Program-made: the position numbers and the translations under genes
Part shown: positions 1-64,000 of the stretch, in pieces
Position numbering within the stretch: the first letter of the stretch is position 1
Layout: every line of letters starts with the position of its first letter
The notes under the pieces: generated by a model
The model's database searches: none
Told to the model about the DNA's origin: nothing
The model's input: only the letters and a program-made list of their open reading frames with translations
From: an uncultured Gemmatimonadales bacterium
GTDB lineage: Bacteria; Gemmatimonadota; Gemmatimonadetes; Gemmatimonadales; Gemmatimonadaceae
Direction: 5' to 3'
NCBI GenBank assembly: GCA_963731305.1
Contig: CAVSUQ010000011.1
Location: 11,670-75,669 of the forward strand
Length of the DNA: 64,000 nt

Positions 1-2788
1 TACCGGAGAATCCGCGCCCGGACTTCGAGCGCGCACAGTGGCTCAACCTGAACGGAGAATGGCGTTTCCGCTTCGACAGCGCGAACGATGGCGAGCGGGC
101 CCGGTGGTACGGCGCGCCAATCGCTTCGACGGACTCCATTCTGGTTCCGTTCTCCTGGGCAGCACCGCTGTCAGGCGTGACCGGCGATGCGGACATCGGC
201 TGGTACGAGCGCACGATCGACGTACCTTCGAGCTGGCGCGGCAAGCGGATATTTCTCGTCGTCGGTGCGTCGGACTGGCGCACGTCGGCGTGGTTGGATG
301 GAGCGATGCTCGGCGAACATCAGGGCGGCTACACGCCGTTCTCGATGGAGCTGACGCCGAATGTGAAGTACGGCTCGTCAGCAGCGGCTCACCATTCGCG
401 TGGATGACACTCCTCACGCGTTCGAGCTGCAGGGCAAGCAGGGCTACGGTGATGCGCGTGGCATGTGGCAGACGGTTTACCTCGAAGCGCGCGGTGGCGA
501 TCCGTTGCAGTATGTGCACTTCACACCGGACATCCACGCGAACCGCGTAACAGTCGACGCGCGACTCATGGAGCCCGCGCCGGGGGCGATGATATTGCGC
601 ATCGCGTTCAAAGCGCGATACACATCTTCCGCAGGTGGCGCGACGCTGCCAGCTGTCCGTCGTGCAAGACATCGCGCGCGGCGCACGGGACGTGCACTTC
701 GAGATCGCAATACCGAACGCGCGACTGTGGTCGCCGGACGATCCGTATCTGTACCATGTTGCGGCGACCGTGGAAGGCTCGCGGCGTCGCAAAGGACAGC
801 GTCGATAGCTACTTCGGGATGCGCGAGATATCGGTCGTCGACCTGCCGGGGACGAACATTCCGTACGTCGCGATAAACGGCAAACCCGTCTATCTGCAGC
901 TAGCGCTCGATCAGGCGTATCATCCACAGGGCTTCTACACATTTCCGACAGACTCGATACTGCGCAACGAGATCGTGCACGCGCGTCAGCTGGGACTCAC
1001 GGGATTGCGCGAGCACATAAAGATCGAGGCACCGCGCAAGCTGTACTGGGCCGACAAGCTCGGCGTGTTGATCATGGCCGACGTGCCCAACTGGTGGGGA
1101 CCGCCGGACTCGGTTGCGTTTCCACGAGCACGATTACGCCGAGAGCGAGATGATCGAGCGGGACTACAACCATCCATCGATCTTCTCGTGGATCATGTAC
1201 AACGAAACCTGGGGTCTCACGAGCAAGGTGAACGGCAAGGACGTTTATCTTCCCGCAACGCAGCGCCGCGTGATTCAGAGCGCTCGAGCTCGCGAAGCGG
1301 CTCGATCCGACGCGGCTGGTAGAGGACAACTCGCCCTGCTGCGGATGGGGACATACGGTGACCGATCTCAACTCGTGGCACGATTACCTCGCGGGCTGGC
1401 AGTGGCAGGGTCATCTCGACACGGTGAGTGACAGTACAGCTCCCGGATCTCCGTGGAACTTCGAGCGCGGCTACGTGCAGGCGCATCAACCGATGATCAA
1501 CTCCGAGTTCGGTGACGTGTGGGGTTACACCGGATCCACGGGTGACGTCGACTGGAGCTGGGACTATCATCTCGCTGTCAACGCGTTTCGACGGCATCCG
1601 AAGCTGGCAGGGTGGTTGTATACGGAGCTGGATGACGTCATCAACGAGTGGAACGGCTATCTGCGCGCCGATCGGACTACCAAGGAGACAGGACTCGGCG
1701 ACCTCGTGCGGGGGATGACGCTTCGCGATCTCAATTCGCCCCTGTATATCGCGGTGGGCTCGCCGACCTCGATGGCGACGGAAGAGCGCGCGGGTGCGAC
1801 AGTACAGGTTCCTCTGTACGCATCGTTCATGTCTGGAAGCCGAGCGTATGGCGATTCAGCTGACGCTGCACTTTGAGCTGTATGGATGGAACTCCCTGGG
1901 CGAGCGAAAGACGTATTCGATGTCCGCGCGACGTATTGCGTATCGTCCATGGATGTCCGAGCCGCTCGCGCCTGTCACGGTCACCATGCCGAACGAGCGT
2001 GCCGTGGTCGTGCTCAGCACACGACTCGACGACGACGCAGGGAATACTCTGCAGCGGAATTTCACGACGTTCGTGGTCGAGGCAGCAGCGTCTGCTACCG
2101 CAACGCTTGCGGATGGTCGTGAGGCGCGCATCATGAGTGTGGGCGCAACGTCGTATTCAAGCGAGCACTGGTCGGAGAAGCAGTGGAACGTGATGGACAG
2201 TCTCAAGGCCGACGGCACGGGGTCGGGTTACTTCGAGTACAGAATTCCGTGGCCGCGCGATGTGAAGCCGAGCGATGTGGCGGAAGCCGAGTTCATCGTG
2301 GAGGCATCGGCCAAGCAGCTATTCGGGAAGGATCGTGATACGACCGTCGAAGGATAATGGCGACTACATGCGCGGTGGTGGATTGCAGGATCCGAGTCGC
2401 AATCGCAACGCGTACCCGATGACAGGACGAGAAGCTCTACCCGAGCGCTGTGGCCGTGCGTGTGAACGGCGAAGTTGCGGGGCGCTATGATCTCACGAAT
2501 GATCCCGCTGACCATCGCGGCATTCTATCGTGGTTCTCGCAGAAGCGCGACGGGTATCTTCGCGAGGCAGGATCGTATGGGCAGCTGCTACGGGTGCCGA
2601 TTCCGGCCGATGCGCTAGCGCGTGCTGCGAAGACTGGCGAGGTGGTCGTACGACTGGAAGTGAGTGACGCAATGCCGGGCGGGCTCGCGATTTATGGAGC
2701 GCGGTTCGGTCGGTATCCGGTAGATCCAACGGTGGTGCTGGTTTTGCATGGAGCACAACAGTCTCGTAGATCCTCGCTGCAGCAGTAA
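1..2788 (+). pseudogene. Glycoside hydrolase family 2 (beta-galactosidase/mannosidase-like), 5' end cut by window edge, broken by at least 7 frame changes
   Basis: The GH2 sugar-binding stretch DIGWYERTIDVPSSWRGKRIFLVVGASDWRTSAWLDGAMLGEHQGGYTPF is present. So are catalytic-barrel pieces NGKPVYLQLALDQAYHPQGFYTFPTD, DYNHPSIFSWIMYNETWG and NSEFGDVWGY, and the C-terminal AVRVNGEVAGRYDLTNDPADHRGILSW. They are distributed over ORFs 177-407, 400-876, 465-1322, 1114-1431, 1358-1876, 1794-2357, 2275-2490 and 2450-2788 in alternating frames. Confidence 0.8.
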
Positions 2789-2840
2789 CAGATTCCAGAG
2801 CAGCAAACCGCACAGCCACACATTCGACGACGGTCTAACC

Positions 2841-4062
2841 ATGGCAGATAACCCGACCGGCAACGATTCCGTTGTGGAACCGCACGTCGATGTAACGGCG
2901 ACGGCGTCGCCAGCTGACCGGGACGCGCAGCAGCCGAATCTCTTCAAGACGGCTTCCGCTATTGCGAGTGTGCGAGCTCGCTCGGCGAATCTCACCATTC
3001 TCACGGTGCTCGCGGTTCTGTACACGCTCTACTTCGCACGTGAGTTTCTGCTGCCGATCGTGTTCGCGATACTGCTGAACTTTCTGTTCAGTCCGGTGGT
3101 ACGCGCGCTCGGCAGACTCAAGATTCCACCACCGCTCGCCGCAGGGATCATCATTCTCGCGGTGCTCGGCGTCATCGGGTCGGGGGCGTTCGGGTTGTCG
3201 GGCTCAGTCAGCGATTGGGCGGCCAGGGCTCCGCAAACTCTGGCGACAGCGGAGGCAAGAGTCGGCAAGCTGATACGACCACTGCAGCGTGCGTCGAGAA
3301 CCGCCGAGCAGGTAGCGAATACCGCAGGAGCGGCCGCCGGAGCGGGCGACGGCGCGCGGAGACCAACCGAGGTCGTGGTACGACCGCCAAGTCTCGCCGT
3401 CCGGGCGTTCGGCACGACACAGCGCGCGGTTGCGAGCATACTCGAAGTATTGATTCTTCTCTATTTCCTGCTTGCCGCCGGTGATCTCTTCCTGCAGAAG
3501 CTCATCAAGGTGTTGCCCAATCTCGGCGAAAAAAGAAAGGCGGTTCACATCGCGCGCGAAGCGGAGTCGTCGATATCGACGTATCTCGTTAACGACAGCG
3601 CTGGTGAACATCGTGGAAGGGCTCGTTGTTACCGGTGTGATGTATCTGTGGCGAATGCCCGATCCGCCGCTGTGGGGAGTGCTGGTCGCGGTGTTCGAGT
3701 TCATCCCGTATCTGGGCGCGCTCGCGATGGTCGTCATACTCGGTATCGCTGCGCTCACCACGTTCGACACGGCGGGTTATGCGCTGCTCATTCCGGCGAG
3801 CTATCTCCTCATCAACGTAGTGCAGGCGAATCTCGTAAGTCCGATACTGCTCGGACACCGACTATCGCTCAATCCTGTGGCGCTGTTCGTGGGACTCGCG
3901 TTCTGGTTCTGGATCTGGGGAATTCCAGGCGCGTTCATCGCGGTGCCATTGCTGGCGACGCTCAAGATATTCTGCGATCACATCGAGTCACTCGCATCCG
4001 TTGGCGAGTTCCTGGGCCAGCGCGACGACAGGGAGCGACGTACAGCGGTTCGGGAGGTGTAG
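2841..4062 (+). pseudogene. AI-2E family transporter (PerM/UPF0118-like), one frame change near 3590
   Basis: The N-terminal part (ATG 2841, LTILTVLAVLYTLYFAREFLLPIVFAILLNFLFSPVV) lies in the frame of ORF 2748-4124. The C-terminal part (VFEFIPYLGALAMVVILGIAAL...WGIPGAFIAVPLLATLKIF) lies in ORF 3472-4062. Confidence 0.75.
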
Positions 4063-4249
4063 GCGACGCGGCTTCCGTCGCGAAAGCCGGCTCTAGTAAA
4101 CAGATGTTTCCAGAGACGCGATAATCCGGATTGGGCGTTCCAGGTCAGCTAGTCGCCGCGGAATGCGTACAGAGCGTAGCGATCCGTTTTCGCGCTAGAA
4201 TATCCGCTTGCAGCTGATCCAGCGTCTCCTTCCACGAAGGCCATTCCGC

Positions 4250-7200
4250 ATGTCGATTTCCCGCTTCATGTCTGCCGCAGCCGTAGCAACTACGTGTGCG
4301 GCAACGCTCGCCGGCGTCGCGTCCGTCGCGAGTGCCCAATCCGCAAACCTCTACTCCGAGATGCACTGGCGCGAGATCGGGCCTACGAGGGCCGGCCGAG
4401 CGAGGGCGGCGTCTGGATCGGCGAGCGAGCCGAATGTGTTTTATGTGGGATATGACAACGGCGGCGTCTGGCGATCGACCGATTACGGCTCGAACTGGGT
4501 GCCGCTGTTCGACAACGAGCCAACTGGCTCGATCGGCGCGATAGCGGTCGCGCCATCGAATCCGAACATCATATATGTAGGGACCGGCGCCGGAATCATC
4601 CGGCCCGATCTGTCGGTCGGTGACGGCGTCTACAAGTCGACCGACGGCGGAAAGACCTGGACGCATCTCGGACTCCGCGACACGCAGATGATCGCGAACA
4701 TCGACGTCGATCCCACAAACCCGAATCGACTGTTCGTCGCTGCGCTCGGCCATCCGTATGGTCCGAACGCAGAGCGTGGAATCTTCCGCTCGACCGACGG
4801 AGGCAGGACTTTCGAGAAGGTGCTGTACAAGGACGAGTACGTGAGCGGCAACGACGTGCGCATCGATCCAAAGAATCCGAACATCGTCTACGCCGGACTG
4901 TGGCAGCAGCAGCAGAGCTATCTCGAAGGCGCAGAGTTCGGTGGCGTCGAGGGTGGAATATTCAAGTCGACCGATGGCGGCACGACGTGGAAGCCTCTCA
5001 CCGACGGACTTCCGGCAGGCGTCATAGAAGCAAACCTCGGCATCTCGATGAGTGATCCCAGCATCGTTTACGCGATGGTCGCCGGCTCGGCGGGACCGCG
5101 CGCGCGCGGCACGACGGGAGTCGTCGAGTTCTACAAGTCGAACGATTCGGGCGAGCACTGGCATCTCGCGATCGCCGATCCGTCAGTGCCGGAAGCTTCG
5201 CGTCCAAAGACCGCCGATCCGCGTCCGCTCGTGCGCATCGGCGGCGGTGATCTGCCGACGATCGCAGTCGATCCGAAGAATCCGAATGTCGTCTACAGCT
5301 CGTCCACAGTGATGTGGCGCACCGAGAACGGCGGGCTCACGTGGAGCGCTGTACGCGGCGCGCCCGGCGGTGACGACTATCAGAAGACGTGGATCAATCC
5401 GAGCAATCCCGACATCATCCTACAGGTCGCGGATCAGGGCGCTGTAGTTTCAGCCAATCGCGGTCTGTCGTGGAGCAACTGGTACAATCAGCCGACGGCT
5501 GCGATGTATCACGTGTCGACCGATGACGCATTCCCGTATCGCGTGTGCGGCGGTCAGCAGGACTCAGGCTCGGCGTGCGTCGACAGCAGGTCGATGGATG
5601 GCGAGATAACGTTCCACGACTGGCACCCGGTGAACATTCAGGAATACGGCGTCGCAGCGAGCGATCCGAAGGATCCGGACCTCGTCTTCGCCAGCATGCG
5701 CAACAGCGTTTCGCTGTACAACCGCATCACAGGTCAGACGACCATCGTCGGTCCTGATCCGGAAGCGCGTGGCACCGAGTTCAATCGTAATGTGCGCACG
5801 ATGCCGATCCTGTGGTCGCCTGTTAACCCCAGGATCCTGTTCTACACCTCGAACGCAGTGTGGAAGTCGACGGATCAGGCGCACAGCTGGACGCGCATCA
5901 GTCCCGACCTCGCGCGTCAGACGTGGGCGATTCCAACCACTGTCGGGAAGTACGCAAGCACCGTCACGCCAGCACCGATGGGAAGCATCACGGCGCTCTC
6001 GGCGTCGCCGCGCGACGTGAAAGTAATCTGGGCCGGTACCGACGACGGCAACGTTCAGGTGACGATGGATGGCGGCGCCAAGTGGACGAATGTGACGCCA
6101 GCGCAGATCAAGCCGTGGACGCGCATCTTCAACATCGACGCCGGTCACTTCGACACACAGACCGCGTATGCGGCAGCGAACACCATGCGCATCGACGACC
6201 TCAACCCGCACCTCTGGCGCACGCACGACGGTGGCAAGACGTGGACCGAGATCGACAATGGCATAGCGCCGGGCGCGGTGACGAATTCCATCCGGGAGGA
6301 TCCACGCCAGAAGGGATTGCTCTACGCGTCGACAGACACGCAGGTGTGGGTGTCGTTCGACGATGGCGATCACTGGCAGTCGCTGCGGCTCGACATGCCT
6401 GCAGTATCCGTCCGCGATCTTCAGATAAAGGACGACAGCATCTGCATGTGCTCCGATCTCATCGCGGGCACGCACGGACGCGGATTCTACATTCTCGATG
6501 ACGTGACTCCGCTTCGTCAGGCCGCTGCGGCGCGTAACGCCTCGCCGGCGTATCTGTACAAGCCGGAAACCGCGACGCGCATTCGTCTCGCGACGAACGA
6601 TCCGACGCCGTGGCCGCCCGAGCTGCCAGCCGGCGAGAATCCGCCGAACGGTGCGATAATCGATTACTATCTGTCGTCCGATGTGACAGGTCCGCTGACC
6701 ATCGACATACTCGACGCCGGTGGCAGCGTCGTGCGCACGTATTCGAGCGAGCTCAAGCGTGATCCGGATCCAGGCGTGGATCAGGATGCGTACGACAAGG
6801 TGTGCCAGGAGACGCCGCGCGCGCCGGATTGCGGACTGCCGCTTGTACTGGCCGTCACGCATCCGGTCGATGCCAACGAGCGCTGGCATGCACCGCATAA
6901 GCTGGAACATGCGATACCAGCCGCTCGCACAGGAGCGCACACGAAGTCGATGCTACGGGCGCGGTACCACTGCGGAGCTCGCCGCCGCCGAGCTCGCCGT
7001 GGGCGCCACCGGGACAGTACACCGTGCGGCTGACGGTTGGTGGAAGGAGCTACACGCAGCCACTGACGGTACGTCTGGATCCGCGCGTCAAGACGCCGGC
7101 CGCGGCTCTCGCGCAGAACGCGAAGCTGTCGCTCGAGATGTACCAGCTGGCGCGCACGATGCGGATGACATACGGCCAGGCGCACGATCTCGGCGAGGAG

Positions 7201-7614
7201 CTTGCAGCGATGGCGAAGAATCAGAGCATCGACGTCAATCCACTCAAGGCGCAACTCGATTCGATCGCACCCGACGAAGCGCGCGGTGGTCGCGGCTTCG
7301 GCGGATTCGGTCGCGGCGGGCCACGCCCACCACCGACGCTGAACGGAGCAAGCACGACAGCGCTAGCGGCGTCGCTCGCGATGCAGGCGGCGGAGATCGC
7401 TCCGACGGAATCCCAGATTGCCGCGTGTGCGCGTGCGAGGGAAGAGGCGCGCACAGTAATGGCGCGCTGGAACGCGTACCGCACGACTGGACTCGCAGCG
7501 CTGAACGCAACGCTCAAGGCCAAGGGTCAGCCGGCGATCACGGTACCAGCGCCGAGAATGCATCCAGCGTTGCCGAGCGATGCGAACGGTAATGAGAACG
7601 AGAACGAAGGATAG
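4250..7614 (+). pseudogene. Secreted BNR/Asp-box (sortilin/VPS10-like) repeat glycosyl-hydrolase-like protein; intact for about 2.6 kb, then 2-3 frame changes between about 6840 and 7010
   Basis: Signal peptide MSISRFMSAAAVATTCAATLAGVASVASAQS. Repeated S-x-D-x-G-x-T-W motifs (KSTDGGKTW, RSTDGGRTF, KSTDGGTTW, THDGGKTW). The C-terminus continues as LYWPSRIRSMPTSAGMHRISWNMRYQPL in ORF 6720-7592, then as PPGQYTVRLTVGGRSYTQPLTVRLDPRV in ORF 7024-7614. Confidence 0.75.
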
Positions 7615-7622
7615 GTGAGATA

Positions 7623-7660
7623 CGATGCCCGCGCAGCGTCGATTGAATGCGCGGGCATCG
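7623..7660. terminator. 13-bp perfect stem hairpin between convergent genes (bidirectional terminator candidate)
   Basis: cgatgcccgcgca (7623-7635) pairs perfectly with tgcgcgggcatcg (7648-7660), with a 12-nt loop. It lies between the stop at 7614 (+) and the stop at 7692 (-). Confidence 0.55.
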
Positions 7661-7691
7661 TGGTACGCATATCCGGTATTTCGGTGGACGC

Positions 7692-8171
7692 CTACTTGTT
7701 GGCAGGCGGTTTAGCTACGCCCGTCGTATCTGCACGCCAATCGATCGTATAGCGAAAGCTGAAGTTGACCTGAGCGTCGCACGGCTCGACACGGTACAAT
7801 AATTCCTGTTTGCCGGGTGTCACACGGACGTTGATGCTGCTGGGCTCATCGCAGTCCTGCCTGATGTTCACGCATCTGAGCAGTGTAACGTCGTACACGA
7901 CTATCGGGACGGTCGAGGCGTTCTGAACGCGAATCTCCTTGTAGGGAGATCCCCCGAACTTCTGCAGGAGCAGGGTAGTCGTCGTCACGGTCTCATTGCT
8001 AGGTGCGACGTATTTGGCTGGTTTGCTCTGCGCACTGGCGGCAACGGATGGAACGATGAGCGCAACGACCGCACACGCTACTGCAATTCGCGATGCGGGT
8101 TGCGTCGGCCGACGGTACCAGAGATCTGAACCGGTCGAGCGTACTCCATCGATGTTGGTAGAGCGACGCAT
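7692..8171 (-). CDS. Hypothetical secreted protein (159 aa)
   Basis: Intact ORF with an N-terminal hydrophobic signal (RIAVACAVVALIVPSVAASAQS). No family recognised. Confidence 0.5.
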   Translation of the reverse strand: MRRSTNIDGVRSTGSDLWYRRPTQPASRIAVACAVVALIVPSVAASAQSKPAKYVAPSNETVTTTTLLLQKFGGSPYKEIRVQNASTVPIVVYDVTLLRCVNIRQDCDEPSSINVRVTPGKQELLYRVEPCDAQVNFSFRYTIDWRADTTGVAKPPANK

Positions 8172-8317
8172 GGCGACGTAGCGGTTTGAGGGTTGCGTCT
8201 TTTCCGACCGTGGCCTCGAGGCTGGAAATGACTGGAATCAATAACGTACCCCGCCCGGGCGCCGTCTGCCAGTGATCCTGCGGGGAGCACCGCTCGGCCA
8301 TAGCGGGAACGACCGGC

Positions 8318-8346
8318 TTACGACAATTTCCAGCTAACTGTATAAT
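8318..8346 (+). promoter_or_regulatory. Sigma70-like promoter candidate (TTACGA-17 nt-TATAAT) for the lipoprotein gene at 8409
   Basis: ttacga at 8318-8323, a 17-nt spacer, and tataat at 8341-8346. A 9-bp-stem hairpin (8356-8364 / 8379-8387) follows in the leader. Confidence 0.35.
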
Positions 8347-8408
8347 TGCAGCTACCGAGCCGCTCGGACTGAATAGGAAGCGGCTCGCATTATCGTGGAG
8401 AATTAGTA

Positions 8409-9218
8409 ATGCAGCCTCGTATCGCGAGACTTTCCTTTGGATTCCTGATCGCCCTTGCCGCATGTGGCGGTGATTCCACAAGCCCCACAGCGCCTGCCGC
8501 GTTGAGCAGCCAGGACGCGCTTCAGAGCCTGACGACTGGTTTGTCGACACTTGTCCAGGCGACCGCGTCGACATCGTCCTCGCTTCCGATCGCGATGCTA
8601 CCCCCGATCAGCGCGTCGCAGCAGACGTTGGTATCGCAGATTTCCGTCACTGTCGATGACTCGACGGTGCAGATGTTCGGACTTGCACAGCGCATAGTTT
8701 ATCCTCCGCACAGCTGTCTCGAGCAACTTATCGGAATGGTCAATTTTGCCGATCCGACCAGCTGCACCGCTCCGCCCGGTGCTGTGCTGCTCATCCTCTG
8801 GCAGACGAGCTCTGCGTCGCAGCCTCCGAACAGGATCCTGGTTATAAGCGCCGATACAGGCACCGCGAATTTTGCCGACCAACCATTCGTCGATGCGTCA
8901 TTCAGCGAAGGCGGTGCGTTTCCTGTCGGTGCGCTTCTCTGGGAACAGAATGGGATGGTGTGGGAATCGTCGGGCGGGAGTCTCACGAGCACCATAATGC
9001 AAGGTGATGAAACGTGCACGGTCGTCCTGCCGTTGTTCGTCAAAGCTGAGGTGTGTAACCTCGGAACGTTCACGGAGTCTGGTGATCTGAGCTTTCTCCC
9101 TATCATTCTCCAACGGCCCGCTACGGGGACGCACACGATCGCGTTATCAGCGCAGGCGATTCATGGTATCATCCAGACGGTTACAGCTACCGCTCCGCTC
9201 GTAATTCCGCCGAATTGA
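8409..9218 (+). CDS. Hypothetical lipoprotein (269 aa)
   Basis: Lipobox-like signal LSFGFLIALAACGGDSTS. Intact ORF; no family recognised. Confidence 0.55.
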   Translation: MQPRIARLSFGFLIALAACGGDSTSPTAPAALSSQDALQSLTTGLSTLVQATASTSSSLPIAMLPPISASQQTLVSQISVTVDDSTVQMFGLAQRIVYPPHSCLEQLIGMVNFADPTSCTAPPGAVLLILWQTSSASQPPNRILVISADTGTANFADQPFVDASFSEGGAFPVGALLWEQNGMVWESSGGSLTSTIMQGDETCTVVLPLFVKAEVCNLGTFTESGDLSFLPIILQRPATGTHTIALSAQAIHGIIQTVTATAPLVIPPN

Positions 9219-9299
9219 CCACGCATCGCGCGATCTGAAGCTAGAGGACTAACTCTCTGTCGAGGTTCAGATCGGGCGTGTGCAAGTCGCGCCCGGAAA

Positions 9300-9962
9300 A
9301 TGCAGCTGTGGCCCGATCAATGCTCCCCAGCCTATTACCGTCAACGGAGAAATCAATGCGTCGCTCTTACAAGTCTTGTCACAATCTTCGCCCTAACAGC
9401 CGCTGCCGCTTCTATGGCCGGTGCGCAGGCCGCGACTTCGCTCACCAAACCCATATCCATCGGAATCTCGGGCGGAGTCGCAATCCCCAGCGGCGGCCTG
9501 GCAAATGGGACCAGCGGTGGCTTCACGGGTGTCAACACCGGATACAACGTCACCGGCTCACTTGCGCTCGCGCTTCCGGTCCTGCCGTTCGAGGTCCGCG
9601 GAGACGTCGCGTACAACGGATTCGGCTCCAAGAATTTCATCTTTCCAGCGGACGAAGGACAGAGCTCCTACAACGCCGATGTTCGCGTTCTCGGCTTTAC
9701 CGCCAATATCGTGTACCCATTTCCGATTCCGACGCCACTCATCCGTCCGTATGTCATAGGCGGAATTGGTGAGTACAATGTCAGGATCTCTCCGTCCACC
9801 GGTGCAAGCACGTCCCAGAGCGACTTCGGTTACAATCTCGGCGCAGGTGTGAAACTATCGCTTGTGGGTTTCAACCTGTTCGCCGAAGCGCGCTATCACC
9901 ACGTGAACGAGAATCAGGGTAGCACTGCGTTCACACCGATAACTGTGGGCGTGATGTTCTGA
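9300..9962 (+). CDS. Small outer-membrane beta-barrel protein (OMP_b-brl/OmpW-like porin family)
   Basis: Signal peptide ending AGAQA, alternating hydrophobic beta-strand pattern, and C-terminal ...FAEARYHHVNENQGSTAFTPITVGVMF ending in F. The exact start is uncertain. Confidence 0.65.
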   Translation: MQLWPDQCSPAYYRQRRNQCVALTSLVTIFALTAAAASMAGAQAATSLTKPISIGISGGVAIPSGGLANGTSGGFTGVNTGYNVTGSLALALPVLPFEVRGDVAYNGFGSKNFIFPADEGQSSYNADVRVLGFTANIVYPFPIPTPLIRPYVIGGIGEYNVRISPSTGASTSQSDFGYNLGAGVKLSLVGFNLFAEARYHHVNENQGSTAFTPITVGVMF

Positions 9963-10154
9963 CAAAATACGCGGCCGACCACCACTGGTAAATCGCTGGT
10001 AGTCCAACACGATCGTTCCGGGCGTTGCCATTGCTCATCGGCGCACGTTGAGATAGCGGCGCGGATAAATCCGCGCCCTACGCAGGGCGCTACCCTCCGG
10101 CGTTTCCTATTGACCGATGATTGGCGGGTCGGCGATCTAATTCACGCTGACCGA

Positions 10155-10748
10155 TCAACTCTGTTCGATCGCGCACAGTTCCTCGATCGTATCAATGTCC
10201 GACGCGGCGGTGTCCATGCGCACTCTGGCTACGCGATCGCCCTGACCGCGTAGCCAGAGTGCCGCTCCGCGATCACCCGAGACGGCACGGGCCAGCTCGC
10301 TGATGTGGCGCGTCGAGATGAGCGCCGGTACCCCAGCCATTCCGTTGTACTCCGCTGCTGCGATCCCGTCGCCGCAAGCGAACGCGTCGATCAAAGCAGT
10401 GAGATCTCGCGCATCTATGAGCGGTTGATCCACCGTAAGAAGCAGCACCGCATCGATAGAATCAATCTGAACCGCCGCAAGCCCCGCGCGAATGGATGAT
10501 GCAAGGCCGGTGGCCCATTCACGATTGACAACAACGGCGACGTCATCAGACTCACCGAGTATCGACGCAACGACGTCCGCGTGCGCGCCCAGCACGACAA
10601 TCACATGCGTGGCACCAGCTTCCCGTGCACGCCGTACGGTTCTCATCAACATCGGCTCGCCGCGGAAATCGGCAAGCTGCTTGGGTGAACCAAATCGCGA
10701 TGCAGCACCGGCGGCGAGTATGACCGCCGCGATACGCGGCCTGTTCAT
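10155..10748 (-). CDS. mocA: Molybdenum cofactor cytidylyltransferase (MocA-type NTP transferase)
   Basis: Start MNRPRIAAVILAAGAASRFGSPKQLADFRGEPML (ATG at 10748). The ORF-track start at 10958 is an upstream extension overlapping the xdhC-like gene. This is the last gene of the molybdoenzyme operon. Confidence 0.75.
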   Translation of the reverse strand: MNRPRIAAVILAAGAASRFGSPKQLADFRGEPMLMRTVRRAREAGATHVIVVLGAHADVVASILGESDDVAVVVNREWATGLASSIRAGLAAVQIDSIDAVLLLTVDQPLIDARDLTALIDAFACGDGIAAAEYNGMAGVPALISTRHISELARAVSGDRGAALWLRGQGDRVARVRMDTAASDIDTIEELCAIEQS

Positions 10749-10752
10749 GGAA

Positions 10753-11889
10753 TCACGCTGATATCGGCACCGACGCGGTGTCGTGGATCGGTGCGCGCCG
10801 GTCGCGCAACAAACCGCCGTTCCTGCCGCTAGCAACAGCAGACACCTCCGCAACAATCGACAACGCGATAGCCTCGGGACCGTCTCCGCCGATGTCGAGC
10901 CCGATCGGTGCATGCAGCCTTTCGAGCGCTTCATCGTCCGGGTACTCACCGCGCGCACTCAACTCGGCGAGCATTCGCTCGGTGCGCCGCCTCGGGCCAA
11001 GCACACCGACGTATCGCGCAGGCGATCGGAGTGCAGCGTTCACGTACTCGAGATCGCGCGGGTAGTTGTGCGACATCACAATAATCGCCGTCCGCTCGTC
11101 GACTTTGGCATCTCTTGCAAGAAGCTCGGGATTCCCGCACTCAGCAACGATCGCATCTGGAAAGCGCTCGGGGTGAGCATGGGCAAGCGGTCGGTGATCC
11201 ACGACTACGACGTTCCATCCCTGCATGGATGCCAAACGCGCGAGCGGCGCTGCGTCCGGTCCGCTCCCGCAGACAACAAGCTTGAGTGGTGGCGAGATCA
11301 CCTCCAGCGTGAAGTCGCCATCGCCAGACTCGCACATCGCACCGCGGCGTCCGGCAGCGAGCGCTTCGTCTGTTGCGTCGACGATGGCGCTCGTCTGATC
11401 CACGCTTGCAGTCTCTCCCAGACGTGCGATGACGCCGCCGGTGTCATCCATCAGCAGGCGATCACCGATCGCCACATTCCCTCCGATGGCTGTAGCGAGC
11501 ACACTCGGAGTGCCGCGCTCGCTCGCAATCCGAAGCATCTTCGCAAGCTGATCTGCTCTGTCGCCCGCCAGCGGCTCCAGCAGCACCTGCACCATACCGT
11601 CGCAGCCCAACCCCAGCCCCCAGACGAGGTCATCGTCCGATCGCGAGTCGTAGGTGGCAAGTTCCGCGACGCCGGAGTCGCGTATCTTCTGCGCACGCGC
11701 AACGAGATCGGCTTCGAGACAACCTCCGCTGACGAGACCGGTCGCCGAGCCATCAGTACGCACTATCATGCGCGTGCCGACGCCCAAGTACGCCGAGCCG
11801 GCGGTGCGGACTATGCTTGCGAGCACGGCGGTTTCACCGCGCTCGACGGCGCGCTCCAGCTCACGGATCACGAGTGATTGATTGCTCAT
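10753..11889 (-). CDS. paoD: XdhC/CoxI-family molybdoenzyme maturation chaperone (PaoD-like)
   Basis: 378 aa. The N-terminal XdhC_CoxI-like part is LASIVRTAGSAYLGVGTRMIVRTDGSATGLVSGGCLE, with a C-terminal Rossmann-like part. It overlaps the upstream stop by 4 nt. Confidence 0.75.
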   Translation of the reverse strand: MSNQSLVIRELERAVERGETAVLASIVRTAGSAYLGVGTRMIVRTDGSATGLVSGGCLEADLVARAQKIRDSGVAELATYDSRSDDDLVWGLGLGCDGMVQVLLEPLAGDRADQLAKMLRIASERGTPSVLATAIGGNVAIGDRLLMDDTGGVIARLGETASVDQTSAIVDATDEALAAGRRGAMCESGDGDFTLEVISPPLKLVVCGSGPDAAPLARLASMQGWNVVVVDHRPLAHAHPERFPDAIVAECGNPELLARDAKVDERTAIIVMSHNYPRDLEYVNAALRSPARYVGVLGPRRRTERMLAELSARGEYPDDEALERLHAPIGLDIGGDGPEAIALSIVAEVSAVASGRNGGLLRDRRAPIHDTASVPISA

Positions 11890-14252
11890 CCGAGAATCTT
11901 GTCGAGGGTGATTGGAAGATCACGAACGCGCTTGCCGGTTGCGTGATAGACTGCGTTCGCGAGCGATGCCGCCACACCTGTTATTCCAATCTCGCCGCCG
12001 CCTTTCACGCCGATGGGGTTCACGTATGCGTCGTGCTCGTCCACCAACGTCGCATCGATGGTTCCTATGTCAGCATTCACAGGAACCTGATACTCGGCGA
12101 GATCCGAGTTCACATAACGGCCCATGCGCGGGTCGATCAGGGTTTCTTCGAGGAGTGCCATGCCGATTCCCCACACGACGCCGCCGATTATCTGGCTCTG
12201 CAAGGTCTTTGCGTTGAGCACGCGACCAACCGCGTGCGCAGTTACAACTCGGGGAACACGAATCTCGCCCACATCCGGATCGACGTGCACTTCGGTGAGA
12301 ACCGTGCCGAAGGAATGCATCGAGTATTCCTTCTGCTCCGGCCCGGGCGTCGAGTCGACGCGAACTTCGACAGGCGTGCCACCGTTACGCTTGACGACTG
12401 CTGAATAGTCATCGGAGCGCGACGGGGCGGATGCCAGCGACATGCGTCCGTTGTCGATGCGAACGTCGGCTGCAGTTGCGCCATGGAGCGGTGACTGCGC
12501 ATCGGCGATCGCCATGCTCACGATCTTCTCACGTGCAGCAACTGCGGCCTTGTAGACAGAGGTGCCCGCCGAGGCAGCGGTGAGCGAGCCTGCGGACAGG
12601 GGTGCCGGTGGCATGTCCGTGTCGCCGAGCTCGAAGCGAACATGGTCCGGTGCGAGTCCGAGGGCGTCGGCGGCAATCTGAGTCATGATCGTGTAGGTGC
12701 CGCAACCAATCTCCTGAGTACCGCAACGTACCCACGCGTTGCCGTCGGGAAGAACGGTTACGGACGTGGATGAAGCGACAGTGCGTGCGGGATAGGTGCC
12801 AGTCGCCATACCCCAGCCCACGAGCATGCGACCGTCGCGCATCGAGCGAGGTACAGGGTTGCGCTTGCTCCATCCAAAGCGTTCGGTGGCGATCTGGTAG
12901 CACTGCCGCAGTGACTTGCTCGACCATGGCTTACCACTCTGCGGGTCATGCTCGGCGTAGTTGCGCAGGCGCAACTCGACCGGATCCATGTTGAGCGCCA
13001 CTGCAAGCTCATCCATCGCGCTCTCGAGCGCGTAAGTGCCGGTCGATTCGCCCGGTGCGCGCATGAACGTCGGCGATCCAACATTGAGTCGCACGATTGC
13101 GTGGTCGGTCACCGCGTTGGGTGAGGTATACAGCATGCGCGTCTGGAGCGCCGACGGCTCGAGCCAATCCTCGATCATCGAAGAGTTGGAAGTGCTCACA
13201 TGACGAATCGCCGTGAGCTGTCCGTCACGCGTTGCACCGAGCGTCACGTGCTGGATCGTGCGCGGGCGACCGCCGACGGGACCAAACTGTTGTCGGCGCG
13301 TCAATACCAGCTTGACCGGGCGACCCGTCTGCTTCGCGGCCATTGCCGCGAGCATCACGTGCGACCACGGGCCACCCTTGCTACCGAACCCGCCGCCTGT
13401 GAATGGAGACAGAACACGCACATTTTCGGGCGGCATCGAGAACGTCCGCGCGACCGTGCTGCGCACGCTGAAGACGCCCTGCGTCGAATCGTACAACGTG
13501 AGCTTGTCGCCGTCCCAGACTGCCACGGTGTTGTGCGGCTCCATCGGGTTGTGGGTCTCGAACGGTGTGGTGTAGGTATGGTCCACACGCACCGTGGCGT
13601 CGCGCAGGCCTGCGTCGAAGTCGCCTCGCGTGGTGGCACGTGGCTCGTCGCCGGTTGGATGCACGGCGTCACCCGGAGCTCGTGGACCAGTGGCCATGTC
13701 GAGCTCGGCGTGAGTCGCTGCGTAGGTGGTGATGACAAGCGGTACGGCTGCCATTGCGTGCTCGAACGTGTCAGCCACAACGACTCCAATCGGCTGCCCG
13801 TTGTAGAAGACGCGGTCGTCCTGCAGCAGAGTAGGAATGCGCTGCGGCGGTGGCCGCTTGGCGCCTGACTGTCCGCCCGACTGTCCTCCACTGGACTCCC
13901 CGCCGCCCTGGCCTGATTGACTGCTCTGACCGCTCTGCTGACCCGAAGATGAGTCGGAATGTTCCGCCGAGCCGCCGGCCGGTTTCGGTGCGCCAGGCAG
14001 GCGCATCGCGTTCTCCGGTGTGATGACGGCGATCACACCCGGCGCGCGGAGTGCCGCGCTCGTATCCATATGAGTGATGCGGCCAGCGGGTATCGTGCTC
14101 GTGATCATCACTGCATGTACGGCACCGCGGACCGGCATCTCCGAGGCATACGTAGCCGCGCCGCGCACCTTGAGCGGTCCATCGACGCGCTCCATCGGAG
14201 CGCCGACACTCGGCGCAAGTGTATCCTGTGATTCGCCCGAGCTGTTACTCAT
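11886..14252 (-). CDS. paoC: Molybdopterin-binding large subunit of a xanthine dehydrogenase-family oxidoreductase (PaoC-like)
   Basis: 788-aa intact ORF with typical aldehyde oxidase/XDH a/b-hammerhead and Mo-binding regions (MGGGFG-type FTGGGFGSKG, GTQEIGCGTYT, GVKGGGEIG). It carries a Gly/Ser/Gln low-complexity insertion at aa 88-137. Confidence 0.85.
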   Translation of the reverse strand: MSNSSGESQDTLAPSVGAPMERVDGPLKVRGAATYASEMPVRGAVHAVMITSTIPAGRITHMDTSAALRAPGVIAVITPENAMRLPGAPKPAGGSAEHSDSSSGQQSGQSSQSGQGGGESSGGQSGGQSGAKRPPPQRIPTLLQDDRVFYNGQPIGVVVADTFEHAMAAVPLVITTYAATHAELDMATGPRAPGDAVHPTGDEPRATTRGDFDAGLRDATVRVDHTYTTPFETHNPMEPHNTVAVWDGDKLTLYDSTQGVFSVRSTVARTFSMPPENVRVLSPFTGGGFGSKGGPWSHVMLAAMAAKQTGRPVKLVLTRRQQFGPVGGRPRTIQHVTLGATRDGQLTAIRHVSTSNSSMIEDWLEPSALQTRMLYTSPNAVTDHAIVRLNVGSPTFMRAPGESTGTYALESAMDELAVALNMDPVELRLRNYAEHDPQSGKPWSSKSLRQCYQIATERFGWSKRNPVPRSMRDGRMLVGWGMATGTYPARTVASSTSVTVLPDGNAWVRCGTQEIGCGTYTIMTQIAADALGLAPDHVRFELGDTDMPPAPLSAGSLTAASAGTSVYKAAVAAREKIVSMAIADAQSPLHGATAADVRIDNGRMSLASAPSRSDDYSAVVKRNGGTPVEVRVDSTPGPEQKEYSMHSFGTVLTEVHVDPDVGEIRVPRVVTAHAVGRVLNAKTLQSQIIGGVVWGIGMALLEETLIDPRMGRYVNSDLAEYQVPVNADIGTIDATLVDEHDAYVNPIGVKGGGEIGITGVAASLANAVYHATGKRVRDLPITLDKILG

Positions 14253-15256
14253 GCTGTCACCTCCGTCAGCGCGCGCACAAGCGTTCGCTTCGCGAGCTCG
14301 ATCTTGTAGTTGTTCTCGCCACGCGGCACCGCGCCGCGCAGCGCAACCTCAGCGGCAGCGCGGTAGCTCGACTCGTTTGCGGGTTTTCCGACGAGTGCCT
14401 GCTCGGCTTCTCTCGATCGCCACGGCTTGGTGGCGATTCCACCGAGTGCGATGCGGCAGTCGTGGATCGTACCATCGCGCAGGTCCACGGCGACAGCGGC
14501 CGATGCAAGTGCGAACGCGTAGCTCGCACGGTCGCGTACCTTGCGGTAAAGCGACCGCTTGCCGTAAGCGAGCGCCGGAACGTCGATCGCGGTGATCAAG
14601 TCACCGGGCCGCAGCACGTTCTCTCGATCCGGATGGTCATCCGGAACAAGGTGAAATTCCGTGAACGGAATTGTGCGCTCGACTGCCTGGGTGCCCGATC
14701 CGGGTCCCTGTACGTGGACCACAGCGTCCAGTGCGGCGAGTGCGACGCAGAGGTCGGACGGATGCGTCGCAATGCAGTGATCGCTTCCGCCGAGGACAGC
14801 GTGGATGCGATTGATGCCGTGGAGCGCCGAGCATCCCGATCCTGGATCGCGCTTGTTGCAGGGAGTTGCAGTATCGCGAAAGTAGTAGCAGCGTGTGCGC
14901 TGCAGCACGTTGCCGCCGATCGACGCCATGTTCCGGATCTGACCGGACGCCGCGAGCAGGAGAGACTGGCTCAGAACGGGATAGCCGTCGCGCACGCGCG
15001 GATCCCACGCAGTGTCGCTCATTCGCGCGAGCGCGCCGATGCGGAGACCGCCGCCTGGGAGATCGATGACCTTCGCAAGATTCGGATCGCTCGCCGGTAG
15101 CGAGTTGACGTCTACCACATGCGTTGGCGTCTCGACACCGAGCTTCATCAAGTCGATCAGTGTTGTTCCGCCCGCGACGAACCGTGCATGAGAGTCGCTG
15201 CCTGCCCGTATCGCTTCGGCGACATCGCGTGCGCGTGTGTAGTCGAACGAGTTCAT
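14249..15256 (-). CDS. paoB: FAD-binding subunit of the XDH-family oxidoreductase (PaoB-like)
   Basis: Start MNSFDYTRARDVAEAIRA (ATG at 15256). FAD_binding_5-type sequence FVAGGTTLIDLMK. 4-nt overlaps with both neighbours. Confidence 0.8.
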   Translation of the reverse strand: MNSFDYTRARDVAEAIRAGSDSHARFVAGGTTLIDLMKLGVETPTHVVDVNSLPASDPNLAKVIDLPGGGLRIGALARMSDTAWDPRVRDGYPVLSQSLLLAASGQIRNMASIGGNVLQRTRCYYFRDTATPCNKRDPGSGCSALHGINRIHAVLGGSDHCIATHPSDLCVALAALDAVVHVQGPGSGTQAVERTIPFTEFHLVPDDHPDRENVLRPGDLITAIDVPALAYGKRSLYRKVRDRASYAFALASAAVAVDLRDGTIHDCRIALGGIATKPWRSREAEQALVGKPANESSYRAAAEVALRGAVPRGENNYKIELAKRTLVRALTEVTA

Positions 15257-15903
15257 GCGTCTTTCCTCGTGCCGTTGTGTTTGCGCACTTCCTGCACCGC
15301 CGCGACGATGCCCGGATATGCGCCGCACCGACAGATGTTGCCGCTCATTGCTTCCTTGACGTCGCTGTCATCCGGCCCCCACGGCTCGTTGACCATTGCC
15401 GTGGCCGACATGATCTGGCCCGGGGTGCAGTAGCCGCACTGGAAGCCGTCGTGCGCGAGGAATGCACGCTGCATCGGATGGAGCGCACGCGTGTCGGTCT
15501 CGGGACCGGTCGCAAGTCCTTCGATCGTGGTTACGGCTTTCCCTTGCGCCATCATCGCCAGGGTCAGACACGACAGCACTCGTCGATCGTCGATATGAAC
15601 CGTACAGGCGCCGCACTGACCGTGGTCGCATCCCTTCTTGCTGCCTGTGAGGCCAGCGTACTCGCGCAGCGCGTCGAGCAGCGTCACGCGCGGCTCGATT
15701 GTCAGTGGAATGTTCCTTCCGTTGACGTTTAGTGTGACAGCCATCGCCGATCCCGGCGCCTGATCATCCATGGGCATCTCCGTGCTTGCCGTCGCGGTCC
15801 GCGCGAGCGGTGGAAGCATCAACACGACGCCAGCGGCGAGAACCGTTGCGACAAACTCGCGTCTCGTCCATGTAGACGATCTTGCGCTCGCGGGTCGCTG
15901 CAT
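15253..15903 (-). CDS. paoA: (2Fe-2S)-binding small subunit with twin-arginine signal (PaoA-like, periplasmic)
   Basis: Tat motif TRREFVATVLAAGVVL. 2Fe-2S motifs CDHGQCGACTV and CGYCTPG...CRCG. Confidence 0.85.
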   Translation of the reverse strand: MQRPASARSSTWTRREFVATVLAAGVVLMLPPLARTATASTEMPMDDQAPGSAMAVTLNVNGRNIPLTIEPRVTLLDALREYAGLTGSKKGCDHGQCGACTVHIDDRRVLSCLTLAMMAQGKAVTTIEGLATGPETDTRALHPMQRAFLAHDGFQCGYCTPGQIMSATAMVNEPWGPDDSDVKEAMSGNICRCGAYPGIVAAVQEVRKHNGTRKDA

Positions 15904-16381
15904 TGAGCGAAGTCAGTGCTTCGAGTGCGGATGCGACAACGTCGGGGCGGGGAAGTGCGTGCGTGGCGGAATGACGCCAGCGAACGTTGCCGTCTCCGTC
16001 GAGCAGAACCACAGCAGGACGCGTGTCGACTCCGAACAGATTGCGCAGATCCGGCGAGTCGCTGACGATGATGGGAACCGAAACCGTGTCGTCGCCAGCG
16101 AAGGCGAGCGCGTGCCACGGCGCATCCGGCGCGATGCTGACGAGCCGTCCGCCGCCGTGCGGGATGTGCGCGACTATACGGTTGTATGCTTCCACCAGCT
16201 CGACGCGGGCGGGATCCCATTCCGGAGTGTGGAAGACGAGCACCACGGGCGAGCCGCGGAAGTCCGACAGCCGGTGTCGCGTGCCGGTGGCATCGAGAAA
16301 GATGGCAGCCGCAGACTCGTGTCCCGGCACTCCGTCGGGGAGCGTCTCAGACGCCTTGTTCTGGTTGAGCATCGACCTCAC
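15764..16381 (-). CDS. Redoxin/AhpC-TSA-like thioredoxin-fold protein lacking the catalytic Cys
   Basis: FRGSPVVLVFHTPEWDPARVELVEAY aligns to the peroxiredoxin FYPxDWxPVC region, but with Ala in place of Cys. The ORF tail overlaps paoA by about 140 nt, so the 3' end is uncertain. Confidence 0.5.
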   Translation of the reverse strand: MRSMLNQNKASETLPDGVPGHESAAAIFLDATGTRHRLSDFRGSPVVLVFHTPEWDPARVELVEAYNRIVAHIPHGGGRLVSIAPDAPWHALAFAGDDTVSVPIIVSDSPDLRNLFGVDTRPAVVLLDGDGNVRWRHSATHALPRPDVVASALEALTSLNAATRERKIVYMDETRVCRNGSRRWRRVDASTARADRDGKHGDAHG

Positions 16382-16486
16382 CTCAGGTACGGCCGGCGCG
16401 TGGTCGGTCGTTCGGTTGGGGAGATGTATGCAAATCCGGTGCGTGCTGTTCAGGGAGCCGCGAATGACCCGAACTGCGGCAGATCG

Positions 16487-17542
16487 CTACCCGGTTGCAG
16501 CGCCCCGCGGCTCACCCGCCGGCGCAGTTCCGTATTCCTGAGCGTACATCTGGCTCACGCGGATCGCGTAGGAAAGCAGCAGCGGTCCCAGGATCAGTCC
16601 GAGTAAACCGAAGAGACGGAGCCCGCAGAGCACGCCAAGCAGTGTGATGAGCGGATGCAGCTGCGCGTATCGCCTGAAGACGAGCGGGCTTACGAAGCTC
16701 GTGATGTTTCCTGCGACGCCGCCCGAGCCAACCGCCATGACGACCGCCGAGATCGGCTCGTGCCGGAAGAAGAGAAACAACGTTGCCGGCAGCCACACCG
16801 CGGTGCTTCCGATGACCGGGATGACTGATGTTATCGCAGCTGCCACTCCCCAGAAGAGCGCGTTCGGAAGCCCGACAAAATAGAAAAGCATGCCGATGAT
16901 CCCGCCCTGGAGACCTGCGACGAGCGACATCCCGATGACAGTCGCGAGCGTCACGCCCTTGAAGTGGGTGAGCAGCTCGTCACTGTGCTCGGAGCTGAAT
17001 GGAATCAGCGGCTTTACGCGGATCCAGAGGCCCTTCCGGCCAGGCAGAAGAAAGGCAAGGCACAGGCAGGCGATTGCGAATTGCAGGAGACCGCCCGCAA
17101 GGCTGCTCGCAAGATCGAAAGCCTTGCCGGAGCTCCAGGCGATAAGTGTCCCGCTCCCTTCGGCGATTCGCGTCCCGATATCTATCCCCCCGACTTTGAC
17201 GCGCGCATATGCCGCGAGCTCGGGACTGTGCTGCGCGTTGAAAAAGACCTGTTGCGCCTGTCCCGTGAGCTCCAGGCCGAGCCACGTCAGCGGAAGCACC
17301 ACGAGGCCAAGCATCAACAGGATGATGATGGTTGTCGCGAGCGCGCCGGACATGTAGCGCTTCAGTCTATCGTAGAGCGGTTGGGTGAGGATGCAGAGCA
17401 CAAAGGCCGATAGAATCCCGACCGAAAATGGAAGCAGAGCGTACACCGCCCCCGCTATCAGAATGAGAACGACAAGCGTCGCCCGGTCGCGCGGTACGTC
17501 GAGGACTCGCATTGGGCGTGGTGTGAGGGAGGGGCCAGACAT
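16487..17542 (-). CDS. AI-2E family transporter (PerM-like), intact paralogue
   Basis: 351 aa and multi-TM. Conserved ITSVIPVIGSTAVWLPATLFLFF...HPLITLLGVLCGLRLFGLLGLILGPLLL. Confidence 0.8.
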   Translation of the reverse strand: MSGPSLTPRPMRVLDVPRDRATLVVLILIAGAVYALLPFSVGILSAFVLCILTQPLYDRLKRYMSGALATTIIILLMLGLVVLPLTWLGLELTGQAQQVFFNAQHSPELAAYARVKVGGIDIGTRIAEGSGTLIAWSSGKAFDLASSLAGGLLQFAIACLCLAFLLPGRKGLWIRVKPLIPFSSEHSDELLTHFKGVTLATVIGMSLVAGLQGGIIGMLFYFVGLPNALFWGVAAAITSVIPVIGSTAVWLPATLFLFFRHEPISAVVMAVGSGGVAGNITSFVSPLVFRRYAQLHPLITLLGVLCGLRLFGLLGLILGPLLLSYAIRVSQMYAQEYGTAPAGEPRGAATG

Positions 17543-17735
17543 TCCGCCAGGATACCGTCTTGGCCCGCTGTAGAATGTGCCTCGTCGCGGTTTGCGTCAA
17601 GCTGAAGCCGCCCGTGAGCCAGCGGTGTGATGCAATTGCCTGCCGTCCCGTTGACATTTCGCGCCCACGGCACACGTTTGGTCGGCGTAAGTACGAGACA
17701 ACTATTATTGCTGCGCTGCCGCGCACTGGGGACCA

Positions 17736-20339
17736 ATGTCGATTCTCGCTCGGATCACGACCTGCGTGGCCGCACTGGCGGTCGCAGTTCCTGCTGGCGC
17801 TCAGGGCGTCGCGTCGCCGCAGGGATATCAGGAGCCACCTGAGTCCATCCGCCGCATTCTGGACGCCCCGCCCGCCGCGACGGGCAGCGTCAGCCCTGAT
17901 GGCAAGTGGATAGTGATCGCGGCGCGCGAGCCGGCGGTGACGACCATCGCGGATATGGCGGAGCCGACGCTCTATCTCGCAGGTCGCAGGTTTCATCCCA
18001 TCGCGAGCTACAGGGTGGACACCGTAGGGATTCGGTCGATGCGCTTGAGGCCGGTTTCGGGGAGCGCGGCAAAGCCGATTCCAGTGCCGACAGGAGGACG
18101 AATCGCACAGTATGCTTGGAGTCCCGACGGTCGCACGATCGTGTACACGATCGTAGATCACGCGCTGGGAACGGGCATCAAGCTGTTTCCCGTCTCCACA
18201 GCAACCGAGATACCGGTTTCGGCCTCGGGCCTGCACGGCAAGCTCGGCGCACCGCTCTGGTCGCACGACGGCAAGTACGTCGCGTTGACCGAAGCGACGC
18301 GCAACGGAACCGCGCTCTGGCTGGTGAATGTTGCGACGCATACAGCGAAGCGCATTACACCGTACGCGATCAACACGGTGACGGGCGGATGTGATTGGCT
18401 GTCGAAGGCGCCGCAGCTCATCTGCATCATGAACGTTCCAACACGCGGCGCACCGCCTGCGGAAGGCGCAGCTCCTACCGGTCCAATCATACAGGAATCA
18501 GACGGGCGTGCGGCACCTGTGCGCACCATCGAGTACCTACTCAAGAATCAGCACGACGAAGCGCTGTTCGATTACTACTTCACCAATCAGATCACTCTCG
18601 TCACGCCCGATGGCGCGAGTAGAAACGTGGGCACGCCGGGAATTCACACGCGCGTCGACCCGTCGCCGGACGGCAAGTGGCTGCTCGTGCGCACCGTACA
18701 TCGGCCCTACTCTTATCAGGTAGACCTCAACGGCTTCCCGGAGCGCACCGAAGTGTGGTCGCTGGACGGGAAGGTTGCGCGCGCCATAGTCGATCGGCCA
18801 CTCACGGATAACGTTTCAAGCGCGCGCGATGCAGTCGCGGCGGGGATCCGTGTCGCGTCATGGCGGCCGGATGTGCCTGCTACTGTATTTACAGTAGAAG
18901 CGCTCGACGGCGGCGACGCGCGCAAGCAGATGGAGAAGCACGATCGCGTGAGCCTGATCTCGGCGCCATTCACGAGTGCGCCAGAGCCGTTCATGGATCT
19001 CGAGATGCGTTACCGCGGCATCACGTGGATGTATCCGGATCTGGCGCTGGTCAGCGAGGGGACATCGCGCACGGCGAGGCTGCGTACATGGGCGGTGAAT
19101 CCGTCGTCGCCATCGTCGGCACGCGTGCTGTTCGATAGGAACTCGGAGGATCGTTACGGCGACCCGGGCCGATTCGTGATGGTCTACGACTTCGCGAGCG
19201 ACAGGATGGTGCCGCTTCGGGCCGCCGACGGTCACACGATGTATCTCACCGGCGACGGCGCATCGCCCGAGGGCGACCGGCCGTTTCTTGATGCGATCGA
19301 CATGCAGAACGGCAGCACGCATCGCATCTGGCAGAATACCGGTGACCACTACGAATACGTTGCGTCGCTCACCGATCCCGATGGCAGGAGCTTCGTCACG
19401 AGACGCGAGTCACCAACCGAGCCGCCGAATTTCTTCCGGCGCGAGGCTGGGAGCGATGCAGCTACCAGGCTCACGGAGCTGGCCGATCCGGCGCCGGCGT
19501 TCGCCGGTGTCACGGGCAAGTTGATCACCTACACTCGCGCCGATGGTGTCAAGCTTTCGGCGACGATGTATCTACCGGCTGGCTACACGCCCTCACAGGG
19601 ACGGCTTCCATTCTTCTTCTGGGCCTATCCGCGCGAGTTCCTCTCCGCGGCCGCAGCGTCGGAAGTGCGCGGATCGCCGTACGAGTTCAAGCGACCGGTA
19701 CTGCCGCGCGACCGTCAGCTGCTGTTGCTCGCAGCGGGTTACGGAGTTCTGGACGGACCGTCGATGCCGATCGTTGCGAAGAATGGCAAGGAGTCGAACG
19801 ATAGTTACGTCGAGCAGCTCGTTGCGAGTGCGAAGGCAGCGATCGACGCGATCGATTCACTGGGTGTTGGCGATCCCAACCGCGTCGCGGTGGGTGGTCA
19901 CTCGTACGGCGCCTTCATGACCGCGAATCTGCTCGCGCATTCCACGCTGTTCCGCGCTGGTGTAGCCGAGAGCGGTGCGTACAACAGAACGCTCACGCCA
20001 TTCGGATTCCAGGCGGAGCCACGTACCTTCTGGCAGGCAGAGGATATCTACAGCACGATGTCGCCGTTTTATTATGCCGACAAGATCAAGACGCCAATCC
20101 TGTTGATTCACGGTGTGAACGACGACAACGACGGAACGTTCCCGATTCAGTCGGAGAGAATGTTCGCCGCCATCAAGGGGAACGGCGGTACGGTCAGATA
20201 CGTGCAGCTTCCGCTGGAGCCGCACGGCTACACGTCGCGCGAGAGCCTGCGACACGTGATGTGGGAGACGGTGACGTGGCTCGACAGGTACGTCAAGAAT
20301 CCGACTGAAAAAGCAGCTAGCACAGCCAGCGCCAACTAG
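17736..20339 (+). CDS. S9 family serine peptidase (prolyl oligopeptidase/glutamyl endopeptidase-like) with N-terminal beta-propeller
   Basis: 867 aa with a signal peptide. Catalytic GGHSYGAFM, plus IHGVNDDN and EPHGY (Ser-Asp-His order). Confidence 0.85.
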   Translation: MSILARITTCVAALAVAVPAGAQGVASPQGYQEPPESIRRILDAPPAATGSVSPDGKWIVIAAREPAVTTIADMAEPTLYLAGRRFHPIASYRVDTVGIRSMRLRPVSGSAAKPIPVPTGGRIAQYAWSPDGRTIVYTIVDHALGTGIKLFPVSTATEIPVSASGLHGKLGAPLWSHDGKYVALTEATRNGTALWLVNVATHTAKRITPYAINTVTGGCDWLSKAPQLICIMNVPTRGAPPAEGAAPTGPIIQESDGRAAPVRTIEYLLKNQHDEALFDYYFTNQITLVTPDGASRNVGTPGIHTRVDPSPDGKWLLVRTVHRPYSYQVDLNGFPERTEVWSLDGKVARAIVDRPLTDNVSSARDAVAAGIRVASWRPDVPATVFTVEALDGGDARKQMEKHDRVSLISAPFTSAPEPFMDLEMRYRGITWMYPDLALVSEGTSRTARLRTWAVNPSSPSSARVLFDRNSEDRYGDPGRFVMVYDFASDRMVPLRAADGHTMYLTGDGASPEGDRPFLDAIDMQNGSTHRIWQNTGDHYEYVASLTDPDGRSFVTRRESPTEPPNFFRREAGSDAATRLTELADPAPAFAGVTGKLITYTRADGVKLSATMYLPAGYTPSQGRLPFFFWAYPREFLSAAAASEVRGSPYEFKRPVLPRDRQLLLLAAGYGVLDGPSMPIVAKNGKESNDSYVEQLVASAKAAIDAIDSLGVGDPNRVAVGGHSYGAFMTANLLAHSTLFRAGVAESGAYNRTLTPFGFQAEPRTFWQAEDIYSTMSPFYYADKIKTPILLIHGVNDDNDGTFPIQSERMFAAIKGNGGTVRYVQLPLEPHGYTSRESLRHVMWETVTWLDRYVKNPTEKAASTASAN

Positions 20340-20355
20340 CACCGCCTTCTGAATC

Positions 20356-20400
20356 ACGCTCGTTGCGATCCGGAGTCCGGATCGCAACGAGCGTATTCTT
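20356..20400 (+). terminator. Rho-independent terminator after the S9 peptidase gene
   Basis: 18-bp perfect stem acgctcgttgcgatccgg (20356-20373) / ccggatcgcaacgagcgt (20377-20394) with a 3-nt loop, followed by the T-rich attcttcatttcc. Confidence 0.8.
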
Positions 20401-20415
20401 CATTTCCGGCGTCCG

Positions 20416-20430
20416 TAGGGGTTTCCCCTA
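20416..20430. promoter_or_regulatory. Palindromic operator candidate TAGGGG-TTT-CCCCTA upstream of the multicopper oxidase gene
   Basis: Perfect 6+3+6 palindrome in the intergenic region about 115 nt upstream of ATG 20546. The same half-sites occur at 38757-38771 upstream of nirK. Confidence 0.45.
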
Positions 20431-20545
20431 GCGACTTTCCAGTTTCTCCCGACTGAATGGATGAGTGATCGCAGGTAGGTTGCGGAAGGTCCTCCACAAC
20501 CCGGGAAAGAATATCGTGAGTAGATCGCCCATCAATTTCGAAACC

Positions 20546-21625
20546 ATGGAAGACGCCGTGAATTCCGTGGTGTCGCGGCGCGAGTCGCGACGTTCGTTCC
20601 TTCGCAACAGCGCAGTCGCTGCGGTAGCCGGAACACTGGTGAGCGCGTGCAAGCCTGCTGCCGCATCCGAGCGATCGGTGAAAGCGGTCACGAAGGCAGC
20701 GCCGGTGGTAGCGACTCCCGTCGCGTTCGGTGCCGAAGACGTCAGTGCTGCGTCAATCGCCGCTGCCGACGCGATGGATAAAATGCACGAGGCCGGGATC
20801 AAGGCATTTCCCGCCAGCACCAGGGGCCGAGGCAATCAACTTCTCGCACCACGTATCGAGCACGGCGTCAAGGTATTCGACCTCACCGCGAAGAGGATGC
20901 AGTGGGAAACGGAGCCGGGCAAGGTTACGGAGGCGTGGGCATACAACGGGATGGTGCCCGGTCCGATGATTCGCGTCCGCGATGGCGAGCGTGTGAGGGT
21001 CAACATAAAGAACGAGCTGCCGGAATCCACGTCGATCCACTTTCACGGCGTGGAGCTCCCGAATGACCAGGATGGAGTGCCGTTCATAACGCAGCCTCCG
21101 ATCAAGCCAGGCCAGAGCTACACCTACGAGTTCGCTCCGCCGAATCACGGCTCGCACATGTATCACTCGCACCACGACTCCACCAAGCAGGTGGGCCTCG
21201 GCCTGCTCGGCGCATTCATCGTCGAGCCCAGGGACAGCTCGGAAGAGCCGCACGCAGACGTCGATCACGTCCTGATTCTGAACGACGGGCTGAACGGCTT
21301 CACCATCAACGGAAAGGGATTTCCGGCGACCGACCCGATCGTCGCGAGGCTCGGGCAGACGGTGCGGATCCGTTTCATGAATGAAGGGATGATGATCCAC
21401 CCGATGCACCTGCATGGCATGCACATGACCGTCATCGCCAAGGACGGATGGGCGCAGCCGCAGCCATGGAGGTGCGACACCCTCAACGTGGCGCCGGGCG
21501 AGCGCTGGGATGTGCTGGTGAAATGCAATAATCCCGGCACCTGGGCATTCCACTGCCATATTCTGCCGCACGCGGAGTCGGAGCAGGGCATGTTCGGCAT
21601 GGTGACCGCGCTGATAGTGAAATAG
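20546..21625 (+). CDS. Tat-exported multicopper oxidase (three-cupredoxin CopA/CueO-like, compact)
   Basis: Tat signal SRRESRRSFLRNSAVAAVAG. Copper motifs HFHGVELPN, HMYHSHHD, HPMHLHGMHM and WAFHCHILPHAESEQGM. The start at 20546 (MEDAV...) is preferred over 20465. Confidence 0.85.
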   Translation: MEDAVNSVVSRRESRRSFLRNSAVAAVAGTLVSACKPAAASERSVKAVTKAAPVVATPVAFGAEDVSAASIAAADAMDKMHEAGIKAFPASTRGRGNQLLAPRIEHGVKVFDLTAKRMQWETEPGKVTEAWAYNGMVPGPMIRVRDGERVRVNIKNELPESTSIHFHGVELPNDQDGVPFITQPPIKPGQSYTYEFAPPNHGSHMYHSHHDSTKQVGLGLLGAFIVEPRDSSEEPHADVDHVLILNDGLNGFTINGKGFPATDPIVARLGQTVRIRFMNEGMMIHPMHLHGMHMTVIAKDGWAQPQPWRCDTLNVAPGERWDVLVKCNNPGTWAFHCHILPHAESEQGMFGMVTALIVK

Positions 21626-21672
21626 GTAATAGTCCGGTAGTCGTCCTCGTTGGTGATGGTAGCTTTATAGCC

Positions 21673-23169
21673 ATGACCAACGAGAGCCACGACAGTGCAG
21701 ACGGTGATACTAGGACCACACCGCCCGAGTGGCTGTCGCGGCCGCCGTCGGCCGGCATGTACGAAAAGATTCTGGAGGCCGCGGCAGATGCGATCGTCAC
21801 GATCAACGAGGCACAGGAAATAGTGCACTTCAATCGCGGTGCAGAGCAGATCTTTGGATATCGCAAGGACGAGGTGCTGGGCCGCAACCTGGACAAGCTG
21901 CTGCCGGCGCAGTTCCGCGCGAACCATGCTGCATACGTCGTTGCATTTGGCGAGTCCGCCGACTCCGCGAGATTGATGGGTCACAGGCGTGAAGTATTCG
22001 GACTCAGGAAGAATGGAACGGAGTTTCCGGCGGAGGCTTCCATCCTCAAGCTGGACGCACCGGATGGACGCCGGCTTTATACCGCACTCGTGCGCGATGT
22101 GACCGACCGGAAGCGGATGGAGGGACATCAGCGATTTCTGGCGGAGGTCGGCATCGCACTAAGTGACTCGCTCGATTACGATGCGACGATCGCGTCCGTG
22201 GCGCGGCTGCCGGTGCCGACGCTTGCCGATGCGTGCATCATCGAGGTGATCGACGAGGTGGGCGAGATTCATCGGGCGACATATGGTAGCGCGGAACTGC
22301 TGAACGGAGCTGTATCTGCCGATGTGGCAACGCAGGAGCTGACACTCACGGCCCGCGGACAACCAGTGGGCGTGTTGACGTTGCTACGAGCCGATTCGTC
22401 GCGCGGCAATGATCAGGGTGATTCGATCATCGCAGCCAATTTTGCAACGCGTGCGGCGCTCGCGGTGGACAACGCACGATTGTATCACGAGGCCCAACGC
22501 GCAACCGCCGCGAGAGACGAGATACTGGGAGTCGTATCGCACGACCTCAGGAATCCGTTGAGCGCGATCGCGATGTGTTCACGTGTACTGGTCGATACAC
22601 CGCCGGCCGACGCGGCCGCGCGGCGCGAGCTGGCAAGGACGATCCACGAATCGACGACGTGGATGTCACGCATGATTCAGGATCTGCTCGACGTCTCGGC
22701 GATCGACGCAGGTGTACTCTCCATTGTCCGTGACAGTGCGGATATCGGCCAGATCGTGATGCGATCTGCTGGCCTTTTCACACGGACGGCGGCGGAACGC
22801 GGTGTGGCCATTGTTGTGACGGTGGACGAATCGCTGCCGCGAGCGTCTGTAGATGCAGAGCGAATAGTGCAGGCGATCGCGAATCTCATCGGCAACGCGG
22901 TGAAGTTCACTCCGGCCGGCGGAAGTGTCACGGTCAAGGCTCGCTCACACGGGGAAGTGATAGAGATTGCCGTTGAGGATACGGGACGGGGGATCCCCGA
23001 CGCGGACGTCCCATTCATTTTCGATCGATTCTGGCATACACGCGGTGCAGCCGCCGGGACAGGGTTGGGGCTGGCGATTGTGAAGGGGATCGTCGAGGCT
23101 CACGGGGGCACGGTTGCAGTCGGCAGCAGGGTTGGAGAGGGCAGCCGCTTCACTATCAGCTTGCCGTGA
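21673..23169 (+). CDS. PAS-domain sensor histidine kinase (cytoplasmic, orphan)
   Basis: PAS region (IVTINEAQEIVHFNRGAEQIFGYRKDEVLGRNL), H-box VSHDLRNPLSAI, and N/G boxes IGNAVKFTP, EDTGRGIP, GTGLGLAIVKGIVEAHGG. Confidence 0.85.
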   Translation: MTNESHDSADGDTRTTPPEWLSRPPSAGMYEKILEAAADAIVTINEAQEIVHFNRGAEQIFGYRKDEVLGRNLDKLLPAQFRANHAAYVVAFGESADSARLMGHRREVFGLRKNGTEFPAEASILKLDAPDGRRLYTALVRDVTDRKRMEGHQRFLAEVGIALSDSLDYDATIASVARLPVPTLADACIIEVIDEVGEIHRATYGSAELLNGAVSADVATQELTLTARGQPVGVLTLLRADSSRGNDQGDSIIAANFATRAALAVDNARLYHEAQRATAARDEILGVVSHDLRNPLSAIAMCSRVLVDTPPADAAARRELARTIHESTTWMSRMIQDLLDVSAIDAGVLSIVRDSADIGQIVMRSAGLFTRTAAERGVAIVVTVDESLPRASVDAERIVQAIANLIGNAVKFTPAGGSVTVKARSHGEVIEIAVEDTGRGIPDADVPFIFDRFWHTRGAAAGTGLGLAIVKGIVEAHGGTVAVGSRVGEGSRFTISLP

Positions 23170-23329
23170 CGGGCGAGCAGCCCGACGGAAAGAAGAAAGT
23201 TAAAGGGACATTCGAATGCAAACAACTGACGAGAGGAGACAGCGATGACAACGCCACCGGAGTCGGGGCACAACACTGGAGAACCGGATCGGAGCGAATC
23301 CCGTATTTCGAAAGCTCGATCGCGAGGAG

Positions 23330-23732
23330 ATGGAACAGCTTCTTGCCCGTAACAACGTCGGGCGAATCGCATTCTCGCTACACGATCGAGTGGACATAGA
23401 GCCGATCAACTACGTGTTCGATTCCGGCTGGATATATGGCCGCACGAGTCACGGCACAAAACTGTCAACGATCGCGCACCAATCCCTGGGTCGCGTTCGA
23501 GGTGGACGAGGTCAGGGGGATATTCCAGTGGTCGAGCGTCGTGGTCAAGGGCGCGTTTTATCTCATAGATGCAGACACGTCGATCCGGCAGGACCCCGCG
23601 TTCAATCGTGGCGTCGAGCTACTTCGGGCGCTCATACCTCAAACTATGGCGGCCAGTGATCCAACTCCGTTCCGCAATTCGGTGTTTCGCATTCATCTTG
23701 ACGAGGTCACCGGGCGAGCGGCGAACGGATAG
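23330..23732 (+). pseudogene. Pyridoxamine 5'-phosphate oxidase-family (flavin-binding split-barrel) protein, one frame change near 23470
   Basis: MEQLLARNNVGRIAFSLHDRVDIEPINYVFDSGWIYGRTSHGTKLSTIAH lies in ORF 23330-23659. The sequence continues as NPWVAFEVDEVRGIFQWSSVVVKGAFYLID in ORF 23436-23732. Confidence 0.65.
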
Positions 23733-23809
23733 CTATAGATAACGGGAGCGGGACTGCCAGCTGCACATTCACAACAGGGCACCTGCTGGCGTCCGGATTT
23801 GCGTCGGTC

Positions 23810-24283
23810 ACATCAGGCGTCGAAGGTGGTCGTCCGCGGCGACACAGCGTGATCCATCGCATGGTTGCTGGCGACCCTCTTCGGTCCGGAAACGACTCCT
23901 GGGCCGGCTTGTCTGGGTCCTGCTACGAAAAAAATGCATCGATACCGCATGCCAGCTCAAGACTGCTATTTCGGAATCCGGCAGTGGAGTTGCCGCGGGA
24001 CAGCATCTTGTTCGCATTCTGCCGGATACGGTAGTCGCCGCCGTCGTCGTCGGACCGGCGGTCGCGTGCGGATTCCAAATCGTCGGCGAGCACTTCGACA
24101 GTGTCTATTTCGGCGCATCGCCAGAGAATGGAATTCATGGACTGCAGGCCTTCAACGTGCCTGCAGGGCGGCGGTATGATCTTGGAGTTCGTGGCTGACA
24201 TCGCTGGTGAATACGTCTTCGTCAACCACAGTTTCGGTCACGGACAGAAGGGCGCCATGGGAACGCTGGTGGTGAATCCGTAG
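23810..24283 (+). pseudogene. Remnant of a second copper nitrite reductase (nirK-like) gene: domain II only, 5'-truncated and frameshifted
   Basis: Pieces ...EKNASIP..., GVAAGQHLVRI...GPAVACGFQIVGEHFDSVYFGASPENGIHGLQAFNVPAG and GGGMILEFVADIAGEYVFVNHSFGHGQKGAMGTLVVNP lie in three frames. They align with the intact NirK tail AKNASYVVFNG...FHIVGAMFDRVYPDGNPEHALEGVQTYPVPAGGGVVFEAV...GLYPFVTHSFADAEKGAVGMIQV. Confidence 0.6.
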
Positions 24284-24316
24284 CAACAAATCGTGATCGC
24301 CGGCGCCACCTGGGAT

Positions 24317-24808
24317 CTAGAACCGCTCGCCCTTTGCCTCACGCGCCTGGCTCCCCACCGGCCGAATTCTCATCCACATCGTGAAGAAGAAGACACCGAT
24401 CGCGATCGCCTGAAGAAAACCGGCGCCGACTATCGAGATACGGAGCCATAGTGCCGAGATGTTCATGTCGAACAGGGTCGATCGCATTATTTCACCGCCG
24501 ACCCGCGCAGCGGTCCCGATCGTTATCACCCAGTACGCGGTCGCGACGAGTCGTGGGCTATATTGTGCGTCGGACTTTTCGGGGCGGGGGAAGAGCCACA
24601 GTGCAACGCCCATGATCATCATCATCACGAAGCCGACGAACAGCGCGTGCGTATGAGCACTCACGAGATATTCGTCCGGTGCTGCCCCCCACAATTCCCG
24701 ACGCGCTATCAGGTATCCACCTATAGCCAGGCCAACGGTGATAAAGGCGAGCGCGGTCTTGAGATAACGACGGACGAGCGTGTACACGGTCGCGCTACTC
24801 AGCCGCAC
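24317..24808 (-). CDS. Small 4-TM membrane protein carrying an NnrS-like His motif
   Basis: 163 aa. SAHTHALFVGFVMMMIMGVALWLFP fits H-x4-G-[WF]-x6-G-x4-L-[LF]-P, also seen twice in the larger membrane protein at 26107-27514. Last gene of the mrp operon. Confidence 0.55.
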   Translation of the reverse strand: MRLSSATVYTLVRRYLKTALAFITVGLAIGGYLIARRELWGAAPDEYLVSAHTHALFVGFVMMMIMGVALWLFPRPEKSDAQYSPRLVATAYWVITIGTAARVGGEIMRSTLFDMNISALWLRISIVGAGFLQAIAIGVFFFTMWMRIRPVGSQAREAKGERF

Positions 24809-24844
24809 TCACGCAGCTGCACTCACGCAGCTGCACTCGTGCGG
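24805..24844. repeat. 14-nt tandem repeat (gcactcacgcagct x2 plus a degenerate third copy)
   Basis: Copies at 24805-24818 and 24819-24832, with a partial copy at 24833-24844. It spans the GTG start of the small membrane gene. Confidence 0.7.
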
Positions 24845-24913
24845 CCACCAAGCTAAAGCCAGCCACCATAAAAGCCGGTGGAGTAAGTCAGCAGGAGCAC
24901 GTCGTGCCTGTGA

Positions 24914-25171
24914 TCACTTCCGGTCAATCTGCACGCGCCATACTTCCGGCCCCTGTGCCTGGTATGTCCACTCGAATGTCCCAGGGTGTTCGGCGTCGAG
25001 CTGATATCGCAATGGGCGCGGATCGTGATCGTTGATGAGAATCATCGACTGACCCTTCTCGAGACCATCGAACGTACGAAAGATGGTGGGATGCTTGTCC
25101 CTCGGCGGAATGATGCGAACGTCCAGCTCGACCGGAACGTTGCCGGACTGTGCTGCGGTTGACTGCGACAT
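24914..25171 (-). CDS. DUF2249 domain-containing protein
   Basis: 85 aa. ELDVRIIPPRDKHPTIFRTFDGLEKGQSMILINDHDPRPLRYQL is the characteristic DUF2249 signature as I recall it. Confidence 0.75.
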   Translation of the reverse strand: MSQSTAAQSGNVPVELDVRIIPPRDKHPTIFRTFDGLEKGQSMILINDHDPRPLRYQLDAEHPGTFEWTYQAQGPEVWRVQIDRK

Positions 25172-25237
25172 CTATTGCTCCTGTGATTGAATGCACTGAT
25201 GATTCAAGGTGACGCGTGGAATGCGAGGTGCCGATGA

Positions 25238-26110
25238 CTATTCCACGCGCCAGATTCTGACCTGTACTTCGTCCGGCTGCGGTTCATCTATCGTGAAGTG
25301 AAAACCTCGCTCTCTGAGAATCGGTAGAAGGAATTGCGGAACACGCATGTTGAGCTGGACCAGCATGCTCTTCGCTGGCAGATTCTCCAACGCTTCCAGC
25401 GTGCGTACCAGCGGCTCAGGCGGCTCCATGTCTCTCACGTCCAGCCACACCTCGGTGCGCGCCGGCGGATCCCCGGTGCCCGATTCGGCTGGATTCGGAG
25501 TTGTTGCGGCAGACGTCGGAGGTACGGTCGCAGGTGCCGTCGCTGCAATTGAGGATTCAGTTGCCATCTCGGGATGAAAGAACCACACCGACCAGTCGTC
25601 ATCAGCATGTCGTTCGCACCTGTGCGCGAACCCGCGCTTCTGCATGACGGCAAAGAGCGGAACCGGCTCGAATGGTGCGCGCAGATGCAGTACCTCGCGC
25701 TCACGGAGCGTCCCGACTGCTGCCATGATCCGGGAGAAGGGCTCGCCGCCCTTGCTCAGCTCCTCCCGTACATCCAGATCTACGACGGATACGGATGATG
25801 GTACGGACCATTGCACTGCCGCTGACTTCTCAATCGCATCGGTCACGTCGGCGTTCGCCGCATCGCTGGACAAGGAGTGGATACCGATCGCGTGATTGAG
25901 CTCGCGCACGAGCGAATCAGCAGACATATTGCAGAGTCGCGCCGCCTGTGCCACGGTCGTTACGCGCGCCATTATCCGCCGCATCGGTGAATGGCGAAGC
26001 TTTGCCAGCTGCGGCGAGTGGCCTGCTACCACGTCGATCAGTCGCTCGTCGCGCTCGAACAGGCGCTGCAGCTTGTCAGACGCCTGCACGGGCGTTGCAT
26101 TCGTATTCAT
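25238..26110 (-). CDS. DUF1858 (RIC/ScdA N-terminal-like) domain fused to two DUF2249/TusA-like domains
   Basis: Start MNTNATPVQ (ATG at 26110). The N-terminal part is VAGHSPQLAKLRHSPMRRIMARVTTVAQAARLCNMSADSLVRELN. Two repeats follow, of the type LDVRE..GGEPFSRIM...LHLRAPFEPVPL and LDVRDMEPPEPLVRTLEAL. The 758-aa ORF in the track is a chimera of this gene and an out-of-frame read-through. Confidence 0.65.
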   Translation of the reverse strand: MNTNATPVQASDKLQRLFERDERLIDVVAGHSPQLAKLRHSPMRRIMARVTTVAQAARLCNMSADSLVRELNHAIGIHSLSSDAANADVTDAIEKSAAVQWSVPSSVSVVDLDVREELSKGGEPFSRIMAAVGTLREREVLHLRAPFEPVPLFAVMQKRGFAHRCERHADDDWSVWFFHPEMATESSIAATAPATVPPTSAATTPNPAESGTGDPPARTEVWLDVRDMEPPEPLVRTLEALENLPAKSMLVQLNMRVPQFLLPILRERGFHFTIDEPQPDEVQVRIWRVE

Positions 26111-27514
26111 CGGAATGTCTTCGCGGTTGTGGGTTGACCAATCCTCGTGTCGATATCCCTGAACGACGTGCCGAATGTCACTCGAGCAATCTGGCTCGCG
26201 AACAACCCGGCACCGGCGACGAACAGACATGCTGCAAGACGCACTACCAGGACAGTGCCTGTTATAACGCCTATTTCCAGCCACAGGATTGCGGCGGCGA
26301 AAAGCGCGAGGTCCATATGCGCGACGAGCGGAGAGTACAGCTGCGCCACGGTTGGAACCCGTTTCTTCCCCATGTTCCCCCGGAAGCGCGCCATCCACGT
26401 GAGGAACGGCACGATCTTGTAGAACTGTCCGATCACGTAAAGTGTCAGGCCGCCGAGCAGTCCCAGCATTACGTAAGCCGTATCGAGCCGGCGGTAAGTC
26501 GACCCCGCGTACAGAACGACTGGCGCGAGCGCGGCACTCGCTGCGAGGAAGACCAGCGCAGTCGCGGCGTGCCGCAGTCCGGCATCGAGTCTCGGACGTT
26601 TGCGCGCTCTGAAAAAGCACCACGCCTGGGTGAGAAAGCAGAATATGCCGGATTCGATCAACAGCAATCCGGCCCATGCGACGAAGTCTGGTCTGAGACT
26701 GTGACCAGCCAGGATCCCGAGCGCCAGAATTACCACGCCAGGCGCGAGCAGCGCGAGCGCGCGAAGCGTCCATCTGGTGTCGGCGCTGTGTGCCAGGAGA
26801 AACATCGGCAGGAGGCGATGTGAGATGCCGGCGATCATCACCAGAACCCAGCCGATCAGTGCGACATGCAGGTGTGTCGCAAGAATGGTGACACGCCAGT
26901 CGCCGAGGAATCCGGTGTGCAGATTCCGAGCGAGCAGAGCGCCCATCGCAAATGTCACGGTGAGAAACGAGAGTGCGATCACGAATGCTCCCCATATCAC
27001 GTTGCGATCGACCACTCTGCGCAGCGACAGCGCTACGTTTACGATGAGGCACGTGACACCAACAGCTATCAGGGCGATTCCGGAGTTGCGAAGCATGCCC
27101 GAGCTGAACGCCACTCCGGATGCAAACAGCGCAACACCGGGTGCAAAGGTCCAGAAAGCTGACGTGTCCGGCGCGCTCCGATCTGATCGACACACCGAGC
27201 GCAACGGGCAGCAGTTGATACATCGCTCCGAAGATCGTCATGCTGAGCCAGCCGAGCGTGAAGCAATGTGTAACGCCGGCGACGTGTGGCGATAGATATA
27301 GACCCGCAGCGAGCTCCGGCGCGATCCAGACGAGTCCGATTGATCCCGTACACAGAAAGAAGAGCGCCGCTGCGAAGTGCTCACCGGGAAGGCGTAATGA
27401 CGGAGTTCCTTCCATCGCCAGCCCTGCCATTCCCGGTCCACGCGCCGGCGCCGGCCGCGTGGACCATGCCGGCGCACGCACTGCAATGCTCGGCAACGCC
27501 GGTGCAGCGCTCAC
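26107..27514 (-). pseudogene. Polytopic NnrS-like haem/copper-type membrane protein, one frame change near 27160
   Basis: The N-terminus (LRLPGEHFAAALFFLCTGSIGLVWIAPE...HCFTLGWLSMTIFGAMYQLLPVALG) is in the frame of ORF 25238-27514. The remainder (AFWTFAPGVALF...ATHLHVALIGWVLVMIAGISHRLLPMF...) is in ORF 26107-27204. The H-x4-G-W-x6-G-x4-LLP motif occurs twice. The start is either GTG 27514 (GTGA overlap with the mrp stop) or ATG 27430. Confidence 0.5.
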
Positions 27515-28622
27515 GTAGTGACCGCTTCGCCGTCCGCGAGCTGCCAGCCCAGCGCGTTGACGATCCTGTGCGCAATCGCGTCGAAGCTTCTGGCGAACTC
27601 GCTGTCGCTGCGGGTGATGATGGCAGGATTACCTGCGTCTCCTTCACGCACCACCTCCGCGTCGAACGGTACTGTGCCGAGCAGCGGAACGCCAAGCGCC
27701 ATCGCGACAATGGCGCCGCCACCGCTGCCAAAGGCGCCCGACATGTTCTCCACGACACCGAGCACCGGCACATCGAGCTGCGCGAACATGTCGCCTGCTT
27801 TCTGCGCCTCGACAGCTGCGAGTCGCTGCGGCTGCGTCACCACGATGGCGCCGGATACCTCGACAGCCTGTACGAGGCTGAGCGGGATGTCTCCCGTACC
27901 TGGCGGAAGATCGACAACGAGTACATCGAGCTGCGGCCATTCCACGCCGCGTGCGAACTGCTTCACGGCCTTCGACACCATCGGACCACGCCAGATCGCT
28001 GGAGATCCCTCGCCCAGGAAGAAGCCGAAGCTGATGAGCGTGAGGCCAAGCACCTCGACCGGAACGATGTGCTTGTCCGCTGTCATGCGAACGTGCTTCG
28101 AACCGTCCTCGATGCCGAGCAGGATCGGAACGCTCGGCCCGTATATATCGGCGTCGAGAAGCCCAACGACGAAGCCAGCGCGAACGAGTGCGAGAGCAAC
28201 GCTGACCGCGACCGTGCTCTTTCCGACGCCGCCCTTTCCGGCGCCGACAGCGATGATGTCGCGGACGTTGCCCAGTCTTACGCGGTCCGCCCACGGGTCC
28301 GGCACTCCGGCCCGCGCCGGTCCGGCGTTCGGGGAGTGCGGTATTGGCTGGGCGGCGGGTCGGGCTTGACGATCTCGACCGTGACCAGTGTCGCGCCTGA
28401 AGCAGCGAGGCGATCACGCACGGCAACGCGGAGTCGCTCGGGAATGGACTCATCCGCGGTGCGGAGGGCCAGCTGCACCTTGACCTGCGTTCCGCATACC
28501 GATATGTGCTTCACCATGCCGAACGACACGAGATCGCGCGTCAGTCCGGGATAGTGAACGTCTCGCAGCGCGCTGCGTACCATATCAACGTCGAGCTCTA
28601 AATCTGGCTCAGCTGTTGCCAT
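27511..28622 (-). pseudogene. apbC: Mrp/NBP35/ApbC-family Fe-S cluster carrier ATPase with N-terminal DUF59 domain, one frame change near 28340
   Basis: The DUF59 part (LRDVHYPGLTRDLVSFGMVKHISV) is in ORF 28278-28622. The ATPase part (IIAVGAGKGGVGKSTVAVSVALALVRAGFVVGLLDADIYGPS) is in ORF 27511-28305. The linker is readable across the two frames. Confidence 0.75.
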
Positions 28623-28683
28623 GAAAGAACGCTAGCTCGACCGCACATCGCGAGGTGTGACGGATGTCTCAGGGAGAGGAGTG

Positions 28684-29919
28684 ATGCCCGATCATGTGGA
28701 TACCGCTGGAGTCCGTGCCAGGATTCTGCACGAGACACTCGCGACGCAGTTTCCGGCGACACTGTTCCGGTTCGACGAGCGTATGGCGGATGGATATCAC
28801 TCTGACCGCTATTTCGTTCTGACGGCGAAAACAATATCGCATGCCGCGCTCGATCCAGTCGTCACCGTGCAGCTGTTTGCAAAACGGCAGGGCATTCTGG
28901 CAGGCGTTTACGAAGCGCTCGGGATGTTGCAGACTGAGCTCGCGACCAATCCGCATACTGGATCGCGGTATGACTTCCACGAGCTTACGATCGATACTCT
29001 CGTGGACGGCGATGTCGTGCTTCCCTGGGAGCCGCTCATGCATATCACAGGTCCCTATCTCGCGTTCGCGCATCTCGAAACGGACTACCTTGGCGTCATC
29101 GCTCGGCGCACCATGATCGCAACCAATGTGCGACGCGTTATTGACGCCGCCAATGGGAAGCCGGTCATCTTCATGGGAGCTCGGCACGATGACTGGCGCG
29201 TTCAGACCGCGGATGGCTATGCCGCAAAGATCGGCGGAATCGCCAGCGTGTCTACGGATGCGAACGGAGCCTGGTGGGGCGGCGGCGGTGTGGGCACGAT
29301 GCCCCACTCGATGATCGCCTCGTTTGGCGGCGACGTCGTGCGCGCCACCCGGCAATTTGCGCGATACTGCCGCGACGTGGCGCTTGATGTGGATATTGTG
29401 AGCCTCACGGATTACAACAACGATGTGATCGGCGACTCGCTGGCCGTCGCGCGTGCAATGCGCGATGAATTCGGCGACGGCGCGCTATGGGGAGTGCGGA
29501 TCGACACGAGTGAGAAGCTTGTCGATAAATCACTCGAAGCGGAGGCGATGCGCTTTCCCGAGCGTCGTCTCAACGGAGTGTGCCCTGAACTTGTCCTGCT
29601 GCTGCGTCGGGCGCTCGACGCCGAAGGGTTCAGCTATGTGAGAATCGGCGTGTCCGGCGGTTTCCATGTGAGGAAGATCGAGCGCTTCGAGGCCGAGCAT
29701 ATTCCGGTGGACTTTTACGGAGTGGGAAGCTCGCTGCTGGGCCACAATAACGGCGCGATCGATGGCCTCACAAACAACTTCGACGTCACGGCCGACATCG
29801 TTCGGGTGAATGGAAGCGCCGAGAGCAAAGCGGGGAGGGAGGAGCGCGGCAACCAGCGCTTCATACGACTGGATCACCAGCTGCTCGATCGGCTCGAAGC
29901 CGGGGCCACCGCCAGATGA
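28684..29919 (+). CDS. Nicotinate phosphoribosyltransferase (archaeal/type-II PRTase family)
   Basis: Intact ORF; the family call rests on recall of overall similarity (e.g. DRYFVLTAKT..., GARHDDW, GIASVSTDANG, MPHSMIASFGG) rather than one diagnostic motif. ATG 28684 is preceded by ggagagga, and an alternative GTG lies at 28657. Confidence 0.7.
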   Translation: MPDHVDTAGVRARILHETLATQFPATLFRFDERMADGYHSDRYFVLTAKTISHAALDPVVTVQLFAKRQGILAGVYEALGMLQTELATNPHTGSRYDFHELTIDTLVDGDVVLPWEPLMHITGPYLAFAHLETDYLGVIARRTMIATNVRRVIDAANGKPVIFMGARHDDWRVQTADGYAAKIGGIASVSTDANGAWWGGGGVGTMPHSMIASFGGDVVRATRQFARYCRDVALDVDIVSLTDYNNDVIGDSLAVARAMRDEFGDGALWGVRIDTSEKLVDKSLEAEAMRFPERRLNGVCPELVLLLRRALDAEGFSYVRIGVSGGFHVRKIERFEAEHIPVDFYGVGSSLLGHNNGAIDGLTNNFDVTADIVRVNGSAESKAGREERGNQRFIRLDHQLLDRLEAGATAR

Positions 29920-29989
29920 AGCTCGATTCAGCTTGCACGCGGAGAGACAACCGCAGATTGCCCGCGATGACATCGATCCAGGTGGGATA

Positions 29990-30594
29990 GTGGCAGTCTG
30001 CCTGTGGCTCACCGCGCACGGTACGAGCTGCCTTGAAGCCGTGGCGGTGGTGTTCGGAATAGTCAGCGTCTACCTCAGCACGCGCGAGAACATCTGGAGC
30101 TGGCCGACGGCTCTCATCAACGTTTCGCTCTTCACAGCACTCTTCCTCGAATCGGGTCTTTATTCGGATACGGGGTTGCAGGTCGTTTACTTCGTGCTTT
30201 CGGTGTACGGCTGGTACGAGTGGCTCTATGGAGGGGCAGGTCACACTTCGATAACCGTCTCCTCCACCACACGAAAAACGTGGATCGTGCTCGGCTGCAT
30301 CGGCGTCATCGCGTGGCTGATCCTCGCGACTGTCAGCTCGCACCTGCCGGGAACGAAGCTCCCCTATCTCGAGCCGCAACGACGACTATAAGCCTGCTCG
30401 CCCAGTGGATGATGACCCGCAAGCTGCTCGAGAACTGGATCGTGTGGATCGCGGTGGATGTCGTTTACGTCGGGATGTTCATCTAAAAAGGTCTGTATCT
30501 CACAGCGTTCAACTACGGCATCTACCTTGCTCTCGCGGTGCTCGGGTATATCGCATGGAAAAAGTCGCTCGCAGCGGCAACCTCATTCGCGTAG
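29990..30594 (+). pseudogene. pnuC: Nicotinamide riboside transporter PnuC, two frame changes (about 30370 and 30485)
   Basis: EAVAVVFGIVSVYLSTRENIWSWPTALINVSLFTALFLESGLYSDTGLQVVYFVLSVYGWYEW (ORF 29810-30391). Then TTTISLLAQWMMTRKLLENWIVWIAVDVVYVGMFI (ORF 30220-30486). Then KGLYLTAFNYGIYLALAVLGYIAWKKS, read by hand in the third frame. The start is uncertain (GTG 29990 or ATG 29967 with an extra shift). Confidence 0.7.
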
Positions 30595-31083
30595 TTCTCA
30601 CCGGCTCCGAATCGACCGGCAAGAGCGTGCTCGCGCGGCGGCTCGCCGAGCACTTCAGGGCCGAGCTTGCTCCGGAATTCGTGCGCGACTTCGCGATGCG
30701 CAAGGGAGCGCCGATCGAGTTCGAGGATACGGACGAGATCGCGCGCGGACAGATAGAGCTCGAAGATGAACACGCAGGACGTGCGGAGCTTGCTGATCCA
30801 GGACACCGATCTACTCAGCACAGTCGTGTACAGCGGCCACTATTACGGCCGCTGCCCCGAATGGATCGAGCGTGGCCCGCGCGCGCGACGGCCGGATCTC
30901 TATCTGCTGCTCGAGATCGACGTGCCCTGGGTTCCGGACGACGTGCGTGATCGTGAGAATCGGCGTGACGAGATGCAGCAGCTGTTCAGGACGGCGGTCG
31001 CGGAATCCGGAGCGCGGTACATCGTGATACGCGGATCGTGGAATGAACGCTTTGAGCGCGCGCGCCAGGCGATCGACAGCTGA
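30555..31083 (+). pseudogene. NadR-type ribosylnicotinamide kinase-like P-loop ATPase (AAA_28), one frame change near 30770
   Basis: IRVVLTGSESTGKSVLARRLAEHFRAELAPEFVRDF lies in ORF 30405-30950. It continues as LLIQDTDLLSTVVYSGHYYGRCPEWIE...DLYLLLEIDVPWVPDDVRD in ORF 30766-31083. Confidence 0.65.
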
Positions 31084-31148
31084 TCCAGGCCTGACGCGAC
31101 CGAGCACTGAGTTGCCCGACGCTCGCTCACACAGTCATTGTTAATCCC

Positions 31149-33251
31149 TCAGATCCCCAATTTCAGCGTCACAAATACGTTCGCCGGCGGAAGCACGAAG
31201 TAGTACGACGTTCCGTCGCTGGCATAGCCGCTGCCGTACTTCTTGCTGTTGGTGAGATTGTTGCCGCGAATCAGCAGCTCGTTCTGCCGAGAATCGCCAG
31301 CCGATCGAAGCGTCCATGTCGAAGGCATCCGGAAGCACGTAGCGGCGATCGTCGTTTCCCGAGAAACGAGACGCTCTGATACCGCCCTTCCACGGCGAGA
31401 TCGATCATCTCGTGGCCGCGAACTGCGCGCGCGCGAAGCTCAGGAAGCGCGGCGTGAGTAGCGGCTCGACGTTGTGATACGTGACGGGGACGGCCCGCTC
31501 GAATCGGTATATTCGCGAATCCGTTGACGCTCTCGGTCGCGTTGCCCGTGAGCAGCCATCGACGGATGCCACGATAGGTGACGTCGGCCTCGATCCCGCG
31601 CCGGTAGCTCGACGCGACGTTCCTGTTAGCTCGTAGCCGAGCTCGTCGAGCGCGCCGATAGGGGCGATCTCGTTGCGAAAGTCCATCGAGTACACGTTCG
31701 CCTGAACGTCGAGCAGCCTGCTCCTGTAGTTGGTGCCGATCTCGACGTCGTGCACGGTCTCCGGCTTGACCCGATTCGAGATCCGACGAACGCGACGTTC
31801 GACGTGTCGAGATTGTCGTAGCCCGCGAACATGTCGTTGCGCGTTGGCTCGCGCGACGTCTTGCCGTACGACGCGTACAGGGAGAGCGGCTGGTGAGCTG
31901 ATACGTCGCGCCGACCTTCGGATTGAGGAAGGACCACGAGATCGAGCTGCCGGAAATATCGGCGTGCACGTCGGGGAATGTAGCTGAACTCGGCGTGGCG
32001 ACCCTGCAGGTCGCCGAACAGAGTTGCGCGACCGATGACATATCCGACCTTGGCGAACGCAGCCTCGTCGCGCTTGCGCGATGTATTGAAGTAGATCGGA
32101 TCGTGCAGATCCGGGTGCATGAACGCATAGTGATCGCGTGCATACGTGATCACCGTTCGCGCCCACTGTGAGATTGAAGGCCGTTGCGATGATAGGTCCA
32201 TGCGCTCGTGAGCCCGTATGAGACGAAGTCGAGGTGGAACGTTTCGAGCGAGTCGAGCAGAACGTCGTCGCCGCCGGTCGCTGAGAGACGGTAGACAGTA
32301 GTTGCGAAACGACGAGTTGTTGTTGATGAGTCTGGTGTATGACAGCGCTCCCAATCGCTCGCCGAAGTCGTCGCGCTCCTGCGGAGTCAGGGGATTGATC
32401 CGGCGGTTGGTATCGAGTCTCCGCCACCGGAACCGCCAGGTACGCCATCGTGTCGGCCATGGCGCCCGACGTCGCGGTGAATTTCAGGATGTTGCGGTCG
32501 CCGAAGTAGCCGCCGCTCACGAATATCGATTTCCCCTCGACACCGGAGTGGTAGCGATAGCCGTCGGTGTGCAGCGCCGAGACTCGGGCGTAGAACGCCA
32601 GGTATCGTCCAGAACTCCGGTGTTGTAGTCAACGTTCGCGCGGCGCGATCCAAAGGAGCCGTCCTGGTACTTCGAGCTTCCACCGCGCGGCGCCGCGGCG
32701 AGCGACATAGTCTCGAGGTTGATGGAGCCGGCGTACGCGGCAGTACCGCTGCTGGTCGTACCCACACCGCGCTGCACCTGTACCGACTGCAGACTGTTGG
32801 CGAGGTCCGGAAAATCGGCGAAGTACAGGACCTGATCTTCGGGGTCGTTGAGCGGTATTCCGTCGAGCGTGATGTTGATGCGCGACTGGTCGAGCCCTCT
32901 CAACCTTATATAGCTGTAGCCCCAGTAATTGCCGGTCTCGGCGTACGACGTGAGCGACGGTGTGCTCCCTGGAAGCACGAGCGGTATGTCCTGCCCGAAA
33001 TATGTTCCTCGGATCTGCGTGTTGCGAGAGCGTCTTCTGCGATATCGGCGCTCGACGGGATCGCGGACCGCCGAAATCATGACGCCCCTCGAGCTTGCGC
33101 GCAGTCGAATCGGTGCGCGAGGTCGTGTCGGTTGTTGTATTGTCTGGCCGTCGATCGAGCTGGTGGGGATCGCTGCGGGAGTGCCACGCAGAAGGACGCC
33201 GCAAGTGCGAGCTCGACACGCACCGCGTGCAGGTGGTGCAGCTTCGTTCAT
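31149..33251 (-). pseudogene. TonB-dependent receptor (thiamine-related by riboswitch context), at least 5 frame changes
   Basis: The plug/barrel start YSYIRLRGLDQSRINITLDGIPLNDPEDQVLYFADFPDLANSLQSVQVQRGVGTTSSGTAAYAGSINLET is in ORF 32517-33251. Barrel pieces are spread over ORFs 31271-32143, 31405-32520 and 31626-32354. The C-terminus ...YYFVLPPANVFVTLKLGI-stop was read by hand (stop at 31149-31151). Confidence 0.8.
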
Positions 33252-33254
33252 CTC

Positions 33255-33345
33255 AATGACTCCCTACGCCGGTACAAGCCGGATCAGGTTCTACGGGACT
33301 CTCTCAGCCTGCTCCCCTTGTGGGACAGGCACCCCGGTCACCGGA
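33255..33345 (-). promoter_or_regulatory. TPP (THI-box) riboswitch in the leader of the TonB-dependent receptor
   Basis: The minus strand reads GACCGGGGUGCCUGUCCCACAAGGGGAGCAGGCUGAGAGAGUCCCGUAGAACCUGAUCCGGCUUGUACCGGCGUAGGGAGUC. This matches the conserved GGGGUGC...CUGAGA...ACCUGAUCyGGnUnAUnCCnGCGUAGGGA core, compared with the E. coli thiM element from memory. Confidence 0.9.
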
Positions 33346-33385
33346 TGAATTTATTCGAGGTGTGAAGCGCCAAGTGGCGCCACGT

Positions 33386-35269
<1,884 letters not shown>

Positions 35270-35372
35270 GCGTCCGTCCCATTTGCGAAATGGGCAGAGC
35301 TCGAAGCGGCGGTCCACACGCTGTTTCGACAGTGCCTGTGAGACAGTTTAGAGTGCCGGGCGATCGGCCGAA

Positions 35373-35388
35373 GTGACTCATGTCACGT
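35373..35388. promoter_or_regulatory. CRP/FNR-type box candidate AGTGA-N6-TCACG upstream of ctaD
   Basis: agtgactcatgtcacg lies about 105-120 nt upstream of the ctaD start (35269). It is next to or overlapping the 3' end of the Crp/Fnr gene. Confidence 0.25.
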
Positions 35389-35399
35389 TTCGCAAGTGA

Positions 35400-36209
35400 T
35401 TATCTTCCCTGTGCGCGCGATCGAAGCTTTGCGACATCTGGGATCCGCATGCGCCCATGCTGAAATAGATTCCAGCAACTCGCTGCGCTTGAGCTGTCGC
35501 ATCGCGCGCGAAACTGACTCTCTGGCGCTCCCGATCTCGAGCGACAACTCCTCCTGTGTACGATCCAACCTGAGCTCGATCCCAAACGGAGTATTGATGC
35601 CGGATTGCTCGGCGTACCCGACAAGCAACATCGCGAGCCGCGCGGCGACATCGTGAAAGGCGAGCGTTTCAGTGACGTGCACAAGATGACGAAGACGCTT
35701 GCCGAGCACGCGAATTATCGCGTGCGCAACGTCGGGATGCGCACGATACACTACCTCGAAATCATCGCGCGCAAGAAAGATGAATCGCGAAGGCTCGACG
35801 GCACCGCGGACGCGGGATATACGCCACCGTCGAACAGCGGAAGCTCAGCGATCGGGCGTCCAGCACCCTCGATGTGAAGCACCTGCTCCTTGCCATCAGG
35901 ACTCGTGCGATAGATGCGAACACTTCCAGGGATTGGATCACATAGAGTCCGCGACATGTATCGCCAAGCAGAAAACAGCACGCTTCCGGTGCCGAAATCA
36001 CGTGCAACACAGCGGCATGCGAGTGGATGAATGACACCATCGTCCAGCTCGGAGAAGATCGCTATCTGTCGAAGCAATTCGCCGACCTCTGCGGAGAGTT
36101 TATCAGCGAACTCCGCGGTATCATGGAGAACCGATTCTGAGGGGTGACTAAGAGGGGACGTCACCGCGGGAAACTGTCGAGAATGCTGTCCGAACGGTGT
36201 CACGTGCAT
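35400..36209 (-). pseudogene. Crp/Fnr-family transcriptional regulator, at least 4 frame changes
   Basis: cNMP-binding pieces: IAIFSELDDGVIHPLACRCVARDFGTGSVLF, LLGDTCRGLYVIQS, GSVRIYRTSPDGKEQVLHIEGAGRPIAELPLFDGGVYPASA. HTH piece: RLDRTQEELSLEIGSARESVSRAMRQLKRSELLE. Tail: GRMRIPDVAKLRSRA. These occur in ORFs 35751-36269, 35762-36040, 35383-35751 and 35400-35684. Confidence 0.75.
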
Positions 36210-36234
36210 CGCTGGATGCGACGATGATCGATTG

Positions 36235-36898
36235 CTAATCGAACAGCCGCGAGTGCTCGATGCAACCATCGCCGACGCATGGAAGCGGCGAGACCGACAC
36301 TATTCTGCGGTTACGAATCTTCGCCATGCTGATGGGCGTACGTAAGCGGCTACCGTTGGCAAGCATCATCGTCGGAGTTCCACGAACGCGATATTGTTCG
36401 CGGCCAATCCTGGCTTCGTCGACAACAGCAGCGCGCGCAGCGGCACTTGCGAAGTCGCGCTCGAATCGGGCGAAGTCGACGTCAGTGGTACGAGCCAGCT
36501 CCAGCAACACGTCGCTGTCACCGATGTTGCGGCTCTCCCCAAAGAACGCGCGCCGTATTGCCAGATCGAGATTCATTGCGGCATTCATTCCCTGCTGCCG
36601 TGCTGCCCATACCGCTTCGAACGCCGGAAGCGTGGACATCGACCAGTTAGCGTATATGGAATGAACGACGCGGATAACTCATTAATGGAAGCGAGCCACC
36701 ATTCCTGCTCCAGGACATCACGTGGGGCGCCTCTCCATTGAAAAGCTCCAGCGGGAAGAAGCGCGTGTACGCCAGCACGCGACCGGCGTATTTAGACAGA
36801 ACGCGGTGCATGCGGGAAGCCATGACATAACACCAGGGACAGTAGTATTCAGCCCATTCCCACAATTCCGCGACCGATGGACCACTCATTGTTCGCAA
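36235..36898 (-). pseudogene. DsbA-family (FrnE/HCCA isomerase-like) thioredoxin-fold oxidoreductase, about 2 frame changes
   Basis: The N-terminus with the CxxC motif (WAEYYCPWCYVMASRMHRVL) is in ORF 36647-36898. The C-terminal part (AVWAARQQGMNAAMNLDLAIRRAFFGESRNIGDSDVLLELA...YRVRGTPTMML) is in ORF 36235-36639. Confidence 0.7.
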
Positions 36899-37017
36899 CC
36901 TCCCGTCGCTCTGCTAGCAAGGCTTTGCTCGCTCGGAACCATGCCTCCAAACTGTGACAATCGTCACGTTCGCAGATGTGGCCGAGTACGATTTTTCAAT
37001 CTAGCGATGAAAATACA

Positions 37018-37322
37018 TGACACCAATTGAGCTGACATCTGGAATGCGCTTCGTACGGTGATCGATCCGGAAATTGGCCTCGATATAGTGACGTTGGGGC
37101 TAGTATATGATGTCGTTCGTTTGACGGCGATTCACGAGCTAATGGGCAAGATTGTGCGTGTCACACACACGCTAACGACGCCAGGATGTCCTATGGAGCG
37201 CGTGATAACATCTGGTATTCGAGCAGCAGTGGGCTCGTGTTCCGGGCGTTGCAGCGGTCGGAGACGAACCTGGTGTGGGATCCTATATGGCATTCGGGGA
37301 TGATTACACCAGGAGCATGGTG
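37018..37322 (+). pseudogene. DUF59 (SufT/PaaD-like Fe-S assembly) protein, two frame changes
   Basis: ATG 37018 (MTPIEL..), then [27 protein letters not shown]...[11 protein letters not shown] in ORF 37058-37303. The tail [21 protein letters not shown]-stop was read by hand in a third frame. Confidence 0.65.
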
Positions 37323-37565
37323 AAGCTGGTTATCGAACTTAGTTTCTCGAGGCTGACAGCACTTCACGCAGTCGAGCGTCTTGCCCAGAAACATCGCGCG
37401 GCCGGTTTCCGTGATCACCCATGGACGCACCTGCCATGGTGGGTCGTGGCGAACGTGCTGCGTGTGACCGCACTCGAGGTCCGCGACCCAGTGCTGCTCT
37501 TCATCCTGATGGAAGCCGACGATCCTCCTGGGAATCGCCGACCCCGCGCTTGCATCTCGCTGCAT
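37191..37565 (-). CDS. DUF3565 domain-containing protein, immediately downstream of nirK
   Basis: [53 protein letters not shown] matches the DUF3565 signature as I recall it. The long C-terminal tail overlaps the convergent DUF59 gene, so the 3' end is uncertain. Confidence 0.6.
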
Positions 37566-37584
37566 ATCGGGCCGCTGCGTCGCG

Positions 37585-38604
37585 TTAGTGTGACATCGTT
37601 GGAAACTGCCTGGGTGTTCCGACCTGAATCATCCCCACCGCACCCTTCTCCGCATCGGCAAAGGAATGAGTGACGAATGGATAGAGGCCCTCGCCGCTCG
37701 CGTCCTTGTTGAAGACGGCCTCGAACACCACACCACCGCCTGCCGGTACCGGATAGGTCTGCACGCCTTCGAGTGCGTGCTCCGGGTTGCCGTCCGGGTA
37801 AACGCGGTCGAACATGGCGCCGACGATGTGAAAATCGCTGTCGAAATTCGGGCCTGCGTTGACGACGTAGAAGCGCACGCGATCCCCCACTGCAACCTTG
37901 AGCGGGTGCTCCTTGTACTGTCCGGCGCGCCCGTTGAAAACGACGTAGCTGGCGTTCTTGGCCTGCTCGGACGGCCAATCTGCCTGAACCATGGTGCTGT
38001 CGGAAGTCGGCTTGGTGTAGAACTCACTCTGCACGATTACAAATTCCTTGTCCGCCTTGGTGCCCCATCCGCCTCTCGGATCGACGATGATCGGAAGATA
38101 CATTCCCTGCATTATGTGCATGGTAACCGGCGGAGTGCCGCAGTGAACCATGAATGCGCCCGGCTCGCGGGCGATGAACTCGAAAGCTACGGAATCCTTT
38201 GGCATGATCATGCGATACGCCACATTCGCCGGAATCTGAGCTGCATGAAAGTCAATCGAATGCGGCATATCAGCCTCGTTCACCACGTTGATGCGAACGT
38301 GATCACCCTCTCGCACGTGTATCACTGGACCGGGAACGGTTCCGCCAAAGGTCCATCCCTGGTACTTGACTCCGTCTGCGATCTCGATCGTAGCATTCTT
38401 GATCGGGATGCGAAACTCCTTGACGCCAGCGTCTGACATCTCGGGGAGTGTTGCGTCGTAGGCCGGGCTTGTCGACGTAATGACCTTGCCGAAATCGATG
38501 CGTGATACTTTATGTGAGCGAATCGCGTTGTCGGTGAAGCCCAGTACCGCAGCCGTGAGTACACCGGTAATCGCGAGTCCCGTCAGAATTTGAGTGCGTT
38601 TCAT
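37585..38604 (-). CDS. nirK: Copper-containing nitrite reductase NirK (two-cupredoxin-domain), intact
   Basis: 339 aa with an N-terminal hydrophobic signal/anchor. Copper-ligand regions MPHSIDFHAAQ and FMVHCGTPPVTMHIMQGM, and domain II FHIVGAMFDRVY...VPAGGG...FVTHSF. Confidence 0.85.
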   Translation of the reverse strand: MKRTQILTGLAITGVLTAAVLGFTDNAIRSHKVSRIDFGKVITSTSPAYDATLPEMSDAGVKEFRIPIKNATIEIADGVKYQGWTFGGTVPGPVIHVREGDHVRINVVNEADMPHSIDFHAAQIPANVAYRMIMPKDSVAFEFIAREPGAFMVHCGTPPVTMHIMQGMYLPIIVDPRGGWGTKADKEFVIVQSEFYTKPTSDSTMVQADWPSEQAKNASYVVFNGRAGQYKEHPLKVAVGDRVRFYVVNAGPNFDSDFHIVGAMFDRVYPDGNPEHALEGVQTYPVPAGGGVVFEAVFNKDASGEGLYPFVTHSFADAEKGAVGMIQVGTPRQFPTMSH

Positions 38605-38754
38605 TGTTCTCTCCAGAATGTGCGAGCGATGAATTCGTGTGTGGTTTCATCTGTCTCGCGTGTTACATCTGGAACGTAGATCTCCCGGGGCGTCCGGTCT
38701 GTCGGGGTAACGTTGAAATTTGTATTCCTCGGAAGGGGAAATCACCGTCTCCCC

Positions 38755-38773
38755 GGTAGGGGAATCCCCTACC
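38755..38773. promoter_or_regulatory. Palindromic operator candidate GGTAGGGG-AAT-CCCCTACC between nirK and the divergent sensor kinase gene
   Basis: Perfect 19-bp palindrome whose core TAGGGG-N3-CCCCTA is identical to the site at 20416-20430. It lies about 150-170 nt upstream of the nirK start. Confidence 0.45.
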
Positions 38774-38829
38774 ACGTTCACGGGCCCTCCCCGACTCTCC
38801 GGAGCCCGCGTCACAGGTACCTTTGATCC

Positions 38830-40092
38830 ATGAGCGCGCGTAGGGACCACGAAAGTAGGAAGGGATGCCAGATCCGGGTCTGGCAGTCTGGGGCCACAGG
38901 CGCTGTTGACCAGGCTCGAGCGCGGCATGCCGGTGAAACAACGTGTATCCACCCGTCGCGACGACGCCATCCCGCCCTCGTCTATGAAGCCGGCGCGGCA
39001 GACAGGGTCGATACGCGCGTGCCGGTGTGGGTCGAGCAACTCTTGAGGACGCCGCTCCCACTGAAGCTTGTCGGAGCAAATGTTCTGCTACTGGTGGCCG
39101 CGGCAGCTACCGCGCTCATCATGCGCCAGTGGGAGCTGAGCACCGCTCCTGTTCTGGCCGTCGTGATAGTCGCCTTTGTTGCAGCGCTCCTGATCAACAC
39201 GGGACTGGTGATGCTGGCGGTGCGTCCGATCCACGTACTCGAGAACACGGTGAACACGATCTGGCGCGGCGACCTTGGTGCCCGTGTGCCCGTATCACTT
39301 CTGGCGGATCGGCACGTCGCGCGCGTCGCGCGCATGTTCAACATTCTGCTCGACGGACTCGTTGCCGATCGCGCGCGAACGCGGCGGCTTGCAACGGAGT
39401 TGATCGGAGCCGCCGACAGGGAGCGCGCGGCCATCGCTCGTGAGCTGCACGACTCTGCAGCCCAATCCCTTGCCGCGCTCGTGATGCAACTGGGCGTCGC
39501 GTCGCGAGCGGACGACGATACACCACGTGAAGCGCTACAGGAGAGAATCGAGGCCGCACGGTTGCTCGCAACGTCCACGCTGGAGGAGGTGCGATTGCTG
39601 GCGCACACAATGCATCCACGTGTGCTCGACGATCTCGGTCTGGTCGCCGCACTCCGGCGACTCGCGCGCGAAACCACCAACCATCTCGCTGGCTCAACAG
39701 TATCCAGCGACAACGAAGTGCTCGTCGAGGTTATTGCAACCGAAGGCAGCGACGAGACCATCCCAGCGGTTCCGGCGTCGGTGTTGTATCGTGTCGCACA
39801 GGAGGCGGTAAGCAACGCGCGCCGCCATGCGTCAGCGACACGTATCGAGATCCGGCTTCAGGTTACTGCCGGCATCGCGATGTTGGAGGTGGTCGACGAT
39901 GGTTCGGGCTTCGACGCCAGGACAGCACCCGACGCGCAAGCGGGTATCGGCCTCTTCACCATGCGCGAGCGAGTGGCGTTGGTCGACGGCGAGTTTCAGA
40001 TCCGTAGTGAGGCAGGTGTTGGAACGTCGGTTACGGCTTCTGTTCCGCTGCGCGCAATACCATCCAACCCTCGAGACGGACAACGCATATGA
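38830..40092 (+). CDS. Membrane sensor histidine kinase, HAMP + HisKA_3 (NarX/DegS-type)
   Basis: TM segments, a HAMP-like region, H-box ERAAIARELHDSAAQSL, and ATPase boxes EAVSNARRHA, DDGSGFD, GIGLFTMRERVALVDG. The start codon is uncertain (the ORF start at 38830 may be too far upstream). Confidence 0.8.
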   Translation: MSARRDHESRKGCQIRVWQSGATGAVDQARARHAGETTCIHPSRRRHPALVYEAGAADRVDTRVPVWVEQLLRTPLPLKLVGANVLLLVAAAATALIMRQWELSTAPVLAVVIVAFVAALLINTGLVMLAVRPIHVLENTVNTIWRGDLGARVPVSLLADRHVARVARMFNILLDGLVADRARTRRLATELIGAADRERAAIARELHDSAAQSLAALVMQLGVASRADDDTPREALQERIEAARLLATSTLEEVRLLAHTMHPRVLDDLGLVAALRRLARETTNHLAGSTVSSDNEVLVEVIATEGSDETIPAVPASVLYRVAQEAVSNARRHASATRIEIRLQVTAGIAMLEVVDDGSGFDARTAPDAQAGIGLFTMRERVALVDGEFQIRSEAGVGTSVTASVPLRAIPSNPRDGQRI

Positions 40093-40760
40093 CGGCAGAG
40101 CAGATTCGTGTGGTTCTCGCTGACGACCATGCGGTCGTGCGTGCCGGCCTCAAGGCTGTCCTCGGCGCTTCTGCCGGTATAGAAGTAGTCGGCGAAGCAT
40201 CCGACGGCGCCGCGGCGATCGAGCTTGCGGAGCGACTGGATCCCGATGTTGTGATAATGGACCTGTCGATGGCGCAGATGGACGGTACGGCCGCAACGCG
40301 CGCGATCGTGGCGAAGCATCTACGCGCGCGCGTGCTCGTGCTCACGATGCACGCGGAAGAAGATTATCTTCTCCCGGTACTGGAAGCCGGTGCTGCGGGA
40401 TATCTCATGAAGAACGCAGCCGATCGCGAGCTGGTGGACGCCGTGCGAACGGTGGCGCGTGGTGACATGTACATCCGATCGAGCGCGGCAAAAATTCTGA
40501 CTCAGAGAGTAACGAAGAAAGATCCACTCGACGCAGAGCGTGCACGTTTCGAGCGGCTGACCGATCGAGAGCAGAACGTTCTCAGACTTACCGCCCAGGG
40601 TTACTCGGCGCCGGAGATCGGCGAGCGATTGTTCATCAGCCCCAAGACGGTCGACACCTACAAGCAGCGCATCGGCGACAAGCTGGGACTGACACATCGG
40701 GCGGAGTACATAGCGTTCGCTTTGAAGCTTGGTTTACTTCAGGAAGAGAAGGGCAAGTAG
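40089..40760 (+). CDS. NarL/LuxR-family response regulator
   Basis: REC domain (VVLADDHAVVRAGLKAVL...DVVIMDLSMAQMDG) plus LuxR HTH (LTDREQNVLRLTAQGYSAPEIGERLFISPKTVDTYKQRI). 4-nt overlap with the kinase stop. Confidence 0.9.
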   Translation: MTAEQIRVVLADDHAVVRAGLKAVLGASAGIEVVGEASDGAAAIELAERLDPDVVIMDLSMAQMDGTAATRAIVAKHLRARVLVLTMHAEEDYLLPVLEAGAAGYLMKNAADRELVDAVRTVARGDMYIRSSAAKILTQRVTKKDPLDAERARFERLTDREQNVLRLTAQGYSAPEIGERLFISPKTVDTYKQRIGDKLGLTHRAEYIAFALKLGLLQEEKGK

Positions 40761-40785
40761 GCCCGCCCGGCCCCGGCCCAATCCA

Positions 40786-43700
40786 TCACCGCTTTGCGTC
40801 CAGCTGCGCCAACAACGTCGCCACCGCGGCGTCCAGTTGTGAATCCTTCCCCGAATAACTCTCACCCATGGGCCGCGTAACCTCCACGTCGACAGGCCGC
40901 GGGTGCAGCTCCATGTCCTTGCCGTCGATACCGGTGATGCGCGTCGATGGCAGACGCTCCGTTGTTCCGTCGATGAGCGTTGCCGCCGACGTGAAGATGA
41001 TCCAGCCGGCAGTCGGCTCACCGACCACCTTGCCGAGCTTGAGCGTGCGATAGCCCTGCGTGAAGTCCTCGCCGTCGCTCAGCGTGTGCTGATTCGTAAC
41101 GAGAACCGTTGGCCGCTCGAGCGAGCGTTGGCCGAGCTGCGTGCGCGCCGACACGATGGGCCGGTCGCGGCTCTGCATGTTGAGGTATGGCTCGCGCGAA
41201 AGGACGTCGATCGCGTAGACGTTGACGAAGCCGCCGTTGTTGTTGCGAACGTCGATCACCACTCCCTCTCGCGTCATGTTCTGTGCGTCGAGATCGACGT
41301 AGAGCTGGTTGAGCGCATCCTGCGACATGTCGTACATGTGCACATAGCCAAGCCGGCCATGGCTGGCGTTCTCGACGTAAGCGCGCCGTTGCTCCACCCA
41401 TGCGCGATACAGGAGTGCCTTCGCGGTCGTCGTGTTGACAGGGAGCACCGCGATGTCGCGCGCCGGCGTCGCCGGAGCTGGCGCTACACCGAGAACGGTG
41501 CGCTTGCCGATGGTGTACGCAAGCAGCTCCTCGAGGTTGCTGTGCGACGACAGCGGAGCTCCGTTCACGCTCGTGAGATACTCGTCCGACTTTGATCCCC
41601 GAGACCGCGGCAGGCGAGAGTGGGACAACCTCCGTTATACGGAACTGTCCGTTACGCTCATATGCATCGCGGTCGAAGCTCAGTCCGAGCCGGCCGGCGT
41701 ACGCAGGGTGCGGCGCGGGTGCGCCGATGCCCGAGTGCGACGAGTTGAGCTCGCCGACAAGAAGCGAGAGAATACGACGCATCTGGTCCGGCGTCTCTGC
41801 TCCAGCGATTCTGCGCGAGTACTCCGTGCGGATCGCGTTCCAGTCCACGCCGTTCATCGTCGGATTGAAGAAGTTGTCGCGCAGATAGCTCCACGCTTCA
41901 GCGAACACCTCCATCTTTTCCTGCGAGAAATCGACGTCCATCTCGGCGGATACAGCGAGTGGCTTCGCGGCGCGCGATTCCACGTTTATGCTGTTCATCC
42001 GTCCGTTCTCGAGATAGAACACCTCTTTCCCATCCGGGCGACCACTGCGCGTCCGACTTGCGGCCCGCAGAGGACGTGAGCTGTCTGGCAACCGGTGCAT
42101 CTTTCGCGAGATCATCGAGCGAGTAGACGTAAAGATTGGTCTGGCCAGCTGCTCCGGCGGTGAGCAGCGCGGATTTGCCGTCGGGACTTATCGATACGTC
42201 AAAGACATCCACTTCGACCGGAAGCAGCGAAAGCCTATCCCGAATCTTGTCGAAGTCGATGGTGATCGGTCTCGGTCGACGGACGCGCGATAACGCTGCG
42301 GTGCGCCGAGTCGCGGCGACGTCGTGTCGTTTCGGGCCGGCTGTGCAGTGTCGCGTGGTGAGCCCGGCGTCTGGCGGCGAAGCTGCTGTTGCGTCTGGGG
42401 CGATGGCGGCCGCGGTGATTCTTCGCGGAACAGATCGTGAAACTGGTCCTCACGGAAATGCGGAGTGCGCGGAATCAGATCGACACGTGCGAGCTGCCGA
42501 GTCTCGGTGCGTTGACCCGTGGAGACGAGAATGTAGGTGCCGTCGTGACTCCAGGCGATCGAGCTGCTGGAAGTGTTCGCGAGGAAGGTCACGGGCCGAC
42601 TCTCGCCGCCCGCGACGCTCACCACCTGCACATTCGCGAAGTCGCGCGGGCCCGCGGTCGAGGTGTATGCGATCCAGCGGCTATCCGGCGAGAAGCGCAT
42701 CTCGCTGCGACCAAGGAACGGCGGTCGATTGAGCGAAGCCATCGCAAGCAGCCGATCAGTATGGCTGGAGAGATCCAGCACGCGAAGCTCCTTCGCATCA
42801 CGGGTGTACGCGATGTGCGCGCCGTCCGGCGACCACGTCGGCGACACGTCGCTCGAGGTGCCGCGCGTGAGCTGAGTCTCCGTGCTCGTCGCGAAGTCGT
42901 ACGTGAAGAGATGACGAGGTCCGTCGCGATCACTGGTGTAGACGATGCGCCGGCTGTCCGGTGCCCAGTCGATCTGGTCTTCAGCGGCCGGCGTGTTCGT
43001 CACTCTCGTTGCACTTCCACCGTCCCTTGATGACGCGGCAAACACTTCGCCGTGTACCACGAACGCGACCTTTTTTCCATCCGGCGACAGCGCGAACTGC
43101 TGAATGCCGTTGGTGAAAGTGCGATGCTCGACGCCGACGGTCGCCGGCGAGCCGCGGAGTGTGATAGGTACCGCGGCCGCCTGATGCGTGCCCACATCGT
43201 AGCGCCAGATTCCGAAGTCACGCTCGAATACGATCGCACTTCCATTCGCCGCAATCGCCGGCCACAGCACTCGGCCATCCGTGAAGGTCGTGAGCTGACG
43301 CGGTGTTGCATTGGCTGACGCGGATTGAGTCCAGAGATTCGCGGAGCCACTCCGGTCGGATACATAATAGATGCTGGCGCCGTCCTGACTCCACATCGGC
43401 CAGCCGCTCTTCGCACCCATCGCGACGATCGGTGTGTAACTCGGAACACCGTGTACGTCGCGAACCAGATCGATCTCGCTCTCGTCGAGATGACTGTGAC
43501 CCTTGCGCCACCACTGACCGCGCGACACTCCGCGCGCAGTTATGGCGAGCGTCGCGCCATCGGGAGAAGGAGCACCCCAGTATTCGGCCGCATATCGATC
43601 GGCAGCGACAGGCATTGGCGTGCCACCATCCGAATGCACGCGATACTCGTCGCTCATGCCGGAGATGTCGTTGCGGCCGGACGAGAAGTATAACCACGCT

Positions 43701-44155
43701 CCATCGTGCGACCAGCTGTCCAGCTGCGCCGGCTGATCATCGTACGTGATACGCGTGAGCTGGCCGGTCGCAAGCGTGAGAACGTAGATGTCGCCGTTAC
43801 CCGTGCGCGTCGATACGAACGCGACGCGTGTGCCATCGGGCGAGTACAGAGGACGGGATTCGTCGGCGTCGTTCGACACCAGCAGTCGCGCATCGCCGCC
43901 CCGCGATGGAACCGTCCAGATATCGCCCGCCGAAACGAAGGCTATCTCGCTGCCATCGGGTGATATGCTCGGCTCCGAGTACGATGGAATGGCGACGGGA
44001 GCGGCAATGGCACGAGCGGCGGGGTGATGCAGAACCAGCGATCCACCTGGCACGACGGCAAGCGCGGCAGACGCGGCAAGAACGACACGTGATGGAAACA
44101 CCATGGCGACTGAAAGCAGAGGGTTCGGCGCCGGAGCTGCCGGCGCCGAACCCAT
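40786..44155 (-). pseudogene. Tricorn protease homologue (beta-propellers + PDZ + S41 peptidase), at least 3 frame changes between about 41600 and 42200
   Basis: The N-terminal propellers are in ORF 42188-44155 (PSISPDGSEIAFVSAGDIWTV, LYSPDGTRVAFVSTRTGNGDIYV). Middle parts are in ORFs 41898-42212 and 41018-42115. The S41 C-terminal part is in ORF 40786-41628 (VIDVRNNNGGFV, LVTNQHTLSDGEDF). Confidence 0.8.
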
Positions 44156-44205
44156 TATGCATCTACATTCGACAGTCCGCTACGGGTGTGCTGGCCAGAT
44201 CCGTC

Positions 44206-44745
44206 TCAATGAGTGAAGAACGAGAGGCCGAACAGTACGGCGAGCTCATTGGCGCTTCCATACTGCCCGGAGCTGAATTCGTGGTTGTACGCGCCCTCGA
44301 GGCGAACCGCGAGCCTGTCGGCGATCGGAATCTTCGTGCCCACGCCAACGCCTGCCTCCGCCTGGGTATACGACCCGCCGCCGGACTCGCCTGTCAGACC
44401 CACGAAGGGCCGCACGTAAGGTCCGATGCCGACTCTGTTATTGGAGACGTGGTACAGGATGCCGACATCGCCACCATACTCGGTGTAGGTCGAGCCACTG
44501 CCGCTCACTGAAACAACGTTGATCCGAGGCTCGATCGAGAGCCTGTTGCTGACGAAGAAGCCGACCCGAAACTCTCCGTTCGGGATCGATACCATCGTCA
44601 CACCATCGCTGCCGAGGGTCCGGCCGATCCCGGCGTCGATACCCAGCTCGATGGGATTTGCCGAAGCCGAAGCACTCTGTGCCGACGCGGTCGACGCGGA
44701 CATGCCTGCGAGAACCAGCAGTGACACTGATGCCAATCGCTTCAT
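44206..44745 (-). CDS. Small outer-membrane beta-barrel protein
   Basis: Start MKRLASVSLLVLAGMSASTASAQS (ATG 44745), amphipathic strand pattern, C-terminal ...LAVLFGLSFFTH. Confidence 0.6.
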   Translation of the reverse strand: MKRLASVSLLVLAGMSASTASAQSASASANPIELGIDAGIGRTLGSDGVTMVSIPNGEFRVGFFVSNRLSIEPRINVVSVSGSGSTYTEYGGDVGILYHVSNNRVGIGPYVRPFVGLTGESGGGSYTQAEAGVGVGTKIPIADRLAVRLEGAYNHEFSSGQYGSANELAVLFGLSFFTH

Positions 44746-44756
44746 CAATTCGATCT

Positions 44757-45312
44757 TCACTTGGTACCCTCCGCAATCGCGCTCTTGACCGCCTCGGTTA
44801 CGCGATCGGCGATTCCAGTTCCGCCAGTGCACGGAGTCGCATAACCCGACACCGAATTCGGCTTCGCAAATGCGTTGACCGTGTTTCCGATCGTGCTCGA
44901 CGCACTGGATCCACTAAGCGACGTGCGCACCTGTATCGTCACGTCGTAATGGTCCACATTCGGAACACCCGCGACGTCGCCACAGTTGAGCATCGAGCCG
45001 AGTGACTTGCCTCCGAAGTCCGCCCGGGAGCGCTGTCGCTCGCCCTCGATGACGTGCGTCGTGGAATCGTACTTCGTGACGGTGAGGCCCAACCTGCTGT
45101 ATGCTATCGGCAGATATTGCCAGGTCGTGAGGGCCGGACTCGTTAGCGTATATGACGTTTCCGGGCTGTTCTCCGGTATGTAGGAACCGACTGTCAGTAT
45201 CGCCGTAAAGTACGTTCCTCACGCCCGGGCTCTGGCTCTCGCTCGCAGACCCGCCTGCGCTCGCGCAGGCTGCAACCGCTATCAGCAGGCTCAATAATCC
45301 CGTCTTTCTCAT
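44757..45312 (-). pseudogene. Hypothetical lipoprotein, one frame change near 45095
   Basis: The lipobox LLIAVAACASAGG is in ORF 44914-45312. The sequence continues in ORF 44757-45092 (LTVTKYDSTTHVIEGER...). Confidence 0.45.
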
Positions 45313-45473
45313 AACTCCCTCCGGAACGAAAATGTTCGTGCAGGGGCGAACGTGACCCTCACATTCGGAAGGTACGATTTCCGGAGACCCAGCGACAGAC
45401 GTTGCTCGCCCGTAATTTTAGGGCACTCCCCGAACAACTTCGTGTACTCAGACGACCCACACCAACCCCGAAC

Positions 45474-46409
45474 ATGATAGTTCATGCCCTTCTGCAGGCG
45501 GCCGAAGATCAGATCACTGCATCCGATCTTGTTCTTGAATACGCCGGATTTCTCGCGTACTTCGGCGTATTCGGTGCTCTGGGGTTCCGCTGGCTCGTCC
45601 TGGCGCGCACGGCTACCGGTGGACCGGCCGCGTCGCGGGACGACGCCGTTGCCAGAGCTCTCCAGCCGGCTGACACTGGCGCGGCCGTAGTCGGCCTCAT
45701 CGGCACGCTCTTCATGCTCATAAATCTGCTGATGAGCATATCGGCTCGGGCAGCAGGAAAGGGAATTTCATTCGGAGCGGCAATCTCCGCGGGTGGAAGC
45801 AGAATAACGGTGCCGTTCGTGTTCATCGCACTGTTTTTCATCACGTTCGCCATAGCTCTCAAGCGCGTACGCACGGCGTGGATCGTCGCAGGTCTCGTGG
45901 GCCTCGCGTACGCGTTGCAGAACATCACGTCCGGCAAGTGGACGTCGCTGGTGAATCCGGTGCACGAGACAGCTGCATCACTCTGGCTTGGCACGTTGCT
46001 CGTGGTCGTTGCCGTCGGTCTGCCGGCGATTCTGCGAAGCACACTGCCTACCGAGCGGCGTGGGCTGGTCGTGGCGGACATGATCAACAGATTCTCGCCA
46101 GTTGCGATCTGCGCATCACTGTTGCTTGTCGTCACCGGCGTGACTACAGCGTGGCGTCATCTAAAGTTCGTGGCGGCGCTGTGGACGACTTCGTACGGTT
46201 ACGCGCTGGACCTCAAGCTCGTATTCGTCGCGATCGTCGCGGCACTCGGTGCGTGGAACTGGCGACGCATGAGACCGCGACTGGGGACGGAAGCAGCCGC
46301 GCACGAAATACATCGCAGTGCGAAGGGCGAGCTGTTTTTCGCCGCGATCGTGCTCCTGATCACTGGCGTGCTCGTGAGTCTTCCTGGGCCGCGCCTGCCA
46401 CACCCGTAG
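45474..46409 (+). CDS. CopD-family copper-resistance membrane protein
   Basis: Eight predicted TM segments. HETAASLWLGTLLVVVAVGLP and C-terminal AAIVLLITGVLVSLP are typical of the CopD domain. ATG 45474 is preferred over the TTG at 45402. Confidence 0.6.
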   Translation: MIVHALLQAAEDQITASDLVLEYAGFLAYFGVFGALGFRWLVLARTATGGPAASRDDAVARALQPADTGAAVVGLIGTLFMLINLLMSISARAAGKGISFGAAISAGGSRITVPFVFIALFFITFAIALKRVRTAWIVAGLVGLAYALQNITSGKWTSLVNPVHETAASLWLGTLLVVVAVGLPAILRSTLPTERRGLVVADMINRFSPVAICASLLLVVTGVTTAWRHLKFVAALWTTSYGYALDLKLVFVAIVAALGAWNWRRMRPRLGTEAAAHEIHRSAKGELFFAAIVLLITGVLVSLPGPRLPHP

Positions 46410-46422
46410 CTGATGCGCGAAG

Positions 46423-47745
46423 CTACGGCATGACGCGATGCGGCTCGCCGCTTGCGGCGTCCGCGCCCAGCGGAGCCGCAAGCACGCCACGCGCTATGTA
46501 GATCGGGTGCATCACCGCACGTAGCCCTGGCAGCCGCGACGCGAACCAGATTCCGGCCGCCACCGATACCGCACCGCCGAACAGGATCGTGTACTCGGAT
46601 CCGATGCGCGCGGCGACCGCTCCTGCAAGCAGACTGCCGATCGGTGCGGTACCGAGGAACGCCATGACGTAGTAGGCCATGACGCGCCCGCGGAGTCGTT
46701 CGTCGACCAGCGTCTGGATTATCGTGTTGATCGACGCCATCTGCACCATGAAGCCCGCGCCGACTATCGGAAGAATCGCGAGCGACAGCCACAGCACTCG
46801 TGAGAGCGCGAAGCCGATGAGGCCGAGTCCGAATGTAATCGTCGCTGCTGCGGTGACATCTTCAAGGCCAAGTACGGATACACGCGCGGCAAGATAGAGC
46901 GCGCCGATGAGCGCCCCCACTCCTGATGCCGTCATTAGAAAGCCGAGTGTGTGGGCGCCACCGTGAAGCGTCTGCGTCGCGATCGCCGGCATGAGCACCG
47001 TGTAGGGCATGCTCATCATGCTCACCACTGCAAGCAGTATCAGCGCGGTGCGAATCGGCAGCGACCGCCGAATGTACTGCAGCCCTGCACGCAGCTCTTC
47101 CATCACCTGCGTCGTTATCGGCGCGCGCTCGGCGCGCGTAACGTGCATCGCGAACAGTGACGCGATGACCGCGACGTAGGAGATCGCGTCGATCATGAAG
47201 CACCAGCCCTCGCCCGCGAGGGCGATGATCATTCCACCGATGGACGGACCGATGATGCGGCTCGCGTTGACCATCGTGGAGTTCAGCGCGATCGCATTGG
47301 CCAGATAGCTCCGGTCTTCCACCATCTCGACCACGAAGGCCTGCCGCGCTGGCGTATCGAACGAGTTGATCGCACCCTGGGCGAGCTGCAGGATGAGGAT
47401 CTCCGTCACGTTGATCACGCCGGTGAACGCGAGAATCGCGAGCGCGAGCGACTGAAGCATCGACAGGATCTGCGTGACGACCAGAACAGTGTGACGATTC
47501 CAGCGGTCGATCAGGACGCCCGCGAACGGGCTGATCACGAGCGTCGGGATCTGGCTGCAGAAACCGACGACGCCGAGCAGGAAGGCGGAGCCTGTGAGCC
47601 GGTAGACCAGCCAGCTGGTCGCAATTCGAGTGATCCAGGTGCCGACGAGCGAGACGCTCTGTCCGCCAAAGAAGAGACGGTAGTTGCGGCTGCTGAGCGC
47701 GCGTCCGATTCCGAGTCGGCGGCCGGGTTTGACGGTTGCGGTCAT
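46423..47745 (-). CDS. MFS transporter (EntS/MFS_3-like)
   Basis: 440 aa and 12 TM. YRLFFGGQSVSLVGTWITRIATSWLVY and DRWNRHTVLVVTQ are typical of the family. Confidence 0.8.
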   Translation of the reverse strand: MTATVKPGRRLGIGRALSSRNYRLFFGGQSVSLVGTWITRIATSWLVYRLTGSAFLLGVVGFCSQIPTLVISPFAGVLIDRWNRHTVLVVTQILSMLQSLALAILAFTGVINVTEILILQLAQGAINSFDTPARQAFVVEMVEDRSYLANAIALNSTMVNASRIIGPSIGGMIIALAGEGWCFMIDAISYVAVIASLFAMHVTRAERAPITTQVMEELRAGLQYIRRSLPIRTALILLAVVSMMSMPYTVLMPAIATQTLHGGAHTLGFLMTASGVGALIGALYLAARVSVLGLEDVTAAATITFGLGLIGFALSRVLWLSLAILPIVGAGFMVQMASINTIIQTLVDERLRGRVMAYYVMAFLGTAPIGSLLAGAVAARIGSEYTILFGGAVSVAAGIWFASRLPGLRAVMHPIYIARGVLAAPLGADAASGEPHRVMP

Positions 47746-47815
47746 AAGGTCATGCCGCGTTGCCGTGATTCAAGTAGTACGCCGCCGCTACTTCCGGCGG
47801 CTCCGAGCATCCTGC

Positions 47816-48208
47816 TCAGCGCTCGTCAGTCGCGGCGGAAGTCGTGGCGGAAGTTGTAGCGGAACTCGCGGTGGCTGCGGCGGTCGCCGGCGTAGTTGCC
47901 TCGACCCATTCACTCGCCCAGTTGCCGATCGCGATGATGGCAGCTTCGAGCGCCCGTCCCTTGGGCGTGAGCTCGTATTCGATGCGCACCGGCGTCGTTG
48001 GAAACACGTGTCTCTCGAGAACGCCTTCCGCTTCGAGCTCGCGGAGCCGTTCGGCGAGCATGCGATCGCTGATATCGGGGACGGATTCCCTTATCTCGTG
48101 GTACCGGGCCTTGCCGGCGAGCATGGCGCTGATGATCGCGCCGGTCCATCGCCGTCCGATAAGCTCGACCGCCTTATGATACTTGGGGCAAATCGATTCC
48201 TGGCTCAT
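47816..48208 (-). CDS. HxlR-family winged-helix transcriptional regulator
   Basis: CPKYHKAVELIGRRWTGAIISAMLAGKARYHEIRESVPDISDRMLAERLRELEAEGVLERHVFPTTPVRIEYELTPKG. Thr/Ala/Ser-rich C-terminal tail. Confidence 0.9.
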   Translation of the reverse strand: MSQESICPKYHKAVELIGRRWTGAIISAMLAGKARYHEIRESVPDISDRMLAERLRELEAEGVLERHVFPTTPVRIEYELTPKGRALEAAIIAIGNWASEWVEATTPATAAATASSATTSATTSAATDER

Positions 48209-48242
48209 ATCATGTAAGTAAGCATTGGATAGGGCATTGACA

Positions 48243-48270
48243 ATAGTTACTTATCTAAATATAGTTACTT
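48243..48270. promoter_or_regulatory. Direct repeat ATAGTTACTT (x2, 18-nt phase) in the AT-rich HxlR/YceI divergent intergenic region; operator candidate
   Basis: atagttactt occurs at 48243-48252 and 48261-48270. The inverted partner aagtaa occurs at about 48216. Confidence 0.3.
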
Positions 48271-48333
48271 GCAGAAAGTTATCAATATGAGTTGAAGCTT
48301 TCCTCAACCTAAAAGGCATAGCCGGAGACGAAG

Positions 48334-48906
48334 ATGGCCGTTTCAGCAGAGGGTGTTACGGGCGAGACCTCGAGTCGCGCGGGGACGTGGAACGTCGATC
48401 CAGCCCATTCCGGGGTCGAGTTCACAGTTACTCACCTGATGATTTCCAAGGTCAGGGGTCGATTCTCGGACATCTCGGGATCGGTTGTGACGGATGGGAC
48501 GCCCGAGGGCTCGCGGGTCGAGGTGGAGATCGGGACGGCGAGCATCAGCACGCACGACAACGGGCGCGACACGCACCTTCGCTCGGCCGACTTCTTCGAC
48601 GTGGAGCAGTACCCCAAGATCCGGTTCGTGAGCACTTCGGTGAAATCGAAGAGCGACGATGAGTTTCGTGTGACTGGCGACCTCACCATCAAGGGCGTCA
48701 CGAAGTCTGTGGACATGGACGTGACGAGCGAGGGCTCGGGCCGGGATCCGTGGGGGATCGATCGGGCGGGCTTCAGTGGCACGCTCAAGATCGATCGCCG
48801 TGATTTCGGGCTTACCTGGAACCAGGCCCTGGAGACCGGCGGTGTGATGGTTTCGAATGAGGTAAAGCTCACGATAGACGTCGAACTCACGCACGTAGCG
48901 CAGTAG
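48334..48906 (+). CDS. YceI-family (polyisoprenoid-binding) protein
   Basis: WNVDPAHSGVEFTVTHLMISKVRGRF...HLRSADFFDVEQYPKIRFVS...GDLTIKGVTKSV...RRDFGLTWN. Confidence 0.9.
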   Translation: MAVSAEGVTGETSSRAGTWNVDPAHSGVEFTVTHLMISKVRGRFSDISGSVVTDGTPEGSRVEVEIGTASISTHDNGRDTHLRSADFFDVEQYPKIRFVSTSVKSKSDDEFRVTGDLTIKGVTKSVDMDVTSEGSGRDPWGIDRAGFSGTLKIDRRDFGLTWNQALETGGVMVSNEVKLTIDVELTHVAQ

Positions 48907-48985
48907 AATCGGTAATTAGCACGAATTTTGCCCCCCTTCCGGGTTTGCGGGACCTAACACACGGCATACCAGCAAACTCGAAGAG

Positions 48986-49627
48986 GTGGCAATCATGGTA
49001 CGTGGGACCAGGAGCAGTGCATTCGCAGTCGCGCTTGGCGCGCTGGCGATGCTTGGGGCATGTAAGAAGAGCGACACCAACGCGACTGACACCACGACGA
49101 TGGCCAGCGCGGACACATCAATGAAGGCCGGTACCGGCTCGAGCACGTCGATGAACGCAGCGAAGCCGGAATCGACCGCGATGACGGACGCCGGGATCTT
49201 TGCGATGTTGGCGGCCGCGAACCGGGGCGAGATCGACGCGGGAAAGATGGCAGAGACCAAGGCGACCAACGCTTCGGTCAAGGCGTTCGCGCGTGACATG
49301 GTGACGGATCACACCAAGTTGCTCGATCAGGGCAACGCGCTCGCGAAGAAGTTGAACATCACTCCCGATTCGACGGCGGCTGATTCGATCAACGCGATGA
49401 ACCAGTCCACCGCGTCGACGCTCAGCGCCGCGGCCAAGGGACCGGCGTTCGACTCAGCCTACGTCAACGCACAGGTGACGGGCCATCAGTACGTGCTCGA
49501 CCTGGTGAAGCGGGCAGAGGGAGCGGCTCAGAACGCGCAGCTCAAGGCAGCGCTCACGAACGAGGTCCAGCCGAAGATCCAACAGCACCTGGACCGAATT
49601 CAGAGCATTCAGAGCAAGATGAAGTAA
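48986..49627 (+). CDS. DUF4142 domain lipoprotein
   Basis: Lipobox LGALAMLGAC. Ferritin-like four-helix signature GEIDAGKMAETKATNASVKAFARDMVTDHTK...FDSAYVNAQVTGHQYVLDL. Confidence 0.75.
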   Translation: MAIMVRGTRSSAFAVALGALAMLGACKKSDTNATDTTTMASADTSMKAGTGSSTSMNAAKPESTAMTDAGIFAMLAAANRGEIDAGKMAETKATNASVKAFARDMVTDHTKLLDQGNALAKKLNITPDSTAADSINAMNQSTASTLSAAAKGPAFDSAYVNAQVTGHQYVLDLVKRAEGAAQNAQLKAALTNEVQPKIQQHLDRIQSIQSKMK

Positions 49628-49794
49628 GCGCGACCGCCCCGAGCGGGCGGGACATCGACCGGGTGTACCTGACCGGAGTGGAGCGTCGCTCGAGACGGAT
49701 GCTCCACTACCTGGTCGATGCGATGCGGTCGACACAATCGACCGACATCAAGTACCTGATTCAGAGGCAGGCTCCGGCTTTCCTCTCAGACATG

Positions 49795-49850
49795 AACCGC
49801 GCACACGCGCTCAGGGGCGAACTCTGAGCGAGGGTGCGCGGTTTAGTTTC
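49795..49850. terminator. Extended hairpin between convergent DUF4142 and RCC1 genes
   Basis: aaccgcgcac (49795-49804) pairs with gtgcgcggtt (49834-49843). An inner stem cgctcag/ctgagcg is present. It is followed by the moderately T-rich tagtttcc. Confidence 0.5.
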
Positions 49851-51282
49851 CTGCAATGTTATTGCCGGCTGGTGTTGCTGCATCGATCGTGTCGCCGCTA
49901 CCGAGTTCTCCGTATTGATTGCCTCCCCAGCACCACAGACGGCCGGTCACAGTGATGCCGCACGTACTCCACACTCCGACATCGATGTGCTGAAACTGAA
50001 TTCCATCGAGGACCTGGTTCGGCGCAGTAACAGAATGCAGTTGGTTTAGAACCAGGCCCAGACCGTTCTGGCCGTCATCTTCGGTTCCCCAGCAGTAGGC
50101 GAATCCGCCCGCGAGCCCGCAAATGAATGCGACGCCAGGCTGAAGCGTGGTAAACGGGGGGCCGTTGCCGAGGAAGCCTACCACACCGTTCGCGGGCTGC
50201 GATATACCGAATGGAAACACGAAGGCCGCGTCCCAGCACGACGCAGTGTTGGAGCCCGTTGTCCCGCAAACTGCTGACCCATCTGGAGCGGATCTGAGAG
50301 ACGTGAACTTTGTTGCGTCCTTTCGGGTCGGCGTCAGTTGCGGCGTACCATTCAGACTTGCGTTGCCCCAGCATACTGCTGTGCTATCCGTCGCGATTCC
50401 GCATGTACCGTCGGTGTCTGCAGTCACCGAGGTGAACTTGAAGTTGCCCGCCACTTTCGTTGGGGTATTCGTGCCGGTGGAATTACCGATGCCGAGCTGA
50501 CCGCTTGTATTCGTGCCCCAGCAGTACACGTCACCGATTTGTGTCAATCCGCAAATGTGAGCGAATCCAGCAGCGGCTTGTGTAAAGTTCAATCCAGTCG
50601 CGATTGCGCGTGGCGCTTTCGTTCCACTTGTGTCGGTCGGAATAGTTCCCCAGCAATACAGGTCGCCAATCGACGTGAGACCACAAGTAAACGAGTTTCC
50701 GAGTACCAGGCTCGTGAAGGATGGAACTCCATTCACGAGTATCGGCCTGGTATATACTGCCTGTGATGAAGCAGGATCGACCCAACCGCCGGAATTGTCT
50801 CCCCAGCAATAAGTGGCGCCGCCTACTGATAATGCGCAAGCGTGCCTGTCCTTGACCGCTACGAGCGCAAACCTGGATTCGGGCGGCGGTGGTGGGGTGA
50901 TCACGATAGCAATGCTGTCAGTGAAGTTGCCAGCAGCGACGTAAATCGTTGATTGGCCCTGAGCCAGGGCCGTTACGATTCCGTTGCTGGAAACGGACGC
51001 CAGCGACTGATCCGAGGAACTCCAGGTGGCACTATAACTTGTGAGCGGTTTGCTCTGTGCATCCAGGACCGTGTCCACCAGTTGCTCGGAGACGCCGATA
51101 TCCATAACCGCAACGCGCGGAGCAACAAATAGCCTCGTCGGAATCGGCGCCTGCGGCTGCGTCGGCAGCGCCGAACCTGGAGACGCCGAGTCGCCACCGC
51201 AGGCCAGGATGGCGAGACTCAGTACAACGAGATATGGAAGAGTTGCTCGGCGTGCATACGATACAAGGTGCGACTGCGCCAT
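49843..51282 (-). CDS. Lipoprotein with Big_2 Ig-like domain and RCC1-like (beta-propeller) repeats
   Basis: Start MAQSHLVSYARRATLPYLVVLSLAILACGG (ATG 51282). Big_2-like region (ATWSSSDQSLASVSSNGIVTALAQGQSTIYV). Six or seven repeats of the type YCWG.N..GQLG (CWGDNSGG, YCWGTNTSGQLG, YCWGTEDDGQNG, WCWGGNQYGELG). Confidence 0.75.
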   Translation of the reverse strand: MAQSHLVSYARRATLPYLVVLSLAILACGGDSASPGSALPTQPQAPIPTRLFVAPRVAVMDIGVSEQLVDTVLDAQSKPLTSYSATWSSSDQSLASVSSNGIVTALAQGQSTIYVAAGNFTDSIAIVITPPPPPESRFALVAVKDRHACALSVGGATYCWGDNSGGWVDPASSQAVYTRPILVNGVPSFTSLVLGNSFTCGLTSIGDLYCWGTIPTDTSGTKAPRAIATGLNFTQAAAGFAHICGLTQIGDVYCWGTNTSGQLGIGNSTGTNTPTKVAGNFKFTSVTADTDGTCGIATDSTAVCWGNASLNGTPQLTPTRKDATKFTSLRSAPDGSAVCGTTGSNTASCWDAAFVFPFGISQPANGVVGFLGNGPPFTTLQPGVAFICGLAGGFAYCWGTEDDGQNGLGLVLNQLHSVTAPNQVLDGIQFQHIDVGVWSTCGITVTGRLWCWGGNQYGELGSGDTIDAATPAGNNIAGN

Positions 51283-51435
51283 TAATACTCCACGCCAGGC
51301 AAATGTAAGTACAAAGACGTACGTTGCTGCTAAGGTCCTGCGCGACGCGGCGGCAACAAGAGCGCCATAATATGCGATGTCCTTACGCAATACGAAAGAC
51401 GCTGGCAGAGGTGCATCCGGCAAACCGGGGTCAGT

Positions 51436-51513
51436 AAACTGGGGTCAGAGTGCACTTTTCTTGTCGGATGCACAATCTGCTGGCGTTAGGAAAGTGCACT
51501 CTGACCCCAGTTT
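51436..51513. repeat. Perfect 23-bp inverted repeat (hairpin) with 32-nt spacer
   Basis: aaactggggtcagagtgcacttt (51436-51458) is the exact reverse complement of aaagtgcactctgaccccagttt (51491-51513). It lies directly 3' of the transposase remnant. Confidence 0.9.
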
Positions 51514-51539
51514 CCCTCAAGCTGGTGAGAAGCGCGTGC

Positions 51540-51870
51540 GGTGCCAGGTCTTGCGCGGTGCGCGTTTCACGGCACGGGTGGTCCGGCTCGCGCATGAGTA
51601 ATGAATACCGAGATGTTCTGTGATTGCGCGTTACGAAGCCGCCACTCGCAAACGAATCAGTGATCGCGTGATTCTGCTCGACCAGATTGCGCCCCATCTT
51701 ATCTTGCGGCGCTTGACTTTGCACTGCAGGCAGTTGCTAGGCAGGATGCAGCGTTTTTTGTCGCCGATCTGACGCAAGGTATGACACCACTGCATCGCGT
51801 TGCGGGGAACGTAGATGCGGTTGCGGTTGCTCTGGGTGTAACGCGATCGGCTACATACCGCAGGATGCAC
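51540..51870 (-). pseudogene. Decayed IS200-like (Y1, COG1943-type) transposase remnant with DnaA-type HTH tail (copy A)
   Basis: The minus strand reads ...RYTQSNRNRIYVPRNAMQWCHTLRQIGDKKRCILPSNCL (resembles the YHV..RGN.R..IF...D...FL motif). After a stop it reads AITEHLGIHYSCASRTTRAVKRA (resembles the SL.eIae.fG....stVsr HTH). Only about 110 codons remain. Confidence 0.45.
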
Positions 51871-51995
51871 CGACTAGGTGTTGCCGTTCCAAGAAGAGGA
51901 CCACGCCTCAGGCCGAGCAATGAGAGCGACGACGCCCTCGCGATGAGCAACCGCTAGCAGGGATCCCGTCACCCGCAAAGATTGAACCTCAGGAG

Positions 51996-52049
51996 TTGTC
52001 GCGTATTGTCGCGTATTGTTTCGAAACAATACGCGACAATGCGCGACAA
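51996..52049. repeat. 54-bp near-perfect palindrome built from tandem TTGTCGCGTAT units
   Basis: ttgtcgcgtattgtcgcgtattgtttc | gaaacaatacgcgacaatgcgcgacaa: 26 of 27 arm positions pair, with no spacer. It lies about 280 nt upstream of the Rhs start and directly 5' of transposase remnant A. Confidence 0.9.
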
Positions 52050-52330
52050 TAGATGCCTTGATTTAACGCTAAGTCGTTGTAACAACGCGGCTTAGCGTTT
52101 GTTGCGTCATGGCACTCGGCGTGCCTATACCGCCCTCCATGTTGCACAACGTGTTGCCATCAATGCGCTCGTTCCAGTGACTATAGGCAGTCGCTCCGAA
52201 GTCGCGCGAGTGAGCCAGATGCGAGCACCAATCCGGGGACAGTGTCGCCGGGTTCCGTCTACTCCTGTGTCAAGGCAATACAAGACGACCAGTCAAACCA
52301 GCTCGTCAACTCAAGCCCCGGTGTTTCGCA

Positions 52331-55300
52331 ATGAGATCTTCCCTGAGATTGTCATCGGTTAGTGATCGCCATCTCGGCTTCGTACATCAACTCAGATCGA
52401 GGCTGACGAGATGCCTTTGGATCGTCGCATTCTGGGCGCTCGCGATCCCAGCCGCGGCGTATGCTCAAGCGAAAAGCGGGAAGGTGATTCCGCTGATCGG
52501 AGGCAATGCGCTGGTAACGATCTATCCTTCCTCAGACAATGTCACGGTCTCAGGTAGTACTACGCACACATATCAATTTGATCTCGGTAACTCCGGGACC
52601 GGCAACACGACAGCGACGCTCAGCACTCCCACCTGTAGCGGCGCGGTCAGCGGTTGTTCGGTCTCACCGACGAGCGTCTCGCTGCCTGCCAATGGTGCGG
52701 GTGCGGTGGCGACGGTGAGCTATACCGCGGCAGCTACGGGTACGGGCACCATCATCCTCAACGCCAACTGGCCGTCCGGGAACAACGTGCAAGGCACACT
52801 CACCGTGACGGTGCAGAGCGCGACACCTGCAGTCTCGGTGAGTCCCAATCCGAACTACTCAGCCGAAAGCTTCGCCACGAACGATCCTAACTTCTCGGTC
52901 AAGAACAACGGTAACACGGCTTCTACTTACAACCTCTCTGTAGACTGCTCGGGCAACATCTCGGCCTGCTCCGTGGGCTCACCGAGCGCAAGTGTATCAC
53001 CGGGTAGCTCGACAGCCGCCACGGTCTATTACACCACCGGACCATGGACGAGTGGAAACGGCACGGCCACACTGACGGCGACCTCTGTTCTCACCGGTCA
53101 GTCGACCAATACGGCCGTCACAGTAGTCCCGCTTTCACCGGCGGTGAGCGTAACGCCTGACGGAGGAACTCCGAGCCCCGAGCCGGGCGTCGGAGCCAAT
53201 GTCAGTGTGCCATTCACGGTGACTGACGTTGGGAACTCGAGTCCCACTACGTATTCGCTCGTGTGCGGCTACTCGGGCGTTGTGACGAGCTGCTCGGTCA
53301 CACCAAGTGTCCAGGTATACATTGGCTCGCCGCAAACGGTTACGGTGAGCTACACGACAAGCACCAATACGGCAGGTGGTACGGGGCAGGTGACGCTCAC
53401 TGCGACCGCAGGCGGCCCTCAGGTACACACATACTCGGACGCCGGTAACTACAACGTTGCCGTGGCTGATGCGAGAACGTATACGCCGGTTGTCACACCC
53501 AAGGGCAGCCCGACTGGCCAAGCCAGCCCCTATACCTTGACTACTTACAAGTTCGCCGTCAAGAACACGGGCGATACGCAGGCGAGCTACACGCTGACAA
53601 CTCCGACGTGCACGGGCACGTCTGGTGGGTGTAGCGTGACCAGCCCGATCACGGTCAATCCTGGTCAGACCGATAGCGTAGCGGTGAGCTTTACAACTGG
53701 CGCTGCCGGTCAGAACGTGGCGCTCGACCTTCACGCTGCGATGAGTGCTCATGGAGTCACATTCGCAGACGACGGCACGGCCAGTATAAATGTGTCGTAC
53801 AGGCTTCAGGTCTCGACGGCGTTCATGAACAACGACGATCAGGACATGAGCCTCTGTGCTGCATCGTGCTTTGCAATGACGGCAGCAAGGAGCACGGTGC
53901 CGTACTACACACTCGATGCGCCGCGAAACGTAACGCTCGTGTACAACGGAGATCGTGCCTTCCCGAGACCGTTCATCTACGCTGACGTCTCAGATTCAAC
54001 GGCTCCGAGCTCCATCAGCAGCTACACGCTCGAGGTGAAGCGACTGGGCGTCGATCTTCCATTTGTCAACGGCGAGACCAAGCTGACCTTCCAGGGCACG
54101 AGTAGTCCCGCGACGACGTACCGCTTAGCGGGCCAGATCGATATGTCGAGTTATGCGACCAATGTGGACTCCGTGACATTAGTCGTGACGGCTTATTACA
54201 CGAACGGCGAGAGCGACGTCACGCCGGTCAAGACGCAGCTCATGTGGGTCAATTCGACACTCAATACACAGGCTGCGCCAATCGCTAAAGGGTGGCGGAT
54301 AGCGGGGATGCAGTATTTCAGAGGAACGCCCGAAGGGATCGGATCGTCCGGCGGCGGCTACATGATTGAGAACGGCGACGGGTCGGCCACATACTTCGCA
54401 TATAATGGTGCGATAGGTGCGGATCTCAGCACGCTCGCCTACGACAACGTTTCCAAGTGGATCAGGACGTACCAGGACGGAAGCAAGGTCGCATTCGATG
54501 GCGGTGGGCGAATGCTGTACGCTACCGATCGACTTGGGCGCGAGACACAGTTCATCTATGGTGGCACCGGTAATTGGAAACTCGTAGGGATCATTGAGCC
54601 GATGCGTTCGAGTGGTCACTCGACGTCGGCGCCATACGATTCGCTCACTTATGACGGCAATGGCAACCTCTCAGCGATTATCGAGACAGGCGGCACAGGT
54701 GGCCGCACGACCAGCGTTACCGTCGACGGGAGTGGACACCTGACGCGAATTACCGATCCTGACGGCGGTTACGACAGCTACGGCTACGACGGCTCGGGTC
54801 GGCTTAGCACGATCACAGACCGGCGTGGCAACACGACGACCTACAATTATGGTCTCACGTGGAAGCTTTCCAGCGTTGTGAGTCCATCGGTACCGATCGA
54901 CGCTGGCGGCGGAACGACAACAATGGGCACACCGACTACGAACATCTCGCCTTGGCAGGCGATCGGTGTACCATTCGATACTACAGCAATCACTCCAGCG
55001 GCTCTTACGCTACCAGCCAATGTCCTGGCGATTGTTACCGATCCCAAGAACGACACCACCAGGATGTATCCGGATCGCTGGGGCGAGCTATTAAAGACCG
55101 TCGACGCGCTTGGGAACACTACGACGATTCAGCGTTCCGGATTTCTCCCAACTGTCATTACTCATCCTGACGGAAGTGTGGACTCTGCGTCCTACTACGC
55201 TAGTGGCTTGTTGCAGACGCAACACTCGGCAGGTCAGCAGACTGTGAGCTATACCTACGGCAACATGAACCAGCTGCAGAGTGAATCCGGTAGCGGTGTG

Positions 55301-57889
55301 GTGACCGTGACAAACGTGCTCGACAGTCTGGGCCGCACAATCAAGACGACCTACGGCACGGTGACTGGCGATACGACGATTTTCAAGTACGACTCGGTGA
55401 CCAAGAACGTGGCGAGCATGTTCAGGCCGGACACGGGGCTCGTGACCTATCAGTACGACTCCAAGTTTGGGAACTCGAGCACGGAGACCGATCCGGGTAG
55501 CCGGGTGACTCAGTCCTACTTCGATAACTATGGCCGGGACACTGCGGACAAGGCGCCGCAGTATCCAATGACCAAAACCGTGTACGACGTCTTGAACCGA
55601 GTGACAGCACAGTACAACGGAGTCGCCGCTAACCCAATCCGGATCGCGTACGATGCGTTACTGCCGGTATCGGTGCGGGATCCATTGAGCCATGTAGATT
55701 CTACCGAGTATGACGCCGCTGGTAACGTCGCGCGACACTTCGGCTATGCATCTGCAACTGTCCCCACGACGATGAGATACGACCTAGCAAGCCGGCCGAC
55801 GAGTGTGACCAACCGGCGTGGCCAGGAGATAGATGTTACCTACGACCCGCTTGGACGTGTCTTGACTAAGACGGCAGACAGTGCGACGGATCATTTCACG
55901 TACTCGGCCAACGGTCTAATTCAGACCGCCTACAATGCCACTGATACGGTGCGCACTGTATCGGTACCAAGTGCGCTACTGGACACGGTCCAGACGACAA
56001 TGGCAGCAACTGGCGTCACGTCGCATATTTATACGATCGTACACCGCGCGAGCAGCGACGCCGGTGGGACGGATTCGACCACGATATCGAGCAACGGAGC
56101 GCCGGCCCAGTTCGTGACGCGGCGCTACGTGAACGATGCTGCAAGCGGTATGTTGAGCGCCATCAATTTGGGATCAAGCATTGGTCAGGGGAGCTTCACG
56201 TACGATGCGGCCAGCCGGCGCGTCGCCACCGCATGGCCCACTGCTGGCAGCAGCTCCTATTATCTATCGACCGGCACGCGCCAGTATCGGACTTACGGCA
56301 CACTCGACCCGTCCTTCTATGTGGGCTACGCTGTGGACTCGGCGGGGCGGATCTTGAGAGATCACAGGCACTACGGCTCGCCCACGGCGTACAGCAATCG
56401 CGTGTTTGGTTACGACGCGCTGGGCCGCTATACAGGGAGAGACAGTCTTAGCGATGCGACATATCCGTGGTTCTGCGGCGGCTCTGGTCGCTTCGATCCC
56501 AACTACGGGGAGTTTGGCTGCGCGATCGACAGCGTGATGACGCCCAACTCGTACGCCTACGATGACGCCGAGAACAGAGTCGGCGGCGGTATTCATTACG
56601 GCGTAGGCGACGAGGTGACGTCGTCCGACGGCTTCAGCTACACGTACGACGCCGACGGCAATGTCGCAACGCGTACTCAGTCCAGCACGGGCTCGGTGTG
56701 GACCTACAACTGGAGCTCGGACAACAGACTCTTGAGCGCAAGTACGAGCTTGTACGGTATTCCGAGCAACACGGTGAGCTTCGACTACGACGCGCTGGGA
56801 GAACCTGTGGTGAAGCGAGGCAGTACAGGTCAGGTAACGCGAGTCACACTGTACGATGGAGGCCAGATACTTGCCGATCTCGATTCATCGGGGCACAGAG
56901 AGGCAGAATACGTCTACGACGCCGGAACGGACGCGCCATATGCCATGCTCACAGGTACGGACACGGTGAGCGCGGTACGATACTACGCCCAGGACGATCT
57001 AGGGAACGTGCAGGGTCAGTTTGCAGACTACACGCGCTCAACGGAGACTGTATCGTACGGGGATTGGGGTCTTCCGACGGTGAGTGGCGAGACCGCGAAC
57101 CGGCTCACGTGGAAAGGTCTCTCATATGATCCGGATGTGGGACTCACGTACGTGAGAGCCAGGTGGTACGATCCCAACATCGGACGATTCGTGAGCGAGG
57201 ACCCCGCGGGCCTACAGGGCGGGATCAATCCTTACGTGTTCGCTAACAACGATCCGATCAATGGAGCTGATCCGAGTGGTGCGGATCCAGGATACGATGA
57301 CTCCAATAATGAGGGCAGTGGAGACGATGGGGGGTCTTGTACATACACAGTCCGATACCAGTATCCGTTATTGGAGGGCAACACTGGACTGGCCGGAGCT
57401 ATCCCTGGAACGGTGGAAATTATTGGAATGGAATGCCCAAACAGTGGCGTATCACAAGGCCCAACGCCTAGTAGCGGGGCTACAAAACAGCAACCCAAGC
57501 CGACTTTGCCTCCCTGTGCGCCCCCGGCAGCAAGAGGTAACGTAACCTACAAATTCGGGATTCCAACTGCCTCGCCAGCCGTGGCAAACTTTATGACGTG
57601 TACCTCGGCCTGCATGGGTGGTGCTACCTTTCGAGCATCATCGACGTCAGAAGCCCATTCGCTAGCCGACCCGCATACAAGAGGGTTTGCTGTAGATGGG
57701 GAGATACCGGGAAGTGTCGGTCAGATATTCCAGTGTGCGGCAAATTGCGGAGCGGTATTTCAGTTGAACGAATATACGAATCCGTCGCCGCACGCCACGG
57801 CCGGTCATTACCATTTCCAGCTCGTCCCTGGTAAGAACGGCGCTACCGGGCCCTATTATGCAAGATGCACGTACGCTACAAAGCCATGA
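52331..57889 (+). CDS. Rhs/YD-repeat polymorphic toxin (1852 aa): Sec signal, four Cys-pair Ig-like repeats, YD-repeat shell, and a LAS (M15-like) zinc-peptidase-type C-terminal toxin domain
   Basis: Signal CLWIVAFWALAIPAAAYA-QA. Many YD repeats (YDGNGNLSAI, YGYDGSGRLSTITDRRGNTTTYNY, YTYDADGNVATR). Rhs core end YVRARWYDPNIGRFVSEDPAGLQGGINPYVFANNDPINGADPSG. The C-terminal tip contains HTRGFAVD (H-x6-D, 57674-57697) and GHYHF (H-x-H, 57806-57814). Confidence 0.9.
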   Translation: MRSSLRLSSVSDRHLGFVHQLRSRLTRCLWIVAFWALAIPAAAYAQAKSGKVIPLIGGNALVTIYPSSDNVTVSGSTTHTYQFDLGNSGTGNTTATLSTPTCSGAVSGCSVSPTSVSLPANGAGAVATVSYTAAATGTGTIILNANWPSGNNVQGTLTVTVQSATPAVSVSPNPNYSAESFATNDPNFSVKNNGNTASTYNLSVDCSGNISACSVGSPSASVSPGSSTAATVYYTTGPWTSGNGTATLTATSVLTGQSTNTAVTVVPLSPAVSVTPDGGTPSPEPGVGANVSVPFTVTDVGNSSPTTYSLVCGYSGVVTSCSVTPSVQVYIGSPQTVTVSYTTSTNTAGGTGQVTLTATAGGPQVHTYSDAGNYNVAVADARTYTPVVTPKGSPTGQASPYTLTTYKFAVKNTGDTQASYTLTTPTCTGTSGGCSVTSPITVNPGQTDSVAVSFTTGAAGQNVALDLHAAMSAHGVTFADDGTASINVSYRLQVSTAFMNNDDQDMSLCAASCFAMTAARSTVPYYTLDAPRNVTLVYNGDRAFPRPFIYADVSDSTAPSSISSYTLEVKRLGVDLPFVNGETKLTFQGTSSPATTYRLAGQIDMSSYATNVDSVTLVVTAYYTNGESDVTPVKTQLMWVNSTLNTQAAPIAKGWRIAGMQYFRGTPEGIGSSGGGYMIENGDGSATYFAYNGAIGADLSTLAYDNVSKWIRTYQDGSKVAFDGGGRMLYATDRLGRETQFIYGGTGNWKLVGIIEPMRSSGHSTSAPYDSLTYDGNGNLSAIIETGGTGGRTTSVTVDGSGHLTRITDPDGGYDSYGYDGSGRLSTITDRRGNTTTYNYGLTWKLSSVVSPSVPIDAGGGTTTMGTPTTNISPWQAIGVPFDTTAITPAALTLPANVLAIVTDPKNDTTRMYPDRWGELLKTVDALGNTTTIQRSGFLPTVITHPDGSVDSASYYASGLLQTQHSAGQQTVSYTYGNMNQLQSESGSGVVTVTNVLDSLGRTIKTTYGTVTGDTTIFKYDSVTKNVASMFRPDTGLVTYQYDSKFGNSSTETDPGSRVTQSYFDNYGRDTADKAPQYPMTKTVYDVLNRVTAQYNGVAANPIRIAYDALLPVSVRDPLSHVDSTEYDAAGNVARHFGYASATVPTTMRYDLASRPTSVTNRRGQEIDVTYDPLGRVLTKTADSATDHFTYSANGLIQTAYNATDTVRTVSVPSALLDTVQTTMAATGVTSHIYTIVHRASSDAGGTDSTTISSNGAPAQFVTRRYVNDAASGMLSAINLGSSIGQGSFTYDAASRRVATAWPTAGSSSYYLSTGTRQYRTYGTLDPSFYVGYAVDSAGRILRDHRHYGSPTAYSNRVFGYDALGRYTGRDSLSDATYPWFCGGSGRFDPNYGEFGCAIDSVMTPNSYAYDDAENRVGGGIHYGVGDEVTSSDGFSYTYDADGNVATRTQSSTGSVWTYNWSSDNRLLSASTSLYGIPSNTVSFDYDALGEPVVKRGSTGQVTRVTLYDGGQILADLDSSGHREAEYVYDAGTDAPYAMLTGTDTVSAVRYYAQDDLGNVQGQFADYTRSTETVSYGDWGLPTVSGETANRLTWKGLSYDPDVGLTYVRARWYDPNIGRFVSEDPAGLQGGINPYVFANNDPINGADPSGADPGYDDSNNEGSGDDGGSCTYTVRYQYPLLEGNTGLAGAIPGTVEIIGMECPNSGVSQGPTPSSGATKQQPKPTLPPCAPPAARGNVTYKFGIPTASPAVANFMTCTSACMGGATFRASSTSEAHSLADPHTRGFAVDGEIPGSVGQIFQCAANCGAVFQLNEYTNPSPHATAGHYHFQLVPGKNGATGPYYARCTYATKP

Positions 57890-58419
57890 GAATCCGTAAG
57901 GTTTGCGCGCTGTTGTGTATGCCATTATTAGGGGCCACGGCTCAAGGTCGTGATTGCACGGCGCTACCGACAGCGGCTCGAGTAGCATTAGCGCCAGAGT
58001 TGCAGCAAGGGTGGCGCATAGTTGCAACAGCGGATCTTCCGTCTGATGATCGGGCACTATGGCACCAGTACCACCCGGGGCAATGTCCGGGTGTGGCTAC
58101 GGGACACTTCAGCAACAGCGACGACGTCGCCTATTCGATCGCGCTCTTACATTCGAGCTCAGCGGGTCAATACACCGAGGAATTGCTTCTACTGGTCCCG
58201 ATCAGAGCGAGCTATTCACTCAAGACGGTCGTGAGCCGTACCAGAGTGGTAAGTCCGTTTGTAGTGTGGAAATTGCCACCGGGAAGGTACAAGGCCCTAT
58301 ACACAAAATCGGCGGTCTTTATCCCGTTGGATTCTTTTGTCTACGAGAAGATGGAAGCGACAGCAACTCAATATTTCATGCGAGATGGGCACCTTCGATC
58401 TATTCTGATTAGCGACTAA
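57886..58419 (+). CDS. Candidate cognate immunity protein (secreted/periplasmic, 177 aa)
   Basis: The ATG overlaps the Rhs TGA (ccATGAga). Signal peptide MRIRKVCALLCMPLLGATAQG. No family recognised; the call rests on its position directly after the Rhs toxin tip. Confidence 0.6.
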   Translation: MRIRKVCALLCMPLLGATAQGRDCTALPTAARVALAPELQQGWRIVATADLPSDDRALWHQYHPGQCPGVATGHFSNSDDVAYSIALLHSSSAGQYTEELLLLVPIRASYSLKTVVSRTRVVSPFVVWKLPPGRYKALYTKSAVFIPLDSFVYEKMEATATQYFMRDGHLRSILISD

Positions 58420-58482
58420 CGTGATAGAGGCTGTTGGGGCAGATAGTTGGCGGGTCACTCCGAACTGAGTCCATCTGGAGCG

Positions 58483-58640
58483 CTAGTTTTTCAGTCGCGA
58501 GCGGCTCGGGATGAAGTTTCCACCCGTTGCTGTTCTAGAGTACGCTCTTGCGTACTCGGCAGGGGTGTCGTTGGCTAAGCTACTGTGTGACCGCACGTTG
58601 TTGCAGTCCGTTGACGTTCCCCACGAAATGAGCCCGAAGT
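58483..58640 (-). pseudogene. C-terminal remnant of an rve (DDE integrase-core, IS3/IS481-like) transposase
   Basis: The end of ORF 58483-58725 reads ...ISWGTSTDCNNVRSHSSLANDTPAEYARAY. This resembles the W..YN..RPHSSLG..TP.E. tail of rve transposases. No upstream catalytic domain is present. Confidence 0.5.
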
Positions 58641-59110
58641 TAAGTTGACAGTCTGACCGGTCGCCAGAGGGTGGCCAGGAGGACTGGAAGATGCGGAAGA
58701 GTCGATCCACCGAGGCGCAGCACATTGACGTACGGTGTCAGGTCCGCCCATGCGTGTTCTGCACCGATGATCCGGCTCACGCGTGAGTAGTGATGGAGAC
58801 CGAAGTGTTCGCCGATCGCCTGCATCGTGCAGTCGCCACCGGCGACGGGATCGATGATCGCGCGATTCCGCTTGGCCCGACTGCCCGCCGGAGCTTACTC
58901 TGCTAGTGGTTGCTCGGTCGGACGCAGCAATTTCCATCTTTGGGCTGCTGCAGGGCGAACGCAGCGATGCGCCAGTGTCGTCTAGGATCGTGAGGAACAT
59001 CATCCGGTCACAGTCATCGAAATAGACCGGGTCCTAGCCGTCTCCACGTAAAATTATGTGATAGAGAGCACCGGGAATTGGAGACCCAGCGGTCTGAACA
59101 CTCACCGATC
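58640..59110 (-). pseudogene. Decayed IS200-like (Y1, COG1943-type) transposase remnant with DnaA-type HTH tail (copy B)
   Basis: Hand translation of the minus strand gives PIPGALYHIILRGDG-stop-DPVYFDDCDRMMFLTILDDTGAS, then WRIAAFAL, then AKRNRAIIDPVAGGDCTMQAIGEHFGLHHYSRVSRIIGAE in shifted frames. The HTH region is roughly three-quarters identical at nucleotide level to copy A (rough hand alignment). Confidence 0.5.
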
Positions 59111-59582
59111 ACACAACCGCTGGTGGACAGCGTGCGAATTGAGCTATGCGCGAGTGTGGCTAGGTCCTGCCTCGCTGCACAACGCGATATCTGACACCCG
59201 ATTACCCACTGTAGGATGAGACCTACTACTGTCGGATCGCTGCTACTCTGGTGCAAAGACTCGAAAGAATTTCGTCAAAAGTACTGCGCTTTTTGACCAC
59301 GCTCTGCGCTTTCCGGACGAATCGCGCAGCCTTTATCAGCGTCATGTTCGGACCATTTGGCTTTATGCATCGCAGTACGACAAAGAAGCAATGAAAATAG
59401 ACAGTCATTTGTACTCGTTCAGGCGCTGAGGTTCGAATAATAAGCCGCTTTAACTTAATATCAGCCACGTCAAAAAACGCATATCGTGTTCTGAATTCGC
59501 ACTTGCCGGTTCGACGCATACAGCTACGTTGTACTCCGCATCAAGTCAAAGCTCATCATGCGGATCCACTGCGCGGATTACT

Positions 59583-61088
59583 ATGCCGTCGTTCCGCAAC
59601 GCGAGGCCGTCTGTGTCATCGATTGCCGAAGGTGATTTGGAGTCAGTCGTTGTTGCCGGTGTGAGTCGAGAGTACCTGCTCCATCATCGAGTCTGTCCTG
59701 ACAAGCTCGATGGCGACGGTACACTCATCGTGGCTGTAGGACCCGGGGCGTTTCTCGAAGCGATTCCGGAGCTGAGCAACGTATATGGCCGGCGAGTCGC
59801 TACGCGCGAAGCATCGGATGACGATCTCGAGCGCATGATCGAGCGCATTACGGCGCACGCTGAGAGTGGCGCTGAGCCTTTACGCGGCGGTGAGGAAGAT
59901 ACCGCGGACGTTAGAGAGATCGCAAATCAGCCGCCGGTAATTCGTTATGTGAACACGTTGCTGCACGATGCATACGAGGCGGGAGCAAGCGACGTCCACA
60001 TAGAGTCCACACGCGGCGGTGCAGTGGCCCGCGCGCGCGTCGACGGTTTGCTCGCATCCACGATAGAGCCACCGCGGCGGTTGCACGATGCAGTCGTGTC
60101 GCGGCTCAAGCTGCTTGCCGATCTGGATATCTCGGAGCGCAGACGGCCGCAGGATGGGCGCATACGTGTGCGTGTGGACAACACGGAGCTCTACCTGCGC
60201 GTCTCGACCGTACCCACAGTCTACGGCGAGAGCGTCGTACTGCGCTTGCTTGATCGCGGCACGCGTCCCGTCGACCTCACTGCGCTTGGTATGCCGGATG
60301 ATATTCTGCGGGCGATGACGACGGCGATCGATCGTCCACACGGGATGGTGCTCGTCACGGGTCCAACTGGCAGCGGAAAGACGACTACGCTCTACAGCGC
60401 TCTGCGTAGACGTGATATCCGATCGGAGAAGGTGGTAACTGTGGAAGATCCGGTCGAGTACCAGCTCGAAGGGGTCACGCAGGTGCCGGTGCATCGCCAG
60501 GCCGGCGTCACGTTCGCCTCCGCGCTCCGATCGATCCTGAGGCAGGACCCGGACGTCGTGATGATTGGTGAAATGCGTGATATGGAGACCGCCGAGATCG
60601 CGATTCAGGCGTCGATGACAGGCCACCTCGTCTTTTCTACCCTTCATACCAACGATGCAATCGGTGCTCTACCGAGACTGTTCGATCTCGGCATCGCTCC
60701 ATATCTCATCGCGGCAACGCTCACCGCGATTCAGGCTCAACGCCTGGTGCGTAACGCATGCCCGGAATGCAAGTCACACTGCGAGCTTCGCGGTGAGCTC
60801 GCCGACCTGCAACGCAGCATCGCGCCCGAAATCTCTGCTGCTGATTTCGTTCGCGTGAACGGCTGTCCCGCATGTCGTGGTACAGGCTTCAAAGGGCGCA
60901 TCGGGATCTTCGAGATGGTTGCGGTCGACGACGCTCTCAGAGCTGCGATTGCCAGGAGCGCGCCGAGGGCGGAGCTCAAGTCCCTTGCGGACCAGCGCGG
61001 ATACAGGCCGATGATAGCCGACGGAATCGCGAAGGCCGCGCGTGGCATTACAACCATGGACGAGGTGCTCAGAGTCTGCAATGCCTAG
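59583..61088 (+). CDS. gspE: Type II secretion system ATPase GspE
   Basis: T2SSE_N-like N-terminus, Walker A VTGPTGSGKTTTLY, Asp/His boxes, and the tetracysteine CPECKSHC...CPACRGTG. ATG 59583, with an alternative TTG at 59529. Confidence 0.9.
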   Translation: MPSFRNARPSVSSIAEGDLESVVVAGVSREYLLHHRVCPDKLDGDGTLIVAVGPGAFLEAIPELSNVYGRRVATREASDDDLERMIERITAHAESGAEPLRGGEEDTADVREIANQPPVIRYVNTLLHDAYEAGASDVHIESTRGGAVARARVDGLLASTIEPPRRLHDAVVSRLKLLADLDISERRRPQDGRIRVRVDNTELYLRVSTVPTVYGESVVLRLLDRGTRPVDLTALGMPDDILRAMTTAIDRPHGMVLVTGPTGSGKTTTLYSALRRRDIRSEKVVTVEDPVEYQLEGVTQVPVHRQAGVTFASALRSILRQDPDVVMIGEMRDMETAEIAIQASMTGHLVFSTLHTNDAIGALPRLFDLGIAPYLIAATLTAIQAQRLVRNACPECKSHCELRGELADLQRSIAPEISAADFVRVNGCPACRGTGFKGRIGIFEMVAVDDALRAAIARSAPRAELKSLADQRGYRPMIADGIAKAARGITTMDEVLRVCNA

Positions 61089-61545
61089 AGAGCTGCATAA
61101 CTCCCCACGTGACCGGCGTGCGTTCACATTGATGGAACTGCTCGTCGTCATCGCGATCATCGCCACACTCGCAGCGATTGTGGCGCCAGCGATATTCCGA
61201 AACCTCGGCGACGCGAAAACGAGCGCCGCTCAGAGCCAGATCGAGATGTTGTCGATGGCGCTCAACTCGTATCGTCTCGACAATGGCGATTACCCGACGC
61301 AGGCTCAGGGGCTTGCAGCACTGCGCGTTGTGCCCACTGGCAGCGATGCGCCCCCAAACTGGCGCGGTCCGTACCTGACGCGTGACGTGCCGCTGGATCC
61401 ATGGCGACGTCCTTACATCTACACGTTCCCCGGTGTCGAGAATCAGGGAAGCTTCGACCTCTACACGCTCGGCAAGGACGGCAAGCCTGGCGGTGATGAC
61501 GAGGATGCGGATGTCACTTCGTGGGGCGGACCGGTGCATCAGTGA
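61081..61545 (+). CDS. gspG: Type II secretion major pseudopilin GspG
   Basis: Prepilin motif RRAFTLMELLVVIAIIATLAAIVAP. GspG signature PPNWRGPYLTRDVPLDPWRRPYIYTFPG...FDLYTLGKDGKPGGDDEDADVTSW. Confidence 0.9.
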   Translation: MPRELHNSPRDRRAFTLMELLVVIAIIATLAAIVAPAIFRNLGDAKTSAAQSQIEMLSMALNSYRLDNGDYPTQAQGLAALRVVPTGSDAPPNWRGPYLTRDVPLDPWRRPYIYTFPGVENQGSFDLYTLGKDGKPGGDDEDADVTSWGGPVHQ

Positions 61546-62753
61546 TCAGCCCCTCCGTTGGTTACAATGGCCCGAGTGCATTCAGGTATCGGGCTGCGCG
61601 TGCCGATGGCGCACTGCTACGCGGAACGATGATAGCGACGGATGAGCGATCCGCCGTGGATGCGCTCCATGCGCAAGGTCTGTATCCGATCGAGGTGGTG
61701 CGAGCGCGGTTCACATCGAGGCGAAGCGTGCCACGCTCGTCCGATGTTGCGCCGGGCTTGCGGGTGCTGGCAAACCTGTTGGCCGCCAACATTCCAATGT
61801 CTCGCACACTCGCGACGTTCGAGGAGCTCGCACCCAAGTCATGGGCAGCAGCGGCGGCGGCTATTCGCGAGCGCGTGAGGACCGGCGGACGTCTGGCAGA
61901 CGGCTTGCGAGAGGATGCAGGCCTGTCACCCGTGCTCGCGGGGATCATCGCCGCGGGCGAGTCATCCGGTGATCTCGCTCCGGCCGTTTTGCGGAGCGCA
62001 GAGCTGTCGGAAGAGAACGCGGCGCTGAGGTCAGCGGTGCGCGGGGCGCTCGTGTATCCAACGATTCTGCTGATCGCGGGAGCGTGCTCCGTCGGACTAC
62101 TTGTAGGCGTAGTCCTTCCGCGCTTCGCTTCGATTCTTGCCGATACAGGACAGGCGCCTCCGCCGCTGACGCAGCTCGTACTCAACGTCACTTCGGCTAT
62201 CCAGCAAAATGCAGTCTCGGCTGCAGTAATCGTGATACTCGGCGTTGTCGGTTGGCGCATCTGGACCAGGACGGCCAACGGCGGAGTGGTCTGGAGTGGT
62301 CTGCTTCTCCGCCTTCCCGGTGTAGGTGGGATCAGGCGTTCCGCCGCAACCTCACGCGTCTGCACTGCGATGGCGGCGCTGCTCGAATCGGGAGTCCCAG
62401 CGGCCGTCTCGCTCGGCCGCGCGGCGACAGCGGCGGGAGATGCAGCGATCGAATCACGTCTCGCCGCCGCGCGTGCGGGTGTAACACGCGGTGAGTCCAT
62501 CGGACGCGCGCTCGAAGACTCTTCGGCGCTGACGATCGCCGCGGCGCGTCTGATACGTGCAGGCGAGGAGTCGGGCCGAGTTTCGGCGATGTTCCTCCAC
62601 GCTGCGCGCATCGAAGGTGAGAGGGCAAGGGAGCTGACGCGGAGTGCGGTGCGACTCGTCGAGCCGTCACTCATCCTCGTGTTCGGCGCGATCGTGGCTC
62701 TGATTTCGGGAGCGCTGCTGCAGGCAGTGTACGCCATCCACCCAGTGCGCTGA
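61542..62753 (+). CDS. gspF: Type II secretion inner-membrane platform protein GspF
   Basis: Two T2SSF repeats (ANIPMSRTLATFEE..., ESGVPAAVSLGRAA...) and three TM segments. GTG 61542 overlaps the gspG stop (GTGA), with an alternative GTG at 61521. Confidence 0.85.
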   Translation: MISPSVGYNGPSAFRYRAARADGALLRGTMIATDERSAVDALHAQGLYPIEVVRARFTSRRSVPRSSDVAPGLRVLANLLAANIPMSRTLATFEELAPKSWAAAAAAIRERVRTGGRLADGLREDAGLSPVLAGIIAAGESSGDLAPAVLRSAELSEENAALRSAVRGALVYPTILLIAGACSVGLLVGVVLPRFASILADTGQAPPPLTQLVLNVTSAIQQNAVSAAVIVILGVVGWRIWTRTANGGVVWSGLLLRLPGVGGIRRSAATSRVCTAMAALLESGVPAAVSLGRAATAAGDAAIESRLAAARAGVTRGESIGRALEDSSALTIAAARLIRAGEESGRVSAMFLHAARIEGERARELTRSAVRLVEPSLILVFGAIVALISGALLQAVYAIHPVR

Positions 62754-63073
62754 ATGGCTCGATCCTCGCAACAGTCGGCGCGGTGTCACGCTGATAGAGC
62801 TGCTGGTGACGATCGCCATACTCAGCGTAATACTCACGATCACAACTCTCTCTGGCCGGCGAGAAGCGCCCAACTACGACTGCGTCACCGCTCTCGGTTC
62901 AGGTCCGCGCGCTCCGTTCCAGCGCAATCGCTTCTGGAGCTCCGAAGACCGCTGTGTTGAGCGATACCGTGGGCGCGGTGCTCGTGACCGCGCTGCCGGA
63001 CGGCCGCGTGGTGTCCGACATGCCGAATCTCGACAGGAATGCCGGTGTCGTGCGGAGCCCAAGTGCTCAATAG
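62754..63073 (+). pseudogene. Minor pseudopilin (GspH-like), two frame changes
   Basis: ATG 62754 (MARSSQQ..), then the prepilin motif RGVTLIELLVTIAILSVILTITTLS in frame +1. A plausible tail LAGEKRPTTTASPLSVQVRALRSSAIASGAPKTAVLSDTVGAVLVTALPDGRVVSD follows in the third frame (hand translation). Confidence 0.5.
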
Positions 63074-63437
63074 CGCACTATGTGGTGCCAGACCGGGCGC
63101 GGTCCTTCTCGAAGTCATAGTTGCGATGACCATCTTCGCGATCGCGAGCACGGCTACGCTCGTGCGTGCTGCACAGGCGCGTCACGTAGTTGTTCTATCG
63201 ATAGCGAGTGAGGATCGACTGAACGCCGCAAGCGCTTTTCTGGATCATGTAGTGCTGTGGCCGAGGGAAGATCTGGATCGGCACCTTGGCACGCACCCGC
63301 AAGGGCCGTGGTGGCTGGACGTGGAACATCCGGTAGCCGAGCTCTACACGATCGCGATCGTGGACTCTGCGTCGCATCAGAAATTGCTCGATACCATCGT
63401 GTATCGTAGCGCACCGCGAGCACAAGGTGCGTATTAA
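63039..63437 (+). CDS. Minor pseudopilin (GspI-like)
   Basis: Prepilin-type N-terminus GAVLLEVIVAMTIFAIASTATL. 132 aa; the start is uncertain (ATG 63039 or GTG 63063). Confidence 0.6.
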   Translation: MPVSCGAQVLNSALCGARPGAVLLEVIVAMTIFAIASTATLVRAAQARHVVVLSIASEDRLNAASAFLDHVVLWPREDLDRHLGTHPQGPWWLDVEHPVAELYTIAIVDSASHQKLLDTIVYRSAPRAQGAY

Positions 63438-63978
63438 GGCGCCGCGTACGGGCTTTACGCTCCTCGAAGTCCTGGTGGCCGTCATAATCGCCGCCACGCT
63501 TCTGCTGTCCGCCGACGCGGTTTTCGAGCAGTTGGCGTCGTCGCGAGACGGAACCGCCAGATCCACCGGCGTCAGAGATGAGAAGCAGAATGCGGACGCG
63601 TTGATACGCGGCTGGGTGCGACAGATCGACATATCGCCAGTCGGTGGGTCGTCGCAGCCGCACGTCTTTGTTGGCGACGCTGGCGAGACGAGATTCACGT
63701 CGTGGTGTGTTGCCGCTGGTGGATGGGAGCGCGAGTGTAGCGTGTCGCTTCGTACCACGGCTGATTCGAGTGGTGTCGGCGTCGTAGCTGTGAGCGCGAC
63801 AGGCGACTCGGCGCGGATTCAGATGCGCGACAGCACGATCGCGCTGCGTTATCTGATCGATGCCAAGGATGGCGGCCACTGGGTAGACCGCTGGCCGTCC
63901 GGACCGACAGTGCCGATAGCAATCGGCATAGTGAGCCCATCCGATACGATAGTCTACAGAGTCGGAGCGCGAGGATGA
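63427..63978 (+). CDS. Minor pseudopilin (GspJ-like)
   Basis: Prepilin-type N-terminus RTGFTLLEVLVAVIIAATLLL. 183 aa. It overlaps both the upstream stop and the next ATG (63975). Confidence 0.6.
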   Translation: MRIKAPRTGFTLLEVLVAVIIAATLLLSADAVFEQLASSRDGTARSTGVRDEKQNADALIRGWVRQIDISPVGGSSQPHVFVGDAGETRFTSWCVAAGGWERECSVSLRTTADSSGVGVVAVSATGDSARIQMRDSTIALRYLIDAKDGGHWVDRWPSGPTVPIAIGIVSPSDTIVYRVGARG

Positions 63979-64000
63979 TCCCCGGAGCCAATAGTTCAAA

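Follow-up and report, generated by a model that had tools for sequence, protein, structure and literature searches.

The question raised by this locus is why one palindrome, TAGGGG-N3-CCCCTA, stands ahead of two copper-enzyme genes, one for a multicopper oxidase (MCO) and one for the nitrite reductase NirK, and which protein might read it. The window referred to below is the whole stretch of DNA analysed, 64,000 nucleotides in length.

A conserved palindrome at two intergenic positions

A pattern search for TAGGGG-N3-CCCCTA (TAGGGGNNNCCCCTA) returned two exact matches in the 64 kb (20416–20430 and 38757–38771), the number given in a previous sequence-only reading of the same DNA. Its view that the pair exceeds chance expectation was also borne out, since the expected number of matches is 0 and none of 100 dinucleotide-preserving shuffles contained one. 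When up to two mismatches were allowed, a single extra match was found, at 45419, which is within chance expectation. Copy 1 (20415–20431, no strand assigned) reads GTAGGGGTTTCCCCTAG, with the 15-bp core TAGGGGTTTCCCCTA at 20416–20430, and lies 5' of the MCO operon. Copy 2 (38755–38773, no strand assigned) is a perfect 19-bp palindrome, GGTAGGGGAATCCCCTACC, an extension that had been correctly described, with the core TAGGGGAATCCCCTA at 38757–38771; it is common to the divergent nirK and kinase-regulator promoters. Gene context confirmed that both copies are intergenic, as claimed. The end of copy 1 is 115 nt from the MCO ATG at 20546, in agreement with the earlier estimate, and 85 nt from an alternative GTG at 20516. 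Copy 2 had been placed 150–170 nt from both nirK and the divergent two-component system; this stands for nirK, whose ATG (38604, minus strand) is 152 nt away, but not for the histidine-kinase ORF, whose ATG (38830) is only 58 nt away. A PWM derived from orthologous sites gave scores of 26.9 for copy 2 and 21.5 for copy 1, against 13.0 for the next-best match in the window and 17.3 for the best of 50 shuffles; the two copies are the only PWM matches above noise in the 64 kb.

The genes concerned are of several kinds. The MCO gene (20516–21625, plus strand; Pfam Cu-oxidase_3/_2) codes for a two-domain enzyme with a twin-arginine signal, starting at GTG 20516 (as in the public collection) or at ATG 20546, and an RRxF motif is visible; its closest solved structures are the two-domain MCOs 6vox, 2zwn and 3g5w. 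Directly after it comes a gene for a soluble PAS-HisKA histidine kinase (PASHK; 21673–23169, plus strand; Pfam), residues 28–151 of which match the haem-PAS domains of DosP and FixL in the PDB (E ~1e-14 to 1e-15); the PAS domain is of the FixL/DosP haem type, and the histidine in the segment RANHAAYV presumably aligns with the FixL haem histidine. The copper-containing nitrite reductase NirK (339 aa; gene at 37585–38604, minus strand; assigned by Pfam) matches NCBIfam TIGR02376 at 8.5e-56, below the curated cut-off, and its homologues, from Gemmatimonadaceae, are annotated as nitrite reductase (NO-forming). A DUF3565 gene (37191–37565, minus strand; Pfam DUF3565, 1.3e-30) directly follows nirK; in one locus that lacks nirK (L205), it directly follows the operator. 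On the other side of copy 2 are genes for a membrane-bound HisKA_3-class (NarX/LiaS) histidine kinase (38830–40092, plus strand; Pfam HisKA_3 and HATPase_c), which has a very short loop between its two transmembrane segments and all NCBIfam similarities below cut-offs, and for a NarL/FixJ-family response regulator (40089–40760, plus strand; Pfam Response_reg receiver and GerE helix-turn-helix). Proteins identical to the MCO and the regulator are on public record (P0121 and P0242, respectively), and the contig index had no entry for the exact NirK protein. Across loci, nirK, MCO and both kinases are genetically linked: MCO-PASHK synteny is found in L081–L083, L085 and L086; in L082 a distance of 5 kb separates this pair from nirK and the genes for kinase and regulator; in L084, the palindrome is followed by a single operon containing nirK and MCO, with the kinase-regulator pair transcribed divergently; L045 and L046 have the operon order kinase-regulator-PASHK; and L095 has the order PASHK, motif, MCO, regulator.

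Phylogenetic footprinting of the nirK and MCO promoters, which the sequence-only reading had proposed, showed that the site is kept in both. The nirK sample consisted of 80 Gemmatimonadaceae loci from GTDB (NirK identity 62–89%). The exact palindrome is absent from all 80, and a degenerate form is seen once mismatches are allowed: 30 of 32 matches with two mismatches or fewer lie within 350 nt upstream of nirK, a region representing 5.5% of the DNA. PWM sites scoring 13 or more were found upstream of nirK in 58 of the 80 loci, at −78 to −248 (median −144), and in 0 of 80 control windows placed within nirK. Training and scoring of the PWM used one set of loci; the count with two mismatches or fewer does not depend on that training. 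The position of copy 2 is kept in the orthologous region of L001–L009, L082, L084 and L124, and close relatives carry one or two additional operator copies on the nirK side. The same site is present in nirK promoters of cultivable Gemmatimonas species (L054, L075), where it is found at about −174 to −183, and in distant loci GTCGGGGAATCCCCGAC serves as the full palindrome. All five stand-alone orthologous MCO promoters contain the palindrome together with TTTCCAG, CCCGACTGA and TA.GTT (see below), while their flanking sequence and upstream neighbour gene differ. A symmetrised frequency matrix of 60 sites reads G-TAGGGG-AWT-CCCCTA-C, in which G/C at the flanks (0.77) and A-W-T at the centre (0.70) are informative even though they were not used in site selection. 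The full motif is the 17-bp palindrome GTAGGGGAWTCCCCTAC (GTAGGGG-AWT-CCCCTAC), which is symmetrically conserved and conforms to an inverted repeat of 14–20 bp with half-sites of ~6–7 bp. The two palindromes of the window are real copies of a conserved cis-element and not chance occurrences.

A metagenome search for the perfect 17-mer gave at least 120 contigs, an arbitrary sample comprising 62 high-GC and 58 low-GC ones. Among the matches listed, the genes beside perfect sites include tandem USP genes and those for a NiFe-hydrogenase small subunit and YceI; across loci, the neighbours of the motif are NarL-type regulators, PAS kinases, USP, YceI-porin operons, hydrogenase and MCO/nirK. The 17-mer is also multi-copy in phage-like low-GC contigs among the matches listed, and large uncultivated phages carry 4–7 copies of a promoter module built on it, which had no match in the GenBank phage collection.

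A shared promoter core downstream of the palindrome

The pattern CCGACW-N21-TANNTT occurs three times in the window (0.08 expected), exactly in the MCO, nirK and kinase promoters, and the longer CCCGACWGA in the MCO and nirK promoters only. In the MCO promoter, the palindrome is followed after 17 nt by the box CCCGACTGA (20448–20456, plus strand), a variant of the right half-site (CCCCGAC) that lies ~5 bp upstream of the would-be −35 hexamer; alignments A2 and A3 show no variation in this box. The −10-like hexamer TAGGTT (TAnnTT; 20476–20481, plus strand) comes 19 nt after this box, and TA.GTT is invariant in A2. Between palindrome and box lies TTTCCAG (20436–20442, plus strand), its columns invariant in the MCO promoter alignment A2, which resembles the right palindrome half (TTTCCCC) and may, judging from this likeness, act as a secondary half-site; AATTTCmAs holds the equivalent place in nirK promoters. 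From these boxes, the start site of the MCO operon would be near 20488 and the operator centre near −65.

The nirK promoter has the box CCCCGACAGA (38698–38707, minus strand) ~50 nt from the palindrome, GCCCGACAGA being invariant in 10 aligned nirK promoters (alignment A3), and the −10-like hexamer TACGTT (38673–38678, minus strand); A3 shows no variation in the surrounding CTA..TTCC. Transcription is predicted to start near 38666, with a 5' UTR of ~62 nt and the operator centre near −98. In the kinase-regulator promoter, CCCCGACTC (38789–38797, plus strand) is located 17–18 nt after the palindrome, the same geometry as in the MCO promoter; in A3 the opposite strand keeps AGTCGGGG(A/G)G, mostly without variation (T in 9 of 10, L004 having A). 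AAG(C/G)TA(C/T), which corresponds to the kinase −10-like region, is likewise conserved on the opposite strand in A3. Because this −10-like hexamer, TACCTT (38818–38823, plus strand), ends 6 nt before the ATG at 38830, it suggests that the kinase mRNA is leaderless or near-leaderless, which would put the operator centre near −66.

On both strands, the position of the palindrome is fixed relative to the promoter boxes. A sigma-70 scan of both promoter regions found no canonical promoter and no recognisable −35 hexamer, and the −10/−35 assignment was therefore made from the conserved boxes only; sigma-54 and ECF consensus sequences, looked for by eye in the conserved block, gave nothing conserved across orthologues. 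Each target promoter combines (i) the palindrome, (ii) a single variant half-site, CCCCGAC(A/T), immediately before the −35 position and (iii) a TAnnTT −10-like hexamer 21 nt past CCCCGAC(A/T), without a sigma-70 −35 hexamer. This combination suggests activator-dependent promoters.

The candidate regulator and its competitors

We consider it probable that the palindromes are operators of one regulon and that the protein most likely to bind them is the 40089–40760 regulator, phosphorylated and as a dimer. The assignment draws on adjacency and on analogy with known systems. The sequence-only reading had named the adjacent NarL-type regulator as a binder to try, and this is one of its two suggestions that agree best with the evidence. 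The regulator matches VraR (2e-40), NarL (3e-31) and DevR (9e-29) in the PDB and has the receiver Asp/Thr/Lys residues. A receiver-GerE regulator and its HisKA_3 kinase (38830–40760) lie beside the target, copy 2 being in a position to control their own operon, and in at least 11 loci (L001–L005, L007, L008, L082, L084, L124 and L205) this pair and nirK are transcribed divergently. Where the regulator operon is apart from nirK (L001, L056, L114), it has its own site, and separate sites are found upstream of the kinase (L001), the regulator (L056) and a PAS-kinase-regulator operon (L114, L178).

Adjacency of motif and regulator also recurs in independent contexts. Among the matches listed, a NarL-type regulator is present in 16 of 62 high-GC contigs with the perfect 17-mer versus 0 of 58 low-GC ones; the site is less than 200 nt from the regulator stop codon in seven contigs and directly 5' of a PAS-HisKA_3 kinase-regulator operon in two, i.e. 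within about 200 nt of a two-component operon in nine of the contigs listed, a recurrence judged without a formal background model. Motif-linked regulators conserve the recognition helix (ISPKTVDTYKQRI), with the shared pattern S(P/V)KT(V/I)(D/E)(T/S)(Y/H)(K/R), whereas regulators located kilobases from a motif differ. A point against the assignment is that ~70 of the 80 nirK loci do not have the kinase-regulator pair within the 3 kb covered, so that in many cases the regulator must act from a distant genomic position.

Other regulator genes do occur near nirK (MarR in 16–30 loci, Crp/Fnr in 7–9 loci, the window included), and a genuine operator of the same regulon could be bound by a different factor, of Crp/Fnr, MarR, LysR or Rrf2 type; we regard this as unlikely. 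A Crp/Fnr-family gene, split in this assembly, lies two genes downstream of nirK (35383–36269); such a gene belongs to the nirK cluster in the window and in L001–L006, L124 and L205, and has a divergent orientation to nirK in L032 and L077; in an unrelated contig (L168) a Crp-like gene is 150 nt from a perfect site. However, no FNR box (TTGAT-N4-ATCAA) or CRP box (TGTGA-N6-TCACA) was found in 20340–20546 with up to three mismatches, 38605–38830 has none apart from one non-conserved CRP-like match with three mismatches, and neither intergenic region has an FNR/CRP-family (NnrR/Dnr) box near −41.5; NarL 7-2-7 boxes are absent from both regions as well. Among the matches listed, Crp is found in only two orthologous loci and one other contig, compared with 16 contigs for NarL-type regulators, and MarR, which directly follows nirK in 16 loci by clustering and 30 by tblastn, in none of the 62 high-GC contigs known by the motif only. 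An odd-spaced 15/17-bp dyad centred near −65 would also fit LysR-type recognition sites, yet no LysR, Rrf2 or MarR gene was found near either site in the window, and loci without Crp and MarR still have the motif.

A copper-sensing repressor of the CsoR/RcnR or another type, which would tie both enzymes to copper supply, is very improbable as the binder, even though both downstream enzymes are copper-dependent and a CopD-like gene (45402–46409) is within the window. The palindrome is like CsoR/RcnR operators in being a short dyad with G and C tracts and TA ahead of copper-related genes, and G-tract/C-tract dyads flanked by TA loosely recall such boxes; CsoR boxes, however, run C-tract first (TACCC...GGGTA) and the present half-sites G-tract first. 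That no CsoR-like gene is present, as the sequence-only reading had noted, was corroborated by a Pfam scan (PF02583) of ~60 ORFs of the window, among which there are no CsoR/RcnR, CopY, CueR or ArsR-type genes; tblastn with an approximate CsoR query gave noise only. A CsoR/RcnR-type role is not supported: the site is roughly 65–100 bp upstream of the putative promoter cores and not over them, an activator-type position, and regulon content is not copper homeostasis, the CopD-like gene having no significant PWM site and the motif not being beside copper efflux or chaperone genes (copA, copZ, cusCBA) across loci or overlapping a copper/nickel homeostasis promoter (copZA, rcnA). The proposal of a shared operator responsive to copper or to nitrite/NO is consequently retained in part: footprinting strongly supports the shared operator, nitrite/NO fits best and copper is not supported.

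It is hardly credible, finally, that the palindrome is a nucleic-acid structure or a selfish repeat (terminator or attenuator hairpin, cruciform, REP/MITE-like element). It can form a G+C-rich hairpin of 6–8 bp with a 3-nt loop, and in several foreign contigs it comes just after the stop codon of a gene, but neither the window copies nor the foreign contigs have a T-run after it. A terminator scan found none at the palindrome and none in 38590–38850, and copy 1 is downstream of a separate strong terminator hairpin (20356–20394). Half-sites degenerate independently (e.g. TAGGGGTTTTCCTTA, TACGGGAATCCCTGA) without compensatory changes, which follows the logic of a DNA dyad, and the fixed position relative to the promoter boxes on both strands argues in the same direction. 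As for a dispersed repeat, the multi-copy pattern does hold in unrelated phage-like low-GC contigs, whereas at this locus only two copies, each at a promoter, occur in the 64 kb. Terminator and REP identities were rejected on the negative scan at the palindrome and the absent T-run.

A predicted regulon and its relation to known systems

With the NarL/FixJ regulator as the binder, the following scheme can be proposed. The membrane HisKA_3 kinase (38830–40092) and/or the haem-PAS kinase (21673–23169) would phosphorylate the regulator in response to low oxygen and/or NO or nitrite; the co-transcription of a FixL-like haem-PAS kinase with MCO points to an O2/NO signal rather than to copper. The regulator would then switch on nirK-DUF3565, the MCO-kinase operon, its own operon (a positive feedback) and, in relatives, a YceI-porin-DUF3108 operon, from an operator centred ~65 bp 5' of the MCO and kinase-regulator start sites and ~98 bp 5' of the nirK start. 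Tandem USP, NiFe-hydrogenase small subunit and YceI genes beside sites make up a set typical of hypoxia/redox regulons. This would be a new regulon with a new predicted operator, the regulator family itself being known.

A wider reading, which we put forward as possible but doubtful, is that GTAGGGGAWTCCCCTAC is the box of a distinct, undescribed NarL/FixJ subfamily. Such regulators would run a hypoxia/NO regulon resembling that of DosR, in Gemmatimonadota and in a minimum of one or two further phyla of high GC content. They may be marked by the recognition helix S(P/V)KT(V/I)(D/E)(T/S)(Y/H)(K/R); their regulon would include nirK, the two-domain MCO, USP, YceI-porin and hydrogenase genes, and the membrane HisKA_3 kinase and the FixL-like haem kinase would both feed the regulator, with a feed-forward loop since the haem kinase is itself a regulon member. 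Large uncultivated phages may plug into, or mimic, this regulator class through their 17-mer modules.

Gemmatimonadaceae are among the most abundant soil bacteria, and they contribute to NO and N2O fluxes because nirK is widespread in them. Control of denitrification has been described for Proteobacteria (FixLJ-FixK-NnrR, NsrR, RegSR) and Firmicutes (NreABC), and for Gemmatimonadota no paper on it was found in the searchable literature. The joint action of nirK and the two-domain MCO under O2/NO rather than copper control is a concrete hypothesis, and the operator, the promoter core and the candidate two-component system together offer a sequence rule for predicting the regulon from metagenome-assembled genomes.

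Among known systems, NreBC of Staphylococcus carnosus and S. aureus pairs a NarL-family regulator with a HisKA_3 kinase and activates nitrite-reduction genes; the promoters of nar, nir and narT have a GC-rich palindrome to which NreC binds (PMC8139620, PMC5694512). The present locus has the same kind of protein pair and a GC-rich palindrome before nitrite-reduction genes, and JGI automatic annotation names the regulator orthologues NreC. The NreC box is TAGGG-N4-CCCTA, with half-sites nearly identical to those of the palindrome, whose spacer is one base longer (TAGGG-N5-CCCTA). Spacing is even in the NreC box, as it is in NarL 7-2-7 and GacA boxes, unlike the odd central spacer of the 15/17-bp site described here, a difference that speaks against the regulator assignment. 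Further differences from NreBC are that the nirK-adjacent kinase is a membrane protein without a PAS or Fe-S domain, and that the targets, in another phylum, are periplasmic copper NirK and MCO and not cytoplasmic NirBD/NarGHJI.

BvgA binds inverted TTTCCTA heptads (TTTCCTA/TAGGAAA; PMC4314077) and UvrY/GacA a TGTAAG-N6-CTTACA inverted repeat (PMC3171408). As in the boxes of BvgA, EvgA and GacA/UvrY, half-sites here are inverted and of ~7 bp, variants reading GTAAGGGATTCCCTTAC, and in NCBIfam the regulator has UvrY/GacA as its second-best match (1e-47, below cut-off). BvgA promoters combine a strong distal dyad with weaker promoter-proximal half-sites, the layout also found here. Odd-centre spacing, a G4/C4-rich half-site and respiratory/redox targets instead of virulence genes or small RNAs set the present site apart from BvgA and GacA, and the regulator is not an orthologue of BvgA, EvgA or GacA since all its NCBIfam scores are below cut-offs.

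The combination of a FixL/DosP-type haem-PAS kinase with a GerE-type regulator recalls FixL-FixJ and DosS/T-DosR (DevR), DevR being a structural relative of the regulator (9e-29). The DosR regulon includes USP proteins and respiratory enzymes, as found beside the motif here, although the DosR box, TTSGGGACTWWAGTCCCSAA, and FixJ targets differ in sequence from the palindrome. A difference from both systems is that the haem-PAS kinase gene here belongs to a target operon, in which it follows MCO, and that the regulator has another kinase, a membrane protein, encoded beside it; phosphorylation of this regulator by the haem-PAS kinase is a prediction.

In Nitrosomonas and Nitrobacter, the ncgABC-nirK cluster couples the multicopper oxidase NcgA to nirK, with which it is co-regulated (PMC5080386, PMC3603346). 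The MCO of the window is also a two-domain enzyme, with 3g5w among its relatives, and nirK and MCO are co-transcribed in L084. The ncgABC-nirK cluster is under NsrR (Rrf2 family) and quorum-sensing control and includes two cytochromes c; at the present locus, in contrast, the partner gene codes for a sensor kinase, and control is apparently exerted through a two-component system.

Two copies of the palindrome in the window

The 64-kb window has exactly two occurrences of TAGGGGNNNCCCCTA: 20416-20430 (site 1, centre TTT) and 38757-38771 (site 2, centre AAT, which extends to the perfect 19-mer GGTAGGGGAATCCCCTACC). Both sites are intergenic, and none of 100 dinucleotide-preserving shuffles of the window contained an exact match; the two intergenic locations first seen by eye were thus confirmed by pattern search. 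Allowing up to two mismatches added a single match, at 45419, which is at chance level. Site 1 lies between a peptidase S9 gene with its terminator hairpin (20356-20394) and a gene for a two-domain Tat-signal multicopper oxidase (MCO; 20516/20546-21625), followed by a PAS-HisKA kinase gene (21673-23169). The hairpin is strong (18-bp stem, then ATTCTTCATTT), lies 17 nt 3' of the peptidase stop codon and is likely an intrinsic terminator shielding the MCO promoter against upstream transcription. Site 2 separates nirK (37585-38604, minus strand) from a divergent operon for a HisKA_3 kinase and a NarL/FixJ-type response regulator (38830-40760). The sequence-only reading had placed it 150-170 nt from both; this holds for nirK (152 nt to the ATG) but not for the kinase (58 nt).

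Several window genes are split between frames (including 33386-36898, 3472-4062 and 30220-31083): a Crp/Fnr gene (cNMP domain 35751-36269, HTH_Crp_2 35383-35751), a DsbA-like gene (36647-36898 and 36235-36639) and a COX1-family gene in at least four pieces (33386-35317); AI-2E transporter, NMN-transporter and AAA_28 genes are also fragmented. Since so many genes are in pieces, the assembly is probably rich in indel errors, rather than these being true pseudogenes; their counterparts are intact in relatives. The palindrome sequences match many independent assemblies, and the homologues of NirK, MCO and the regulator all come from Gemmatimonadaceae metagenome-assembled genomes. The window, which belongs to a contig of 434,499 bp, also encodes an RHS-repeat protein of 1852 aa (52331-57889) and type II secretion E/G/F genes (59529-62753).

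Conservation upstream of nirK and MCO

The nirK sample comprised 80 loci from GTDB species representatives. The exact 15-mer was found in none of them (0/80); degenerate copies, e.g. TAGGGGTTTTCCTTA, TACGGGAATCCCTTA and TAGGGCAATCCCTTA, occupy the orthologous position. As many as 30 of the 32 matches with at most two mismatches fall within 350 nt upstream of nirK, a space amounting to 5.5% of the 500 kb scanned, and the footprinting proposed for nirK promoters therefore finds the site retained. A symmetrised matrix built from 60 sites reads G-TAGGGG-AWT-CCCCTA-C. Its flanking G/C (0.77) and central A-W-T (0.70) lay outside the selection pattern and therefore support a genuine 17-bp motif independently. 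At a score of at least 13, the matrix detects a site in 58/80 nirK loci, at -78 to -248 (median -144), and in 0/80 control windows of equal size within nirK, although it was trained on the loci that it scored and the unbiased figure is the mismatch count (30/32). A weaker dyad, GTCrG...CyGAC, is present at the same position in most of the remaining loci. One orthologous locus (L205, 4485-6883) lacks nirK and has a DUF3565 gene directly after the palindrome.

Six MCO orthologue loci were retrieved, five of which have an MCO promoter of their own (L081, L082, L083, L085 and L086). All five keep a block of about 70 nt, TG-TAGGGnTTTCCCCTA-gcGAyTTTCCAGyTTnCCCCGACTGA-N19-TAsGTT, beyond which, farther upstream, no relatedness remains; the preceding gene encodes an AI-2E transporter, peptidase S9, metallo-beta-lactamase or Na/Ca exchanger. 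The footprint proposed for MCO promoters is accordingly borne out (5/5) in spite of the variable upstream gene. A PAS-HisKA kinase gene follows MCO in the five stand-alone loci and is absent after MCO in the sixth (L084, 4198-6342), where nirK and MCO form one operon behind the palindrome (19-nt gap) with the kinase-regulator pair divergent. Elsewhere the MCO and nirK units lie 5 kb apart (L082), the operon order is kinase-regulator-PAS kinase (L045, L046), or, in a metagenome contig (L095), a PAS kinase gene, a perfect site, MCO and the regulator (68% identity) follow one another. Since MCO promoters keep the site and nirK, MCO, kinases and regulator recur in varied linkages, sites 1 and 2 are therefore parts of one functional unit, repeatedly rearranged together in evolution. 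The proposal of one operator shared by both copper-enzyme genes stands on these footprints and on the linkages in L084, L082 and L095.

Promoter core and probable signal

On the 3' side of each palindrome CCCCGAC(A/T) is followed, 21 nt on, by TAnnTT. The window has three copies of the combination CCGACW-N21-TANNTT (0.08 expected), at the MCO, nirK and kinase promoters, and its boxes do not vary in either of the promoter alignments (MCO and nirK); a promoter scan found no canonical sigma-70 promoter at either site region. CCCCGAC equals the right half of a variant palindrome, GTCGGGGAATCCCCGAC, found in more distant loci, and can therefore be read as a lone half-site close to the promoter. With TAnnTT taken as the -10 hexamer, the operator centre would fall at about -65 (MCO), -66 (kinase) and -98 (nirK). 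Close relatives have one or two extra site copies in the nirK promoter, inserted downstream of the distal site and ahead of the core. The kinase -10 box lies only 6 nt before the ATG, which suggests a leaderless mRNA.

The sequence-only reading offered copper, or nitrite/NO, as the signal. The PAS domain of the post-MCO kinase matches the haem-PAS domains of DosP and FixL (E ~1e-14 to 1e-15) and presumably has a histidine at the position expected for haem; the kinase adjoining the regulator has two transmembrane segments, joined by a minimal loop. Further neighbours of perfect sites encode a universal stress protein (USP), NiFe-hydrogenase small subunit, YceI and DUF5069. Taken together with nirK, the haem-type PAS, the kinase and these neighbours suggest that the signal is not copper but NO or nitrite and/or low oxygen. 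The nitrite/NO half of the proposal is thereby favoured. Its copper half fares badly: as that reading had itself remarked, no CsoR-like gene was found among about 60 window ORFs, and the CopD-like copper-resistance gene (45402-46409) has no significant site by matrix, the two-mismatch match within its 5' end (45419) scoring 9.9, below shuffle noise. No FNR or CRP box was found in either intergenic region. A DUF2249 gene and, beside it, a gene for a small membrane protein resembling COX1 (163 aa; the match covers COX1 positions 1-147 only) occupy 24317-25171, on the strand opposite to the MCO-kinase operon and about 1 kb beyond its 3' end; the protein recalls the small COX1-like proteins beside nirK elsewhere, and the matrix scan detected no operator at these genes.

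Candidate binding protein and known operators

Three kinds of regulator gene recur near nirK: NarL-type with a kinase (at least 11 loci, window included), MarR-family (16-30) and Crp/Fnr (7-9). The MarR-family gene is directly 3' of nirK in 16 loci (L010, L011, L017, L020-L023, L030, L031, L036, L037, L041, L048, L049, L057 and L065; 30 by tblastn). Other recurrent neighbours encode a small COX1-like membrane protein (17 loci), a plastocyanin/azurin-type cupredoxin (9) and a tandem USP (9). To separate the candidates, the perfect 17-mer alone was searched in JGI metagenomes, yielding at least 120 contigs (58 low-GC, 62 high-GC). Among the matches listed, the NarL-type regulator is encoded in 16/62 high-GC versus 0/58 low-GC contigs, MarR in 0/62 high-GC contigs, and Crp, in high-GC contigs, at only two orthologous loci and one further contig. 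The site lies less than 200 nt past the regulator stop codon, before the next gene, in seven contigs (L100, L108, L112, L138, L144, L149 and L194); in two more (L114, L178) it has a tandem-USP gene on one side and a PAS-HisKA_3 kinase-regulator operon on the other. Regulator operons apart from nirK retain their own site (L001, L056). The motif-linked regulators have in common the recognition-helix pattern S(P/V)KT(V/I)(D/E)(T/S)(Y/H)(K/R), which is absent from two regulators encoded over 5 kb away from a site; the receiver domain of the window's NarL-type regulator (40089-40760) is intact.

A YceI, 470-aa porin-like and DUF3108 operon with the palindrome upstream was found at four independent loci (L082 12707-15728, L085 8924-12008, L123 1882-4065 and L166 4228-6407) and is probably an additional regulon member; in L123 and L166 a PAS kinase and a regulator of 60% identity are encoded 3 kb away. 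The window has no such operon bearing a site; an HxlR-type regulator gene is divergent from its YceI gene (47816-48906). In two non-Gemmatimonadaceae contigs (L112 1724-1765, L149 9129-9170) the perfect 17-mer is followed after 8 nt by a second, degenerate copy, TAGGAAATTCCCTGA, directly 3' of a kinase-regulator operon and convergent with rho. Many of the 58 low-GC contigs among the matches listed are phage-like and multi-copy. Such contigs (GC 0.42-0.46) carry four to seven copies of a ~90-nt intergenic module, ..ATAGGGGAATCCCCTAgccggggacgccgcGTAGGGGAATCCCCTACtcccccttagggggaggcggcgcTTGACTT.., in which the same 17-mer is accompanied by a second, nearly identical copy, by a third palindrome and by TTGACT, which resembles a -35 box (metagenome L087, L136, L161, L094 and L157; IMG/VR viral contigs L208, L209 and L211, one IMG/VR carrier being a 170-kb viral genome). 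The module has the appearance of a promoter/operator unit repeated within phage genomes, and nothing in the GenBank phage collection matched it.

Judged by what defines each class, the palindrome fails as a CsoR/RcnR operator, an FNR box, a terminator and a REP element. In the testable features of the family it behaves as an operator for a NarL/FixJ-family activator would, and we predict it to be one. Our literature search found no paper on nirK regulation in Gemmatimonadota, and we rate the regulon and its predicted operator as not described before, in a phylum that is abundant in soil but little studied. The NreC box has the form TAGGGN4CCCTA. Related regulators bind inverted TTTCCTA heptads (BvgA; PMC4314077), TGTAAGN6CTTACA (UvrY/GacA; PMC3171408) and, at nitrate and nitrite reductase promoters, a GC-rich palindrome (NreC; PMC8139620, PMC5694512), and a pairing of an MCO with nirK is already known from ncgABC-nirK (PMC5080386, PMC3603346). 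The system resembles BvgA in its strong distal dyad with proximal half-sites and FixL/DosR in its predicted sensing logic; its nearest analogue is NreBC, which serves nitrite and nitrate reduction.

Follow-up and report, generated by a model that had tools for sequence, protein, structure and literature searches.

What does a group of co-directional genes lying among nitrite reductase genes in Gemmatimonadota do, and which of its members belong together? In the window, by which we mean the whole stretch of 64,000 nucleotides that was analysed, gene calls and Pfam searches placed five genes on the minus strand of a Gemmatimonadota contig (24317-28622; g1 to g5 in Table 1), as the preliminary description had stated, with a nirK remnant on one side and an intact nirK and a Crp/Fnr-family regulator gene on the other. 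Within 80 species-representative genomes, the order of g1 (Mrp-like ATPase), g2 (12-helix membrane protein), g3 (DUF1858-2xDUF2249) and g4 (DUF2249) was found at 92-97% of loci, with denominators that differ by gene: g1 lies upstream of g2 at 70/76 loci, g3 directly downstream of g2 at 67/69, and g4 after g3 at 59/62. The core unit is these four genes; g5 was adjacent downstream at only 5/60 loci (~8%), and the proposed five-gene unit holds except for this unstable member. DsbA and NirK are conserved neighbours of the cluster, and a Crp/Fnr gene lies directly upstream of g1 at 31 of 67 related loci, its orthologue at locus L004 containing cNMP_binding and HTH_Crp_2 domains (Pfam). A 629-aa COX1 gene also lies near the Crp gene within the window. 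As a neighbourhood, the gene set is conserved and is linked to N-oxide respiration, and we found no published characterisation of the five-gene Gemmatimonadota unit in searchable papers, in agreement with the preliminary description. Parts of it are already known, namely homologues of DrpA and DrpB, and membrane families with heme-copper-oxidase (HCO) homology that have been linked to DUF2249.

Table 1. Features of the g1-g5 locus and its surroundings (window positions).
Feature	Position	Strand	Remarks
NirK C-terminal remnant	24073-24289	+	~48-50% identical to NirK residues 258-328, split over two frames
g5, 4-helix single-unit HCO homologue, 156 aa	24317-24787	-	facultative neighbour; Pfam COX1 E 2.4e-8, below cut-off
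14-nt tandem repeat, 2.8 copies	24800-24838		TRF score 71; immediately upstream of g5 start
g4, DrpA-like single-domain DUF2249	24914-25171	-	Pfam E 5.8e-31, 106 bits
g3, DrpB-like soluble protein, DUF1858 + two DUF2249	25238-26110	-	overlaps g2 stop (ATGA)
g2, 12-helix HCO-superfamily homologue without CuB ligands	26107-27430	-	~440 aa once corrected; extra T at 27155-27157; alternative GTG start 27514
g1, DUF59 fused to Mrp/NUBPL-type P-loop ATPase without CxxC	27511-28622	-	frame broken, 1-nt deletion within 28346-28361
Putative Crp/Fnr-type operator box TGAGACATCCGTCACA	28656-28671	-	upstream of g1; centre 41 nt before g1 ATG
Second box copy, 1 mismatch	35372-35387		between Crp gene and 629-aa COX1 gene
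Crp/Fnr-family regulator gene, frame-broken in window	35403-36107	-	tblastn vs intact orthologues
Third box copy, 0 mismatches	36953-36968		divergent DUF59 / DsbA-Crp promoter region
Stand-alone DUF59 gene, frame-broken	37007-37320	+	divergent from DsbA-Crp; conserved companion of cluster
Intact nirK	37585-38604	-

For g1, Pfam identified a DUF59 domain (PF01883, E 6.6e-10) and a ParA/NUBPL domain (PF10609, E 3.9e-80), and intact orthologues are 370 aa long. The full-length ParA/NUBPL domain, the deviant Walker A motif (GKGGVGKS) and the N-terminal DUF59-type domain are shared with the Fe-S carriers Mrp, ApbC and NBP35. In contrast, the cluster-bridging CxxC of these carriers is absent from all 76 g1 orthologues, most of which have a single cysteine, and alignment to E. 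coli Mrp (8zkc) traces its loss to an 11-residue deletion. The description of g1 as an Fe-S cluster carrier ATPase with DUF59 is therefore right in its domains and not in its cluster-binding motif, and we predict an ATP-dependent, dimeric ATPase of the Mrp/MinD type that carries DUF59 and no CxxC. Solved relatives include the Thermococcus Mrp/MinD-type protein 3vx3, which we take to be HypB, a nickel-insertion ATPase.

The GTGA overlap at 27511-27514, previously read as translational coupling of g1 and g2, is present in the sequence but probably does not mark the start of g2. The g1-g2 spacer (~84 nt) is poorly conserved, with indels that are not multiples of three, and the median g1-g2 gap across 70 loci is ~92 nt. 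Many among the homologues listed are called at 439 aa from the conserved ATG, which in the window lies at 27430 and is probably the true start, that at 27514 being unlikely. The second such overlap, ATGA at 26107-26110 between g2 and g3, is real, and its overlapping stop and start are kept in the relatives L001, L002 and L004.

AF2 modelling of P0121, a protein 87% identical to g2, gave 12 TM helices (pLDDT 86.9), and the top Foldseek matches of the g2-family model were cbb3 CcoN and NorB (TM-score 0.66-0.72, E 5e-8). Both g2 and g5 are HCO-superfamily homologues, with weak matches to COX1 (PF00115), below the Pfam cut-off in each case, and neither matched the NnrS profile (PF05940), such that their earlier labelling as NnrS-like is valid at the superfamily level only. 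NnrS, a distant relative within this superfamily that protects against NO stress, resembles them as a 12-helix membrane protein of NO-responsive regulons, with a central helix that bears an H-x-H-type motif; weak precomputed NnrS matches are on record for some g5 homologues, and the g5-type protein of L004 matches NnrS at E 1e-3. However, hhalign to S. meliloti NnrS was not significant (E ~0.3), and in rhizobia NnrS and a g2 homologue are encoded next to each other. Pei, Li, Kinch and Grishin (2014, Protein Sci 23:1220) reportedly described relatives of HCO/NOR subunit I that have 12 helices in three units or 4 helices in a single unit; most are said to have two conserved histidines that could bind one haem, and the families to occur in denitrification or NO-detoxification contexts, a description that g2 and g5 fit.

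A catalytic role for g2, alone or with g5, either as an NO- or O2-reducing enzyme or as a subunit that passes electrons within a new respiratory complex, would suit its HCO/NOR fold and denitrification context, the extra H-x-H on helix 6 of Gemmatimonadota g2 (H186/H188) and the H-x-H of g5. We nevertheless consider this very unlikely. Four histidines (H18, H55, H186 and H188) are invariant in g2, but across phyla only H55 and H186, on helices 2 and 6, are universal; g2 has neither the His-His pair that true HCO/NOR enzymes carry on helix 7 nor their H-x-H on helix 10, the COX1 profile scores below its cut-off, and the conserved unit includes neither a cytochrome c nor a subunit II partner. 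The pattern of two conserved histidines is compatible with haem, and since no CuB site accompanies them, g2 is most likely neither an oxidase nor an NO reductase but a protein with one bis-His haem.

The three DUF2249 domains previously claimed were confirmed by Pfam, two in g3 (E 3e-29) and one in g4. They have no conserved cysteine; g4 contains an invariant H27 and a D-H-D-P motif (D48-P51), and the histidines are lost in the g3 domains. A weak DUF1858 match (24 bits) upholds part of the likeness drawn between g3 and the RIC/ScdA repair proteins, although neither of the domains that define those proteins, ScdA_N and the hemerythrin di-iron domain, was found by Pfam in the gene set. These results bear on the function first proposed, in which NO damage to metal centres, Fe-S or other, would be sensed or repaired by the module while nitrite is being reduced; it would then be a membrane-linked counterpart of RIC/YtfE and NnrS, with fresh clusters coming from g1 and DUF59. 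Arguments for such a function are the scaffold of DUF59 and an Mrp-family protein, a DUF59 gene that accompanies the cluster in three phyla, the position beside nnrS, nirK and nor in rhizobia, and the protective role of NnrS. It is rather unlikely, however, given a g1 family lacking the cluster-bridging cysteines, DUF2249 domains equally devoid of a conserved cysteine, the missing RIC/ScdA domains, and membrane proteins unmatched by the NnrS profile.

A closer parallel was identified in Thermus thermophilus, where DrpA and DrpB were studied in 2018 by Chahlafi et al. as regulators of nitrate respiration (PMC6282519). The drpAB genes are induced by anoxia and nitrate through the Crp-family regulator DnrT, and loss of DrpA/B deregulates dnr and nar; in the double mutant, nitrate reductase protein is made with little activity (PMC6282519), which points to a role in maturation or repair, the latter also in keeping with the NO-damage function. 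DrpB binds the membrane though it has no TM segment (PMC6282519). We found that g4 is 62.5% identical to DrpA, and that g3 shares the DUF1858 + 2x DUF2249 architecture of DrpB, with 33% identity over the full length. On Thermus pTHTHE1601, narGHJI-MFS-drpA-drpB is followed by a g5 homologue (E 2e-10), a protoglobin gene, a g2 homologue (27% identity, E 3e-16) and a DUF59 gene, and these homologues just downstream are undiscussed in the published study (PMC6282519). Both loci lie in N-oxide respiration islands under a Crp-family activator, a putative one in Gemmatimonadota. The loci differ in that drpA precedes drpB in Thermus and the order is reversed in Gemmatimonadota, and in that Thermus has the protoglobin gene and no Mrp-like ATPase, nar and not nirK as neighbour, and a shorter g2 homologue (383 aa).

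We additionally identified a related cluster in rhizobia, with the order hemN / DUF2249, g2 homologue, 2xDUF2249, DUF59 / nnrS / nirK-nnrR-nnrU in Rhizobium sp. CIAT894, and a core of DUF2249, g2 homologue and 2xDUF2249 between hemN/norD and nnrS/nirK in S. meliloti. The 450-aa g2 homologue (26-28% identity, E to 7e-12) is flanked by DUF2249 proteins, and a nirK / Crp-Fnr (NnrR) region surrounds the whole; a DUF59 gene thus follows the homologous clusters of both Thermus and Rhizobium. In contrast to the window, the two-domain DUF2249 protein has no DUF1858, and DUF59 stands alone, with no ATPase. A literature search found no published study of these rhizobial cluster genes. Homologues of g2 occur on haloarchaeal plasmids too, and DUF2249 genes of Haloferax are upregulated under denitrification (log2FC 3.2-8.7), one of them fused to a P-loop NTPase of Fe-S-carrier type (PMC11218638). 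The same paper links DUF2249 to the HCO membrane family, citing Pei et al. 2014 (PMC11218638).

We identified a 16-bp Crp-type box, TGAGACAWCCGTCACA, upstream of the operon at 72/76 orthologous loci when up to two mismatches were allowed. It is an imperfect palindrome (TGAGAC-N4-GTCACA), and in the 80-locus set it lies upstream of g1 at 65/72 loci, against 30 stray copies in 1.04 Mb. The third copy of the window has counterparts in the equivalent DUF59 / DsbA-Crp intergenic region at 37 of 42 loci; the nirK promoter yielded no copy. Adjacency and the CRP-like half-sites suggest that the box may be the target of the neighbouring Crp protein.

We give an even chance to the reading that the operon is a membrane module for sensing and maturation under Crp control, accessory to denitrification, and the Gemmatimonadota version of the Thermus nar and rhizobial nirK/nor module. 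The neighbouring Crp/Fnr-family regulator, whose own promoter region contains the same box, would turn the operon on through the box at about -41.5, and the haem of g2 would register redox or N-oxide (NO, nitrite) conditions at the membrane. The cytoplasmic loops of g2, which are conserved and rich in arginine, could then dock the DrpB-like g3, with which the DrpA-like g4, bearing His and Asp residues, and the ATPase g1 would act; the complex may feed back on the regulator, on cofactor maturation of respiratory enzymes, or on both, as DrpA and DrpB do in Thermus. The Thermus authors considered DrpA periplasmic and proposed nitrate sensing (PMC6282519), which fits poorly with a model of purely cytoplasmic partners, and no signal peptide was found in g4. 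The absence of the ATPase and the different gene order in Thermus also indicate that the two modules are not identical.

Alternatively, the unit may be a metallochaperone or cofactor-insertion system, in which a CxxC-less ATPase resembling Mrp/MinD-type HypB or CooC works with a His/Asp DUF2249 protein that supplies NirK, the co-regulated COX1 or g2 with Cu, Fe or haem. The presumed HypB among the solved relatives of g1, the invariant H27 and D48-H49-D50 of g4, the conserved DsbA and NirK neighbours, and the box preceding the COX1 gene are consistent with such a system. We regard it as unlikely, as the Thermus module stands beside a Mo/Fe-S/haem nitrate reductase, with neither a copper enzyme nor an ATPase, and the g3 DUF2249 domains have lost their histidines.

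Both g1 and g2 are frame-broken in the window, so that function of the sensor and maturation module in this organism rests on an assumed sequencing error. DNA alignment to L001 places the g1 deletion in the stretch CCGCCGCCC, which is C/G-rich, and the g2 insertion gives TTT where two relatives have TT. These single-base indels, together with the NirK remnant next door, could mean that the operon is decaying in this organism, with g1 and g2 true pseudogenes and the cluster no longer working. This is highly improbable: of the 12 genes that lie at 24.9-37.3 kb, 9 are frame-broken relative to intact orthologues, those for Crp, DsbA, COX1 and PnuC among them, at about one break per kb, and the g1 and g2 frameshifts are therefore probably assembly noise. 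The g2 indel falls in a T run, the most closely related assemblies are metagenome bins with long contigs, and, indels aside, the proteins match intact orthologues at 82-90% identity without internal stops. The frameshifts are no evidence that these members are true pseudogenes, a possibility raised in the preliminary description.

Finally, the most likely start of g5 is GTG 24787, from which it has the same length as its homologues (156 aa). Gaps of 60-105 nt had been reported for the later junctions; with this start they are 66 nt, within that range, and 126 nt, beyond it. The protein contains an invariant SAHTHA motif and a C-terminal tail, RIRPVGSQAREAKGERF, that is also conserved; hhalign paired the H-x-H of the motif with that of helix 10 in COX1. 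The 14-nt repeat is absent upstream of g5 orthologues, which carry the box TATAGTTC instead; g5 is an optional extra of the unit, with its own promoter in relatives.

We identified a conserved four-gene unit at the centre of this locus. A profile scan with the 12-helix membrane protein gene g2, using one genome per species, recovered 252 relatives, the best 80 of which all belonged to Gemmatimonadota. Among these 80, the gene for the Mrp-like ATPase (g1) lies directly upstream of g2 in 70/76 loci, the DUF1858-DUF2249 gene (g3) directly downstream in 67/69, and the single-DUF2249 gene (g4) follows g3 in 59/62, whereas a gene for a four-helix membrane protein of the g5 type adjoins on the downstream side in 5/60 only. 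As g5 orthologues may also carry a promoter element or operator box of their own, the stable unit consists of four genes, with g5 as a facultative companion. Thus, the neighbourhood of Mrp-like ATPase, g2 and DUF1858/DUF2249 genes noted in the preliminary description is conserved, but its five-gene operon contracts to g1 to g4. The contig itself is assigned to Gemmatimonadota by the names of its homologues.

A Crp/Fnr-family gene was found directly upstream of g1 in 31/67 loci, with a divergent DUF59 gene beyond it in 30 of those 31. In the lineage of the window, a block of TonB receptor, NadR-like, PnuC and NaPRTase genes, and a COX1 gene, have been inserted between Crp and g1. The block is present in the window and in the related loci L002, L004 and L005; outside this lineage, Crp abuts g1. 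In the closest relatives, L001 and L004, an 82-97-aa ORF with no Pfam match (L001 11184-11477; L004 12617-12865) separates g4 from a 140-aa g5-type gene, which is followed by a cytochrome c-FTR1 fusion and then by an NMO gene. This gene order is missing from the window, whose g5 is of another subtype.

Features of the operon and its surroundings, in window positions
Feature	Positions	Strand	Description
g1	28622-27511	-	N-terminal DUF59-type domain (PF01883, E 6.6e-10); ParA/NUBPL P-loop ATPase (PF10609, E 3.9e-80, full profile)
g2	end 26107	-	polytopic membrane protein; sole Pfam signal a sub-threshold COX1 match
g3	26110-25238	-	weak DUF1858 and two DUF2249 domains, the second also TusA-like
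g4	25171-24914	-	one DUF2249 domain (PF10006, 106 bits)
g5	end 24317	-	four-helix membrane protein; COX1 E 2.4e-8, just below the Pfam cut-off
Box TGAGACAWCCGTCACA	28656-28671		upstream of g1; centre 41 nt 5' of the ATG, a spacing shared by 12 related loci
Box copy, at most 1 mismatch	36953-36968		divergent DUF59 / DsbA-Crp promoter
Box copy, at most 1 mismatch	35372-35387		between Crp and COX1, in front of the latter
COX1 gene	33392-35269	-	629-aa A-type; just downstream of the Crp gene
NAD salvage/uptake block	28684-33083		NaPRTase, PnuC, NadR-like AAA_28 protein, TonB-dependent receptor
Tandem repeat of CAGCTGCACTCACG	24800-24838		14-nt unit, 2.8 copies, 96% matches; immediately 5' of the g5 start
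NirK-like C-terminal piece	24073-24289	+	possibly from ~23850; convergent with g5
Intact NirK	37585-38604		
Two overlapping ORFs	23330-23732	+	different frames; by eye pyridoxamine-5'-phosphate-oxidase-like; another apparent frameshift
Multicopper oxidase and kinase	20465-23169	+	386-aa two-domain multicopper oxidase with twin-arginine-like signal, then 498-aa PAS histidine kinase

Two of the gene junctions had been described as overlaps. The ATGA of g2 and g3 at 26107-26110 was confirmed, and the overlapping stop and start are also kept in relatives. The GTGA at 27511-27514 is present in the sequence but is probably not the start of g2, since many of the homologues listed are annotated as 439-aa proteins that begin at a conserved ATG equivalent to position 27430, the stretch between the g1 stop and this ATG is poorly conserved and differs in length by non-multiples of three, and the gap between g1 and g2 is typically ~90 nt in orthologous loci. 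For g5, the start is most likely the GTG at 24787, giving a product of 156 aa. The tandem repeat next to it was not found at the orthologous position in relatives. A sigma-70 scan returned no promoters, and terminator-like matches occurred at chance level.

Both g1 and g2 are frameshifted in the window, g1 by one missing base in a CCGCCGCCC stretch within 28346-28361 and g2 by one extra T (TTT at 27155-27157, versus TT in L001 and L002); relatives encode intact proteins of 370 aa (g1) and 439-468 aa (g2). We compared 12 orthologous genes of L004 with the window, from 24.9 to 37.3 kb (24900-37320), and found at least one frame change in nine of them (Crp, DsbA, DUF59, COX1, the TonB receptor, PnuC, the AAA_28 protein, g1 and g2), despite identity to the L004 orthologues that remained high throughout. 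Breaks at about one per kb, in genes that are unrelated to one another, speak for indel noise in the assembly and not for selective decay of the operon, and suggest that the assembly is error-prone, and probably long-read. True pseudogenisation of the operon in the organism itself, as the two broken frames might be read, is highly improbable when unrelated neighbours are broken as often. We additionally noted a 645-aa protein from another NCBI assembly that contains DUF2249 and, over 67% of its length, matches g2 at 99% identity; it looks like a g2-g3 read-through in an independent assembly of a near-identical organism.

For g2, we obtained an AlphaFold2 model of an 87%-identical homologue (pLDDT 86.9, pTM 0.88) with 12 transmembrane helices. 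Its best Foldseek matches were the cbb3 oxidase CcoN and the NO reductase NorB, then other heme-copper oxidases (HCO), and the top 30 were all HCO/NOR subunit I (TM-score 0.6-0.73, 9-15% identity). Thus, g2 has the 12-helix HCO/NOR core fold with its three-fold pseudosymmetry, while g5 has only four helices. Of the six canonical HCO/NOR histidine ligands (one each in helices 2 and 6, two each in helices 7 and 10), g2 lacks the helix-7 His-His and the helix-10 H-x-H. In contrast, the true COX1 encoded near the operon has HPEVY, HHMF and HIHY, the full set of canonical ligands being present in its L004 orthologue. Four g2 histidines are invariant within Gemmatimonadota (H18, H55, H186 and H188); once the Thermus, Sinorhizobium, Rhizobium and Halobaculum homologues are added to the alignment, no more than two remain universal, H55 in helix 2 and H186 in helix 6. 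Because the helix-7 and helix-10 histidines are missing, g2 is predicted from model and alignment to be an oxidase fold without a binuclear centre, and the most economical reading is that it would carry a single bis-His haem. A catalytic role for g2, suggestive as its fold may be of one, is very unlikely given the missing ligands.

Sequence profiles gave fainter signals. The gathering score of the COX1 profile PF00115 (34.8 bits) was reached neither by the N-terminal part of g2 (19.6) nor by g5 (33.7). Aligned by hhalign to one COX1 sequence, a comparison used just for placing histidine motifs, the g2 profile gave E 0.51 and the g5 profile a weakly significant E 2.6e-4 at 42% probability; g2 unit 1 and g5 fall on the helix-10 H-x-H region (Pfam matches at positions 313-385 and 344-399), and the H-x-H of g5 on that of helix 10. 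In g5, the four helices come with a SAHTHA motif that is invariant and a basic C-terminal tail, RIRPVGSQAREAKGERF, of striking conservation. A fold search with the g5 model (pLDDT 72.8) gave no match at E <0.7, four-helix bundles being too generic, and its HCO assignment was made from sequence profiles alone. The initial labelling of g2 and g5 as NnrS-like was not borne out: neither matched PF05940 at E<=0.01, hhalign against S. meliloti NnrS gave E 0.32 (g2) and 0.29 (g5), and weak sub-threshold NnrS matches occur only in some g5 relatives.

Proteins of HCO homology, as reportedly delineated by Pei et al. in 2014, are 12-helix (three-unit) or 4-helix (single-unit) relatives of HCO subunit I that are said to have about two conserved histidines and to be most similar to helices 9-12. 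The fold and the two universal histidines of g2 agree with this definition, and g5 likewise matches these families. An association of DUF2249 with HCO-homology proteins has been reported (PMC11218638, citing Pei et al. 2014). The g2 family comprises 2,960 clusters at 50% identity, annotated just as "hypothetical protein"; g5 relatives are labelled "cbb3-type cytochrome c oxidase subunit I", which is a routine mislabel, or "response to NO" protein.

Among the soluble proteins, g1 had been taken for an Fe-S cluster carrier ATPase with a DUF59 domain. Both domains are present, with the full ParA/NUBPL profile (PF10609) and an intact deviant Walker A motif (GKGGVGKS), and g1 can be aligned over its whole length to E. 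coli Mrp (8zkc), apart from a deletion of 11 residues by which the cluster-bridging CxxC, a motif that follows ENMS, is lost. The window g1 reads ENMSGAFGSGGG at the position of ENMSvhiCsnCghhepiFGtGG in E. coli Mrp. The deletion is shared by 76/76 g1 orthologues, most of which have a single cysteine. With Walker A intact and CxxC deleted, g1 is probably a nucleotide-dependent dimer and would not be a canonical Fe-S carrier.

DUF1858 and ScdA_N are not known to be related beyond superfamily level. The N-terminus of g3, previously likened to the DUF1858 domain of RIC/ScdA proteins, does resemble DUF1858 below threshold (24.3 bits, cut-off 32.2), but showed no ScdA_N or hemerythrin match; in Pfam, ScdA_N, hemerythrin and NnrS matched none of the five proteins. 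The proposal that the operon repairs NO damage is weakened by the missing CxxC in g1 and by the lack of a di-iron domain anywhere, and we consider it unlikely. The second DUF2249 domain of g3 matches TusA sub-threshold (23.1 versus 28.6 bits), but the CPxP cysteine is missing, its position being occupied by EPPEP in that domain and by KHP in g4. In g4, the invariant H27 stands at the position of the TusA catalytic Cys, H49 is also invariant, and there is a D-H-D-P motif; the g3 domains have no equivalents of H27 or D-H-D-P. A PDB sequence search with g4 found nothing, and g3 matched only WD40 proteins, with no individually significant stretch, which we treated as spurious repeat sums.

From a comparison of 76 loci over the 160 nt that precede g1, we identified an imperfect palindrome of Crp/Fnr type with the consensus TGAGACA[T/A]CCGTCACA, present with at most two mismatches in 72/76. 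Across 80 loci (1.04 Mb), the box occurs upstream of g1 in 65/72 and in the DUF59/Crp intergenic region in 37/42, and only 30 copies lie elsewhere, approximately the chance rate. A TAGCGT hexamer is positioned 6 nt before the g1 ATG, and this and the spacing of the box suggest a class-II Crp/Fnr-type promoter with a leaderless or near-leaderless transcript. The canonical FNR box TTGAT-N4-ATCAA occurs 14 times where 14.6 would be expected, never upstream of g1, and the CRP-like box was preferred. No box is found in front of nirK in the window. No subunit II gene adjoins COX1 in L004, and COX1 is possibly an orphan oxidase subunit that shares the regulation of the operon. In g5 orthologues, a conserved TATAGTTC element precedes the ATG by 6-9 nt (L002 11250-11268; L016 2225-2241; L012 13085-13102), suggesting a promoter of their own and a leaderless mRNA, and the stand-alone g5 of L012 has its own operator box, TGTGACGCATGTCACG, upstream.

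We identified homologues of the module in other lineages. The closest counterparts of g3 and g4 are DrpB and DrpA of Thermus thermophilus: g3 shares with DrpB the layout DUF1858-DUF2249-DUF2249 at 33% identity (blastp), and matches the Thermus plasmids in tblastn at 96% coverage, 30-32% identity and E 5e-24, while g4 is 62.5% identical to DrpA, has the same single DUF2249 and conserved histidines, and adjoins g3, although in the opposite order to drpA/drpB. On plasmid pTHTHE1601 of T. thermophilus SG0.5JP17-16 (L086), downstream of the nar operon come drpA, drpB, a g5 homologue, a protoglobin gene, a g2 homologue and DUF59; at 7795-10581 of this locus, the g5 homologue (144 aa, four helices) abuts the drpB stop and the g2 homologue is 383 aa. 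The NAR1 plasmid has a g2 homologue at the same distance. In the Thermus papers, drpAB is a bicistronic unit and the downstream HCO-like, protoglobin and DUF59 neighbours are unmentioned. Genetic evidence that DrpA/DrpB modulate Dnr-type regulators and the expression and activity of nitrate reductase comes from Thermus only (PMC6282519): anoxia together with nitrate switches on drpAB by way of DnrT, an activator of the Crp family; the dnr and nar operons are deregulated when DrpA/DrpB are lost; nitrate reductase polypeptides are made in the double mutant but show little activity; and DrpB is membrane-bound without a membrane segment. A co-encoded membrane partner could explain this membrane binding.

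In Rhizobium sp. CIAT894, DUF2249, a g2 homologue, 2xDUF2249 and DUF59 genes lie between hemN and nnrS, beside nirK-nnrR-nnrU, and in S. meliloti hemN/norD on one side and nnrS/nirK on the other enclose DUF2249, a g2 homologue and 2xDUF2249; a search by locus tag found no published study of these S. meliloti genes (SMa125x-126x). Haloarchaeal plasmids carry g2 homologues too, and as those of Halobaculum adjoin cupins, DUF2249 and katG and not denitrification genes, the link between g2 and denitrification is not universal. In Haloferax, denitrifying conditions induce 4/4 DUF2249 genes, one of them fused to a P-loop NTPase of Fe-S-carrier type (PMC11218638), a fusion that ties g1-type to g4-type proteins in function.

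From the published Thermus DrpA/DrpB data and the conservation, fold, motif loss, homology and operator observed here, we propose that g1 to g4 encode a Crp-activated membrane sensor or scaffold complex for feedback and/or cofactor maturation, a reading whose chances we put at about even and for which haem binding, contacts, signal and output are what we infer. A Crp-family regulator would activate the operon through the conserved box; g2 would be a haem-bearing membrane sensor or redox-linked scaffold, whose conserved arginine-rich cytoplasmic loops may dock the DrpB-like protein; and the DrpA-like protein and the ATPase would complete the complex, acting back on the regulator and/or on cofactor maturation of respiratory enzymes. 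That the module is instead a metallochaperone for a copper or haem enzyme seems to us rather improbable. More broadly, DUF2249 proteins (DrpA/DrpB), cofactor-poor HCO-fold membrane proteins and DUF59/Mrp proteins might form a widespread phosphorylation-free signalling system, in bacteria and at least partly in haloarchaea, in which denitrifiers would use an oxidase-derived membrane haem protein to perceive NO, nitrite or redox state and to govern both Crp/Fnr-type regulators and the maturation of enzymes. We advance this speculatively and hold it to be doubtful; if true, it would constitute a new class of transducer and would account for the membrane binding of DrpB in Thermus.

Denitrification controls soil emission of N2O and NO, Gemmatimonadota are abundant in soil, and their N-oxide metabolism is, to our knowledge, little studied. 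Already known were the genetics of DrpA/DrpB in Thermus, the induction of DUF2249 genes in Haloferax and, through sequence analysis, the HCO-homology families. What appears to be new is the four-gene Gemmatimonadota operon with its CxxC-less DUF59-Mrp fusion, its conserved operator, and the link of DrpA/DrpB to co-encoded HCO-fold membrane proteins in three bacterial phyla; our literature search found no paper on any of these three, in keeping with the earlier remark that the gene set is uncharacterised as a unit. Thermus DrpA/DrpB, the sole members of the module for which there are experiments, are now tied to membrane proteins of the g2/g5 type. Taken with the size of the g2 family, the mislabelling of g5, the conserved operator and the loss of CxxC from g1, this provides testable hypotheses for a widespread accessory system of nitrite/nitrate respiration and is a caution that the module should not be taken for an oxidase, an NnrS protein or an Fe-S carrier.

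Finally, the nirK remnant reported beside the operon was confirmed as a NirK-like C-terminal piece, split over two frames, that shares 48-50% identity with the intact NirK in residues 258-328 of the latter; it represents a remnant or else a paralogue whose frame is badly broken. The multicopper oxidase gene further upstream was rejected as a nirK remnant, and encodes a separate two-domain copper enzyme.

What the first reader, a model, noticed from the sequence alone, without database searches (positions are those of the whole stretch)
49843..59528. Lower-GC island bracketed by two decayed, same-orientation Y1-transposase remnants plus an rve remnant
- **GC content.** Hand counts of sampled lines give about 50-57% GC inside the Rhs gene and about 42% at 59401-59460. 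Flanking backbone lines give about 62-65%.
- **Flanking remnants.** The Rhs+immunity pair is flanked on both sides, on the minus strand, by short homologous remnants of an IS200-like transposase with a DnaA-type HTH tail. Copy A is 51540-51870 and copy B is 58640-59110.
- **Remnant similarity.** The two HTH regions are roughly three-quarters identical at DNA level (rough hand alignment), so this is an old duplication, not a recent one.
- **Extra remnant.** An rve-integrase C-terminal fragment lies at 58483-58640.

This is the footprint of a horizontally acquired, now immobilised toxin island.
Basis: partly seen in the sequence, partly recalled or inferred. Interest (0 to 1): 0.6.

Follow-up and report, generated by a model that had tools for sequence, protein, structure and literature searches.

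The report
Rhs toxin locus with transposase debris
This stretch is the left third of a 29.5-kb accessory cluster (two Rhs toxin genes flanking a type II secretion operon) in a Gemmatimonadota genome. Only the toxin tip and its immunity gene look imported, and the transposase fragments look like debris, not the vehicle, so this is an ordinary, well-documented Rhs locus.

Summary

**Composition.** The GC dip is real: 57.2% against a genome mean of 61.8%, z = -3.5. Inside the Rhs core it comes from amino-acid composition, since GC3 and codon bias there are typical of the genome. Only the toxin tip after the DPxGL motif and the immunity gene are codon-atypical.

**Remnants.**
- Copy B is a genuine Y1 (RAYT-type) remnant. 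It keeps about aa 3-71 and 245-310, has lost the catalytic core, and carries in-frame stops.
- Copy A is only a 157-bp HTH tail. It is 69% identical to B.
- The rve C-terminal remnant is real.
- An IS3 left-end fragment lies beside it.

**Interpretation: partly supported.**
- The left boundary, about 49840, is a true synteny break. The right boundary at gspE is not.
- Against the relative G008 (nearest by the flanking DUF4142 gene), the indel is 29.5 kb. It holds RCC1, Rhs1-Imm1, the T2SS operon, its sigma54 activator, Rhs2-Imm2 and an IS3.
- In G017 the homologous cluster sits at a different chromosomal site.
- Rhs1's core has 68% orthologues in the genus. Its tip and immunity gene do not; they recur in four unrelated Rhs genes elsewhere.
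- Nothing points to mobilisation by the Y1 copies.

This is a new member of a known kind. I did not find the same thing noted on other DNA in this scan.

The parts
49795..49843 (.). Last backbone feature: a 20-bp-stem hairpin at the end of the small ORF after DUF4142. Synteny with all compared relatives ends at 49828-49846.
   Evidence: I5. for where homology ends.
49843..51423 (-). RCC1-repeat plus Big_2 protein gene, the first gene of the accessory region. No orthologue in five relatives that carry this T2SS gspE orthologue.
   Evidence: GC3 0.594 and codon bias at the 86th percentile.
51436..51513 (.). REP-like hairpin with 26-nt arms. It belongs to a family with 18 hairpins found in the assembly.
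51534..51690 (-). Remnant A: HTH tail only (about aa 245-308) of a RAYT-type Y1+HTH gene, frame-broken.
51801..51957 (+). Relic of the HTH_8 tail of the sigma54 activator gene. It marks the start of a block copied from, or homogenised with, the Rhs2 upstream region at 93.7% identity.
51996..52049 (.). 54-bp palindrome of TTGTCGC half-sites, conserved upstream of T2SS-linked Rhs genes in four species. Inferred activator binding site.
52109..52124 (+). Sigma54-type promoter, TGGCAC-N5-GTGC. It is invariant in six upstream regions.
   Evidence: rpoN is present.
52149..52303 (+). 155-bp stretch in the Rhs1 leader that is absent from the Rhs2 leader.
52331..57289 (+). Rhs1 signal peptide, Ig-like N-terminal modules and YD-repeat core, up to about 30 residues after DPAGL. 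Codon usage is native. The first 160 codons are 89% identical to Rhs2.
57290..57889 (+). Rhs1 C-terminal toxin tip: codon-atypical and without a homologue in 81 relatives. It carries H-x6-D and H-x-H motifs of the LAS zinc-peptidase type.
57865..58419 (+). Imm1, a signal-peptide immunity candidate that overlaps the Rhs1 stop. Homologues lie directly after related tips in L135 and L137.
58483..58612 (-). C-terminal remnant, about 40 aa, of an IS3-type rve integrase (OrfB).
58612..58720 (+). Left end and first 10 codons of orfA of an IS3-family element, truncated.
58745..59199 (-). Remnant B: RAYT-type Y1+HTH pseudogene. It keeps about aa 3-71 plus 245-310, lacks the catalytic core, has in-frame stops, and retains about 90 bp of its own upstream region.
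59259..59528 (+). AT-rich gspE upstream region, conserved with G015.
59529..64000 (+). Start of the T2SS operon (gspE onward). It belongs to the same 29.5-kb accessory region, which runs on beyond the window to G000:C11:91044.

Best explanation
49843-59528 is not a self-contained island. It is the left third of a roughly 29.5-kb accessory cluster.

**Cluster content, in order.** RCC1 protein gene; Rhs1-Imm1; IS and RAYT debris; T2SS operon with its own sigma54 activator; Rhs2-Imm2; an intact IS3.

**Location.** The cluster occupies a variable site just after the terminator-like hairpin downstream of the DUF4142 gene. The same kind of cluster sits at another chromosomal site in G017, so it relocates as a unit. 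The means of relocation is unknown.

**What is native and what is imported.**
- The Rhs cores are old residents of the lineage.
- The recently imported part is the 1.1-kb toxin-tip plus immunity module. I infer it arrived by recombination at the conserved end of the core, the classic C-terminal displacement.

**Regulation.** Rhs1's 5' 0.85 kb comprises the activator-tail relic, a palindromic operator, the sigma54 promoter and the first 160 codons. It is a copy of, or has been homogenised with, the Rhs2 5' region. Both toxins would therefore answer to the same activator.

**The transposase fragments.** I read them as non-functional debris that accumulated in dispensable DNA.
- B is most likely the decayed RAYT gene that sits intact at this same site in G011 and G015. 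In G000 it is inverted and displaced.
- A is an older tail relic.

**Shown versus inferred.** Shown: composition, homologies, synteny and boundaries. Inferred: the order of events, the recombination mechanism and the regulation.
For: **Size and mobility of the cluster.**
- G008 has 325 bp where G000 has C11:61509-91044.
- In G017 the cluster lies between homologues of G000 C2:91575 and C2:91657, which are adjacent in G000.

**Native cores, foreign tips.**
- Rhs1 core: GC3 0.68, codon bias at the 51st percentile. Rhs2 core: 19th percentile.
- The tips and immunity genes of both Rhs genes fall at the 98.5th to 99.4th percentile.
- Rhs1 core has 68% orthologues in G017 and G016. The alignment stops about 30 residues after DPxGL, and the tips beyond that point are unrelated.
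- Tip and Imm1 have no credible hit in 21 genomes of the genus or in 60 of the family.
- Among 5.8 billion proteins the tip occurs in four other Rhs proteins.
- In L135 (GC 50%, beside RepB, ParB and a serine recombinase) the tip is 68% identical. It is followed directly by an Imm1 homologue (44% identity, E 2e-44). L137 is similar.
- PMC8636562 states that Rhs C-terminal domains differ from the shell in GC content and codon bias.

**Shared 5' region.** 51801-52148 is 93.7% identical and 52304-52809 is 89.3% identical to the Rhs2 5' region. The operator and the TGGCAC-N5-GTGC element are invariant in six upstream regions from four species.

**RAYT remnants.**
- Full-length relatives score Y1_Tnp (45.8 bits) and NF047646 (86.8 bits, cut-off 80).
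- At most one full-length match per genome was found in the genus.
- The gene lies intact right after the DUF4142 flank in G011 and G015. G016 has a tail relic at that place.
- B is 72-79% identical to the G011 and G015 genes. That is about the divergence of the flank itself, 75-76%.
- B's upstream homology starts at the base where the flank homology ends in G011.
Against: - No integrase, tRNA gene, att-like direct repeat or other mobility determinant was found at the ends of the 29.5-kb region or of its G017 counterpart. How the cluster moves is unexplained.
- G008 is 67% complete and G000 is 77% complete, and all relatives are one genome per species. The direction of the events, insertion or deletion, is therefore not rooted.
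- B lies on the opposite strand to the intact genes in G011 and G015. The inversion I invoke rests on one gapped, weak alignment of about 90 bp.
- A related tip-immunity module in L137 has a Y1_Tnp gene 700 bp downstream. This leaves room for a non-accidental Y1 link.
- RCC1 is only mildly atypical and its origin is open.
Confidence: 0.65

Rival explanations
1. A 9.7-kb toxin island was brought in by, or between, two IS200-like Y1 transposase copies in direct orientation. It was later immobilised as those copies decayed.
For: - Two Y1-family relics on the same strand flank Rhs1-Imm1.
- There is a GC dip with z = -3.5.
- There is a synteny break at 49840.
- A Y1_Tnp gene lies 700 bp after a related tip-immunity module in L137.
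Against: - The copies are 69% identical and retain the same part of the gene.
- They are of the RAYT type. These are described as single-copy, mostly vertically inherited mobilisers of REPINs (10.1101/2022.05.22.493013).
- B's similarity to the genus genes matches backbone divergence.
- The Rhs core is native in codon usage and has genus orthologues.
- The real indel is 29.5 kb.
- RCC1 lies outside the bracket.
- No end repeats were found.
Confidence: 0.07
2. The RAYT gene and the hairpin at the end of the DUF4142 flank make this site a hot spot. Y1-type nicking at the hairpin would promote repeated insertion, inversion and replacement of DNA there. On this reading the remnants are relics of the agent, though not of a composite transposon.
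For: - Variable DNA starts right after a conserved hairpin in all genomes compared.
- An intact RAYT or a RAYT relic lies at that junction in G011, G015 and G016.
- A REP-like hairpin abuts remnant A.
- Tail-only relics recur in G016, G017 and G011.
Against: - The hairpin followed by a T-rich run is equally well a plain terminator, and the end of an operon is where insertions are tolerated anyway.
- Only 1 of 18 REP-like hairpins lies next to a RAYT relic.
- G008, G003 and G017 vary at this site without any RAYT trace.
- No intact RAYT was found in G000.
Confidence: 0.12
3. No horizontal transfer at all. The GC dip would be purely an effect of Rhs amino-acid composition and AT-rich intergenic DNA.
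For: - Rhs1 core GC3 and codon bias are native.
- The low GC sits at codon position 1.
- gspE has the same GC3 as Rhs1.
Against: - Tip and Imm1 lie at the 98.7th to 99.4th percentile of codon bias.
- They are not found in 81 relatives.
- They are present as a linked pair in unrelated 50-52% GC contigs.
- There is a 29.5-kb presence/absence polymorphism.
Confidence: 0.05
4. Assembly artefact. The contig of this metagenome-assembled genome would be chimeric at about 49.8 kb, with the low-GC stretch coming from another organism.
For: The genome is a 77%-complete MAG. The composition shift starts at a sharp boundary.
Against: - An independent assembly, G003, also joins DUF4142 to this T2SS operon.
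- The Rhs cores and the T2SS have native codon usage.
- Backbone synteny resumes at C11:91045 on the same contig.
- Estimated contamination is 0.9%.
Confidence: 0.03

Closest known systems
Rhs elements of Enterobacteria (conserved core, variable C-terminal tip plus immunity gene, C-terminal displacement, IS debris nearby)
   Same: - YD-repeat core ending in the PxxxxDPxGL-type motif (DPAGL here).
- The tip and immunity gene have a different GC content and codon bias from the core.
- Core orthologues carry unrelated tips.
- Transposase fragments lie downstream (PMC8636562; PMC7259588 discussion).
   Different: - The N-terminus is a Sec signal peptide plus Ig-like modules, not PAAR or a VgrG adaptor.
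- No T6SS sheath or PAAR gene was found in the assembly.
- The genes flank a T2SS operon.
- No displaced orphan tip is left downstream of Imm1.
REP-associated tyrosine transposases (RAYT, NCBIfam NF047646; Y1_Tnp PF01797)
   Same: - Full-length relatives of the remnants pass the NF047646 and Y1_Tnp cut-offs.
- At most one full-length match per genome was found in the genus.
- A repeated hairpin family exists in the genome, and one copy abuts remnant A.
   Different: - The family carries an extra C-terminal region of about 150 aa that ends in an HTH.
- In G000 both copies are dead: the catalytic part is absent.
- The hairpin family was not seen next to the intact genes of relatives.
IS3-family insertion sequences
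   Same: - 58612-58720 matches the left end and orfA start of elements whose OrfA scores HTH_Tnp_1.
- 58483-58612 matches the C-terminus of rve/rve_3 OrfB proteins.
- An intact IS3 lies after Rhs2-Imm2.
   Different: - Both pieces are short fragments on opposite strands.
- They are not detectably related to the intact IS3 copy of the same cluster.
Bcn-A of Xanthomonas perforans, an RHS-family bacteriocin whose activity is lost in a T2SS secretin (xpsD) mutant (PMC7259588)
   Same: An Rhs-family toxin with a downstream immunity gene and a link to type II secretion.
   Different: - Here the link is only genomic: Rhs genes on both sides of a T2SS operon, in several species.
- No secretion data exist for this organism.

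Membership tests
IS200/IS605-type Y1 transposase / RAYT (the two remnants) | Y1_Tnp domain with HUH motif and catalytic tyrosine | tested here: not met
   - PF01797 finds nothing in the whole G000 assembly at E <= 1.
- B lacks residues 72-244, and A holds only the tail.
- Full-length relatives do meet it: Y1_Tnp 45.8 bits, NF047646 86.8 bits.
- The remnants are therefore relics of members, not members.
IS200/IS605-type Y1 transposase / RAYT (the two remnants) | Flanking REP or subterminal hairpins recognised by the enzyme | tested here: inconclusive
   - A REP-like hairpin abuts A. It is the only one of 18 hairpins that lies next to a RAYT relic.
- B has no flanking hairpin.
- The 54-bp palindrome near A belongs to the Rhs promoter region.
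Composite transposon or IS-bracketed island | Two near-identical flanking element copies with intact ends | tested here: not met
   A and B are 69% identical over 161 bp, and both are truncated.
Composite transposon or IS-bracketed island | Terminal repeats or target-site duplication at the island ends | tested here: not met
   No matching repeats at 49.8 and 59.3 kb, nor at the ends of the 29.5-kb region.
Genomic island (horizontally mobile accessory region) | Presence/absence polymorphism with an empty site in relatives | tested here: met
   - This holds for the 29.5-kb region, not for 49.8-59.5 kb alone.
- G008 has the empty site.
- The G017 cluster lies at another locus, which is empty in G000.
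Genomic island (horizontally mobile accessory region) | Atypical composition across the island | tested here: inconclusive
   - The 29.5-kb region is 59.1% GC, z = -2.8.
- T2SS genes and Rhs cores have native codon usage. Only the tips, the immunity genes and non-coding DNA are atypical.
Genomic island (horizontally mobile accessory region) | Integrase or recombinase and an attachment site (often a tRNA gene) | tested here: not met
   - No tRNA gene in 45-64 kb.
- No integrase among the end genes in G000 or G017.
- Only IS3 elements are present.
Rhs polymorphic toxin with cognate immunity | YD repeats, an Rhs-associated core ending in the DPxGL motif, a variable C-terminal domain, and an adjacent small immunity gene | tested here: met
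   - RHS_repeat, TIGR03696 and TIGR01643 all hit.
- DPAGL lies at residue 1624.
- The tip varies between orthologues.
- The tip-immunity pair is conserved in L135 and L137.
- Toxicity and immunity were not tested.
LAS-type zinc peptidase (toxin tip) | H-x6-D and H-x-H zinc and catalytic motifs, and the LAS fold | tested here: inconclusive
   - Both motifs are invariant in five tips.
- The Atlas gives only a weak lead to Peptidase_M15_3 and HH_signal.
- No Pfam or PDB sequence hit.
- The AlphaFold model reached pLDDT 44, too poor for a fold search.
Sigma54-dependent promoter with upstream activator site | GG-N10-GC element, an upstream palindrome, an activator gene and rpoN | tested here: met
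   - TGGCAC-N5-GTGC and the palindrome are invariant in six upstream regions.
- The activator has Sigma54_activat and HTH_8 domains.
- rpoN is present.
- Function was not tested, and the activator is split over two frames in G000.

The most novel reading that the evidence does not exclude
The 29.5-kb unit would be a relocating, self-contained toxin-delivery module.
- A dedicated T2SS would export Sec-signal Rhs toxins that carry Ig-like N-terminal modules in place of PAAR or VgrG adaptors.
- The Rhs genes would be driven by sigma54 promoters and controlled by the cluster's own activator.
- Homologous exchange between the shared 5' regions would let Rhs paralogues swap positions. In G017 the two Rhs types lie on opposite sides of the operon from G000.
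Probability: 0.3. Interest if true: 0.6.

Novelty: new member of a known kind. Interest (0 to 1): 0.3.

Why it matters
- **For the scan.** A GC dip over an Rhs gene is not evidence of foreign origin by itself. Codon-position analysis separates a native core from an imported tip. Short transposase relics next to a toxin gene need not be its vehicle.
- **For biology.** This is a clean example, outside Proteobacteria, of Rhs tip and immunity replacement at the DPxGL boundary.
- **Wider lead.** It also shows that an Rhs-T2SS-Rhs cluster with a conserved sigma54 promoter moves as a unit within a Gemmatimonadota genus. That makes a possible T2SS route for Rhs toxins worth testing.

Tried and rejected
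- **Pfam on every remnant ORF and stop-to-stop frame** found nothing. Homology showed up only after full-length relatives were found by six-frame search of related genomes.
- **PF13683 on the genome** did not find the rve relic. The intact IS3 of the cluster does not match it either.
- **Rfam on 49-60 kb** gave only spurious miRNA-model hits on the two palindromes.
- **An integron or attC reading of the clustered hairpins on contig C3** was considered and dropped. They flank genes of all sizes and look like REP or terminator hairpins.
- **The 54-bp palindrome as an IS200/IS605 end** was rejected. It is part of the block shared with Rhs2 and is conserved upstream of Rhs genes in four species.
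- **Toxin fold.** There was no PDB or Pfam sequence match. The AlphaFold model reached pLDDT 44, so no fold search was run.
- **Mobility genes at the cluster ends** in G000 and G017: none found.
- **One family-level search drew one genome per genus** and so missed the genus itself. I repeated it at genus level.
- **Call errors.** One search failed on a frame error. One search failed on a coordinate slip and was corrected.
- **Unpublished genomes.**
  - G007 and G018 gave some identity values for A and B (loci L003 and L005; rows). No conclusion depends on them.
  - G028 and G079 appear only as weak hits that I did not use.

Full report
**Setting.**
- The window is G000:C11:11670-75669 of a 3.18-Mb assembly in 17 contigs. 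It is 77% complete with 0.9% contamination.
- The nearest public relatives of one of its genes are Gemmatimonadota MAGs.

**Composition.**
- The stated interval is 57.2% GC against 61.3% for the rest of the window. Genome-wide 9.7-kb windows average 61.8 +/- 1.34%, giving z = -3.5 and the lowest 1%. The dip is therefore real.
- Its causes differ along the interval. Rhs1 has GC3 of 0.66, at the 19th percentile of long ORFs and the same as gspE. Its GC1 is only 0.525 against a genome mean of 0.672.
- In sliding windows GC3 stays at 0.63-0.75 through the core. It falls to 0.51 after the DPAGL motif.
- Karlin codon bias relative to the genome puts the Rhs1 core at the 51st percentile. The tip is at the 99.4th, Imm1 at the 98.7th and RCC1 at the 86th.
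- The second Rhs gene shows the same split: core 19th, tip 98.5th, Imm2 99.1th.
- The core's low GC is thus an amino-acid effect. Only tip plus immunity (1.1 kb, 54.2% GC, z = -3.3) and the non-coding DNA are atypical.

**The Y1 remnants.**
- Pfam saw nothing in the remnant frames. PF01797 has no hit in the whole assembly.
- A six-frame search of relatives with the HTH-tail frame found open frames of 288-352 aa. Those of G011 and G015 read as full genes. They score Y1_Tnp at 45.8 bits and NCBIfam NF047646, 'REP-associated tyrosine transposase', at 86.8 bits against a cut-off of 80. They also have a weak C-terminal HTH.
- Against these proteins, copy B aligns in two pieces on the minus strand. 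One piece is about aa 27-71 at 59075-58944, with DNA homology reaching 59112. The other is aa 245-310 at 58957-58745.
- Both pieces carry in-frame stops. The catalytic core is absent.
- Copy A aligns only over the tail, 51534-51690. It is 69% identical to B over 161 bp.
- The family is widespread, with 573 confirmed loci across many phyla. In this genus I found at most one full-length match per genome.
- That fits the published picture of RAYTs as single-copy, mostly vertically inherited genes that mobilise REPINs (10.1101/2022.05.22.493013).

**Other debris between Imm1 and gspE.**
- 58483-58612 (minus strand) matches the last 30-40 residues, down to the stop, of 323-aa ORFs in G011 and G024. 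Those ORFs score rve, rve_3 and HTH_21.
- 58612-58720 (plus strand) is 84-87% identical to sequences in four relatives. In G006 and G017 those sequences continue into 88-aa IS3 OrfA proteins scoring HTH_Tnp_1 at 70-80 bits.
- In G000 the reading frame breaks after ten codons.

**The region upstream of Rhs1.**
- 51436-51513 is a hairpin with 26-nt arms. Its family has 18 hairpins in the assembly, 14 of them on contig C3. A second copy lies just after Imm2.
- From 51801 the DNA is 93.7% identical to the stretch upstream of a second Rhs gene 17.5 kb downstream. After a 155-bp Rhs1-specific insert, identity is 89.3% through codon 160.
- That block starts inside the HTH_8 tail of a sigma54 activator gene. 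It contains the 54-bp palindrome and a TGGCAC-N5-GTGC element.
- Both the palindrome and the promoter element are invariant in six Rhs upstream regions from G000, G011, G016 and G017. rpoN is present.
The palindrome is an operator-like site, not a transposon end.

**Synteny.**
- The genes o45402, MFS, YceI and DUF4142 keep the same order in G003, G008, G011, G016 and G017. Homology ends at 49828-49846 in the five relatives whose DUF4142 flank was compared, right after a 20-bp-stem hairpin.
- In G008 the backbone resumes after 325 bp. In G000 it resumes at C11:91045, a difference of 29.5 kb.
- That 29.5 kb holds RCC1, Rhs1-Imm1, the debris, the T2SS operon, the activator, Rhs2-Imm2 and an intact IS3.
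- G003 has DUF4142 - 2.5 kb of unrelated small ORFs - gspE.
- G011 and G015 have the intact RAYT at the junction, and G016 has a tail relic there.
- The gspE orthologue (78-89% identity) occurs in only 6 of 21 species of the genus.
- In G017 the cluster lies between homologues of G000 C2:91575 and C2:91657, which are adjacent in G000.
- No integrase or tRNA gene marks the ends.

**The Rhs genes.**
- The Rhs1 core has 68% orthologues in G017 and in G016. In G017 the orthologue lies downstream of the T2SS operon, the position Rhs2 holds in G000. There are 49-50% relatives upstream of gspE in G005 and G016.
- Alignment with the 68% orthologues stops about 30 residues after DPxGL. The tips are then unrelated and no Imm1 homologue follows.
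- Tip and Imm1 have no credible hit in 21 genomes of the genus or 60 of the family.
- In 5.8 billion proteins the tip occurs in four other Rhs proteins, at 40-68% identity. Each is followed by a small gene.
- In L135 that small gene is 44% identical to Imm1 (E 2e-44). In L137 it is 35% identical.
- These contigs are 50-52% GC, and L135 carries RepB, ParB and a serine recombinase.
- Five aligned tips share invariant H-x6-D and H-x-H motifs, which fits a LAS-type zinc peptidase. The fold could not be confirmed.

**Origin of remnant B.**
- B is 72-79% identical to the G011 and G015 genes, about the divergence of the neighbouring flank at 75-76%.
- Its upstream homology to G011 begins at the very base where flank homology ends in that genome.
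- I infer that B is the resident RAYT of this site, now inverted and 9.4 kb from the flank. This step rests on a weak, gapped alignment and is marked as inference.

**Verdict.**
- There is an accessory island, but it is three times larger than stated. Most of it is native to the lineage, and I found no evidence that the Y1 copies carried it.
- The freshly imported unit is the tip-immunity module, as in classic Rhs loci (PMC8636562). A precedent for T2SS-dependent Rhs activity exists in PMC7259588.
- Values from the unpublished genomes G007 and G018 are not needed for any conclusion.

Noticed in passing
window 51996-52124; L001 5783-5911: A 54-bp palindrome of TTGTCGC half-sites, a second small hairpin and a TGGCAC-N5-GTGC element are invariant upstream of T2SS-linked Rhs genes in four species. 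This looks like a sigma54 promoter with its activator site.
   Followed up: partly
L001 4739-5744 (G000:C11:80408-81413): The sigma54 activator at the end of the T2SS operon is one 356-aa frame in G017. In G000 it is split over two overlapping frames: the AAA+ part, then the HTH_8 part. This is either a frameshift or an assembly error.
   Followed up: partly
G000 contig C3 16-120 kb; C2 380 kb; window 51436-51513; L001 12716-12781: A REP-like hairpin family (arm GGGGTCAGAGTGCACTTT) has 18 hairpins found, 14 of them in about 100 kb of one contig, often about 1 kb apart. No intact RAYT is present in the assembly.
   Followed up: partly
window 58612-58720; L024 1504-1603: The IS3 left-end fragment is cut off after the same tenth codon of orfA in G000 and in G011. 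The DNA that follows differs between the two.
   Followed up: no
L137 11491-12183: In an unrelated metagenomic contig a 230-aa Y1_Tnp gene lies 700 bp downstream of a related Rhs tip-immunity module. This holds for one of the four related contexts examined.
   Followed up: partly
G017:C3:27701-62918 versus G000:C2:91575-91657: In G017 the Rhs-T2SS cluster sits at a different chromosomal site that is empty in G000. There the Rhs1-like gene lies downstream of the operon, and an Rhs2-like fragment of about 670 aa lies upstream of gspE.
   Followed up: partly
G016:C5:200036-200173; G017:C13:2036-2140; G011:C6:783224-783316: Isolated relics of just the HTH tail of the RAYT+HTH gene recur in several species, as with remnant A. 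Why the tail survives preferentially is unexplained.
   Followed up: no
window 52149-52303: A 155-bp stretch in the Rhs1 leader, between the promoter and the start codon, has no counterpart in the Rhs2 leader and no other copy in the genome.
   Followed up: no
L012 7436-9958 (G003): Where G000 has RCC1 and Rhs1, G003 has 2.5 kb with a signal-peptide ORF of 154 aa and a membrane ORF of 142 aa. Neither has a Pfam hit. They may be orphan immunity genes.
   Followed up: no
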